This document shows, one piece after another, positions 1-51,398 of a stretch of DNA of 51,398 nucleotides. Source of the stretch: an uncultured delta proteobacterium (lineage in GTDB: Bacteria > Desulfobacterota > Syntrophobacteria > Syntrophobacterales > Syntrophobacteraceae); contig CAWEHK010000001.1 of the NCBI GenBank assembly GCA_963808625.1, positions 1-51,398 on the forward strand, in the 5' to 3' direction. The notes beneath the pieces are model-generated. The model was not told where the DNA came from, did not search any database, and saw nothing but the letters and a program-made list of their open reading frames with translations. Positions within the stretch are counted from its first letter, which is position 1; every line of letters starts with the position of its first letter. Position numbers and translations under genes: made by a program.

Positions 1-947
1 CCATACTGGTGGGATCGATATCAATCTGGATCTTCGTGGCGTCGGGGCAAAGCCCGCCACTTTTCCGGTGACGCGATCGTCGAAACGGGCCCCGACGGCG
101 ATCAACAAGTCCGAGTTGGAGACCGCCATATTGGCGCGATAGGTTCCGTGCATCCCCAGCATTCCCAGCCATAAGGGATGCAGCCTGCTTTTGCCGCCGG
201 CACCGGGGACGACGGATGGTAACGTGCCCAGACCCATCAGCGTATTGGTGACCGGGATCTGGAGCAACTCGGCAATCCGGCGGAGTTCTTCCGGGGCGCG
301 CGAGTGGATGATGTCGCCGCCCGCATAGATCACCGGCCGCCGGGGCCTGCTTGATCGATTCGTAGGCCTTTTTGATCTGCCCCATGTGGGCATCGAGGGT
401 CGGACGATAGCCCGGGAGGTCCGCCTTTCTCGGGTATCGAAACTCGGTATAGGTCTGGAGCATATCCTTGGGCAAATCGACCACGATGGGGCCGGGGCGA
501 CCCGTCCGAGCCAGATAAAAAGCCTCCTTGATGGTCCTTGCCAGATCGTTGACATCCCTCACGAGGTAGCTGTGTTTTGTGCACGGCCGGGTGATGCCGA
601 TGATGTCAACCTCCTGAAAGGCGTCGTCGCCGATCATGGCGGTCGGGAGCCGCCCCGTAAAAACGATAATGGGGACCGAATCCATGTTGGCCGTGGCCAC
701 CCCGGTCACGGTGTTGGTCGCCCGGACCCCGAGGTCACCAGGCACACGCCCACGCGACCGGGGCCCGCGCGTAGCCGTCCGCCATGTGGGCTGCTCCCTG
801 CTCGCGGCGCACCAAAATGTGCCGAATGCCATAGTTGCGCATTTCATGATACACATCCAGGACCGACCCTCCGGGGAACCCGAAAATGGTCTCGACACCC
901 TCCCTCTTGAGGCTTTCAAAAAAGATCTGTGCTCCCTTTAATCTCAT
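1..947 (-). CDS. ilvB: Acetolactate synthase large subunit, frameshifted, runs off the window start
   Basis: N-terminus [30 protein letters not shown]...[13 protein letters not shown]. Downstream frames give [35 protein letters not shown]. Several frame breaks. Confidence 0.9.
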
Positions 948-1145
948 CGATGATCCCTCAATGCTCGACCTGCCCTCAGGTCAATGTTTGTTGCGTCTGT
1001 ATACAAACTTATTTCAGAAACGTTTTACATAACTTAAAATAGCACTTGGCTTCCATAAAAAAATTAGTTTTGCCTGGGAGCGTTCAGCCGAGAGCGCCGA
1101 GCGAATTAATTGAAAGTCCTTCGCGTGAGCAGATTTTCTTTTTTT

Positions 1146-1230
1146 ACCACGAAGGACACGAAGAGCACGAAGAAGATCAAAGAGATTATGGGAAATGGTT
1201 TTCTTCGTGTTTCTTCGTGCTCTTCGTGGT
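1146..1230. repeat. Converging 9-bp tandem-array palindrome (CACGAAGNN x3 ... CTTCGTG x3)
   Basis: CACGAAG at 1148, 1157 and 1166; inverted CTTCGTG at 1203, 1213 and 1222. Confidence 0.9.
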
Positions 1231-1302
1231 TAGAAAAGATTGATTAAAGCGATGATACTTCGACAGGGCCGCCGCGTCAGCACCGGCTAAGCGAGGCAAT
1301 CC

Positions 1303-1464
1303 ATGCAAGAAATTTTTAAATCTATTGGCGAGGTACTCAAAACATGCCTTGAGGCCGACCCGAAGATCAGGGCAAAGGTCATTGCCGTTTACCTCGTTGG
1401 CTCCTACGCCACCCCCAACTGGCGGTCAAGCAGGTCCATCTCGGAACGAAAGCACCGCTTATGA
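1303..1464 (+). pseudogene. Truncated minimal nucleotidyltransferase (MNT)-like fragment
   Basis: Hand translation MQEIFKSIGEVLKTCLEADPKIRAKVIAVYLVGSYA... The hYLhGSYA motif is present but the following DxD is missing. Confidence 0.5.
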
Positions 1465-1526
1465 GAAGTGTAGCCAGGGGGCGCAGCCAGTCAACGCTTA
1501 AGCAAAAGAAAAGTCCGTAGAAGACT

Positions 1527-1586
1527 GCCCAGGCTGACTGAAGCGGGCACGCATAGAGCCGCGTGCCGCTGACGGTAATTTTCAGC
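1527..1586 (+). other. Degenerate attC-like site
   Basis: Stem AGCGG-GCACGC...GCGTG-CCGCTGA ending in TTTCAGC. R boxes are degenerate. Lies just upstream of the TA pair. Confidence 0.4.
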
Positions 1587-1633
1587 GTCCTGTAAACCAT
1601 GCCCAGGTGATATAATACGGCTTAACCTTATCC

Positions 1634-1870
1634 ATGGAGGATACCATGAGAGTAAGTGAGAGAGTATACGAAGAGGTAAAGAAGCTACCGGAACCAGTCC
1701 AAGCAGAGGTGCTGGATTTCGTTCAATACCTGGCCTCAAAAATGGAACGAGAAAGCACGCCAGACAATGAACTTACTTCGGCCAGACTGTCTCTTTCGCT
1801 GGCCATGCGTGGCATGGAAGATGAGGATACCCCGAGCTATTCCGCCAATGACTTGAGGGAACCTTTCTAA
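1634..1870 (+). CDS. DUF2281-family antitoxin-like protein
   Basis: EEVKKLPEPVQAEVLDFVQYL signature; TAATG overlap with the toxin gene. Confidence 0.8.
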   Translation: MEDTMRVSERVYEEVKKLPEPVQAEVLDFVQYLASKMERESTPDNELTSARLSLSLAMRGMEDEDTPSYSANDLREPF

Positions 1871-2217
1871 TGAGAAAATCCGGTCAGATCGTCCTCTTCA
1901 AGCTTCCACAAACAGATCAGTTGGATGCAAAACTGCGGCCGGCCTTGCTCATAGGAAGACTCCCTGGTCAGTTCGGCGATTGGCTCATTTGTATGATCTC
2001 ATCGCAACTCAGGCACTACGTTGAAGGATTTGATGAAATCATTCATCAAGATGCCACCGACTTCTCTGCCTCCGGACTGAAGGCCACAAGCGTGGTCAGG
2101 GTTGGCCGCCTGGCGGTCGTAGACGAAAGCATTCTGGTCGGCTCAATCGGAAAGATCGCTCCTGAAAGGCTAAGGAGAATCAAATCCGGTCTGGCCAACT
2201 GGCTTATGAGCACCTAG
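1870..2217 (+). CDS. PemK/MazF-family toxin
   Basis: GQIVLFKLPQTD...KLRPALLI...ICMISSQ...GLKATSVVR. Confidence 0.85.
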   Translation: MRKSGQIVLFKLPQTDQLDAKLRPALLIGRLPGQFGDWLICMISSQLRHYVEGFDEIIHQDATDFSASGLKATSVVRVGRLAVVDESILVGSIGKIAPERLRRIKSGLANWLMST

Positions 2218-2280
2218 CCAAAAAGGATTGACGACTCCAGGCTGTATCGGGGTCGTTTCAATCCATGGTCTGGGTTGGCC
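2212..2280 (+). other. attC-like site ending the TA cassette
   Basis: ACCTAGC (contains the toxin stop) ... GGATTGA-CGAC / GTCG-TT-TCAATCC stem with a bulge ... GTTGGCC. Confidence 0.55.
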
Positions 2281-2304
2281 AGGCCAGGGACAAGGGAGAT
2301 TCCG

Positions 2305-2688
2305 ATGAAAGTCCTGAAACGGACGAACCGGTTTTACGATACCTCTCGCTTTGGACAGCCCCAGATTCGTGTGTACCACAAGAATGGCGTTGGCAAGAGA
2401 ATGCCGCGCTATCTGCTCAAATGCGGCTGTTGTGATGAGAGGGTGGAGATCCACTACGCGGACGACGGCCTGGAAATTGGTGGCGTCAACGGCACGATCG
2501 AGGACTGGCGTGAGATCCTGCTCCCGTTGCTTTTGATCGAGCAGCACGGGAGCGGTTCGTGGATCAGCGGAAGGCAAAGGCCGACACAACCGCCCCGCAA
2601 GACTCATCAGGCGACTCTCGTGCCTCGCAAGTCTGAGCTCAGCGCTGAGCGATGCCGAACTTTCATCGATATTGCCTTTCACAGATAA
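2305..2688 (+). CDS. Hypothetical protein (CGCC motif), probable cassette ORF
   Basis: GGGAG RBS, then MKVLKRTNRFYDTSRFGQPQIRVYH...LKCGCCDE. The tail reads through an attC-like site. Confidence 0.6.
   Translation: MKVLKRTNRFYDTSRFGQPQIRVYHKNGVGKRMPRYLLKCGCCDERVEIHYADDGLEIGGVNGTIEDWREILLPLLLIEQHGSGSWISGRQRPTQPPRKTHQATLVPRKSELSAERCRTFIDIAFHR
2592..2650 (+). other. Degenerate attC-like site
   Basis: AAGACTCA-TCAGGCGAC-TCTCGTGCCTCG-CAA-GTCTGAGC-TCAGC-GCTGAGC, resembling short attC sites with mutated R boxes. Confidence 0.5.
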
Positions 2689-2710
2689 AGAGGAGTTCAC
2701 AGTGGCCGAT

Positions 2711-4691
2711 CTAGCCCGACTTTACCGCGTTCGGGATGACATTACGGCTAACCAATCATTATCACAAAGAAAATTAAACACCATACGTATGACCTAACAA
2801 ATGTAGGCGAAATACTTATCAGAGCTCGCCATATTATCCTTTATTTAAAGCTTTATAAAAAAGTAATTGACACGATGTGGTGCATAATGTATGACCTAAT
2901 TGATGGCAAGCTTAACTAAAAAAATTATCCGCGGGCAGACTTATTACTACGCCCGCGAATGTCAACGCGTCGACGGCAAGCCCAAGATCGTTTGGCAGAA
3001 GTATCTTGGTCGCCTCGACGATATCCTCGCGGCTGCGGCTATACGCAACCACGCGATCTCGCTTCCCCAACCCGAACGGGAGGGACTGTTGGTCGAGCTC
3101 GGGGCCACTGCTGCCTTGTACGATCTCTCAGCACGCATGAACCTGAGCGTCCTCATTGATCGACAGGTTCCCAAACGCGGCAACGGTCCTTCGGTCGGCA
3201 CCTATCTCCTGGTGGCTATCCTTAACCGTTGTGTGGACCCGCGAAGCAAAGCCCAGATAGCTGAATGGTTCGATAAGACCATACTCCACCGTCTGATCGA
3301 CATCCGAAGCAGTCAACTGACGAGTCAACGCTACTGGGACAACATGGACCGGCTTTCGGCCGAGGCCATTTTGGCGATTGAGGCTGAGTTGACGGTCCGA
3401 GTAGTGGAACAGTTCCAACTCGACGTGCGCCGGCTCCTGTTCGATGCCACCAACTTCTTCACGTTTATCGACACCTTCAACAACAAATCGACCCTGGCGC
3501 AGCGGGGTAAGAGCAAGGAAGGACGGAGCTCCCTTCGCATCGTGGGGCTTGCGCTCTTGGTGACCGCCGACTTTCATGTGCCGTTGTTCCATCACACGTA
3601 TCCCGGAAACCAGCCCGATGCCCCTACTTTCGCCGGTCTCACAGAGGCGGTGGTTGCCCGCTGCAATCGCTTCGTAGAAGGCGTTGAGGACGTCACTCTC
3701 ATCTTCGACAAAGGCAACAACTCTCAGGACAATCTCCGTGCCGTCGACGTCTCAAGTTACCATTTCGTAGGCTCCCTGGTTCCCACCCAACACCCGGATC
3801 TTCTCCAGATTTCAAGAGACGAGCTCCGATCACTGGCCGAAGAAGGGCTGCCTACCGTCTACGCGTACCGCACGACGAAGACCGTATTCGGCCGGAAGCG
3901 CACCATCGTGGTCACGTACAACGATAACCTCTTTGTCGCCCAAGCCAAAACACTTCAGAGGGAGATCGCCAAACGATGCCAACGGCTTCGGGATTTGCGC
4001 ATGCACCTGGAGAGTTGGAGGGCCGGGCAACTGCGTGGAGGCAAAAAACCCACCGTTGCCGCCACCGAGAAGAAGGTCAAAGCTTGGCTTAAAGCCAGGC
4101 ACATGAAAGATCTCTTTAGCGTCGAGATTAGAGAGCGAGACGGCCTGCCGGACGTCATTTGCCAGTTCAATAACGATGCCTGGGAGAACCTTCAAACCAC
4201 CTTGCTTGGGAAAACCATCCTGTTCACCGATAATGACCAATGGTCGGATGGCGAAATCGTCCGCGCCTATCGCTCGCAGTATCATGTCGAAGAAGCCTTC
4301 CGCGAGATGAAGAATCCACACCACATCGCACTACGCCCGCAGTATCATTGGACCGATCAGAAGGTCCACGTTCATGTGTTCACCTGTGTGGTAGCACTGA
4401 TGTTGTTGAGCCTTTTGCGCCGGGAGCTACACCACAAGGGGATTGACCTGTCGACCCGACGAATCATCGAATCACTCAGCGAGATTCGGGAAATGACAAT
4501 GTTTTTCCCATCTGAAAATGGGAAGGATAAACCAACGATGAAGACCTCTCTCAGCACGATGACTAAGGAACAAAAGCAAATCTACCAAACTCTCGATCTT
4601 GATCGCTATACCAGTTAGGTCATACAAAACATGGGCACTTTCTCCTTTATTAACAACTACTTACAGAATTAGCACGGTAAAGTCGGGCTAG
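2711..4691 (+). mobile_element. IS1634-family insertion sequence
   Basis: Perfect 17-bp inverted repeats CTAGCCCGACTTTACCG (2711-2727) and CGGTAAAGTCGGGCTAG (4675-4691) enclose the transposase. The terminal CTAG may instead be the target duplication. Confidence 0.92.
2900..4618 (+). CDS. IS1634-family DDE transposase, intact
   Basis: 572 aa; YYYARECQRVDGKPK, LFDATNFF, IFDKGN, YRSQYHVEEAFREMK, PQYHWTDQKVHVHVFTCV. Confidence 0.92.
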   Translation: MMASLTKKIIRGQTYYYARECQRVDGKPKIVWQKYLGRLDDILAAAAIRNHAISLPQPEREGLLVELGATAALYDLSARMNLSVLIDRQVPKRGNGPSVGTYLLVAILNRCVDPRSKAQIAEWFDKTILHRLIDIRSSQLTSQRYWDNMDRLSAEAILAIEAELTVRVVEQFQLDVRRLLFDATNFFTFIDTFNNKSTLAQRGKSKEGRSSLRIVGLALLVTADFHVPLFHHTYPGNQPDAPTFAGLTEAVVARCNRFVEGVEDVTLIFDKGNNSQDNLRAVDVSSYHFVGSLVPTQHPDLLQISRDELRSLAEEGLPTVYAYRTTKTVFGRKRTIVVTYNDNLFVAQAKTLQREIAKRCQRLRDLRMHLESWRAGQLRGGKKPTVAATEKKVKAWLKARHMKDLFSVEIRERDGLPDVICQFNNDAWENLQTTLLGKTILFTDNDQWSDGEIVRAYRSQYHVEEAFREMKNPHHIALRPQYHWTDQKVHVHVFTCVVALMLLSLLRRELHHKGIDLSTRRIIESLSEIREMTMFFPSENGKDKPTMKTSLSTMTKEQKQIYQTLDLDRYTS

Positions 4692-4759
4692 TGGAAAGTT
4701 GGCGTTGTTGCCGCCGGGGTGCGTAAATCGAGTGGCCGGCTCGGGGTATGATCGGGTGA

Positions 4760-5949
4760 CTATCTGAGGAAAGAGGATCCTTTTTGCCCGTCGCCGCCGC
4801 TGACATCCAGTGCCTCCAGCAACCCACCCAAATGCTTCAGGGGATAGACCGTGATGCGCTCGTGAACGGGATAATCGTTGGCGCCGGGGTAAATGAGCCA
4901 AAGGTGGTCGAGCTTCAGCGCCTCCAGGGTGCGGTGCAACGATTTGGTGACCTTGGGAGCTTCACTGAATGTGAAATCGATTCCGAGGCGTCGGCCGCGG
5001 TGAAGGAAGAAAAGGTCGAGCTTGGCGACGCTGTGGGTGGCCCAAGAGTATGCTTCGGCTGGTTTCAGGACACGCAGGGTTTGCTCCAGGGCAAAACCCT
5101 CCCAGGAAGCGCCAAGACGAGGATGCCCCAGGAGGCTGTGACGATCAGGAAGGCTCAGGAGCGCGTGCAGCAGTCCCGAGTCCCGCAGGTAGATCTTGGG
5201 CGCTTTGACCTGGCGTTTGCTGATGTTTTCATGCCACGGCTGGAGTTGGCGGACCATGAACGTGCCGGTGAGAATATCCAGGTAGGAACGTACGGTTTTG
5301 TCGGTAAGGCCCATTGACCGAGCCAATCCCGAGGCATTCCAGGTCTGTCCGTGGAAGTGGGCAAGCATGGTCCAGAAGCGGCGCATGGCTGCCGCTGGAA
5401 TCGAAATGCCCAATTGCGGGAGGTCACGCTCCAGGAAGGTGCGCACGAAGCCCTCTCGCCATGCCATGCTGTCGTCATCTGAGGCCGCGAGAAAAGCGCG
5501 CGGAAACCCACCCCTCAGCCACAGTTCCTCAAGGGATTCGGTCCCCGTCTCCTGGAGATCGAAACCAGAAAGTTCAACAAATTCCACTCGTCCGGCAAGG
5601 GTCTCAGAGACGCGCTTAACAATTTGAGGGGAGGCGCTGCCCAGCACGATGAAGCGAACCTGGCTCGTCGGCCGGTCAACAGCACTCGCAGAGCTTTGAA
5701 GAGCTCGGGCATCTCCTGGATCTCATCAAGGATGGCAAGGCCTTGAAGCCTTCCCAGCATCAGTTCAGGATTTTCCAGGCGCTGTCGGTCGGGCTGCGAT
5801 TCCAGATCGAAATAGGTGGTCCTGTGCTCCTGGGCAAACTGCCGCGCAAGCGTGGTCTTCCCACACTGCCGAGGTCCCAGCAAAGCAGTGACAGGGGAGC
5901 GTCGCACCGCCGTTGCCAATTGTTTTAGATAGAACGGTCGATCAATCAT
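4760..5949 (-). CDS. AAA_14 ATPase + DUF4143 protein, copy 1 (one frameshift near 5680)
   Basis: GPRQCGKT Walker A, ILDEIQ Walker B, KAPKIYLRDSGLL. One C is missing relative to copy 2. Confidence 0.9.
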
Positions 5950-5998
5950 GGGATGATTTTACCTTGAAAATTCGGAGAGTAATCCGAAGTTTCAAGGT
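5950..5998 (-). promoter_or_regulatory. Palindromic operator/promoter abutting the ATPase start codon
   Basis: ACCTTGAAAATTCGGA-N6-TCCGAAGTTTCAAGGT (5961-5998). On the minus strand, TAAAAT lies 6 nt before the ATG. Confidence 0.7.
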
Positions 5999-6272
5999 GA
6001 GATTACCAGGGCAATATGTACTTATGTGTCCTGCTGATTAAGGTATTGCGGGATTTGTCATTTTTCCATATCCTTGAAGCTGGCGTTTGCCATGGAAGAC
6101 GACGAACCATCTTACCAATTCGACATGAGCTGCGCTGAGAGAATCTTGAAGAGTTGGGTTCAGGAGTTTTTGAAAGCCCTGGAGGGCCAGAATTGGTTTC
6201 ACAAAAGACGGTCCTGTTGACCTCTTACGGCTTTTCCACTCTGCGCCGAGAGCTGACACCTGACATGCTTCT

Positions 6273-7083
6273 ATGGCTGGTACATTCGGAATGAAAACAC
6301 GGTTGCCCAAGAATGATAGCAAAGCTAAGCATTCATCTGCAGAAAAGACTCAGAAAGGTTACGTCAGTTCTGAACGGATCAGGACCTGGCCCACAAAGGA
6401 GCGCCCCCGCGAACGACTCCTCGCTGAAGGCCCCGAACGGCTGACTGATGCCGAGTTGCTCGCCATCATCCTTCGCGTCGGATTGGGGACGTTCAAGGAG
6501 GGCGTACCAGGAAAAAATGCCTACGATGCGGCCCTCTCCATTCTACGGGATTTCCGAGGGCTTCGCGGGCTGGACCGCGCCCGCATTCATGACCTGCTCA
6601 AGGTTCCTGGCCTTGGGCCGGCAAAGGTCGCGCAGATCAAGGCTGCGTTTGAGCTCGGAAAACGCTTGGTCGCTGGGAAACTCACAGCCCCCGCTTTTGA
6701 ATCCTCGAAGGCTGTCGCCAACCACTTCCGTCCGCGCTTCACGGGAAAGCGTCGAGGAGATCGTCATCGCCCTGTTCTTGAACGGGCAGAACCAGCGCCT
6801 TGGCGAGAAGGACATCACCGAGGGCACACCGACCCAAGCCACCGTGTATGTCCGTCGCATTCTGGAAGAAGCCCTCCACCATTCGGCAGCGGCGATCGTC
6901 CTGGTTCACAACCACCCATCGGGTACTCCTGAACCCTCAGCGGGTGACGACGAGACGACACGCGACCTCTTGCGCGCATGCAGACTGGTGGGCATGGTCC
7001 TGCTTGATCACGTGATTGTTGGCGACCCTGACCATTATAGTTATGCCGATTCCGGTCGGTTAGAGGAACTCGAGTCCGAATAG
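6273..7083 (+). CDS. radC: RadC/JAB-domain protein (frameshift near 6750)
   Basis: ERPRERLLAEGPERLTDAELLAIILR, HhH GLGPAKVAQIKA, HNHPSG...D...LLDHVIVG. Confidence 0.9.
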
Positions 7084-7094
7084 AAGGAGGCCGT

Positions 7095-9519
7095 ATGGCC
7101 AAAAAGAAACCAACACCGCAACCCTATGCCAAGCCGGACCAAATCCAGATCCGGGGCAACGAGATATTCAGTCCGCTCCGTCAGAAATGGTTAAAAGCTA
7201 CCCCGGAAGAACGTGTCCGCCAGGAGTTCATTCGACACCTTCAGAGACCATTACGGCTACACATTCGAACAGATGGATCAGGAACGGAAGACTCAGCATG
7301 GCCGGGGAAGCCCCCGCACTGACATTGTTGTATACGCGCACCTGGAAGTAAGACCCCCATTATTGTTGTGGAATGCAAGGCCGAGTCCGTAAACATCCAG
7401 CTTCGGGATTACTACCAGGGCGAGAGTTATGCCCGTGCCACCGGTTGCGAGTTCTTCGTCACCCATAACCAACGCCAAACCGCCATTTTCAAGCTCGTTC
7501 CCGGAGACCCTGGCGAAGCTGTCCAGATCAACGAGATGCCCCACGCCGAAGACTGGGGGGATGCCAAACGCATCGAGGCGATCAAGAACAGTACCCGTGC
7601 GTTCAGCCGCAAGGAGTTTCAGGACCTGTTGTTCAAGTGCCACAGCATTCTGCGCGACGTCCACAAGATGGAACCCGGTCGCGCCTTTGACGCGATCTCC
7701 AAGATTCTGTTCATCAAGATGTACATCGAGCGCACCGGCACATGGGGCACTTTCACGACCGATTATCTCGACAAACGCAACGCCGTGCGCCTCCCGACTG
7801 ACAAGCCCGTCCATGAACAGCTCTTCGACCAGACCAAGCGACATTACGAGACCTCCGAGATCTTCTCCGGGCGTGACGAATTGGAGGTTTCCGAGGAGAC
7901 ATTCCGCCGCATCGTGAAGGAATTCGAGCGCTTCAACCTCTCGGCAACCGGCGATGATATCAAAGGCCTCGCCTTCGAACGCTTCCTCGGCGACACCTTC
8001 CGTGGCGAACTCGGCCAGTTCTTCACCCCGCGCCCCGTCGTGGATTTCATGGTGAGCTGCTGGACCCGCAGGAAGGCGAACTGGTCTGCGATCCGGCGGC
8101 CGGTTCAGGCGGATTTCTGATCCGCGCGTTCGAACACGTCCGCAACAAGATCAGCGACGACGTTCAGGCCAAGAAGGACGCCTTTCGGGCGGCAACGGAG
8201 GCCAAGCACCTGAAAGAGGACGAAGAACGCGCCGATCGACGAGGCCTTCGTCCGCTTCAACCGCGAACTCGACCCGGAGCAGACCGACCCGCCGTCGCGA
8301 GTGCGGAGACTGGCCTAGGACTGCATCTTCGGCACCGACGCCGAACCGCGAGCCGCCCGCACCGCCAAGATGAACATGATCATGCACGGCGACGGCCACG
8401 GCGGCATTCACTATCATGACGGCCTTGTGGACATTAACGGCATCTTCCCCGGCCGGTTCGACATCGTCCTCACCAATCCGCCCTTCGGCCCGAACGTCGG
8501 CGAGGACCAGAAGTTCGGTGGCAGCGAAGAAACCCGCGTCCCCAATGATCGCCGCCTATCTGAACGCTGTCGGAGCACTACGGCGAGGCCTGGGAGGAAA
8601 GCCACAACCGGACCCTGAAACTCGCCGACGGCGAAGACCACCATCCTCGACGGTTTCGAGATCGGCAAAGGACAAGCCCAACCGCCCCACGGAAATCGTC
8701 TTCGTCGAGCGCTGCCTCCAGCTGCTGAGTCCCGGCGGGCGCATGGGCATCGTTCTGCCGGACGGCAATCTCAACAATCCTTCGCTTACCTGGCTGCGCC
8801 GCTGGGCCGAGGGCAAGGCGCGAATCCTCGCCGTCGTCAGCCTGCCGGAAGAGACCTTCCGCTCGGCCGATGCCACCGTAAGGCCTCGCTGGTCTTCCTC
8901 CGAAGGTTCACGGAAGCCGATGCGGCACTGGGAGGAGGCCTGGCCAAGGCGCACGCGAAACACGACGGGCTTTCAACGCGGAGCGCGCTCCGGCTCTGCG
9001 CCGAATACGGCCCCCGCATCGCGTCGGCAGACTCAGCCGAACTTGCCGCAATCCTCCCGAAACTCGAGGCCATCGGGGTGCGCCGCCAACTGCCGGAGCT
9101 GGAAACAGGCGGAGCCGCCGCCGTATCCTCGGGGAGTGGGCGTGACAACGGTCGGCAAACCCCGATGGACTGGCGAGGCGTCCGACAAGAAGCGCGTTCG
9201 GGAACTAAGAAAACGGTTCGAAGAAGCGTGGACCGAGGAAGCCGGCAAGAAAGCCGACGCGTTATGCGCGAACTCCGGGCCGCTGCGCAAGGTCGACGCC
9301 GCCCAAAACGCGGCCCTTTGGCAGCAAGTGCGCGAAACCTTCGACTACCCCGTTTTCACCGCCGCCCCGGATACCGTTGGCATCACCTCGACCGGCGCCG
9401 AGGCCCCAACCAACTCCCCGACGTGCTCGCCGCCTACCGCAAGTTCGCCGCCTGGTTTCAGGCTGGAGCCAAGCCGACCAGACGCCGGAGTTGGGCGCAT
9501 GATCTGCCAGATAAGATGA
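7095..9519 (+). CDS. Fused restriction endonuclease (HSDR_N_2-like) + N6-adenine DNA methyltransferase, heavily frameshifted
   Basis: TPEERVRQEF, DIVV...VECKA...YQGESYA nuclease motif, GQFFTPRPVV, DPAAGSGGFL, MNMIMHGDG, TNPPFG, GRMGIVLPDG. Multiple breaks and an in-frame TAG near 8317. Confidence 0.85.
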
Positions 9520-10821
9520 TGGAAGGAGTTGGACGGCAACTGGATTCGCGTCAGTCTCATTGCCCACTGTCAATCTGTTCCGCTGCCCATTTGTGATTTC
9601 TTTCACGCCGCGTTGAACCGGTTGATAAGTCAAGACGCTTGGCTGAGGTGGAGCCCATAACCATTCATTTTGACGGTTCGTTCAGCAAACGACTACTCAA
9701 AGAGGGACGGGAGTACTCGTGCCGATGTTGTGGGTTATCCCGGCGATCTCGTCTTCTCGAAAATTGACTCCCGAATGGGCCACGGTCTCCTCCAAAGGAT
9801 TCCCTAACGTTGCTGTGACCACGAATACCCGGTCCATGAACCGGACAGAAACAAGGTACTACCGGTACTTCCGCTTGCTACTGCGGACTCCCTTTTCAAA
9901 ATGTCTTTCCCGAAAACAATCAGGGCACGAGGACGCAGGAAGCGAAACTCCCCGACTTCGAGGAATCGAAGTCCCGCTTTCCGAACTACAAGACCAACGC
10001 CGGTTGGTCACCGCCTACCAGAAGGCTCTGGACAAAGCTGCCGAACTCGAAGCGCAAGCTCAGCAGATCGAACGCGACGCACAGCGGGAGTTTGAAGCCG
10101 CTCTTGGTTTGACGCCCCCGCCGGATCTCCCCAAACGCCCGTTTCAGATCGCCCGCTTCCGGGACATCGAACGCTGGAGTCATGCAGGGATTCTACAGGC
10201 CGCATTGCTCGGTGATACCCCGCCGGAATCCAGATTCGAGAGCGTGCAACTTGGCGACATCGCAACCGTATCCTACGGGCTTCAAAAATGTCCGACTAAC
10301 CGACCCGACAAACACGCACGACCCTATCTTCGTGTTGCCAACGTCCAGCGCGGTCATCTCGACCTGCGTGAGATCAAGATGATCGACGTGCCCGATACGG
10401 ACAATGCCCAAATACCGATTGGAGGACGGCGATATCTTGCTTTGTGAGGGCAACAGCGCTGACCTCGTTGGCCGGGGGGCCATCTGGAGAAATGAAATTG
10501 CCGACTGCGTTCACCAGAACCACGTGCTCCGTGTCCGCATTGACCAGCGGCGTGCAATCCCCGAATTCATCCTCGCGTACATCAACTCGCCGTCCGGCCA
10601 AGCGTATTTCCGCTCGAAGGCGAAGCGCACAACCAACCTTGCGTCTATCAACAGCAAGGAAGTCAACCTGGCAGGTACCTCTGCCTGAGGACATAGCGAC
10701 ACAAGTTGCGATAGTGCGGCTTGTGAAGAAAGGACGCGAAGCAGCCGCCTCGAAACGGAAACAGGCCGCCGAACTCCTTACCGCCGCGTGGAACGACTTC
10801 ATAAAAGCCGTATTCGCGTAG
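9500..10821 (+). CDS. Restriction-modification specificity (S) subunit with two TRDs, frameshifted
   Basis: IEVPLSELQDQRRLV, VQLGDIATVSYGLQK, PYLRVANVQRG, GDILLCEGNSADLVGR, HQNHVLRVR, TTNLASINSKEV. Confidence 0.85.
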
Positions 10822-10885
10822 GGGGAGCAAAACCCATGATGACAGGCAAGGTGTCTATCTCAGCCATGGCTAAAGCATCCGGGTC

Positions 10886-10925
10886 GCTCGTCGGTCGTGC
10901 CCGCGAGGTATGGCACGCTTTTTTT
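10886..10925 (+). terminator. Putative rho-independent terminator downstream of the RM operon
   Basis: CGTGCC-loop-GGCACG followed by a T tract. Confidence 0.45.
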
Positions 10926-10948
10926 CAAAGCGGATTAAGTCAGGCATA

Positions 10949-11216
<268 letters not shown>

Positions 11217-11229
11217 GCAGGAGGCAGCA

Positions 11230-11484
11230 ATGCATTGGGACGTAATGTCCGCAGAGGTGATCGATCATCTCGAATTCATCGTAACCTTTGCCGATGGGGT
11301 CAGGGGGAGGGTGAAGATGCTCCCGTCACACCTGTTCGGTGTTTTCGAGCGACTGAAAGACCCGTCCGTATTCAGCCAGTTGCGGGTTACAGACGGCTTC
11401 GTCTCGTGGCAGGGGGAGATTGACCTCGCTCCGGATGCCATGTATGAGGCCATCCGTCGTGATGGTGAGTGGGTGCTGAGCTGA
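11230..11484 (+). CDS. DUF2442-family protein, partner of DUF4160
   Basis: VTFADGVRG...GVFERLKDPSVFSQ...VSWQGEIDLAPDAMYE. Confidence 0.85.
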   Translation: MHWDVMSAEVIDHLEFIVTFADGVRGRVKMLPSHLFGVFERLKDPSVFSQLRVTDGFVSWQGEIDLAPDAMYEAIRRDGEWVLS

Positions 11485-11543
11485 ATGACCAAGCCCAAGA
11501 GAACCCCGGAGATCGACTTTCGGGAGCAAACCACTGGGCAGCT

Positions 11544-12722
11544 TCACGCTGCGCACGCCTGTTGGCCACCCCTGGCCTCCAGTGCCTCCGACAACTCACC
11601 TAAATGCTTCAGGGGATAGACCGTGACGCGTTCGTGAACGGGATAATCGTTGGCGCCGGGGTAGATGATCCAAAGATGGTCGAGTTGCAGCGCATCCAGG
11701 GTGCTGTACAACGATTTGGTCACCTTGGGAGCTTCACTGAATTTGAAATCGATTCCGAGGCGTCGGCCGCGGTGGAGGAAGAAAAGGTCGAGTTCGGCGA
11801 CGCTGTGAGTGGCCCAAAAGTATGCGTCGGCTGGCTTCAAGACACGCAGAGTTTGCTCCAGGGCGAAACCCTCCCAGGAAGCGCCAAGACGAGGATGCCC
11901 CAGGAGGCTGTGGCGATCGGGAAGGCTCAGGAGGGTGTGCAGCAGTCCCGAGTCCCGGAGATAAATCTTGGGTGCTTTGACCTGGCGTTTGCTGATGTTT
12001 TCATGCCACGGCTGGAGTTGGCGGACCATGAACGTGCCGGTGAGAATATCCAGGTAGGAACGTACGGTTTTGTCGGTAAGGCCCATTGATCGAGCCAATT
12101 CCGAGGCATTCCAGGTCTGTCCGTGGAAGTGGGCAAGCATGGTCCAGAAGCGGCGCATGGCTGCCGCTGGAATCGAAATGCCCAATTGCGGGAGGTCACG
12201 CTCCAGGAAGGTGCGCACGAAGCCCTCCCGCCATGCCATGCTGTCGTCATCTGAGGCTGCGAGAAAAGCGCGCGGAAACCCGCCCCTCAGCCACAGTTCC
12301 TCAATGGATTCGGTCCCCGTCTCCTGGAGATCGAAACCAGAAAGTTCAACGAATTCCACTCGTCCGGCAAGGGTCTCCGAGACGCCCTTGACAATTTGAG
12401 GGGAGGCGCTGCCCAGCACGATAAAGCGAACCTGGCTCGTCGGCCGGTCAACCAGCACCCGCAGGGCTTTGAAGAGCTCTGGCATCTCCTGAATCTCATC
12501 AAGAACGGCAAGGCCTTCAAGCCTTCCCAACATCAGTTCCGGATTTTCCAGGCGCTGTCGGTCGGGCTGCGATTCCAGATCGAAATAGGTGGTCCTGCGC
12601 TCCTGGGCAAACTGCCGCGCAAGCGTGGTCTTTCCACACTGCCGAGGTCCCAGCAAAGCGGTGACAGGAGAGCGTCGAACCGCCGTTGCCAATTGTTTGA
12701 GATAGAACGGTCGATCAATCAT
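11544..12722 (-). CDS. AAA_14 ATPase + DUF4143 protein, copy 2 (intact)
   Basis: 392 aa, near-identical to copy 1; C-terminal ELDLFFL...GIDFKFS nuclease-like motif. Confidence 0.92.
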   Translation of the reverse strand: MIDRPFYLKQLATAVRRSPVTALLGPRQCGKTTLARQFAQERRTTYFDLESQPDRQRLENPELMLGRLEGLAVLDEIQEMPELFKALRVLVDRPTSQVRFIVLGSASPQIVKGVSETLAGRVEFVELSGFDLQETGTESIEELWLRGGFPRAFLAASDDDSMAWREGFVRTFLERDLPQLGISIPAAAMRRFWTMLAHFHGQTWNASELARSMGLTDKTVRSYLDILTGTFMVRQLQPWHENISKRQVKAPKIYLRDSGLLHTLLSLPDRHSLLGHPRLGASWEGFALEQTLRVLKPADAYFWATHSVAELDLFFLHRGRRLGIDFKFSEAPKVTKSLYSTLDALQLDHLWIIYPGANDYPVHERVTVYPLKHLGELSEALEARGGQQACAA

Positions 12723-12783
12723 GGGACCATTGTAGATTGAAAACTCGGAGAGTCAATCTGAATTTTCAAGATAAAATCATCCC
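12723..12783 (-). promoter_or_regulatory. Extended palindrome containing a sigma70-type promoter for a leaderless transcript
   Basis: Minus strand TTGACT-N16-TACAAT-N6-ATG inside an imperfect 27-bp inverted repeat. Confidence 0.7.
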
Positions 12784-12823
12784 GGCCTTCCCCTCCTCTC
12801 CATGGACTTGTCCACACCTGGAG

Positions 12824-13540
12824 TCAGAGCAAAAACAGTGTGGCCAGGAGACCCGCGAGGGTCATGGTGATGGTGTAGGGGAGTGCCAGCTTGACTATTT
12901 CGCCGTAGGAAAGGCGGATGAGCGGTGCCAGCGAGGAGGTGAGGAGGAAGAGGAACGCCGCCTGGCCGTTCGGGGTGCCGACGCTGGGGATGTTCGTTCC
13001 GGTGTTGATGGTTACCGCAAGCAAATCGAATTGCTCCCTCGAGAGGCGTCCGTCGGCAAAGGCCTTGGCCGTTTCCGTGACGTAGACCGTCGCCACAAAG
13101 ACCTTGTCACTGATCAGGGAAAGAATACCATTGGCGAGATAGTAGGCCACCAGCTGGGCCCTTCCCTGGAGGGACAGGACAAAATTGATGACGGGCGCAA
13201 ACAGTTGCTGATCGTGGATCACCGCGACCACCACCAAAAAGCCGACGAGCAGTGCGGTAAAGGGCAGGGCTTCCTCGAAGGCCCGGCCGGTGCGGTGTTC
13301 GTCGACGATGCCGTTCAGTGCGGTCAAGAGGACAATGATCATCAGGCCGATAAGGCCCACCTCGGCGAGGTGAAAGGCCAGGCTGACCATGAGGATCATG
13401 GCCTACCGTGCCCTGGCTGAGGAGTCGTGCTTTCGCGCGCCGGTTCTCCGGCGATCATCCTCCGCCGCCTGTGCTTCCAGGACGCGAAGCACCGATCCCG
13501 ACAGTTCAAACCCGTAGCCGAAAAGCTTGAATCGCGACAC
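12824..13540 (-). pseudogene. nhaB: Na+/H+ antiporter NhaB, C-terminal remnant
   Basis: [59 protein letters not shown]. An upstream frame gives FKLFGYGFEL; the N-terminal half is absent. Confidence 0.85.
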
Positions 13541-13600
13541 CCCGAAATTTCAATCAAGCGAAAGGCTCGCTCAAACATAAGCCTGCTTACGGATAGGTCA

Positions 13601-15004
13601 TCAGTGTCTTGACTGCTCATCGCCTGGCCGACACGCTTCATCTCTCGCCGGGGATTTTGCCGCAAGAAGCCAGGTGAAACCAATTGCCGCAGCAAGCAGG
13701 GAGGCAAACAGAATCCCGACCTTCGCTTGCTCCACAAGAACAGGGTCCTCAAAGGCCAGTTGGCTGATGAAAAGGGACATGGTGAAACCGATACCTGCCA
13801 GCCATGCCGCTCCCAGAAGATGCCACCAACCGACCCCGGCTGCCAACCTGACAATTCTTAACCTTACAGCAAGCCAGCTGAAGCAGGAGATTCCGATGAA
13901 CTTTCCCAACACCAGTCCGAGCATAACGCCCATGGTGACAGGGTGGCTCAAAGTCTGCCCCAGTTCGATCTCATGGAAGTCGATCGCGGCATTGCTCAGA
14001 GCGAAGAGCGGGATGACCAGAAATGTGACCCATGGGCTTAGAGCATGTTCCATGTGCTGTTGGGGCGATTGGACTGCTCTTGCAGCGCTTTCCAGATTTT
14101 CCGCTATGGTTGCCATATCCGGACACCCTAAAGCGTGCTTACATACATCCGGACCTGCGACCTCAGAATGAAGTGCACTCTGCAATTGGATCAGACGCTG
14201 CTCAAAGTGTTGAAGTGTGAATGCCGGCCGTGCCGGAATAGTGAAAGCGAGCAACACCCCCGATACGGTGGCATGGATTCCGGATTTCAAGAGAGTGACC
14301 CAAAGCACGATTCCCAGTAGCACATAGGGAAGAGGATGGCGGATGCCGCCTTGATTGAGGATGATGAGCAGAACGAAAACGCCGGCCGCAGCGCCTAATG
14401 CCATCAGATTGAGATCATGAGTGTAAAAAATGGCGATAATCAGCACGGCACCAAGGTCATCAACGATGGCGAGAGCAGTAAGAAAGATGATCAGGTTGGC
14501 AGGGATGCGCCACGCGAGCAGAACCAGAATGCCTACGGAGAAAGCGATGTCCGTGGCTGTGGGAATCCCCCAACCCCGCGCTGTCGGCCCGTCTGGATTC
14601 AGAACGTAATAGATGAGGGCGGGCACGAGCATACCGCCTATGGCGGCTACCACAGGAAGCAACGCGTCCCGAAAAGAAGCCAGTTCCCCGACCAGGATTT
14701 CACGTTTGAGCTCCAGTCCAACCAGCAAGAAGAAAAGCGTCATCAGGCCTTCGTTGATCCAGGAATGCAGACTGAGCTTCAGCTGCCAGGCGCCAATACC
14801 GATATGCAGTGGTTGCTCCCAAAGATGCCGGACATACTCGCCCCACATTGAATTGGCCAGGACCAGAGCCACTACCGTGGTGCCCATCAAGATGATGCCG
14901 CCCGAGGTGGTACGCTGCAAAAAGCGTTCGAAGGGGCTCAAGATGTGCCCAAACAGATTCTCCAGAGGATAGTTGTTCCCTCGCGTTCGCTTCCTCGTTG
15001 CCAT
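13601..15004 (-). CDS. nhaA: Na+/H+ antiporter NhaA
   Basis: WINEGLMTLFFLLVGLELKRE, GWGIPTATDIAF, LAIVDDLGA, GIGFTMSLFI. Confidence 0.95.
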   Translation of the reverse strand: MATRKRTRGNNYPLENLFGHILSPFERFLQRTTSGGIILMGTTVVALVLANSMWGEYVRHLWEQPLHIGIGAWQLKLSLHSWINEGLMTLFFLLVGLELKREILVGELASFRDALLPVVAAIGGMLVPALIYYVLNPDGPTARGWGIPTATDIAFSVGILVLLAWRIPANLIIFLTALAIVDDLGAVLIIAIFYTHDLNLMALGAAAGVFVLLIILNQGGIRHPLPYVLLGIVLWVTLLKSGIHATVSGVLLAFTIPARPAFTLQHFEQRLIQLQSALHSEVAGPDVCKHALGCPDMATIAENLESAARAVQSPQQHMEHALSPWVTFLVIPLFALSNAAIDFHEIELGQTLSHPVTMGVMLGLVLGKFIGISCFSWLAVRLRIVRLAAGVGWWHLLGAAWLAGIGFTMSLFISQLAFEDPVLVEQAKVGILFASLLAAAIGFTWLLAAKSPARDEACRPGDEQSRH

Positions 15005-15380
15005 CCTTCCCAGACCTCCGACCCAAACAGAAAAGCCACTGCTCACGATTAAACCGTGATAGCGGCCCGACTATCATTGAAACCTCTGGAAACGAGAACG
15101 CTCTCCAGACCCATTGCTGTGTTCTTAGTCTAAGCAAATGAACGATGCTGTCAAGCGAAGAAGAGAATGCGCAGCTCTTTGTCAGGAAACGCTTGAGTTC
15201 AAAGAGATCAATGCCTTCGGGAAGAATGGCAACGCGTTACTCTGTGGGGAAATCAGGAGTTTCCCAGCCTACCTTACACGACGAGAAACCCGAAAATGGT
15301 GAACTTGTACCAGTCGGGAGAGTTGCCCAGGAAGTTTGTGGTGAAGGCCTCGATCATTGTTTTCGGCATCAACGGACTCC

Positions 15381-15570
15381 TGAGAGTATGCCTAAAAAGA
15401 ACCTCGGGTCGTCACCCGCGCATGCTTCTGGCGGGGGACCATGGATCAAAAGACGCCTGGATTCACAGTAAAGCATGCGGGAATGACGATCTCGGATTGT
15501 TTCATGCGTCACGGCGGTTGGCGGGCATCACTCCAACGGCGCTTTTTCAACCTTTTGGGGCGACCTCTTA
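15381..15570. mobile_element. MITE family M1 (about 190 bp) with a GTCATTCCCGC-type hairpin core
   Basis: Homologous in inverted orientation to 37221-37416; ends at the TAA of the ZnuA-like gene. Confidence 0.8.
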
Positions 15571-16479
15571 CTTCAGGGCAGCCTTGAACTTTTCCGCGAC
15601 TTCCCGAAGGTTCTTTGCCCAATCGTAGGCCATGGGGTCGGCGGGGATGATCCGGCCGCCGATTGCTTCCGCGATGACCCGGGCACTGGTGGATGAAAAT
15701 TGAGGCTGCACGAAAATGACTTTGATGCCTCGCTCGCGGGCGTGTTCAATCAAGCGTTTGAGTTCAGCCGCCTTGGGTTCCTTGCCCTCAACCTCGACGG
15801 GAGTTTGCAGCAACCCATAGGCTTCGGCAAAATAGCCCCAGGCGGGATGAAAGACCATAAATTCCTTATTGCCTGCAACCTCGCCGAAGAGATTGACCAG
15901 GTCGACGTCGAGCGCAACGACCTCTTCCATGAATTTTCGGTAGTTCGTCTCATACCCTTCCTTATGCGCCGGATCGACCTTGAGGAAGGCATCGAGCATG
16001 GTGCGGGCCTGGATCATCACCAGCGGGGGAGAGAGCCAAATGTGCGGGTCGAGTACGCCGTGCTGATGTTCTTCAGCGGGCGGCGTCTGCTGCTGGAGAG
16101 GAGTCCCGGAGGGTTCCTCATGAACTTGCATGGGCAGCTTCGCAATGCCGGTTTCGGTGTGAACAATCTGCATGTTCGGATTGACCGCAGCAAATTTCTT
16201 CAGCCAGGCATCCTCGAAAGGAACTCCCGCCGCAAAGTAGAGTTTCGATTTGGCCAGGGATGCCATGTGCTGCGGTTTCGGATCATACACATGCGGTTCG
16301 GCCCCGGGTTCAACCATGACCGTGACCGCCACCAGTTGGCCGCCGATCTTTTCGACAAAATACTTCTGCGGCAGGATGCTCACGGTCACCGGCACCGGCT
16401 GCTCGGCATGGGCTGATGGCATGAACATAGCCGCGAGCAGGATCGGGATGATTCCTGTGGCTCGAAAAAAGTGCTTCAT
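15568..16479 (-). CDS. Zn/Mn ABC transporter substrate-binding protein (ZnuA-like)
   Basis: VSILPQKYFVEKIGG, PGAEPHVYDP, DPHIWLSP, FHPAWGYFA, EGKEP. Confidence 0.92.
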   Translation of the reverse strand: MKHFFRATGIIPILLAAMFMPSAHAEQPVPVTVSILPQKYFVEKIGGQLVAVTVMVEPGAEPHVYDPKPQHMASLAKSKLYFAAGVPFEDAWLKKFAAVNPNMQIVHTETGIAKLPMQVHEEPSGTPLQQQTPPAEEHQHGVLDPHIWLSPPLVMIQARTMLDAFLKVDPAHKEGYETNYRKFMEEVVALDVDLVNLFGEVAGNKEFMVFHPAWGYFAEAYGLLQTPVEVEGKEPKAAELKRLIEHARERGIKVIFVQPQFSSTSARVIAEAIGGRIIPADPMAYDWAKNLREVAEKFKAALK

Positions 16480-16704
16480 GGCTTGCCTCTCTCAGTTCAT
16501 TTCCATATTTTAGGGAATCGTGTTTATGCCTGGCGGTACTCCCATGCAAACAGGCGAGATATAGCTTACAGAAAGGACACTATTCAAACAAGGCGCTTGT
16601 TAGGTCTTTTTGGACACCCTCTGAGATTCGGTTCGCGGGTTGTGAACGATTGCCGGACCGTGTTATCCTGGCTGGGGCTGAAACTGAGGCAGAATAGAGG
16701 GACT

Positions 16705-17847
16705 ATGATCGGACCGCTCCTATTTTTGGCAGCAATTTTCTTTGTGAACTTCCTCGCCAGGATCATTTTGAGTCCGCTGATGCCGGTCATCGAGGGGGAT
16801 CTGAAGCTGGATCATGGTCAGGCCGGCATCCTTTTTCTCCTCATTTCCGTGGGTTATTTCATTGCTCTCATGGCTTCGGGATATGTCTCTTCACGCCTGA
16901 AGCACAAGTATACCATTGTCGTGTCTTCCGCGGCGGTGGGCCTGGCACTCCTGGCGACAGCATACAGCCCCGGCCTGGGGGGTGTTCGCCTTGGCATCCT
17001 CGTCATGGGCATGGCGGCAGGGCTTTACTTCCCTTCCGGCATGGCGACGATTACGTCATTGTTTCGTTCCCAGCATTGGGGGAAAGCGATTGCCGTCCAC
17101 GAGCTGGCGCCGAATCTGGCCTTTGCGTCCGCGCCTCTACTTTCGGAAATGCTTTTGGGATGGACCTCCTGGCGTGGCGTGCTCGCCCTCGCAGGGATGG
17201 CCTCGCTGCTGCTTGGCGCCGCTTTCGCCCGCTTCGGTCGCGGGGGTGAATTCGCGGGCGAGGCTCCGGCCTTCGGGTTTCTCCACAAGCTCTGCCAGCA
17301 GCCGTTCTTCTGGATGATGCTGGTGCTTTTCGGTCTCGGCATAGGCTCCACAACTGGGGTGTACTCCATGCTTCCCCTCTTTTTGGTGTCGGAGCGCGGT
17401 ATGGAGCCGGATCATGCCAACACCATCGTTGCTCTTTCGAGGCTTCCTACGCTCGGGATGGCGCTGGTGAGCGGCTGGGTGGCGGACCGCGTGGGCGCCA
17501 AGAGAACCATGGCCTGCTTCCTGGCGTCTACGGGAATCATGACCCTGCTGCTGGGCTTGGCGCCAGGGGAGTGGACGGTCTTTATTGTCTTCCTCCAGGC
17601 GATGCTCGCGGTCTGCTTCTTCCCGGCGGCACTGGCCGCCCTGTCTTCCATCGGGCTGGCGGGCAGTCGCAATCTGATCATCTCCTTCACCATTCCCTTC
17701 GCTTACCTGATGGGCGCAGGAGCGACGCCGGCGATAATCGGCATGTTTGGACAGGCAGGGTCTTTTGCGTGGGGTATCAGTCTGACCGGAGTGCTCATTA
17801 CCATGGGTGCAATGCTCTCGGGTTTGCTCAAGCTGCCAGGTCAGTAG
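16705..17847 (+). CDS. MFS transporter
   Basis: Many hydrophobic helices; SGWVADRVGAKR motif. Confidence 0.88.
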   Translation: MIGPLLFLAAIFFVNFLARIILSPLMPVIEGDLKLDHGQAGILFLLISVGYFIALMASGYVSSRLKHKYTIVVSSAAVGLALLATAYSPGLGGVRLGILVMGMAAGLYFPSGMATITSLFRSQHWGKAIAVHELAPNLAFASAPLLSEMLLGWTSWRGVLALAGMASLLLGAAFARFGRGGEFAGEAPAFGFLHKLCQQPFFWMMLVLFGLGIGSTTGVYSMLPLFLVSERGMEPDHANTIVALSRLPTLGMALVSGWVADRVGAKRTMACFLASTGIMTLLLGLAPGEWTVFIVFLQAMLAVCFFPAALAALSSIGLAGSRNLIISFTIPFAYLMGAGATPAIIGMFGQAGSFAWGISLTGVLITMGAMLSGLLKLPGQ

Positions 17848-17891
17848 GGCAGCCTGAAGAGCGCGAAGCGCACGAAAGGAGGAGAACTGAA

Positions 17892-18821
17892 ATGGCAAAA
17901 GAGTCAGGTTACAAGACCATCACCCCCCGGGAGCTCAGTCAATGGCTTGAGGAGCGGAGGGATGTTCTCGTCATCGATGTCCTGCCCAATGAGGTCTTCC
18001 ATGAGAGGAAGATACCAGGTGCGAGGAACGCCTGTGTCTACGAGGTGACCTTTCCTGATCAGGTGGCGGCGCTCGGTGCCGAGCGGGAACGTGTCATCGT
18101 CGTCTATGGTTCCAGTCAGCTCTCGCTGGATGCTGCGACCGCCGCGACAAAGCTGGTGCGACTCGGCTACCGGTCGGTTTTTGCCCTCGCGGGGGGAGTG
18201 CTCGCATGGCGGGAGGAGGGGCTGCCGCTCGAAGGGGAAGAGCCGGCGGCGGTAAGCGATCCGGGAACGCGCCTGAGCCTGGTCGACAGGAGCTACAAAG
18301 TGGACCCGGACGCAAGCCTTCTTGCCTGGATTGGGCGCAACGCCAACAAGATGCATCATGGGACGGTGCGGCTTGCCGGCGGTGAGCTCAGCATCCGTCG
18401 AGGAAACCTGAGTGGCGTTGTGGAAGTCGATATGCGTTCGATCAAGAACATCGACCTCGAGGGCGACGAACTCCAGCCGGTCCTGATTGCGCATCTGGAA
18501 TCAGACGACTTTTTCTTTGTAAAGCGGTTCCCGGCTGCAAAATTTACCATCAAAGGCGCTACGCCGGCCGCCGAGCCCTATCTCGGTTCCCCCAACTACG
18601 AGGTGGAAGGCGCCTTCGAGTTGTGTGGGGTCGAGCGAGACATCCGCTTTCCGGCGACCGTAAGCAACCTGGCGGAGGGGAGGATTGCTGCCGAGGCTCA
18701 CTTTGATATCGATCGCACCCGGTGGAATGTCCTCTACGGATCGAGCCGCTTCTTCGAGTACCTGGGGATGCACCTGGTCTTCGATCCCATTACCATTCAC
18801 CTCCAAATCGTGGCAAATTAG
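17892..18821 (+). CDS. Rhodanese-like + YceI fusion protein
   Basis: VIDVLP...KIPGA...LAGGVLAW, followed by HLESDDFFFVKRFP and IDRTRWNVLYGS. Confidence 0.88.
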   Translation: MAKESGYKTITPRELSQWLEERRDVLVIDVLPNEVFHERKIPGARNACVYEVTFPDQVAALGAERERVIVVYGSSQLSLDAATAATKLVRLGYRSVFALAGGVLAWREEGLPLEGEEPAAVSDPGTRLSLVDRSYKVDPDASLLAWIGRNANKMHHGTVRLAGGELSIRRGNLSGVVEVDMRSIKNIDLEGDELQPVLIAHLESDDFFFVKRFPAAKFTIKGATPAAEPYLGSPNYEVEGAFELCGVERDIRFPATVSNLAEGRIAAEAHFDIDRTRWNVLYGSSRFFEYLGMHLVFDPITIHLQIVAN

Positions 18822-18992
18822 AAGGTTGTCCAAAAATAACTCATCAATCTTTCACCACGGAATACACGGAATACACGGAGCAAGCATAAGAGAGACGCCA
18901 AGCACCAGAAGCGATTTTTCAGTGTGTTCAGTGTGTTCCGTGGTTTGAAAACGGATCGAAAGGAGAGCTGGTTATATTTGGACATGGCCTAA
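18819..18992. mobile_element. TIR-shelled element with converging 9-bp arrays (CACGGAATA)
   Basis: TGTCCAAAAATAAC / GTTATATTTGGACA shell; core 18854-18944; begins at the YceI TAG. Confidence 0.75.
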
Positions 18993-19074
18993 CGCATTAG
19001 TCCACAGGTTGACCGGACTCATCCGCAAGGCTCCGGACTGAAAGAACCCAGGTTTCTGCCGGTGTTGTGCCGGT

Positions 19075-20100
19075 TCAGATGCCCGTCACGGGAACGTAGA
19101 GGGACTTGGTCCCGACGATCCCGGCAAAGAAGCAGGCGGTAAAATGGCCGGCTTCCACCTCTCTGAGTTCGGGTTCGGTTTGGCTGCAAATTGGCTGAGC
19201 ATAGAGGCAGCGGGTGTGAAAGCGGCATCCCGGGGGCGGATCGATGGGGCTCGGAACATCACCTTTCAGGATGATGCGTGTGCGTTTGGCGTCGGGATCG
19301 GGCAGGGGACATGCCGAAAGGAGTGCCTGCGTGTAAGGATGCAGCGGATTCGAGCAGAGCCTCCTGCTGTCGGCCAGCTCCACTATTTTTCCCAGGTACA
19401 TCACCGCCAGCCGGTCGCTCACATGCCAGACGACACTGAGGTCGTGGGAGATGAAAAGGTAGGTGAGCCCGAATTGTTCCTGAAGGTCTTTGAGCAGATT
19501 AAGGACCTGGGCCTGAATGGAAACATCCAGGGCCGATACCGGTTCGTCGCAGACGATGAGCTTCGGCTGTAGGGCCAGGGCGCGGGCGATGCCGATCCGC
19601 TGGCGCTGGCCGCCGGAAAACTGGTGCGGGTAGCGGCGCATGTGTTCCTGCCTTAACCCCACGATGCGCAGCAGTTCGAGGACCCGCTGTTCCCTCTCGC
19701 TTCGCCCCATCCGGTGATGGACCAGAAGCGGCGCCCCGACAATGTGGGCGACCGTCTTTCTCGGATTGAGGGAGGAGAATGGGTCCTGAAAGATGATCTG
19801 CATTTTTGCGCGGAGGGCGCGCATCTGTTTCTTATTCGAGTCCAAGATGTTTTCTTCCTCGAAGAAAATCTCTCCCCCATCCGGTTCTTCGAGCCTGAGG
19901 ATCGCTTTCCCGAGAGTGGTTTTCCCGCACCCTGACTCACCCACAAGGCCCAGCGTTTCGCCTTCCCTGATGGTGAGGGAAACACCGTCAACCGCCTTCA
20001 CGGAAGCGATCTCGCCGAGCAGCACTCCGCCTCGTATGGGATAATATTTGACGAGGTTTTCCACCCGGAGGAGAATTTTAGCCTGCTCTGGATCACGCAT
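19075..20100 (-). CDS. dppF: Dipeptide/oligopeptide ABC ATPase
   Basis: [16 protein letters not shown], oligo_HPY domain. Confidence 0.92.
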
Positions 20101-21073
20101 ATTTCAGACACCGTGCCGTGTGGTGTTCAGTGATCGAATACATTTCCGGCTCCACCTCGTGGCAGTCGGAAAAAACATCCGGACAACGGTCGTTGAAGGG
20201 GCACCCGGGAGGCAGGTTAAAGAGTGACGGGACCACCCCGGAAATGGCCGCCAGCCGCTGTGACGGGCTTCCCCTTCCGAGCACCGGGATGGATTGCATG
20301 AGGCCGACGGTGTAAGGGTGTTTCGGATTCCCGAAGAGCGTCCTGACATCGGCGTATTCCACGATCTTTCCCGCGTACATGACCGCCACGGATTGGGCCA
20401 TTTCCGCAATCACGCCAAGATCGTGGGTGATGAAGAGGATGGCGGCGCCGGTCTCGCGCTTGAGTTTATTCATGAGGTCCAGGATCTGCGCCTGGATGGT
20501 TACATCGAGGGCCGTGGTCGGTTCATCCGCAATCATCAATTCCGGGTTGCAGGCCAGGGCCATGGCGATCATCACCCGCTGGCGCATCCCGCCGCTCATC
20601 TGATGCGGGTATTCCCGAATGCGCTGTTCGGGAACCGGAATTCCTACCACTCGAAAGGCCTCGATCACCCGTTCGCGGGCTTGCGCTCGCGAAAGCTTTT
20701 CATGGATTTTGATGACTTCACTCACCTGGTCCCCCACCGGATAGACGGGATTGAGCGACGTCATGGGTTCCTGGAAAATCATGGAAATCCGGTTCCCGCG
20801 GATGCTTCGCATGCGGGACTCGGGCAGCTCCAGCAAATTGATGTCTTTCAAAAAGATCTTACCACTGACGATCTTCCCCGGCGGCTCGGGAATGAGCCGG
20901 ATGATGGAATGGGCCGTCACGCTCTTGCCGCAGCCGGATTCGCCTACCAGCCCAAGGGTTTCGCCGGCCTCGAGGGTCAGGCTGACATCGTCGACGGCCC
21001 TCGCCACGTGGCGCCGCACATAGAAATAAGTGCGCAGCCCGCTGATTTCGAGGAGATGCTCCGAAGGCGTCAT
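20093..21073 (-). CDS. dppD: Dipeptide/oligopeptide ABC ATPase
   Basis: [35 protein letters not shown]. Confidence 0.92.
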
Positions 21074-21096
21074 AAAAACCGTCTCTCTCGCTTATT

Positions 21097-21311
21097 AACC
21101 GTCCAAAATCAAGTGCTGCGGATTCAGGTGGGATTGGACCTCACACCATAACCGCAACCGAATATTGAATATCGAATATCGAACCGCAGAATGTCGAAGG
21201 AGGGCAGGACACTTCATCATTCGGAATTCCTTGTTCGTTATTCAGCATTCGCTTTTCCGGGAGCCCGCTTTCCAAAACTTTTCCCGACATTAATTTTGGG
21301 ACAGTTCCTTA
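21097..21311. mobile_element. MITE family M2 (about 210 bp) with a 7-bp AATATCG array core
   Basis: Homologous to 40930-41135; TIR AACYGTCC(C)AAAATYAA; ends at the dppC TAA. Confidence 0.8.
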
Positions 21312-22214
21312 GTCTCGCAACCTGGGATCCAGCACGTCACGCAGGCCGTCGCCGAACAGGTTGAATCCCAGGACCGCAAAGAGGATCGCCAAACCCGGTA
21401 TGGTCATAACCCACCAGGCCCGGAAGATATGCGAACGACCCATGGCAATCATGGCCCCCCATTCCGGGGTTGGGGGCTGGGCGCCAAGGCCCAGAAAACT
21501 GAGCGCCGCGGCATCGAGAATCGCCGAGGCGAAACTGAGGGTGGTCTGCACGATCAGGGGCCCGAGGCAATTGGGAAAGATTTCGCCGAAAACGAGGCGA
21601 AAATCACCGCTGCCGATGGCGCGCGCGGCAGCCACGTAGTCCTTTTCGCTCTCTTCGAGGACCGAGGCGCGCACAATGCGGGCAAAGCGCGGAACGTAGA
21701 TGATGCCGATGGCGATCATGGCATTCCTGAGACTCGGGCCAAGGTAGGCCACTGTCACGATGGCCAGGAGGATGCTGGGAAAAGCCAGGATGAGGTCCAT
21801 GGCACGCATGATGAGGTTGTCACAGAGTCCTTTGTAGAAACCGGCAAGGCATCCCATGACGGAGCCGAGCACAAAAGCGATCCCGACACTCACCACCGCC
21901 ACCGTCAGCGACACCCGGGCACCGTAGATGATGCGCGAGAGAATGTCCCGGCCGAGATCGTCGGTCCCGAAGAGGTGCTGCCACGTCCCGGCCTCATCCC
22001 AGACAGGCGGCTTCAACTGGTCATAAAGCGAGGCATCCACGGGATTGTGCGGGCTCAGGGCGGGGGCAAAAAGAGCGCATATCAGAAAGATTATGATGAT
22101 GATCAGGCCGCCGACGGCGGTCCTGTTCCGCAGCAACTGATCGAGCTGCTCGAAGAACGGATGCCGGTCTTCGGGGTCCCTGCCGGGTTTGAGCTGCCTC
22201 ATTGTTGCTGTCAT
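21309..22214 (-). CDS. dppC: Peptide ABC permease
   Basis: FGTDDLGRDILSRIIYGAR, LSFLGLGAQPPTPEWG. Confidence 0.93.
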   Translation of the reverse strand: MTATMRQLKPGRDPEDRHPFFEQLDQLLRNRTAVGGLIIIIIFLICALFAPALSPHNPVDASLYDQLKPPVWDEAGTWQHLFGTDDLGRDILSRIIYGARVSLTVAVVSVGIAFVLGSVMGCLAGFYKGLCDNLIMRAMDLILAFPSILLAIVTVAYLGPSLRNAMIAIGIIYVPRFARIVRASVLEESEKDYVAAARAIGSGDFRLVFGEIFPNCLGPLIVQTTLSFASAILDAAALSFLGLGAQPPTPEWGAMIAMGRSHIFRAWWVMTIPGLAILFAVLGFNLFGDGLRDVLDPRLRD

Positions 22215-22269
22215 AAACCACTACTCACTTCACGTGGACCGGTTCGCCATCCGCCATTGGCAAAAAGCG

Positions 22270-22412
22270 TCCACGAAGTCACACGAAGATCAACGAAGAC
22301 ACACGAATTGGTCAAACGGTTTTGCATTCCGACATCGAATATCCGAAATCCCCCATCAACCATCAACCATCAACTATCAACCATCAACCATCAACCACCA
22401 ACCATCAACCAC
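22270..22412. repeat. CACGAAG array plus CCATCAA 7-mer tandem (8 units, 22353-22408)
   Basis: Directly visible; abuts the dppB stop. Confidence 0.9.
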
Positions 22413-23417
22413 CTACTTGACGCTTATTCTCGGGTTAATGACCGCATAGAGAACATCCACCACGAGGTTGATCACCACAAAGATCGCAGCAATGAAAAGC
22501 GTACCGCCTTGAATCACCATGTAGTCCCGCTGGCTGACGGCGTCGTACATCCATTTGCCCACCCCGGGCCAGGCGAAAATGGTTTCGGTAAGGATGGCGC
22601 CGCCGAGCAGAATGCCGAACTGGAGGCCGATGGTGGTGACCACGGGAATGAGGGCGTTCCGCAAGGCGTGCTTGAAGATTACCATGCTCTGGGATAAGCC
22701 TTTGGCCTTGGCGGTTTTGATGTAATCCTGACGCAGCACGTCCAGCATGCTGGACCGGGTCATGCGCGCGACAATCGCCATGGGAATAGTGCTCAGGGTG
22801 ACAGCGGGCAGAATGATGTGCCGGAGGGCATCCCGTAATGCCACCCAGTTGCGGGTCAGGATGGCATCCAGAAAATAGAAGTTGGTGATGGTATCGAGAT
22901 CAACCCCGATCGTCAATCTCCCGGAGACGGGAAGCCAACCGAGGTGCAAGGAAAAGATCAGCATCAGCACCAGGCCGAGCCAGAAAATGGGCATGCTGAC
23001 CCCGATCAGAGCGCCCAGCATGCTGACATAATCGAAAATGGAGTATTGTTTGGTCGCCGAAACAATGCCGAAAATCATACCGAACAAACAGCTGATCATC
23101 ATCGCGGCGACGGAAAGTTCGATGGTGGCGGGAAAGCGCTGTTTGACCTCGGTCCAGACCTTCTGGCGGGTCCAGATGGTTTCCCCCAGGTCCCCCTGGA
23201 GCAGACGTTCGAGAAACATTCCGTACTGAACGTAAAGCGGTTTATCGAGGCCGAGGTGCTCACGCATGGCCCGCAGGCTCTCGACGGTCGACCGTTCGCC
23301 CAACAACAATTCTGCCGGGTCTCCGGGAGTGATGTGGAGCATCAGAAAAACAATGACCGACACCCCGAGCAGGGTCGGGATCAGGATCAAGATGCGTCTG
23401 ATGATATACGCCAACAT
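22413..23417 (-). CDS. dppB: Peptide ABC permease
   Basis: MLAYIIRR...PGDPA...DYIKTAKAKGL...HALRNALIP. True start is 23417; the longer ORF runs through repeats. Confidence 0.93.
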   Translation of the reverse strand: MLAYIIRRILILIPTLLGVSVIVFLMLHITPGDPAELLLGERSTVESLRAMREHLGLDKPLYVQYGMFLERLLQGDLGETIWTRQKVWTEVKQRFPATIELSVAAMMISCLFGMIFGIVSATKQYSIFDYVSMLGALIGVSMPIFWLGLVLMLIFSLHLGWLPVSGRLTIGVDLDTITNFYFLDAILTRNWVALRDALRHIILPAVTLSTIPMAIVARMTRSSMLDVLRQDYIKTAKAKGLSQSMVIFKHALRNALIPVVTTIGLQFGILLGGAILTETIFAWPGVGKWMYDAVSQRDYMVIQGGTLFIAAIFVVINLVVDVLYAVINPRISVK

Positions 23418-23440
23418 GGGCGACCCCTTTGTCAGGATAT

Positions 23441-23993
23441 GGAGACGCGGAGAAGCGGAGACAAGGGAAGGGAGAGGGGAGATGGGGAGACACGGTGACG
23501 GGATGCGGAGACCTGGTGACATTCTAACCGGGAGATTAGTGAAAATGGAGCTTCCGCAGCAGGTTCCTGCTAAGTACAGCACCACAGAATTAAGTGACCA
23601 TTGTCCCCGCGTGTCTTTGGCGGGAATCCAGTACGCCCCCCGCTCTCCATCACCGCGTCTCTTTTTTTGCCCTGAAGGGGCTCGATAGATTAGCCCAGGG
23701 TCAGCGATAGCGCCACCCTGGGGCGCCAAGCCAAGCACAACACGAATTTCTACCCTGAAGGGGTTACATAAAACATATGGACACAACGATTTATCTAACC
23801 CTTTCAGGGTAAGGGAAAAGGGGATTGGACTTCCCCTCCCAGGGTGGCGCGGTTGCTGACCCTGGGCTATTTTATGAAGCCCCTTCAGGGCATTCATCAT
23901 CCGCCTGGCAACCAGTCGCAGGCATGACTCCATCTCGGTTAAACCTTAGCTTGACGCATATGCCGTGTCTCCCCCTCTCCCCCTCCCCGCGTC
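23441..23993. repeat. Nested repeat stack between dppA and dppB
   Basis: 8-bp GGAGACRC arrays (23441-23520; inverted at 23963-23993) enclose a TAAGTACAGCAC end (23571) and a CCCTGAAGGG palindromic element (23669-23891). Confidence 0.8.
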
Positions 23994-24006
23994 AGCTCGA
24001 GGCCGG

Positions 24007-25610
24007 TTACTCCAGCCACACATTCTTCAGGCGCATGGAACTCGTCGGATGGAGCTTGAAATCCATGACCTTCTTCTGGACCGGGGCGATGACCGTAGAA
24101 TGGGCGACACAGATCACCGGCACCTCATCGTGGATCATCTGTTGGGCCTTTTGGTAGATCTCGGTACGCTTGCCCTGATCGATCGTCTCTCGTCCCGCCA
24201 TCATCAGTTTGTGGTATTCCTCATTCTTCCACTGGGTCCTGACGGCCGGTGAGGCAAGGCCATCGAAGAGCACGGCGAGGAAGTTGTCCGGGTCGCCGTT
24301 GTCTCCGGTCCAACCCAACTGGAACAGGTCCATGTCCTCGGGTTGTTCCCGCTGCCGCTTGAGATAGGTCCCCCATTCGTAGCTGACGATGCGGGCATTG
24401 ATTCCCACCTTGGCCAGGTCGGAAATCATCGCAATGCCCACCTTCAGGCCTTCGGGGTTATACGGCCTGGCAACCGGCATGGACCAAAGGGTGATCTCCG
24501 GCAGGCCCTTGCCTTCGGCAAATCCCGCTTCCTGCAGTTCCTTCTTGGCCAGTTCGGGGTCGAAGGGGAAATCCTGGATGCTGTCGTTGTAACTCCACAT
24601 GGTGGGTGGAATCGGGTTCTTTGCCACCGTCCCCATGCCCTGGTAAATGTTGTCCACAATGGCCTTGCGGTTGATGGCGTGAACGATGGCCCGGCGCAGA
24701 TGAACGTTTTGCCAGAGGGGTTTGGTAAGGTTGTAACCCAAGTAACCGATGTTCATGCCGGGCTGGGAAATGATCTTCAGATTCGGGTCCTGCTTGGCCA
24801 GCGGAATATCCGCCGCATTGGGAAACACGCAGATATGGATGCTCCCGGTCTTCAGTTCGAGGAAGCGCACCGAGTTCTCCGGGATGGAGCGAAAGACCAC
24901 TTTGTCCAGGTAGGGGCCGGCCGCCTTGTTCCAGTAGTCCGGGTTCTTGTCGAGCACAATTTGGTCGTCCTTGATCCATTTGACAAATTTGAACGGACCC
25001 GTGCCGACGGGGTTGCGCACAAATTCTTTGGGGTTCTTCACAAACGCCGTGGGGCTGATGATGTCGGCAAAGTCCATGCCCAGGTTGGCCAGGAACGGGG
25101 CGTTGACCTTCTTGAGCTTGAACACCACGGTGTTGTCATCCACCGCTTCGATGCTCTCCACGATATCGTCCATTTCCATGGAAACCCAGTATTCGGGCGG
25201 CCTCTCCTGCGGGGGAACTTCCCAGCCCTTACCGACGAATTTCAGGTTCTTGGTCTTCATCATCCGCCCGAGGGAAAAGACCACCGCGTCAGCATTGAAC
25301 GGCGTCCCGTCATGGAACTTGACGCCCTTGCGGAGATGAAAGGTGTAGGTCTTGCCATCCGGCGAGATGTCCCAGGATTCCGCCAGCCCCGGTTCGATGG
25401 CGGTGGATTCATCGGCGTACTCGACCAGGGCTTCGTAGATATTGTCGCAGACCATGAAGGAGTTGCCGTCGGTTTCGTAGGCCGGATCCAGACCTACGCT
25501 GTCGCTGCTGCGGCCGAAGACGAGCGTCCCTCCTTTCTTTGGCCCGGCCGCCAAAGCCAAACCGGTGCACAGCAACAGTACGAGAATATGAACGTCGCTT
25601 TCTTTACCAT
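24007..25610 (-). CDS. dppA: Peptide ABC substrate-binding protein (frameshift in the signal peptide)
   Basis: LAESWDISPDGKTYTFHLRKGVKFHDG, PVGTGPF, MPVARPYNP, GWTGDNGDPDNF; GGAGG RBS before the ATG at 25610. Confidence 0.92.
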
Positions 25611-25890
25611 GGGTACTCCTCCTTGTGATGGGTTGATGCCTGCCATGTATCCAAACGCAACCTGTTCCCTTGCCTTTGAAGCCGCTCGACCCGGTGGTCG
25701 AACCAATATCAGACACCACTATCAGGGAATGATTCGAATGGAGCAACCATGTCAGAAAACGAGCGCTCAGTCAACCAGGTATCTGAATGATTCAAAGAAA
25801 CACTCAAAAAGGAGATTCAGGGCACGGTTGTTGATTCGGCAAGGAGAAGAGGATATTTTGTAGACGATAGGGAAACACCACGGGGCAACG

Positions 25891-26050
25891 ATACTCGTTT
25901 AGGCTGAAAACCTTCATTTCGGTGGGCTTAGGAATCAACCGCAGAGCACGCTGAGATCGCAGAGGAATCCAATCATTTCAGAGCAAATCTCTCTGCGCAC
26001 TCTGCGTTCTCCGCGGTAAAGAGAGAACTTTTTCATCTTTAACGAGTATA
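25891..26050. mobile_element. MITE family M3 with converging CGCAGAG 9-bp arrays
   Basis: TIR ATACTCGTTTAGGCTGAAA / TTTCATCTTTAACGAGTAT; inverted homologue at 29213-29372. Confidence 0.82.
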
Positions 26051-26106
26051 TCTTTACACAGCTATGCCTTCCTTTAGAGCCATCTGCCTGTCCGGGGAGA
26101 AGCATC

Positions 26107-27428
26107 GTGAAGTATCCTGAAATCAAGACCGCCCTTCCGGGCCCCGCGCGGCGGCGCTCATTGCCATTGACCGCGAATTTGTATCCCCTTCCTATACCCG
26201 GAGCTACCCGCTGGTCGCCGAATCAGCCGAAGGGCTCTGGATTCGTGATCCGGACGGCAACGTCTTTCTCGACTTCACCGCGGGCATCGCGGTCTGCGCT
26301 ACGGGACACTGCCATCCGCTCGTGGTGCGGGCCATCAAGGAACAGGCCGAGCAGCTCCTGCACATGTCCGGTACTGATTTCTATTACCCTCCCCAGATCA
26401 TGCTGGCGCAAAAGCTCGCCAGCGTGGCTCCCGGTCCTGGCGCCCGCAAGGTTTATTTCGGCAACTCCGGCGCCGAAGCGGTCGAGGCGGCCTTCAAACT
26501 GGCCCGCTGGCATACCCGGCGCGAGCTCAACCTGGCTTTCTTCGGCGCTTTCCATGGCCGTACCATGGGAGCGCTGTCTCTGACCGCCAGCAAGACCATT
26601 CAGAAGAAACATTACAGTCCCATGGTGCCGGGGATTACTCACGTTCCCTATCCTTACTGTTACCGATGCCCTTACCGGCTTTGCTATCCGACATGTGGGA
26701 CCGCTTGTGTGGACTGGATCGAGGATACCCTTTTCCGCACTACCGTCCCCCCCGAGGAGGTTGCTGCGATCTTCGTCGAGCCGATCCAGGGGGAGGGCGG
26801 CTATATCGTGCCTCCACCGGAATTCCATCAAAGGCTCTACGGGGTCGCGCAGAAATACGGCATCCTCTATGTCGCCGACGAGGTGCAGTCCGGCATGGGA
26901 CGCACGGGCAAAATGTTCGCCATGGAACACTTCGGTGTTGCTCCCGAGATCCTGGCCGTGGCCAAGGGTGTCGCTTCTGGTATGCCGCTGGGGGCCATGG
27001 TGGCCTGGGCGGACATCATGGACTGGGAGGCCGGGTCGCACGCCTCAACCTTTGGCGGCAACCCCGTTTCCTGCCAGGCCGCTCTAACCACTATGGAGCT
27101 GTTGGAAGGCGGTCTCATGGATAACGCCGCGCGCCGCGGCGAACAACTGATGGCCGGGCTCCGGGAAATGCAGCAGGCCATCGAATGCATTGGCGACGTC
27201 CGCGGCAAGGGGCTGATGGTAGGCGTTGAACTGGTGAAGGATCGCGTGACCAAAGAGCGCGCCGAAGACTGGCGCGACCAGGTAATCCAGAAGGCCTTTG
27301 GCAAGGGTCTGCTGCTCCTTGGCTGCGGCGCCAATTCCATCCGCTTCTGCCCGGCCCTGACCGTCAGCGCCGATGAAATCGACGTCTGTCTCTCGATTTT
27401 CGAGGAGGTTTTGCGAAAGGTCACATGA
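26107..27428 (+). CDS. Class-III PLP omega-aminotransferase (ornithine/lysine/GABA-type), 5' frameshift
   Basis: PEIKTALPGP, LDFTAGIAV, NSGAEAVE, FHGRT, EPIQGEGG, DEVQSGMGRTG, AKG, STFGGNP. Confidence 0.9.
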
Positions 27429-27449
27429 TACTACAATGAGACTTCGCTG

Positions 27450-27536
27450 GTAGGGTGGGCAAAAGCGGAGCGTTGCCCACCGCTTTGAGGCGTGTGGGCG
27501 CTTCGGTGGGCAAGGTAAAGCCTTTGCCCACCCTAC
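27450..27536. repeat. GTAG-type REP doublet inside a short TIR shell (about 27429-27574)
   Basis: GTAGGGTGGGCAA...TTGCCCACC and GGTGGGCAA...TTGCCCACCCTAC. Confidence 0.85.
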
Positions 27537-27646
27537 ATGATGGTGCGGGCATCCCCCAATATCTCGTTGGAGTGCTGATAACGCGCGGGTCTTTTAAGCA
27601 AGGTTAAACTGTGTGGGGAAGACTCAGCCGCCGGAAGGAGGATCTC

Positions 27647-29190
27647 ATGGAAGGGTTAATCGCCGAACTTGGCCTTGCCAATATGAATTCAGGGACTGTT
27701 GCCGGCCCGGTCACCCTGGAATGCCAGGGAGAGGTCCTGGAATCGGTTTCTCCGGTCGATGGGCGGGTGCTTGGCCAGGTGCGGCAGGCTTCCGCTGCTG
27801 ACTATGAGATTGTAGCCACAAAAGCGGCCGCAGCTTTCCTCGAATGGCGTATGACGCCGGCGCCGCAGCGCGGGGAGGTCGTGCGGCAAATTGGCAATGC
27901 CATGCGTGCCCGCAAGAAGGAACTGGGAGCTCTGGTCAGCCTCGAAGTGGGCAAGATCAGATCTGAGGCGGAGGGGGAAGTGCAGGAGTTGATCGACATC
28001 TGCGATTTCGCCGTCGGACTCTCGCGCATGCTCTATGGCCTGACCATGCCCAGTGAACGCCCGAAGCACCGCATGTATGAGCAATGGCACCCGCTCGGCC
28101 CCATCGGCGTTATCACCGCCTTCAATTTCCCGGTCGCGGTCTGGGCGTGGAACGCGATGATCGCCATGGCAGCCGGCGATACGGTGGTCTGGAAACCCTC
28201 CAGCAAGGCGCCCCTGACGGCCCTTGCCATCACGAAGATCGTCGGCCCGGTGCTCGAAAAAAATGGGCTTCCCCAAGGGATTCTAAATGTTGTGATCGGT
28301 AATCGCCATGATGTGGGCGAGCAATTGATATCAGACCGTCGCTTGCCGCTCATCTCGGCAACGGGCAGCGTGGCCATGGGCCGCCATGTGGGCCAGGTGG
28401 TGGCCGCACGCCTTGGGCGATCACTCCTCGAGCTCGGCGGCAACAACGGGGTCATCGTGACGCCCAGCGCCGATCTCGGGCTGGTAGTGCGGGCCATTCT
28501 TTTCGGGGCCGTCGGTACCGCAGGGCAGCGCTGCACGACCATCCGGCGCGTGATTGCTCACAAAGATATCTACGGTCCGCTGTGCGAAGGCCTCATAGAA
28601 GCATATCGCCAGGTGGTGATCGGCAATCCGTTGGAAGACGGCGTGCTCATGGGGCCGCTCATCGATCGGCATGCGGTTGAGAAGATGCAGAAAGCGCTGA
28701 GGGTCCTCAAGGAGCAGGGCGGCAGTGTGCTCTACGGCGGAGACGTTCTCAGCGGCGGGACCTTCGATGCCGGGACCTATGTCACTCCCTGCATTGCGGA
28801 GGCGCGCCACGACACTGCCCTTGTTCAGGAAGAAACCTTCGCTCCGATTCTGTATATGATCTCCTATGACAACATCGAAGAGGCCCTTCGCTATCACAAT
28901 GGCGTGCCTCAGGGGCTCTCAGCTCGGCGATTTTCACCAATGATTTGCGCGAGAGCGAAATGTTCCTCAGCCACATGGGGAGTGATTGCGGGATTGCCAA
29001 TGTGAATGTCGGGACCTCGGGGGCTGAGATCGGCGGCGCCTTCGGGGGAGAAAAGGACACCGGCGGCGGCCGCGAATCCGGCTCCGATGCCTGGAAGGCC
29101 TACATGCGCCGCCAGACCACGACGATCAACTGGTCTCGCGAACTGCCCCTGGCTCAGGGGATTCGGTTTGGTCTCGAGCCGCCACGATGA
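27647..29190 (+). CDS. ALDH7-family aldehyde dehydrogenase (P6C/aminoadipate-semialdehyde dehydrogenase-like), frameshift near 28920
   Basis: [67 protein letters not shown]. Confidence 0.9.
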
Positions 29191-29212
29191 TCACCATGGT
29201 GTCAATTTGACA

Positions 29213-29372
29213 TATACCGGTTAAGGATGAAATGTTTCATTTTTCACCGCGGAGAACGCAGAGTGCGCAGAGAGATTTTACACTGAAATATTTTGGTTTC
29301 TCTGCGATCTCTGCGTGCTCTGCGGTTAGTTTCTATGTCTACCAAATTGAAAGTTCTCAGCCTAAACAAGTA
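29213..29372. mobile_element. MITE family M3, second copy
   Basis: Reverse-complement homology to 25891-26050. Confidence 0.82.
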
Positions 29373-29431
29373 GAGGTTGGTAGCGAAGGATTTTTGAACC
29401 ATCGGATTCTCACGGGGCAGGCCAAACACTA

Positions 29432-30560
29432 ATGGGACTTCTTTTCATCGACGGCAATCAGGCCGTAGCAATGGGGGCGCTCTATGCGGGGTGCCGGTTT
29501 TTTGCGGCGTACCCGATCACTCCGGCAACGACGCTGTTTGCGGCCATGCTCGAACGGCTTCCGGCAGCCGGGGGCATCGTCCTGCAGGGCGAGGATGAAA
29601 TCGCCGCCATGGGTTACTGCCTGGGAGCGTCCATGGCGGGCATGAAAGCCATGACCGCGACTTCGGGACCGGGGATAAGCCTTTACAGTGAGAACATCTC
29701 TTTTGCCATTGCCGGCGAGATTCCCATCGTGGTCGTCGATGTCATGCGCCAGGGGCCTTCCACGGGCGCGGCCACCCTCGCTGCCGACGGGGACGTGCAG
29801 TTCCTGCGCTGGGGTTGCAGCGGGGGGCTGCCGGTCATCGTGCTCGCTCCGGTTGACGTGCGCGATTGCTTCACCTTGACCGTCCATGCCTTCAACCTGG
29901 CGGAACGGTTCCGCTGCCCCGTCTTTCTCGCCTCGAATAAAGAAATCGGCATGACGCGGGAGACCATCGATATGGCGAGCGTCGAAAAGCCTGCCGTGCT
30001 CGACCGGACCCTGCATGCTTCCGGACCGTTTCTTCCTTTTGCGGTAAAGGACGGAGAAGACGTTCCGGCCTTCCTTCCCATCGGGGGACCCGTGCCGGTG
30101 AGGCAGACTTCGTCCACTCATGGCGCCAACGGTTACATCACCACCGATCCCTCCGCGATTCAGGCGGGAGTGGAACGACTGCAGAGAAAGATCGAATCCC
30201 AGGTGGCGTCGTTCACTTTTTTTGATTTTAAAGCACGAGCCGGTGCCCGGACGTTGATCGTGACCTACGGCATCACGGCGCGAGCGGCAAAAGCAGCAGC
30301 GGCGGCGATCTTCGAGGAGTCGGGCCAACCGGTTTCAGTGCTGGCGTTGAAGACCCTCTGGCCGGTGCCCGAGCAACTGCTCCTCGAGGCGGCGGCAGGA
30401 ATGGAGCGGGTCGTCGTGGTCGAAATGAACCTGGGACAATATGTCCATGAGGTCCGTCGAGTGTTTGCGGGAGGCGGGCGGATTTCCATGGTGAAGTGGA
30501 ATTCTATGGCAAAATGGATGGCCGGTTGATCTCGCCTGGGGAAATCACAAGCGAGGTGCT
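29432..30560 (+). CDS. 2-oxoacid:ferredoxin oxidoreductase alpha subunit (3' frameshift)
   Basis: GNQAVAMGA, YPITPAT, EDEIAA, ATSGPG, VMRQGPSTG, VVEMNLGQY. Confidence 0.9.
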
Positions 30561-30562
30561 GC

Positions 30563-31880
30563 GTGGCTAGTCTGCTCAATCCGAGTCGTCCCCCCGCTTT
30601 CTGCCCCGGATGTTCCCATGAGCAGAGCCTGCACGCCCTGGATCGGGCGTTGCTCGACTTGGGCCTGCACGCTCACGAAATTGCCATGGTGAGCGATATC
30701 GGCTGTTCCGGGCTATTCGACACGTTTTTCAAGACGCACGCCCTCCATGGCCTTCACGGTCGTGCCCTCACCTATGCCGCCGGCATCAAGCTCGCCCGCC
30801 CGGAGCTCGCGGTGGTGGTGACCATGGGCGACGGCGGCGTCGGCATCGGAGGCGCTCATTTCCTGGCGGCCTGCCGCCGCAATCTGAACCTGACGCTCCT
30901 GGTCCTCAATAATTTCAACTTCGGGATGACCGGCGGCCAGTTCTCCTGCACCACGCCCTCCCAGGCTTCGGTGGCTTCCGGTTTTCTCAATACGCTCGAA
31001 TCACCCATGGACATTTGCCGCGTCGCTGCCGCTGCCGGGGCCCCCTTCGTAGCGCGCTGCCTCGGTTTATGAGAAGGATTTGAGTCGGCTGCTGGCGCGG
31101 CGATAGCCTTCGACGGGTTTTCCGTGGTGGATCTCTGGGGAATCTGCACCGGCCACTACCGTCGCCGAAACCCGCTGACGCCCGGGGACATCCGGAAGAG
31201 CCTTGAAGAGTCTGCCCGCCTTCACCGGTCCCGTGGCTGCGAATGTGCGCCCCGAATATGGAGTCTTGTTATAGGGAAGCTAGCCGGGTTCCGAGGGTGT
31301 CGGGACCGACTGGAAGGGGATTGCGGCACACTTTGCACCGCCGGTCCGAGGGCGCCGCGAAATCGTCCTCCTCGGCGCCGCCGGGGATCGGATCATTTCC
31401 GCCGGATCGCTGCTGGCTCATGCGGCGATTCTCGGCGGAATGCAGGCGACCCAAAAGAACGATTACGACATCACCGTGATGCGCGGCCCCTCCGTCAGCG
31501 AGCTCATCCTGTCTCCCGAGCCGATCCTTTTTACCGGGGTCGAACGGCCCGACGTCATCGTCGCGCTTGCACCGGAAGGGGTTATGCGAAAGCGGGAGCT
31601 CTTCGCCAAAATGTCCTCCAAGGGCCGGGTGATCCTGGCGAAAGGAGTTGGAAATCCCCGATACTGCGCGCCCATGCCGCAGAAATCGACTTCAAGGGGC
31701 ATGGCATCAAGACGAACCGAACGGGCGCTTGCCGCCCTGTCGCTGCTTGCCCGCGAGCCGAAGATCCCATCACCATCGAGATGCTCGAAATGGCGCTACG
31801 AGGCTCCCTCAGCGGTAAAACCCTGGAGGGCAGCCTTGGCCTCCTGCAACGAGCGGCAACCATTGCCACCTCTTAGCTGA
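30563..31880 (+). CDS. 2-oxoacid:ferredoxin oxidoreductase beta-gamma fusion, frameshifted
   Basis: FCPGCSH, DIGCSG, HGRA, GDGG...NNFNFGMTGGQ (TPP site), then gamma-like EIVLLGAAG and ATQKNDYDITVMRGPSVSE. Confidence 0.85.
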
Positions 31881-32087
31881 TCGCCAGTGGTGGTTATGCT
31901 CCTGGCTATGCGGCCGTCGCCAAGGTGAACAGGATATTCTTTTCGTCTGTCTTCAGCTTGGGTGTTCACATTTCGGCCAGGAATATGGATGATTGGGCAT
32001 GCAGTTTGATCAACTCATGCCACCCATTCTTCTCGAAGACCGATGGATTAGATTTATGCTTATCGCCCGCCCGCCTGATCGGCAACA

Positions 32088-32973
32088 TCATTTTCGAGCT
32101 AGTATTGTATCGTCTGCGACTGTTTTCATTGGTGCTGACATCGCTGATTTGTTTACATAGACCTTGGAGAAAAAGGCATCCACAAAAGCCATTGGCAGCG
32201 GCATTGACTTGGAGTTGAGAACCACATATTGGGTCTCGAGCCGCTTGTGGTTGCTTATGCCAGGCGGAGATGTATCCGATACTGTGTAAGGCAAGGCGAC
32301 CTCTGCGTCATCATCGCGTTGCGCAAGAAATCTATGATTGGCTTTATCCCACTCAATGCGGACTGTCGTATTCTCGCCAACTTTTATGGTCCCGAGATGT
32401 TGGTTTGCAAGCACGGTGCCTGTGATACAGTCCTTATCACCACAGAGAAATGCAAAAGCCTCCACACGAAGAGTGTCAAGGGGATCAGAAGAGCCTAATG
32501 CCCTTCTAATACCAACCTCAGCCCACACATCATTTACTCCACTATCGGGCGTCGGTGTTCCAGTGTTAAAGAAATATCCGCAAAGCCGGGCTACTACCCT
32601 GCTGTTATTAGAGCGCACTGGATCAGTGGTCGGGCCTGATTAGCGTGTAGCTTTTCACTTGGATGGTGGCTTTCATGGCTGTGACAGTATCGCCATCAGT
32701 GAATCGCAAACGATGGTTTACAAGAGAACTCCCGAGATCCGTCGTATTGCTTCCATAACCACGGACGAATAAATGCAACCGCCCCGTTTCAATTTTGCGA
32801 TGGTTTTCGCGCATGGACAAAGGATAATTTTGGGATTCGTTGCCAACCCATTTCACCGGATTGATAAGTGTCGCACGAAAATCGTCGTAAAGCTTCAGTG
32901 GTCCACCGGCGTGTGCGGACATGCCCAGGAAAACAACCAAGATAAAAACACAACAACCAAGTATAAACCTCAT
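32088..32973 (-). CDS. Secreted hypothetical protein (frameshift near 32625)
   Basis: Signal peptide MRFILGCCVFILVVFLGMSAHA with a GGAG RBS; two consecutive beta-rich ORFs; lower GC. Confidence 0.6.
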
Positions 32974-33219
32974 GGATTCTCCCTTTTCAAGGTTGGTTTT
33001 TCAAATTCGATACCCTTTTTGATGGCAAAACCAAAATCTGTCTCATTTCCCTGAGATTCTCTCCTCTGTTTAGGGGGCTGTGAGAGTGTCAATGCCGTGC
33101 CGAATACACAAATTCGCGTGGGTGGGGCACAACTGCTACAACTGGATTCAGAAGTCAATAAAAGAATGAAAGCAGGTATGCAGTGTAAGCTCAACCATCT
33201 AATGGTCCATTTGCTACGA

Positions 33220-33470
33220 TCATTTTCGGCAAACAAAGAGACCTTGCTCCATGAGAGAGGATTTTTCCGTAATATCTCGGCAACTGGTACAACAGAAAGC
33301 CCCTGGCCACCAAAGCTTGGCAATGTAGTCGAGACGAGCCTCTTCACCGCTAAACCATTCGTCAGACTCCTGGAACGTTCCAGGATGGTTAATGCCGGAA
33401 ATCGGGTGTCTTTGCTCTTCATCGACCACGTGCTAGACTATATGATTGGCTGAGTGAAGTGCATGCCCAC
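33220..33470 (-). pseudogene. IS1595-family transposase N-terminal remnant
   Basis: PGTFQESDEWFSGEEARLDYIAKLWWPGAFCCTSC...GLFVCRK, a Zn-ribbon start. No DDE domain follows. Confidence 0.7.
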
Positions 33471-33520
33471 TATGGCATATTTTAAAGACAAGGGGATGTG
33501 CCGGGGACGGAGGGCCAGGA

Positions 33521-34348
33521 ATGAAGTTCCTTGAAGGACTTTCAGAGGACATCAAGAAGAATCTTTTGGAGCAGCTCCGCGTCCTCTGGACGCATGCTTC
33601 GACCGCCATCGAGGGGAACACCCTGACCTTGGGCGAAACCGCGTTTGTTCTGAGCGAAGGGCTGACCATCAGGGGGAAGCCGCTCAAGGATCATCGGGAG
33701 GTTGAAGGCCATGCCCGTGCCGTCGAATTGGTTTATGCCCTTCTCAAAAAAGACGAAATCGTCGCATCCGACCTTTTCGATCTTCACCGTCTGGTGATCG
33801 ACGAGCAAATTCTGGATGTGTACAAGCCTGTTGGCGGGTGGAAAAAGGAGAACAATGCCGTAAACATCGCGATTGGTGACAAACAGACGATAGTGGAATT
33901 CTCGAATCACTGGGAAATCCCTCAGCTCATGGAACGCTGGCTTCATCTCCTGAACGCTGAAATCCGCTCCGTAAAAGAACCCCAAGAGGTGCTTCAGTCC
34001 TATGCCCGCCTCCATCTCTCCCTGGTCAGCATCCATCCCTTCTGGGACGGGAATGGCCGGATCGCCCGGCTGGTTTCCAACCTTCCCTGCCTTCGGGCCG
34101 GCTACCCACCGATCATCATCGCCAAAGAGCGGCGCTACGATTATCTCACCCTGATTGGTCAATACCAGTTGGCCCACGGCGTTCCTTCCCTCAACACGGA
34201 GATGATCCACGAAGATGCCTTGCTTGAGGGATTTTGCTTGCTCTGCGAGGAATGTTGGAAGGGAAGCCGCTCCCTTGTCGAGCAGGCTCACGTGCTCCAG
34301 CGAAACAGGGATAACAGAACCTCCAAAGCAACTACCTCTCCCCCCTAA
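33521..34348 (+). CDS. Fic-domain protein
   Basis: STAIEGNTL inhibitory motif and HPFWDGNGRIAR. Confidence 0.93.
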   Translation: MKFLEGLSEDIKKNLLEQLRVLWTHASTAIEGNTLTLGETAFVLSEGLTIRGKPLKDHREVEGHARAVELVYALLKKDEIVASDLFDLHRLVIDEQILDVYKPVGGWKKENNAVNIAIGDKQTIVEFSNHWEIPQLMERWLHLLNAEIRSVKEPQEVLQSYARLHLSLVSIHPFWDGNGRIARLVSNLPCLRAGYPPIIIAKERRYDYLTLIGQYQLAHGVPSLNTEMIHEDALLEGFCLLCEECWKGSRSLVEQAHVLQRNRDNRTSKATTSPP

Positions 34349-34448
34349 CCAAGATCCTCACCGGGTCCCAGCGAAGAATGAGAGCAGGAGATTGACAGCT
34401 GAAGTGACTTCTCAATAAGTAGGGATGCACGAACTCTTCTGAAAGCGC

Positions 34449-34480
34449 TGGATTCCCGCCAGAAGCGCGCGGGAATGACG
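34449..34480. repeat. GGATTCCCGC...GCGGGAATGAC REP-like hairpin
   Basis: Same core type as in the M1/M5 elements and at 50774-50806. Confidence 0.75.
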
Positions 34481-34559
34481 ATCTGAGACTACCACGGTCC
34501 CTTTGGGGCTTTATGCGATGAGATTAGTTGCCGAAAGAATGAACATCCCTCTGTTATTA

Positions 34560-34598
34560 TTCTGACTTCTGACTCCTGACTCCTGTCTTCTGACTCCC
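34560..34598. repeat. 7-bp tandem (T/C)CTGACT array next to the gcdH stop
   Basis: TTCTGAC TTCTGAC TCCTGAC TCCTGTC TTCTGAC TCC. Confidence 0.85.
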
Positions 34599-34605
34599 AG
34601 TCTCC

Positions 34606-35800
34606 TCACCATGTTCGACTCAGCTGCGCCTTGGCGGCAAACGCATCATGCCCCGTGATGTCGCGCCCGATGATGAGGGTGTGGATATCGTGGGTGCCTT
34701 CATAGGTATAGACGGATTCAAGGTTCAGCAGGTGGCGGATGGCGTGGTAGTCGAGGGTGATGCCGTTGGCGCCCAGGATGTCGCGGGCGGTGCGGGCGAT
34801 CTTCAAGGCTTCGGCGACGTTGTTCATCTTGGCCATCGAAACCTGGGTGTGCCGGGCGCGCCCCGCATCTTTCAGGCGCCCGAGCTGGATGCAGAGGAGC
34901 TGCGCCTTGGTGATTTCGGTCAGCATCTTCACCAGCTTGGCCTGCACCAGTTGAAAACTGGCGATGGGCGCCTCGAACTGGATGCGGCTCTTGGCGTATT
35001 GGAGCGCGGTTTCGTAGCAGGCCATGGCGGCGCCGACCGCTCCCCAGGCGATGCCGTAGCGCGCTTCGTTGAGGCACATGAGGCCGGATTTGATGCCGTC
35101 CGTGCCCGGCAGGAGGTTTTCGGCGGGGATGCGCACGTCATCGAGCGCCAGTCCCGAAGTGACCGATGCGCGCAGGGAATACTTCCAGGGAATGGGAAAA
35201 GCCTGAAAGCCGGGCATGCCCTTTTCCACCAGGAAGCCGCGAATGCCTTCCTCGGTCTGGGCCCAAATCACGGCCACGTCAGCCAATTCGCCGTTGGTGA
35301 TCCACATCTTGCTGCCGTTAAGGACGTAGTCGCCGCCCTTCCGGCGGCGCGGGTGCGCATGTGCTCGGGGTCGGAACCGGCGTCGGGTTCGGTCATGCCG
35401 AAGCATCCTACCTTCCCACCGCGCGCCAGGGCCGGCAGCCAGCGCTCCTTCTGGGCTTCGCTGCCAAAGGTGTAGATGGGGTACATGACGAGGGAATTCT
35501 GCACCGAAACAAAAGAGCGCAAAGCCGCTGTCCCCGCGCTCCAGTTCCTGGCACACCAGGCCGTAGACGACGTTGCTCATTGCCGGGCAGTCGTAGCCCT
35601 CGATTTTGATGCCCAAGAAGCCCGAGTTCAGCCAATTGCGGAATGAGCGCGACATCGAAGGTTGCTTCATCGAAATACGATCCGATTTTCGGCAGGTACT
35701 CGTTTTCCACCCACCGCCGGACGGTGTCCCGTACGTTCCGCTCTTCGACGCTCAAAAGATCCTCGGTATGATAATAATCAACTCCCTGGAATGGTTTCAT
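34606..35800 (-). CDS. gcdH: Glutaryl-CoA dehydrogenase-like acyl-CoA dehydrogenase, frameshifted
   Basis: [73 protein letters not shown]. Confidence 0.88.
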
Positions 35801-35846
35801 CGCATTTTCCTCGTGAATTATCCTCGTATCAACAGCAGAGATGTTC

Positions 35847-37004
35847 TTAGCGCACGTCCAGAATCGAGAGCCATTTCTGGCGCAAACGATCAAGATACTT
35901 CTCATCGTACAATGCAAAAATGGCGGCGTTTATCTTCCCCATGAGGTTCGGTTCGCGGGCGGCAAGCTGAAGGCTCATGGGGACAGCGTAAAACTCCTGA
36001 GAAAAAGGCGCCCCGAAAATCATCACCGGATGTCCCATGGCTCTCAATTTGCCCGTTTGATACGCAAGACTGGGATAATCGAAAACGAAAACATCCACCT
36101 CCTGATCAAGAATCTTGCGATACCCTTCCTCTATGGCCGAGACCTGGACCAGATCTATGACGCCAACATCGGAAACCGAAATCATGCCGGTCGATCCTTC
36201 CACCACCGCCACCCTCTTGTCCACGAGATCACGATAATCGGAAATCGCGGATCCGGTTAATTCTTTCGGCAACGATTGCGGAAATCAACTGGGCACTGAT
36301 CACGGAGGTGATTAGTATTCCGGAGAGCCAGATCGGGACCGCCAGCGCCCTGGCCGTCCATCGATGCGGCACTACATCACCGAAGCCGATGGTCGTCTTG
36401 ATAGCAAAAGCGACCAATGGCTTCGAAAACACCGGGAAAGTAGCGGCTGTTGATCAGCGTTTGTTGCTTGCGTCCGGCGACACAAAATATACCCATACAC
36501 CAATAAGGAGCAGCAGCGATACCAGAATTGCATGGATCACCACGTGAGAGCGCAGCAATTCGAACAGAGCCTTGGTGAGTAAGTCATATCCCTGGCATTG
36601 ACCATAATGGTCTGGCCGGAGAAAAAATAGGAAATGAAAACACATCAATGGACCTACAATGAGGATCGTCGTAATCATAATGAAATCCACTCATAATATC
36701 CAGTCTATTTTGAATGGGTCTCCTCAAGGCTGTGCACTCCTGTTATTGATATGAGAAGCCGGCCCTCCGCGCGATTTCCTGCCATAATTCGACCTCTGCG
36801 TCGATATAGCTTCCGTCCTCGGTTTTCGCGATAAATAGCAAACCCGTGCAAAAATCCCAAAGATAACTTAGTGCTAAATAGCTTCCGCCCGCATATATAT
36901 GGGTTGGCAGACAACTGCACCATGATGATTGTGTTCCAAGCAAGAAGGAAAAACGGTACAAACTTAATTACAGCGGAATAGTGCCCAAAGTGAAATCCTT
37001 TCAA
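35847..37004 (-). pseudogene. GluR0-like ligand-gated K+ channel (split SBP_bac_3 + Ion_trans_2), fragmented
   Basis: S1-like DGSYIDAEVELWQEIARRAG, a TM helix, pore TTIGFGDVVP...ARALAVPIW, then S2-like KRVAVVEGST...VDVFVFDYPSL...INAAI...KW. Confidence 0.75.
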
Positions 37005-37220
37005 TCTTTCAATACCCTGAAGCCGAAGACCAAGTTACTCCGTATATTTTGTAGACTCTAACGCTAACTCGTTCTCATCCAGAAAGTGTCACCTTGCTCG
37101 AGGGCAGGGACTTAGCCCCGGTCACGACTGGAAGCGCCTCCAACAAAATGGGGTTTCCGGATTGACACTAACTCGCAGCTTTCTAACATTTTCCTCAAGC
37201 CTTGTAGCATCTTCGAAACG

Positions 37221-37416
37221 TTAGAGGGTCTTAGAAAAGGCTGAAAAAGCGCCTTTCCACTGATTGCGGCGAAGTGCCACCGCCATGACGAAGGGAACAA
37301 CTCGAGATTGTCATTCCCGCAGGCTTTAGGCGGGCATCCAGGTGCCTTGATCCCATTAACCCCCGCCACAAGCATGCGGGGGTGACGAGCAGAGGACCTT
37401 CTTAGACACGCTCTTA
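37221..37416. mobile_element. MITE family M1, second copy
   Basis: Inverted homologue of 15381-15570; ends at the livF TAA. Confidence 0.8.
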
Positions 37417-38114
37417 CACGGAAAGGTACCGCGACTGCACCTCGGTGTTCGAGAGGAGGTCCTCCCTGGTGCCTTCATAACGGATCACGCCCTTGTCGAT
37501 CACGTAGCCCCGGTCGGCGATGGCCAGGGCGAACCGGGCATTCTGTTCGGCGAGAAGGACCGGCATGTCGGACTTGAGGTCGCGGATGATGCCGGCAAGC
37601 TCTTCCACGATCACCGGCGCCAGGCCTTCGCAGGGCTCATCGAGCAGGACCATCAGCGGATTGCCGGCAAGGGCCCGGGCGATGGCCAGCATCTGCTGTT
37701 CGCCACCGGAGAGGTTGCCGCCCTTGCGCGTCTTCAGCGCGGCAAGGAAGGGAAAGGTCCGGTAGATCCGGTCGATGGTCCACGGGGTTTGTCCCGGATG
37801 AGGCGGCAGGACGGCCACCTCGAGGTTCTCGTGCACCGTCAGCCCCGGGAAGATCCGCCGGTCTTCGGGCACGAAAGCCAGTCCCCGGCGGACATTATCG
37901 TAAGCCGGTTTGCCGGCAAGGTCATCTTCCCTGGAACCGCACCTGCCCTGCTCTGTGGCGGGTTCACGCCAATAATCCCCCGCATGGTGGTGGATTTGCC
38001 CGCCCCGTTGCGGCCGAGAAGGCAGACGATCTCCCCCGGCCGCACCTCGAGCGACACGCCCTGCAACACATGACTGTCGCCATAGTAAACGTGGATGTCA
38101 GAAACCTGCAGCAT
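37414..38114 (-). CDS. livF: Branched-chain amino acid ABC ATPase (frameshift)
   Basis: GRNGAGKST, PEDRRIF, LSGGEQQMLAIAR. Confidence 0.9.
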
Positions 38115-38872
38115 CGAGGCTTCCTCCCAGGTAGGCGCGTTTCACCTCGGGGTTGGCCCGGATTTCTTCCGGGGTCCCCGCGGCCAGCAAGCTCCCCTGA
38201 TTCAACACAAAAATCCTTTCCGCTACCGAAAAGACCACCTTCATGTCGTGTTCGGTAATGAAGAAGGTCGTGTCCGAATCCTCCGCCAGTTCCTTGATGA
38301 GGCCGATCATGCGGTCGGTTTCTTCCGGGTTCATCCCCGCCGTGGGTTCATCGAGGAGCACGAGCCGGGGCCGGCGGGCCAGCACGAGGGCAATCTCGAT
38401 CAGCCGTTTATCGCCGTAAGGGAGCGTGGAAACCGTTTTGTGCGAGCTCCCGGCGAGACCTACCCGCTCCAAAATATGCTCGGCCTCGTCAGCCAGGTCC
38501 CGGCGCTTCGCCATGGACTCGAGGCAGGAAAAACTCCGGCGGTGATGGACGACGAGCGGGACCAGCACGTTTTCCAACACCGTCAGCGCCGGGAAGATAT
38601 TGGTGATCTGAAACGACCGGAGCAGCCCCATGCCCACCAGCCGGTGGCTGGGCCACCCGCTGATGTCCCGGCCCTCGAACAGGACTTTGCCCGAAGTCGG
38701 ACGGTAGCGGCCGGAAACGACGTTGTAGAAGGTGGTCTTGCCGGCGCCGTTGGGTCCGATCAGGGCGCACAGCCGGCCGGTCTCGATGGTCGAGCGAGAC
38801 GCCGCTCAGCGCCTGGAATTTCCCGAAGCTGCGGGCGAGGTCTTTAACCTCGAGGATGGCCGGTCCGCTCAT
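38098..38872 (-). CDS. livG: Branched-chain amino acid ABC ATPase (frameshift)
   Basis: GPNGAGKTT, LPYGDKR, DEPTAGMN, EHDM, VKRAYLG. Confidence 0.9.
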
Positions 38873-39842
38873 CGTTCAGCCCTTTCCCGAGTCCGGATCC
38901 GGGTCCAAAATTCCAGCACGCTGCCCAGCACCCCCTTGGGGAAGAGCAGCACCAGGACCACCAGGATCGCCCCCAGAAAGATCATCCAGTTGGTGGTGTA
39001 GGCCGTGATGATATGTTCGAGCACAAAAAAGATGCCGGCGCCCACGGCCGGCCCGAGAAAGACGCCCGAGCCGCCGAGGACGGTCATCAGCACCGCTTTC
39101 CCGGAGAAGGCCCAGTGCAGCATCTCGGGCGATGCAATGCGGTTGAAAAAGGCAAAAAGCGCTCCCGCCAGCCCGGCCAGGGCGCCGGCGATAACAAAGG
39201 CGAACAGACGCACCGAACGGACGTTGGCGCCGACGAACGAGACCCGCATGCTGTTTTCCCGCATCCCCCGCAAGAGCAATCCGAATGGCGAACGCACCAC
39301 CCGAAACAGCACCAGCGCCCCGAGCGCCACGACGAAGAGGGCAAGAAAGTAGAAATGTTTCGGGTTGAACACGGAAATGCTCCACCCGAATAGTCCGAGC
39401 TCCGGGAGGGTGAAATTGCCGAGCCCGTCGCTGCCCCCGGTCACCGATCGCCAGTTGTGCGCTACGGTGAAAAGCATCATCCCGAACCCGAGGGTAAGGA
39501 TCGCAAAATAGATCTCATCGCGCCGCACGCACAACCAGCCGATAACCAGCGCCAGGACCGCTGCGCCCAGGAGCCCCGCCGCGAGGGCGGCCCACAGGGA
39601 TGCGGGGCCGTGGATGAGAGTGAGCACCGCGAAGTAGGCGCCGGCCCCGAAAAAACCAGCCTGGCCGAAAGAGAGCAGCCCCGTGTAGCCGAAGAGCAGG
39701 TTGAAGCTCATGGCAAAGAGGCTCATGGTGAGGACCTCGGTCAGGATGATGATCCCGTAGATCGACAGCAGAAAGGGTGCCGCCAGGAGCGCAACACCCA
39801 GCACCAGGGCCGTGATGACGGGGCCGCGCCCGAGGGTCGCAT
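38869..39842 (-). CDS. livM: Branched-chain amino acid ABC permease
   Basis: GYTGLLSFGQAGFFG, TGGSDGL, SPFGLLLRGMREN; start approximate. Confidence 0.9.
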
Positions 39843-39843
39843 C

Positions 39844-40734
39844 TCAGATGTCCTCTCCGAAAAGCCCTCGGGGCCGAGTCAGCAGGACGAATGCCAGGAG
39901 CATGTAAGGAAGGGCCATCTGCAGGTCAGGCAGCAGGGTTGTACCGAAAGCGTTCAGAAGGCCGAGGATGAGGGCTCCGACAAAGGCGCCGGGAAAGCTC
40001 CCCATGCCGCCGATGACGACGACGATGAAGCTTTCGATGATGATCCGCTCCCCCATCGCGGGCCCGACGCTTTGGTGCGGCGCCGCCAACGCCCCGCCGA
40101 GGGCGGCCAGCCAGGCGCCGAAGGCGAAGACCGCAGTGAACATCACCGGTACCCGCACGCCGACGATTTCGGCCATTTCGCGGTCCATGGCCGCCGCCCG
40201 CAGGACCTTGCCCCAGCGGGTGAACGCAAAAAAGGCCCAGAGCGCCGCCCCCACCAGCGGTCCGAGGACGACCAGGAAGATGCGGTAGACGGGGTAGGTC
40301 TGGGAGAAGAAGGGGACCACTCCCGCGAGGACCTCTGGCGGATTGACCACGTGATACGCCGCCCCCCAGACGAGCCGTACCCCGTCGTCCAGGAAGAGCA
40401 TGAGCCCAAAGGTAAGCAGGAGCTGAAAGCTCACATCCCGGCTATAAATGGGCCTTAACAGGAAGCGCTCGATGAGCGCCGCCAGCACCGCTACCAGCGG
40501 CGGGCCGAGGAGCAGCCCCAGCCAGAAGGAGCCAAGCCAGCGCACGAACTGCATGCACAGGTAAGCTCCCAGCATGAAGAGGGAGCCGTGCGCAAAGTTC
40601 AGCACGCCCATCACGCCAAACACCGTGGTGAGACCCACCGCAATCAGGAACAGCAGCATGCCCCAGGACAAACCGTTCAGGACGTTGGCCAGGATCCCTT
40701 CCAAGATAAAGCCTCGAAGGTTTAGGAGTTTCAT
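39844..40734 (-). CDS. livH: Branched-chain amino acid ABC permease
   Basis: GLTTVFGVMGVLNFAHGS, VVVIGGMGS, RPRGLFG; start uncertain because it overlaps a repeat. Confidence 0.9.
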   Translation of the reverse strand: MKLLNLRGFILEGILANVLNGLSWGMLLFLIAVGLTTVFGVMGVLNFAHGSLFMLGAYLCMQFVRWLGSFWLGLLLGPPLVAVLAALIERFLLRPIYSRDVSFQLLLTFGLMLFLDDGVRLVWGAAYHVVNPPEVLAGVVPFFSQTYPVYRIFLVVLGPLVGAALWAFFAFTRWGKVLRAAAMDREMAEIVGVRVPVMFTAVFAFGAWLAALGGALAAPHQSVGPAMGERIIIESFIVVVIGGMGSFPGAFVGALILGLLNAFGTTLLPDLQMALPYMLLAFVLLTRPRGLFGEDI

Positions 40735-40895
40735 TCTCACGCGGAGTCGCAGAGGACGCAGAGCCTAACCTAAGAGGTCTTTCTCCGCGATCTCCGCGTC
40801 TCCGCGTGAATCAAATTTCATCCACGAAGGCACACGAAGGGTTACGAAGACACACGAAGAAATCGCTTCTTCTCCCTCGTGCTCTGCATGGTGAA
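40715..40895. repeat. MITE family M4 (CGCGGAG/CGCAGAG arrays) plus a CACGAAG array
   Basis: 40715-40810 is homologous to 50296-50390; CACGAAG units at 40822-40860. Confidence 0.75.
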
Positions 40896-40929
40896 ATATG
40901 GGCCATTGTGTATTGAGTAGCGACTCAGC

Positions 40930-41135
40930 AACCGTTCAAGATCAAGTGTTACGGATTCAGATGGGGTTAGACCACACGCCGTAACCGTAGTCGAAATCGA
41001 ATATCGAACCGCAAAATGTCCAAGGAAAGCTGGATACTTCATCATTCGAAATTCCTTGTTCGATATTCAGTATTCGTTTTTCCGGTGCCCCCTTCCCACA
41101 ACTGTCTCCGACATCAATATTTGGACAATTCCTTA
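40930..41135. mobile_element. MITE family M2, second copy
   Basis: Co-linear homology with 21097-21311; ends at the SBP TAA. Confidence 0.8.
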
Positions 41136-42357
41136 CTTCATCTTGCAGCCGGTTTCCTCCACCGATGGGGTGATGTCCTTGCCGGCGAAATGCCTCATGG
41201 GCTTGAGAATGCGAATGGGCATTCGCGGGGTCGGCGGCGGTCTGACCCCACGTGCCGTCGCTGATGGCCTGGTGGTCTTCCGCCCGGATCACGGTTGGGC
41301 CGATGGGCAGATCGATGGCAAGCCCCTCGAGCGCGTCGATGATCTTTTCCTTATCGACGGAACCGGCCTTTTTGGCGGCAGCCGCATAAGCTTTCACTGC
41401 GGCGTAGGCGCCGTGAGCATTGTAGGACGGGAAGACGTCAAAGCGCTGCTTGTAGGCCTCGACGAAAGCCTTGTTGAGGGGGCTGTCGTTGGCCTGGAAC
41501 CAGTATCGGGTGCCCACCCAGATGCCTTCGGGCATTTTATCCTTGAGGGCGGTGAGGACTTCGGTGGCAGCCCCGAGGGTCATGAGCACGTCGCGCTTGC
41601 CGTCAAAGAATCCCACATCGGAAGCCTGGCGCACGAAGTCGATGAGATTGCCGCCCCAGAGCGAGATCACGACCCCATCGGCCTTCGAGTTCATCACCTT
41701 GGTAATGAAGGCCGAGAAGTCCGTGGTCGCAGGCGGTGGAAAGGCGGCCTCCGCATCCGGCAGGAAGGTCACCCCGGGTTTTTTCGCCGCGAGGTATTTC
41801 TGAAAATATTCCCAGGACTGGTGCCCGAAGGAGTAGTCAGGGCCGACCGTGCTCCAGGTCTTGGCTTTCAGATCGGCAGCGATGGCTGCGGCCATGCCGA
41901 CGTTCTGGTTGATGTTCAGGCCGATCCTGAAGACGTAGCGGTTGCAAAGGGTCCCGGTAACGTCGGGAACGGCGGCATGAGTGATGATCAGGGGCGTCTT
42001 CAGCTCTTTCATCACCGGTGCCACCGCCGAGGCGACCCCGCTCGAGTCGATGCCCATGACCACGTCCACCTCATTCTCATACACGAGTTTGCGGATGAGG
42101 CGAATCCCCACGTCCGCCTTCCCGGTGTCGTCCTCGAACACCGCTTCGACCTTCCGGCCATTGATGCCGCCCGCCTTATTGACCTCATCGATGGCCAGCT
42201 CCGCCCCCTGCTTGGCGAACTGCCCGTAAGTGGCGGCCGGGCCGGACATGATGTAGACGAACCCGATCTTGATCGGTTTCTCGGCCGCGTACCCGTGGCC
42301 CGCGATCAGCAGCACCAGAAGCGAAGCGAAAACAAGAGGCAACCACTTTCCCTTCAT
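41133..42357 (-). CDS. Liv-type ABC substrate-binding protein (3' frameshift)
   Basis: PIKIGFVYIMSGPAATYGQ...GGINGRKVE...PDYSFG; corrected end ...GCKMK*. Confidence 0.9.
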
Positions 42358-42629
42358 GACGAACTCCTTTCCTGTTACCCATTGAAGTTGATCATCCAGG
42401 CGCCGCCTGATTCCGCGACGAGGGGATATCATGGTCGGCGCCGATTTACGGGACTCGTGATCCGGTTGTTACCGATTGAGATAAGAAGGCAGCGATGATT
42501 CTAAGAGCTTGCTTTTCTTGGAGGTTTTTGACTACCACATCCACTGGAGGCCGTCAATGACATTTTGGCCTACCACCAGAACCATGGCGCGCATATGGTT
42601 TGAGGATTGGGAATTTCGTTCCTGAGCTC

Positions 42630-43030
42630 ATACTTCCTTCTATTTGGAAGAGCGTTTTCTCTTCTATCACGATGCGAAGAAGGATGGCGGGCAGCAGCAG
42701 GAAGAGAAAGATGCAAACCGCCACCCAGTTGAAGAAATCGAGACATATTCCGGCATTGGCGATGAGCATTCCGGCATAGGCAGGATGCCTGGTAAACCGG
42801 TATGGCCCGGAAGCGACAATGCGGTGTTGCGCCACCGTCCGAACGCGATGGGAATAGAATTGCCCCAGAGCGTGAACCGCCCATAGCCGATAACAGATGC
42901 CAAAACAGAATAAGGTTATCCCAAACAAATGAGCGAGGTTTGGCTCTCGCCAAACGGATGGGAACCAGACGGCCGATGGAAACGTAAGCGCCTGTCCAAG
43001 CCCATATCTCTGGCAGCGAGCAAAATTCGA
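42630..43030 (-). pseudogene. Isoprenylcysteine carboxyl methyltransferase-family fragment
   Basis: RLWAVHALGQFYSHRV...HRIVASGPYRFTRHPAY...RIVIEEK; no clear start. Confidence 0.75.
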
Positions 43031-43452
43031 TGAACCCTTGCCCTCACTGTGCACCCCTGTTCTTGGAACGGGATAAGAAAGAGGATATGTCACCGACCTG
43101 ATAGGGCACTTCAGGACCGACGCGAGCGGGGAAGAATCGGAATTTCAGTTTAGCGAAATAGTTCTTGACAGCCGCCGGAACACAGTATCTAAAGTCAGGT
43201 GAAAAGCGATTTCCTACCACCTTCTTATCACCTCGTCTGGCCGCGCAGGTCTAACCCTTTGCGAGGCGCCACCCAGCCGGCCATCAGCCAGGCCTGCGCC
43301 AGTGGGTGTGTTGGGGAGTTGGACCATCACATCCTATGCTCGAACGCCGACGGCGGCAGTCGCGCACCGATGATCCCCTCGAGGTCTGAGAAGGGGATTG
43401 CCATTCGCTGGGGCTGCTTTCGTTGCACGCACCATCCAAAAGGAGGCGTCCT

Positions 43453-44925
43453 GTGAAGCGAGCTCTTGTCCTCACCTGTCTGCTCACGGTTACCTTGGCG
43501 TTGTCGTTCGCTGTGGTGACGGCGGTCGCCGGCGCCTCTCGGGAGGATAGCTGTTACTTCGTTGTGGCGGGGCCTGAGGCGACCGTTGACGGTTCGCTCC
43601 TCATGGGCTACACGAACGACTGGGCGGCTAACAACTGGATGTCTTTGAAAACCGTCGCCGCCGGCCGCACCACACACCGTTTCCTCAAGTTCCGTGCCAA
43701 GGCGGCGAGTGCCGAGGGCGGGATTAACGACGCCCAGCTGGGGATCTGCTTCGGCACGGCCACTGACATCGACGGAACCGTGCTCGCTGCCGATCCGTAT
43801 GTAAAGGAAGGATTCGGGCCCGAGATGTGGGACCGTGTCCTTGCCCGGTGTGCTACCGCATCACAGGCCATCGACATGCTCGGTCTCGCCATGGCGGGCA
43901 AGGGCTGCTCCGAGGCGGGCGCCGGCGCTCTCGCCGTGGCGGACCCCCATGAGGCGTGGATCTTCGAGACGCTCGGCGGCCACCACTGGGCGGCGGCGCG
44001 TGTGCCCGACGACGAGATCTGGGCCCATGTCAACGGCGTCGGTATCCGCGAGATCGACCTCTCCGACCCTCGGCGGTTCCGCGGCTCCCCCGATCTCGAG
44101 GAGTTCGCTATCAGTCTCGGGCGTTACAACCCGGCCACAGAGTCTTTCGACGTCGCCTGGGCCTACAATGATCGCGCTGAGCTCGTTGCCTATTACAACG
44201 CCAACCGGCTCTGGGGTGCCCTTCATATGTTCGCTCCGTCGCTGCGCCTCGAGCCGACGACGCCGTGGGCGGACCTCCCCGGCCACTTCAAACCGGAGTG
44301 CAAGGTGACGCGCCAGAGGATCGAGGCGCTCCTGCGTTACCACTACGAGGGCACCACCCTCGACGAGAGCAACCACTACCGTGCCATGACGCCGCACGCA
44401 ATGAACACGCGCCCGCTCTGCGCGCGCTACAGCGATTACAGCGTGGTGACCCAGTTGCGTGCCTGGCTGCCTAACGACGTCGGGGGCGTCGCCTGGGTGT
44501 CATTGTCGCGACCGTGTGCCAGCACCTTCGTTCCGTTCTACGTCGCGGCCAAAGAGCTGCCGGCGGCCTGGAGCGACACGACGGCGTTCGACGCCTTCCG
44601 CGCTGTGGCCATGCGTCTTGACCGTCGCGACACCGAGGGCCGTACGCGCGACTACGCACGCTACATCCCGCTGGTGCGAGGGGCTTACGGCGTGCTCGAG
44701 CGCCGACCTCCGTACGGCCCAGAAGTATATCGAGGCCGCCGCCCTGCGTCTCCGGAGGGGCGCGCGGGGTGCTTTCCTCGCCCGGTACTCAAACGCTGCG
44801 GCCGGCAGAGCGCTCGGTCTGGCACACTGGCTTCCGCGGCAGATGGAGTGGGACGTCCAAGGAAGCCGGAGCGGAGCGCCCAGGTCTGGCGTCGCCGTCG
44901 CGACGTCCGGTCGCGACGGACTTAG
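43453..44925 (+). CDS. Secreted C69-family dipeptidase (Ntn hydrolase), 3' frameshift, high GC
   Basis: AGGAGG + GTG, signal peptide, SCYFVVAGPEATVDGS, GGIND, VADPHEAWIFE...HHWAAARVPDD. Confidence 0.85.
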   Translation: MKRALVLTCLLTVTLALSFAVVTAVAGASREDSCYFVVAGPEATVDGSLLMGYTNDWAANNWMSLKTVAAGRTTHRFLKFRAKAASAEGGINDAQLGICFGTATDIDGTVLAADPYVKEGFGPEMWDRVLARCATASQAIDMLGLAMAGKGCSEAGAGALAVADPHEAWIFETLGGHHWAAARVPDDEIWAHVNGVGIREIDLSDPRRFRGSPDLEEFAISLGRYNPATESFDVAWAYNDRAELVAYYNANRLWGALHMFAPSLRLEPTTPWADLPGHFKPECKVTRQRIEALLRYHYEGTTLDESNHYRAMTPHAMNTRPLCARYSDYSVVTQLRAWLPNDVGGVAWVSLSRPCASTFVPFYVAAKELPAAWSDTTAFDAFRAVAMRLDRRDTEGRTRDYARYIPLVRGAYGVLERRPPYGPEVYRGRRPASPEGRAGCFPRPVLKRCGRQSARSGTLASAADGVGRPRKPERSAQVWRRRRDVRSRRT

Positions 44926-45082
44926 TACGCCCCCACATAAATGGGTGTCCGAATGCCACTCGTCATTCCCGCAGTTGACCGGCGGGAATCCAGGCTGTGC
45001 AAATTCCATGGATTCCCGCTAAGAGCATGCGGGAATGACGGCCGGGTTGTAATGGACACTTTATTCTGCTGTGCTGTACTTA
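44923..45082. mobile_element. MITE family M5 with paired GTCATTCCCGC/GCGGGAATGAC hairpins
   Basis: TAGTACGC...GTGTCC / GGACAC...GCTGTACTTA shell; the same end occurs at 23571. Confidence 0.75.
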
Positions 45083-45827
45083 GTGACCAATCTTAATTGC
45101 GCCGCCTGTCGGCGCCGCAGGTGAGGCCGCGAAATTCCGGCTGGCATCAAGGATCCGACAGATCTGATCATAATATGCTGACCCCTCGAGCGCTTGCCTG
45201 TTTGGGAAAGTTCTTGCCGGATATTCCGATACTCGACCAAAATCGCGTTATCGGAAATCGGGACCGGAGAACCGGAAGGGCCAATATAGGGCTTGGTATA
45301 TAGGGGGCTACGCTTTCGGGATCGTGGGTGGGGAAACTGCCCCAAAGGCAGAGATGGTTGACGACACCGTCCTGCGCGTCAGCCGCCGGGAAAAAGCCTC
45401 AAGAACCCAAAGGGGCAAGAAAGCAATGGGGGAGTGGCACACTCACAAGTAGTCGCAGTCCACGCTGCCTCTATGCCTCGGTGAGCACTTTCGATTCGGA
45501 GCAGAGGATGACAGGTCCTGCACTCTTCCGTTTCCACACTCCCTCACGGTGAGCGGCGTCATAGATCATTTATTCATCAGGAAAGGTATTGGCCAGCCTC
45601 TCGATGGTCCGCAGTTCATCCGCAGTGAGTGGCTCCGCGGTGCTCTCGTCCGCTCGTTGAATTCATCCACCAAATCTCGGTAGTTGTTCAGCTGAGGCCC
45701 GTCTGGGAGTGCCGCACAGGTTGCCCCTGTCATGCTGCGCCCCAGATTTCCGGTATAAGGGCCTCGGCGCCGACCTCAACGCGCACGAAGAAAGGGAAAT
45801 CCGGGCACGGGTGAGAATCCAGTGCCA

Positions 45828-47249
45828 TCAAACAGGGAACCTTTCAAAAGCCTTGGCTGACAGGTCGGTTCTCAACAGACCGGGGAACACCTCGTTGTAG
45901 AGCTCGAGGCACCACTTTTGAATCATCGCACTCCGCTCTTCCGTGATGGATCCTGTTCCTTCAAGGTATTCAGCAAACCAGTACAGGGAATTCAGGGAAA
46001 CGATGGCAGCGGTGCTGTCCAGGAAGATGAAAGACTTGCAGGTTCTGGCAATGGTCGTTTCGATCTTGTCTTTGGTGAAAATAAACGTCTCCTTGGGGCG
46101 CCTTCCTTCCGGAATGACATTGACGAGATACCTGTAGACCATTTTTCTGTAGAAGTCCGCCGCCAACCAATCCTTCCCCTTGCGTTCATGGAGGAATCCC
46201 ATGAAGTTGAGGCTCACTTGATAGTATCGATCGATTACTTTGCTCCTGGTTTTGCAGTCGTCACTATTCCAGCCCTTTCGGCTGTTCAGAATGAGCTCGA
46301 AATGCTGCCTCAGGAAATCGGGCTGATAGAGCTCGTCTTTTAGGGGGATCCTTATGGTCCTTAGTCTGGAAGCCAGTTCCTCCAGGTCGGCATGAGTGAA
46401 ATCAGGCTTCAGGAAAGGAGCCATGTATGCCATGACCAGGATGTCGATGAGCTCGTCTCCTCCAAAGATTTCCGGACATGTACATACATCGTAATAGACG
46501 TCTTGGACCAGGTCGGTTACCATCTCCTGGCAATTGTTCGCCATCATGAATTCGATGGTTTTGAAGAGGTTGTCCGGATCGTGTTCGGGATACTCTTTGA
46601 AGTAGCTCAGAAAGTTCGCTGCCTCGTCTTTGCGACCGATGGTGATTTTGTGACTGATGATGTCACGATCATAGTAGCCGAAGCTCTTAAGATAGGAATC
46701 GGCGAACTGGCTCCGCATTTTCAATAGAAGATCGATATACTCAGAGCTCCTGCCTTCCTTGACATAGTCGGCGCCTAGCTCGAACAACACCTCCATATGC
46801 AATTCAAGATTCGGAACGAGTTTGGGATGGTCACGCAGGAAGTCCTCAAGATGTTGCCTGATCTCCCCAATCTCGTGCATTTTCTTGTACTTTTCCCACC
46901 ACTTATCGACGATCTCCTCTTCTGCATCGCTGATCCGGGGGCTCTCCTCCGGCACTCTTTTGCGCGGCCTGCTTTCCGCTTTCGAGTCCTCAGAGGTCTT
47001 ATCCATTTCCTCTTCCTCGTCCATCTCGTCTAGTTCATCACCGTAGAGCTCATCTTCGGATTCCTCCTCATCGAGTGCGTCTTCGAAAAGATCCTCGTCT
47101 TCTTCAGGTTGTCTCTTTGCTTGAAGCTGTCTCCTCTCTTGATCCTCCAGGCGGGATCGTCTCGCTTCCTCATCTTTGGCGAGACAACACTTCTTATACT
47201 TCTTGCCGCTCCCACAAGGGCAGGGTGCATTTCTTCCTATTTTCGCCAT
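45828..47249 (-). CDS. SEC-C motif protein with an acidic linker and unknown helical domain
   Basis: KIGRNAPCPCGSGKKYKKCC at the N-terminus. Confidence 0.85.
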   Translation of the reverse strand: MAKIGRNAPCPCGSGKKYKKCCLAKDEEARRSRLEDQERRQLQAKRQPEEDEDLFEDALDEEESEDELYGDELDEMDEEEEMDKTSEDSKAESRPRKRVPEESPRISDAEEEIVDKWWEKYKKMHEIGEIRQHLEDFLRDHPKLVPNLELHMEVLFELGADYVKEGRSSEYIDLLLKMRSQFADSYLKSFGYYDRDIISHKITIGRKDEAANFLSYFKEYPEHDPDNLFKTIEFMMANNCQEMVTDLVQDVYYDVCTCPEIFGGDELIDILVMAYMAPFLKPDFTHADLEELASRLRTIRIPLKDELYQPDFLRQHFELILNSRKGWNSDDCKTRSKVIDRYYQVSLNFMGFLHERKGKDWLAADFYRKMVYRYLVNVIPEGRRPKETFIFTKDKIETTIARTCKSFIFLDSTAAIVSLNSLYWFAEYLEGTGSITEERSAMIQKWCLELYNEVFPGLLRTDLSAKAFERFPV

Positions 47250-47499
47250 ATTCCGATCCTTTACTCGCAAGGTGACAGTTCCAGGCCCTCTTGAAAGAGC
47301 CTTGCCGCATTCGGTCCAAATCCGCTCATTTTCGATTACGACAGGAAGGCTCCTGCATCAAGAACAAATTGGCAGGCAGCCCCTGCATTGGCACTACCAA
47401 ACACATCCGTTTTACCCTCGCTCAAACTCGTCAAATATGACCACAACCGGTGTCCGAATCCTACTCCTGAGCACAGCGCTACGCAAGGGTCTTGGTCGG

Positions 47500-47620
47500 C
47501 GTATTCGATGCACCTTTCCTCATAGCGGTCACTGCCGCAGAAATTACAGCGTTTCGTTTTCATTGAGGCGTTTCTCCTCGGGTCCATGGGTCGATGAATT
47601 TCGGAAGACCGGGTACTCGC
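47500..47620 (-). pseudogene. DUF4258 toxin tail + YgiT-type zinc-finger start (TA remnant)
   Basis: ...VPGLPKFIDPWTRGETPQ* overlapping MKTKRCNFCGSDRYEERCIEY. Confidence 0.5.
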
Positions 47621-47839
47621 GATTGCCCGAATCCCGGACTCGCAGGGATTAGGGGGATCGTCAATGCTGTGAAGTAAGCGAGGAACGGAGAGATCTCCGG
47701 GTGTAGATCAAAAGTGGGAGTAAGCATCGCACCTAAGGTTTCTCCTGAGCCACAGCGTTATTCCGGCGATGGTTCCAGCCGAATACCAGAGCTACTTCAA
47801 ACTGGACGAGCACGTTCCGGGATTCCGGCATTAAAGCGT

Positions 47840-48010
47840 GCCCTGAAAGGACTCAAGATCTGCGCAGGTGCAGGCAATGCCACCTTGTTGGGTTCAGATT
47901 CGTCACAGCTCTATACCCTGAAAGGTTGGATAAATCGTCACCTCAAGAGTCCCAGTAATCACTCTTGGAGGGTATACAATGCTTTTACTCTGCCTCCCCA
48001 GGGTGGCGTA
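47840..48010. repeat. Degenerate CCCTGAAAGG element related to 23669-23891
   Basis: CCCTGAAAGG twice, GCCACC, CCCAGGGTGGCG. Confidence 0.65.
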
Positions 48011-48048
48011 CCACTGACGGTGGATAAATAATGGAAATTCCTATAAGA

Positions 48049-48210
48049 TTGAATTAAGCCGAGGACACGGAGTGCGGGAGACGCGGTGACACGGTGACGC
48101 CAAGGTGAGAGCGACTAATTCTGTTGCAGGACGCGGGTGTACAGCCTCATCAGTGAGTCTCCCCTTCTCCGTGTCTCCCTGTCCCCGCGTCTCCGCGTCA
48201 CTAATTCAAC
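48049..48210. repeat. Converging 8-bp GG(A/T)GAC(A/G)C arrays in a TTGAATTA/TAATTCAA shell
   Basis: Directly visible; same unit as 23441-23993. Confidence 0.8.
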
Positions 48211-48421
48211 AACATTGAGGGGGATCGTTGGGCATGCAGCAGCCAATCGAGGTGCCAACCGCCGAAGGCGGAGGGCGCGACGTGACTACCAGGACGAAAG
48301 TTTTGTGATCTGTCACCGCGAAATGTGGCGATAACTTAACAGATCCTGTACCTTCAAGAGGGGATCGTTCGTCGTTGATATCCTATGGATATTTTGCCAG
48401 AAGGTGGATTCTGACCAGAGA

Positions 48422-48494
48422 GACCTCGCATGAAAAGCATGATTTGGAAACGTTGAAGATTTCAGTGCCTCATTTTTCAACAAGGAGGAGAGAT
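48422..48494. repeat. About 73-bp direct repeat, copy A (copy B at 50567-50639)
   Basis: GACCTCGCATRAAAAGYATGATTTGGAAACGTTGARGATTTCAGYGCCTCATTTTTYAACAAGGA. Confidence 0.85.
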
Positions 48495-48568
48495 ATCTCA
48501 TCAAATCGACGGGTTGCTTCCCCACAGTACAATACAAGGCAGCTGTACGTGGAGCTTCCCTTTTTCCA

Positions 48569-48672
48569 GCCGAACATCAGGGTTAAGCGCAGGGCAACCA
48601 CGCAGGAAGTAATTCCGTAACACCGATAAACTTGCCGCGTGGTTGCTCTTCCGCTTGAGCCGTTCATTGGGG
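48569..48672 (-). other. attC site downstream of the RelE cassette
   Basis: Minus strand CCCCAAT...AAGCG-GAAGA-GCAACCACGC...GCGTGGTTGC-CCTG-CGCTT...GTTCGGC. Confidence 0.7.
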
Positions 48673-48701
48673 GAACCAGCATTGAGCTAACCGAGGCTTC
48701 T

Positions 48702-49097
48702 TCAATTATCGTCGGGTTCAGGTACCGTGTCGTCTACAGCAAAGTCTTGCGTCTCGCATTCTGAGATAATGCGCCGGATCTCTGCTGGTGTGATATCCGA
48801 TTGTTCGGTCTTTGAATAGATGGTGATCAAAACGATAGAACCATTACTGGAACAAGAATAGATAATCCGATAGCCACCACTCTTGCCTTTGGCTGCATCT
48901 GAGTTCTTGGCTCGGGTCTTGAAAACCTCATATCGGATACCTGGAATTTGGTCTCCTGGCGTTCTTCCCTGGGTTAAATCCTCGATGACCGGCTGCACAT
49001 CGGATTTTATGCGTCGATATTTCTTGGCCAGCTGTCGAAGATTGCGCTTGAACTCCGGAGTGTAAACGATCTCAGATGCTTGAGGATTATTGGGCAT
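48702..49097 (-). CDS. RelE/ParE-superfamily toxin
   Basis: YTPEFKRNLRQLAKKY...GDQIPG...KGKSGGYRIIY...ITIYSKTEQSDI. Confidence 0.88.
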   Translation of the reverse strand: MPNNPQASEIVYTPEFKRNLRQLAKKYRRIKSDVQPVIEDLTQGRTPGDQIPGIRYEVFKTRAKNSDAAKGKSGGYRIIYSCSSNGSIVLITIYSKTEQSDITPAEIRRIISECETQDFAVDDTVPEPDDN

Positions 49098-49305
49098 CAA
49101 TGCCGTCCCATAAATCTTCCACGGGAGAGGTGATGCCGCTTTGAGCTTCACACCAACCCTGCCGGAAGCTGTCCGCAGCCGGCTTCAGTGTAACACTCTC
49201 CCGGAAAGCACGCATCATTTGCAGAAGAAATGGTAGATATTCTTCCGGCAATGCATCTATTTCCGCAAGTAGTCTATCTCGGCAAATCTTGGTTGCAGCG
49301 ATCAT
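49087..49305 (-). CDS. Cognate antitoxin
   Basis: AGGAGG RBS; EIDALPEEYL...SFRQGWCEAQSG...EDLWDGID; overlaps the toxin start. Confidence 0.8.
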   Translation of the reverse strand: MIAATKICRDRLLAEIDALPEEYLPFLLQMMRAFRESVTLKPAADSFRQGWCEAQSGITSPVEDLWDGIDAQ

Positions 49306-49415
49306 ATAAAGCCTCCTTTGATCCAACTATAGCACGGTAGAATGCATTATGGTACCTCTATTGGCGGTACCACATAGCGTGCAGTGTTAAGCCGCTGTCG
49401 AACCCTGGAAGAGTT

Positions 49416-49437
49416 GCCCAACGCCAAGAATCAGCGG
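49416..49437 (-). other. attC 3' half-site preceding the TA cassette
   Basis: Minus strand CCGCTGATTCTTGGCGTTGGGC. Confidence 0.6.
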
Positions 49438-49444
49438 TGACGGG

Positions 49445-50224
49445 TCAAGGAATGGAGGGCGTGGAAGACCCTCTGTCAGCACCATTCGGCGGGAGCGCAG
49501 GGGTACTTGCGGTCGAGGGCCGTCGGCGTCCCAACACGGCCCCACCCTTGGGCCAGGTCGCGCTCATGAATCGCCTTGACCTTCTTGAGGGGGTCCTGAA
49601 GGGGGGCTTGAGTGATACGGGTAGCCTCGTGACCCGGTCTTTCGCTCCCTTGCCGTCGCGCACCAGAATCTCGTTACGGGAGAAGTCAATGTCCTGCACG
49701 CGCAGGCGCATGCATTCCATCAGGCGCAGCCCCGCGCCATACATCAGAGACGCCATCAGCGATTTGTCCCCGGTCGAGCTCGCCGGCACGCCTTTCACCT
49801 CATCGAGGGTCATCACCACGGGCAGGCGGGCAGGTTTGCGGGCACGGTTGACTTCGCCCAAGTCGCCAACCTGGCGTCCGATAACATGCCGGTAAAGGAA
49901 GAGCAATGCCGAAAGGGCCCGGTTTTGCGTCGAGGCGCTAACCTTCTCCTTGACAGCCGGATGGGTGAGGAAGGCGTTGGTTTCCGGCTCGGCCATCTCC
50001 GCCGGGTGACGAACGTGGTGAAAGAAGATGAACCGTCTCACCCAGCGGCAATAGGCCTGTTCGGTGCGTCGACGGTAGTGGCGTGATCGGGGTGCCTCAT
50101 GAAGTTGGTCCGTCAGCTTCGGCATGCGAGCGGGGACCGCTGGGGCGTTCTGCCCTGGTGGTCGGGAAGCGGCTTTTCCTGCAAGAGATGGACGCAATTG
50201 GAGTTTCTGTTCGCCTGTCGTCAT
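49445..50224 (-). pseudogene. intI: Integron integrase, C-terminally truncated and degraded
   Basis: RHYRRRTEQAYCRWV, VSASTQNRALSALLFLY, LMYGAGLRLMECMRLRVQDIDF, RDGKGAKDR. A shifted frame gives the IntI patch ALDRKYP with a stop; the HxxRH and Tyr motifs are absent. Confidence 0.9.
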
Positions 50225-50288
50225 CCTTCGCTCCCGCCGGTAAAAGGGAACTGGACCAAATCAACCTATGCTTTTGAAGCGGGCCAAT

Positions 50289-50427
50289 TATACTTACGAA
50301 GGTTCAAAAGCTTATTTTCGCGCGGAGACGCAAAGGACGCAGAGTCTTGTGCCAACGGCATTTCTCCGCGATCTCCGCGTCTCTGCGTGAGGCAAAAATG
50401 CTAACTTCTCAAGCTAAAATAAGTATA
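50289..50427. mobile_element. MITE family M4 (TATACTTA/TAAGTATA shell, CGCGGAG/CGCAGAG arrays)
   Basis: Homologous to 40715-40810. Confidence 0.75.
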
Positions 50428-50566
50428 GCCATATCTTGATTCGCAAGCATGAATTAGTGCCCGGAGGATACGATTAGATCTGAGTGGTGTCAATCAGGAG
50501 ACAGGCTGAAAGTCGACTCTGGCAACCTCACCATTTGCTTGCCGCAAGGTGGCATCTAACCTGACG

Positions 50567-50639
50567 GACCTCGCATAAAAAGTATGATTTGGAAACGTTG
50601 AGGATTTCAGCGCCTCATTTTTTAACAAGGAAGAGAGAT
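50567..50639. repeat. About 73-bp direct repeat, copy B
   Basis: Matches 48422-48494 with a few differences. Confidence 0.85.
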
Positions 50640-50865
50640 GTGCTGGCTTTTCAACGATGGATGCCCCTGCACAAGGGATACTCGACGATGGAAACCATCT
50701 GAGAGCTCTCCGACGGTGAATTCAGCATCCGTAGATCCAGTGTTTTCGAACCGGACAAGAGGCGCAAAAAGCTGGATTCCGGCCCAGAAGCACCGCCGGA
50801 ATGACGAAACAGACGACCGTCCCTTCCTCTGGACAAACGGGGTATGCTCCCGAGCCGGGTGCCGT

Positions 50866-51258
50866 TTATGATTCAAGCGCGTCGGGCGCAAGCTTCCAAA
50901 TTCTACCATCCTTTATGGCCAATCCCTTCTTTTCGAGTTCAGGCGCTAACCGGCGGATTCGGCTTTCGCTAAGTCCTTTCTTCTTCGCAAGGCTCTGTGG
51001 GGTTTCAGTGAAACGCATTCTCGCTATATAATAGTCGTAATACTTTGAGAGGTAGCGGTCTTCCAGGGCCTCTGAGAGGACGTCTAATTTCTTTCCGTTG
51101 ACCAGTATTTCTCGGTAGCCTGAATGCAAAGCGTGAATGAGGATAGCGCGAAGTGTTTCTATCCCAGTTAGTTGCTCATCTCCGTCAAAACCTTCACCCG
51201 TCACATGTTGGTATGCGTTGGAACTATCTGTCCAGATTCTGTACTCCTTTAGCGCCAT
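50866..51258 (-). CDS. Hypothetical protein with a C-terminal HTH-like segment
   Basis: GGAG RBS; TPQSLAKKKGLSESRIRRLA...AIKDGRIWKL. Confidence 0.6.
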   Translation of the reverse strand: MALKEYRIWTDSSNAYQHVTGEGFDGDEQLTGIETLRAILIHALHSGYREILVNGKKLDVLSEALEDRYLSKYYDYYIARMRFTETPQSLAKKKGLSESRIRRLAPELEKKGLAIKDGRIWKLAPDALES

Positions 51259-51279
51259 AGAGGACTCCCGGTGAATGAT

Positions 51280-51398
51280 ATAGTTGTCTCTGAATTTGTC
51301 TCTGTTGATCCAGCCGCACTGGCCCTTTTCTCCTCCAGCGGAAAGCGCTTCCCCAAAATAGTCGATTTCTTCTTGCGTCTCACAATTAACGACAAACC
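51280..51398 (-). pseudogene. VOC/PhnB-family fragment
   Basis: Hand translation FVVNCETQEEIDYFGEALSAGGEKGQCGWI..DKF, then divergence. Confidence 0.7.

Follow-up and report, generated by a model that had tools for sequence, protein, structure and literature searches.

The window (the whole stretch of 51,398 nucleotides that was analysed, from an uncultured Syntrophobacteraceae genome referred to here as G000) contains the following features between positions 26107 and 35800:

26107..27428, + strand: class III PLP omega-aminotransferase (AT) of the PRK05769/NF004426 family, PH1423/TK2101 type; frameshift near the 5' end
27647..29190, + strand: ALDH7/Pcd (piperideine-6-carboxylate / aminoadipate-semialdehyde dehydrogenase), best NCBIfam NF050084; frameshift near 28920
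29432..30570, + strand: OFOR alpha (POR_N + PFOR_II) with YPITP, substrate Arg and a clade-specific RQTSSTH loop; frameshift near the 3' end
30563..31876, + strand: OFOR beta-gamma fusion (TPP_enzyme_C + POR) with cluster cysteines and Leu at the Kor Arg/Lys site; overlaps the alpha stop
31877..34605, no strand: lower-GC insert of 2.7 kb between OFOR and gcdH, outside the pathway (GC 0.503 vs 0.61 in flanking genes)
33521-34348, + strand: Fic-family gene in the insert (Fic PF02661)
32088-32618, - strand: ORF in the insert without a Pfam match
34606..35800, - strand: glutaryl-CoA dehydrogenase, decarboxylating GcdH/GCDH type, convergent with OFOR; several frameshifts

As the preliminary description had stated, the AT, ALDH7/Pcd and both OFOR genes are co-directional, all being located on the + strand (26107-31876). 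The gcdH that it placed about 3 kb beyond the OFOR is present but lies on the opposite strand (35800 to 34606), and given this convergent arrangement co-transcription with the OFOR is impossible. OFOR and gcdH were also convergent in 14 of 15 loci of relatives, with a gap of mostly 30-223 bp. Scanning the cluster for promoters and terminators gave counts no higher than the shuffled expectation. The flanking Dpp and Liv importers and C69 dipeptidase, previously offered as cluster context, had a close orthologue in none of 110 related loci; they thus fall outside the conserved unit and were rejected as pathway parts.

Small indels interrupt the reading frames of all five genes (AT, Pcd, OFOR alpha, OFOR beta-gamma and gcdH), with at least six in OFOR beta-gamma (compared with three relatives), for which intact orthologues are 430-440 aa. 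Given that frames are also split in 6 of 28 orthologous genes on the other contigs of this assembly, sequencing or assembly errors are likelier than pseudogenes. The share of broken genes is higher within the cluster, as would be expected if it were decaying in this genome, with frameshifts and insert real and the pathway functional only in relatives. Such decay is unlikely, however, since nearby transporter genes on the same contig also appear broken or mis-started, orthologues at 82-90% identity are intact, and locus L043 likewise has a Fic gene (83% identical) between OFOR and gcdH. Whether the cluster is decaying is a separate question from that of the OFOR substrate.

The AT scored 615.7 bits on NF004426 (PRK05769; cut-off 552), and its best solved structure was 7vno (E 1.8e-126). 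On the GabT model TIGR00700 it scored 355.6, below the cut-off of 506.65; Lat and RocD models were absent from its best 25 profile matches, and none of its 47 PDB matches (E ≤ 1e-60) was named a lysine aminotransferase. Lysine 6-aminotransferase was the enzyme that the preliminary description cited as known for this step; the AT is not Lat but a member of the PH1423/TK2101 family, in which both ornithine and lysine are substrates of the characterised enzymes. TK2101 is listed in a table of PMC9986279 with L-Orn and L-Lys and with 2-oxoglutarate or 2-oxoadipate, and the accessible text of that paper gives PH1423 minor activity with 5-aminovalerate and names characterised family members ornithine aminotransferases. 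Because TK2101 accepts 2-oxoadipate, the same AT may by analogy serve both lysine and 2-aminoadipate transamination, thereby providing the latter, seemingly missing, step.

Judged by its profile and structure matches, the dehydrogenase is Pcd/ALDH7. The window sequence, truncated by its frameshift, scored 586.7 bits on NF050084 (cut-off 730) and 233.4 as a glutamate-semialdehyde dehydrogenase, an intact orthologue (L021, 84-94% identical) passed the Pcd cut-off with 786.5, and the best PDB matches were Pcd and ALDH7 (ALDH7A1). On the same kind of evidence the gcdH product is of the decarboxylating GcdH type, nearer to GCDH structures than to Acd. Of the ten best PDB matches of an intact orthologue (E 3e-138 to 9e-112), nine were glutaryl-CoA dehydrogenases and the tenth an acyl-CoA dehydrogenase; the non-decarboxylating 3mpi matched at 1e-53. 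Another orthologue scored 206.4 on the Acd model (cut-off 470).

The OFOR belongs to its superfamily by its POR_N, PFOR_II, TPP_enzyme_C and POR domains, YPITP motif, substrate Arg and cluster cysteines. Its closest profile models were KorAB-type, the alpha subunit scoring 370.5 on NF006412 (vs 411) as a 353-aa truncated frame. In a tree with two-group rooting only, its clade was separate from the Kor paralogues on a long branch (SH-aLRT 100). Beta position 51, which follows GCS(G/S), is Leu in 92 of 93 clade members and Phe in one, whereas 20/20 controls have Arg there and each of the four solved beta chains has either Arg or Lys; the clade thus lacks the basic beta residue of KorAB/OorABC. 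The equivalent Arg in 6n2n presumably has a role in 2-oxoglutarate binding. Alpha Arg224 and Lys170 are invariant in 87/87 members; beta Asp45 and Asp53 are also invariant. According to the accessible text of PMC5020499, replacing Lys49b of StOFOR1 with Ile abolished 2-oxoglutarate activity. No ferredoxin domain or gene was seen in the cluster, and the OFOR family points to an external ferredoxin as electron acceptor. An atlas search returned OFOR clusters only, none of them named.

To compare gene neighbourhoods, 80 loci were taken from the 568 relatives of the OFOR along with 20 paralogous OFOR loci as controls; because the former are best-scoring kin and the latter all come from one order, the resulting counts are not independent. 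At least one of the glutaryl-CoA enzymes GcdH, GcdA and Acd was encoded within 10 kb in 46/80 related loci and 0/20 controls (by type, GcdH 14, GcdA 30 and Acd 6), and the full order AT-Pcd-OFOR><gcdH in 5/80. The recurrence of this order exceeds chance, and the conserved synteny that the preliminary description proposed as a check was recovered. Metagenome loci with a glutaryl-CoA enzyme numbered 19/80, or 14/29 among those of at least 10 kb. In an evenly drawn sample, the glutaryl-CoA thresholds were reached in 2/10 and the lysine thresholds in 2/10, with one repeating a best-80 locus.

Different upstream genes across the OFOR loci are predicted to converge on 2-aminoadipate. In L033, L037 and L166 the OFOR clade sits beside a pipecolate-oxidase-like gene and Pcd, and L033 further encodes a class I aminotransferase along with genes resembling Acd dehydrogenase and piperideine-2-carboxylate reductase. 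L164 has a gene resembling saccharopine/lysine dehydrogenase, and L171 a molybdenum hydroxylase, PreA-like reductase and amidase. Named cultured carriers of the clade include two Desulfacinum type strains, which have it in an Aap-linked context.

The AT-Pcd-GcdH module can also occur without the OFOR. Five genomes (G008, G010, G012, G018 and G020) combine AT, Pcd, GcdH and SucA with no member of the OFOR clade, and in L256, L257 and L258, also without OFOR, Pcd and gcdH abut at the place where the OFOR of this clade is otherwise found. An E1/E2/E3 complex is often found beside the AT in OFOR-less relatives; as a mutually exclusive replacement for the OFOR it was rejected, being present in 25/41 genomes including G000, which leaves displacement unsupported. 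Conversely, searches for Pcd gave no match in G003, G006 and G017 (96-99% complete), though AT adjoins OFOR there, nor in 37/50 other OFOR carriers, of which 32/50 have AT elsewhere in the genome, mostly among unrelated genes. Aldehyde:ferredoxin oxidoreductase, a conceivable stand-in for the missing Pcd, was matched 3-5 times per genome in 5 genomes, but these are generic genes.

Taken at the level of sequence, the cluster is probably an oxygen-independent lysine module whose OFOR acts as a 2-oxoadipate:ferredoxin oxidoreductase, part of a Desulfobacterota clade mainly feeding glutaryl-CoA breakdown. The AT, assigned by family, would transfer the lysine epsilon-amino group to 2-oxoglutarate, giving aminoadipate semialdehyde/piperideine-6-carboxylate, from which Pcd/ALDH7 would form 2-aminoadipate. 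This would be converted to 2-oxoadipate by the same AT or by a class I enzyme whose gene lies outside the cluster, and then with CoA to glutaryl-CoA by the alpha/beta-gamma OFOR, with electrons passing to the external ferredoxin. GcdH, again assigned by family, would release crotonyl-CoA and CO2, followed by beta-oxidation. The activity on 2-oxoadipate proposed earlier thus stands as a prediction, favoured by synteny, the altered pocket, the other glutaryl-CoA enzymes and the second route to 2-aminoadipate. Counting against it are the carriers without Pcd, the OFOR-less relatives, the neighbours at some loci that suit 2-oxoglutarate, the frameshifts and, as regards nitrogen disposal, that no glutamate dehydrogenase was found in G000 (84.6% complete).

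That reading was weighed against others. The OFOR could be a broad or 2-oxoglutarate-preferring enzyme of an ornithine/glutamate module (ornithine to glutamate semialdehyde, glutamate, 2-oxoglutarate and succinyl-CoA), which would fit the ornithine aminotransferase name of the characterised AT relatives, the KorAB-type models, the frequent lack of Pcd among carriers and H. thermophilus KorAB, described in the accessible text of PMC5020499 as 2-oxoglutarate-specific without a Lys49b equivalent. Some neighbours would also fit, namely a RocD-type OAT (L165), a 2-hydroxyglutarate-oxidase-like gene (L118), 2-hydroxyacid dehydrogenase and, among the 80 loci, an Aap-like ABC binding protein (7 loci) and glutamate dehydrogenase (2 loci). 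We nevertheless regard this module as rather unlikely, given that the dehydrogenase scores as Pcd and not as the glutamate-semialdehyde type, the clade has lost the 2-oxoglutarate-binding beta residue, G000 already has two other enzymes for 2-oxoglutarate (SucA and an OFOR of the Kor type), and a separate RocD is found nearby in G001 and G006. Succinyl-CoA from such a module could activate glutarate and so account for the glutaryl-CoA neighbours, but CoA-transferase is absent from the recurrent neighbour clusters annotated in the 80 loci.

A 5-aminovalerate/glutarate route, with AT and aldehyde dehydrogenase as DavT/DavD and the OFOR either incidental or converting 6-amino-2-oxohexanoate to 5-aminovaleryl-CoA, is quite improbable. 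It draws on the slight activity of PH1423, on AT-Pcd><gcdH occurring without the OFOR clade, and on a beta pocket that, minus its basic residue and with Asp45 and Asp53, could suit a cationic substrate; against it, the dehydrogenase is not of the GabD/DavD type, the module has no glutarate-activating enzyme, alpha Arg224 and Lys170 are retained throughout, and the reductase-like gene at pipecolate loci would divert 6-amino-2-oxohexanoate to pipecolate. OFORs are reversible, and many GcdA-linked carriers lack Pcd, leaving their 2-oxoadipate source unexplained; even so, an OFOR run backwards, which would carboxylate glutaryl-CoA either to supply 2-oxoadipate for biosynthesis or to dispose of electrons, is highly improbable. 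G000 has LysA above cut-off and so makes lysine by the DAP route, and the reactions of Pcd, pipecolate oxidase and GcdH belong to catabolism and are effectively one-way.

Beyond the 2-oxoadipate-oxidising lysine module, the OFOR clade could be a dedicated, hitherto undescribed 2-oxoadipate hub of anaerobic C6 catabolism in Desulfobacterota (lysine, pipecolate and possibly picolinate), with one AT for both transaminations, GcdA coupling and maybe reversal; this extension we consider possible but doubtful. With a single AT, lysine would reach glutaryl-CoA through three enzymes, none of them dependent on oxygen, lipoate or radicals. In GcdA-linked lineages reduced ferredoxin would be coupled to a decarboxylation that pumps Na+, and the OFOR might carboxylate glutaryl-CoA in reverse; engineers working on adipate or CO2 fixation would have an interest in such a reversible C5-to-C6 carboxylase. 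The possible picolinate input rests on the L171 genes.

If the 2-oxoadipate assignment is true, the OFOR family gains a new substrate class, the Kor-like annotation of several hundred genes (the 568 relatives) would be corrected, the frequent occurrence of OFOR next to glutaconyl-CoA decarboxylase would be explained, and sulfate-reducing/syntrophic bacteria annotated as lacking an anaerobic lysine route would have a second, radical-free one. The preliminary description regarded the enzyme role as uncharacterised. No dedicated 2-oxoadipate:ferredoxin oxidoreductase was found in the literature searched (subscription journals and supplements fell outside its coverage), but oxidation of 2-oxoadipate is a known side activity of archaeal OFORs, so novelty would be confined to a dedicated enzyme and its pathway. 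The clade appears to be a ferredoxin-reducing enzyme family not described before, which would act at a step that otherwise depends on a lipoate-dependent complex.

Classical lysine fermentation (KamA, KamDE, Kdd, Kce, Kal) is likewise an anaerobic use of lysine ending in crotonyl-CoA. It employs radical aminomutases, of which this cluster has none; the reported absence of lysine 2,3-aminomutase from the window holds, but KamA-like genes occur elsewhere in the genome (478.6 and 370.3, below the cut-off of 525.4). KamD (PF09043, lysine 5,6-aminomutase) was not found in G000 at the same completeness and was present in 1/41 genomes, that of G023, which indicates that the search works; the pairing of above-cut-off KamA with lysine 5,6-aminomutase is thus not seen in G000.

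The aerobic lysine/pipecolate route runs through Lat or the pipecolate oxidase AmaA with Pcd/AmaB, 2-oxoadipate dehydrogenase and GcdH, with ALDH7A1/DHTKD1/GCDH as human counterparts. Pcd/ALDH7, the decarboxylating glutaryl-CoA dehydrogenase and the predicted intermediates are common to both, whereas here a PH1423/TK2101-type AT would come first, an OFOR would replace the lipoate complex at 2-oxoadipate (the conversion to glutaryl-CoA ascribed to DHTKD1 in the accessible text of PMC12655727), and the cluster has no dedicated aminoadipate transaminase. TK2101 and PH1423 share the AT's family (NF004426, 7vno), but the title of the cited TK2101 paper gives its role as proline supply, whereas linkage to Pcd and GcdH here implies lysine catabolism.

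With 2-oxoadipate as substrate in vitro, Aeropyrum pernix APE_2126 and APE_1473 reach 37% and 52%, respectively, of their rate with pyruvate (Table 1, PMC13768988); their specificity is broad, and the accessible part of that paper gives no glutaryl-CoA or lysine link. KorABC/OorABC (8ys5, 6n2n) and the Sulfolobus OFORs (5b46, 5b48) share YPITP, the substrate Arg, the ThDP motif and the beta cluster cysteines with this OFOR, to which Kor paralogues are ~42-45% identical. It differs from them in having the gamma domain fused behind beta, Leu in place of the beta Arg/Lys and RQTSSTH in place of their TG(L/D)xH loop, and in forming a separate clade with other gene neighbours.

The genes were located in the window, which spans an entire contig, as follows:

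26107-27428, plus strand, class III omega-aminotransferase (AT)
27647-29190, plus strand, aldehyde dehydrogenase (ALDH7/Pcd type)
29432-30570, plus strand, 2-oxoacid:ferredoxin oxidoreductase (OFOR) alpha
30563-31876, plus strand, OFOR beta-gamma fusion
35800-34606, minus strand, acyl-CoA dehydrogenase (gcdH)

The preliminary description was borne out for the four co-directional genes (26107-31876) and for the distance of about 3 kb to gcdH, but gcdH lies on the opposite strand. The OFOR-gcdH gap is a 2.7-kb lower-GC insert carrying a Fic gene, and the two genes were convergent in 14/15 loci of relatives. The Dpp and Liv importers and C69 dipeptidase, formerly counted as cluster flanks, had to be given up as pathway parts, with a close orthologue in 0/110 related loci. 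All five genes (5/5) were frameshifted; because 6/28 orthologues on other contigs of the same assembly were also split and intact copies are known at 82-90% identity, sequence comparison points to likely assembly error. The closest relatives of the genome (G000, 84.6% complete) were Syntrophobacteraceae. A palindromic repeat of ~160 nt flanked AT-Pcd in inverted orientation (25891-26051 and 29212-29372) and matched 42 places in G000; a further hairpin with 33-bp arms was located at 27450-27536. Two stretches, 2900-12722 and 45828-50224, hold genes typical of mobile elements or defence: DDE transposase, RadC, HsdR N-terminus, two AAA/DUF4143 ATPases, RelE-like toxin and integrase.

AT scored over the NF004426 cut-off (615.7 vs 552) and, in the same kind of profile search, under that of the GabT model; its best structure match was 7vno, which we take to be PH1423. 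According to a table in PMC9986279, PH1423 and TK2101 use L-Lys, as proposed for AT, and L-Orn. An intact orthologue of the dehydrogenase passed the Pcd model and matched Pcd and ALDH7A1 structures, and an orthologue of the acyl-CoA dehydrogenase matched decarboxylating glutaryl-CoA dehydrogenases (GcdH), so both assignments were upheld.

In a quick tree, 88 OFOR alpha sequences were separated from 20 paralogous Kor-type controls by a long branch (SH-aLRT 100), and by its sequence the window's OFOR is a member of this distinct clade. The clade was present in 16/301 evenly drawn genomes of the phylum (at most nine candidates scored per genome), and its YPITP motif, substrate Arg and cluster cysteines are conserved. 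Right after GCSG, the beta chain has Leu in 92/93 members (Phe in one), whereas controls have Arg in 20/20 and four solved chains carry either Arg or Lys there. In PMC5020499, the Lys49b-to-Ile mutant of StOFOR1 lost 2-oxoglutarate activity, and one KorAB is 2-oxoglutarate-specific despite lacking an equivalent residue. Two alpha residues, Arg224 and Lys170, were invariant (87/87), the former lying four residues ahead of the site that aligns with pocket residue Asp468a; we infer that both may bind a longer dicarboxylate.

Given these enzyme families, and with substrates and electron acceptor predicted, AT would convert lysine to aminoadipate semialdehyde, which Pcd would oxidize to 2-aminoadipate. 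Transamination to 2-oxoadipate would follow, by the same AT or by a class I aminotransferase encoded elsewhere in G000 (the best at 48% to the enzyme of locus L033). Because TK2101 accepts 2-oxoglutarate as well as 2-oxoadipate (table in PMC9986279), a ping-pong AT taking both could in principle catalyse this step. OFOR would then yield glutaryl-CoA, CO2 and reduced ferredoxin, and GcdH crotonyl-CoA and CO2. G000 also encodes SucA, a Kor-type OFOR and LysA; its KamA-like genes (classical lysine fermentation) fell under cut-off, and KamD and glutamate dehydrogenase were not found in the 84.6% of the genome represented.

Synteny was examined around the best 80 of 568 relatives from the genome collection, over at most 10 kb on either side, although contig ends truncate many of these loci; related loci are kin, so these counts are not independent. 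At least one glutaryl-CoA enzyme was present in 46/80 vs 0/20 control loci (GcdH in 14, glutaconyl-CoA decarboxylase alpha in 30, non-decarboxylating Acd in 6). The window's full gene order, expected to be conserved, was repeated in L044, L047, L050, L051 and L063; AT occurred in 12/80 loci and Pcd in 9/80. Among 80 metagenome loci, glutaryl-CoA genes were present in 19 (14/29 of those at least 10 kb long) and Pcd in 3. Only 2/10 evenly drawn loci passed the glutaryl-CoA thresholds and 2/10 the lysine thresholds, a count that omits an eleventh locus (50% identity) and in which one passing locus duplicates one of the 80.

2-Oxoadipate is the single intermediate between 2-aminoadipate and glutaryl-CoA. 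OFOR was found with Pcd and a pipecolate-oxidase-like gene (under the AmaA cut-off) in L033, L037 and L166, near a saccharopine/lysine-dehydrogenase-like gene in L164, near Pcd and an amino-acid dehydrogenase in L201, and near a molybdenum hydroxylase, PreA-like reductase and amidase in L171, genes that would convert picolinate to 2-oxoadipate. Directly before OFOR, L171 (G374) carries a TRAP transporter, DUF2848, carbon-nitrogen hydrolase, the PreA-like reductase and the molybdenum hydroxylase, which together may form an anaerobic pathway for picolinate; hydrolases of a similar kind stand before OFOR in L036, L038 and L106. A divergent clade member (L039, G026) sits inside a sugar-acid cluster with two 2-hydroxyacid dehydrogenases, two dehydratases, CoA-transferase III and BKACE.

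Other observations weigh against the proposed lysine/2-oxoadipate role. No Pcd was detected in G003, G006 or G017, nor in 37/50 OFOR carriers chosen outside the window's own group; AT was located elsewhere in the genome in 32/50 of the latter, and most of 20 such neighbourhoods retrieved were unrelated; L145 and L152 were amino-acid oxidation clusters. Five family members carry AT, Pcd and GcdH without the clade OFOR. In 7/18 regions examined, a lipoate-dependent E1/E2/E3 cluster (annotated pyruvate dehydrogenase) lies divergently to AT, but that complex occurs in 25/41 genomes and SucA in 32/41. OFOR is thus an optional insert in the Pcd-gcdH gap and no obligatory component. The clade may also be mixed in substrate, because some neighbours suit a C5 substrate (RocD-type OAT, glutamate dehydrogenase, Aap-like transport, 2-hydroxyglutarate-oxidase-like, 2-hydroxyacyl-CoA dehydratase). 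The proposed 2-oxoadipate:ferredoxin oxidoreductase, favoured by the glutaryl-CoA synteny and the beta Leu, is weakened by these neighbours and by the frequent lack of Pcd; we consider the module real and conserved, and a 2-oxoadipate function probable.

Four-gene E1 alpha/E1 beta/E2/E3 complexes divergent from an AT of the same type were observed in L256, L257, L258, L260, L261, L265 and L266, and might act on 2-oxoadipate; in L258, a class D beta-lactamase-family gene (12017-12901) lies between the two. Lipoate-dependent SucA is widespread in these anaerobic relatives, in addition to a Kor-type OFOR. A protein of ~445 aa without Pfam or NCBIfam match, a candidate arginine/citrulline catabolic enzyme, recurs directly upstream of carbamate kinase, often downstream of a RocD-type aminotransferase:

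L041:14902-16239, ~445-aa protein
L164:1108-2436, ~445-aa protein
G000 C17:28536-29874, ~445-aa protein

The literature searched, with most subscription journals outside its scope, yielded no dedicated ferredoxin-linked 2-oxoadipate enzyme or such pathway. Two A. pernix OFORs take 2-oxoadipate as a side substrate (PMC13768988), and DHTKD1 is the dedicated lipoate-dependent 2-oxoadipate enzyme (PMC12655727).
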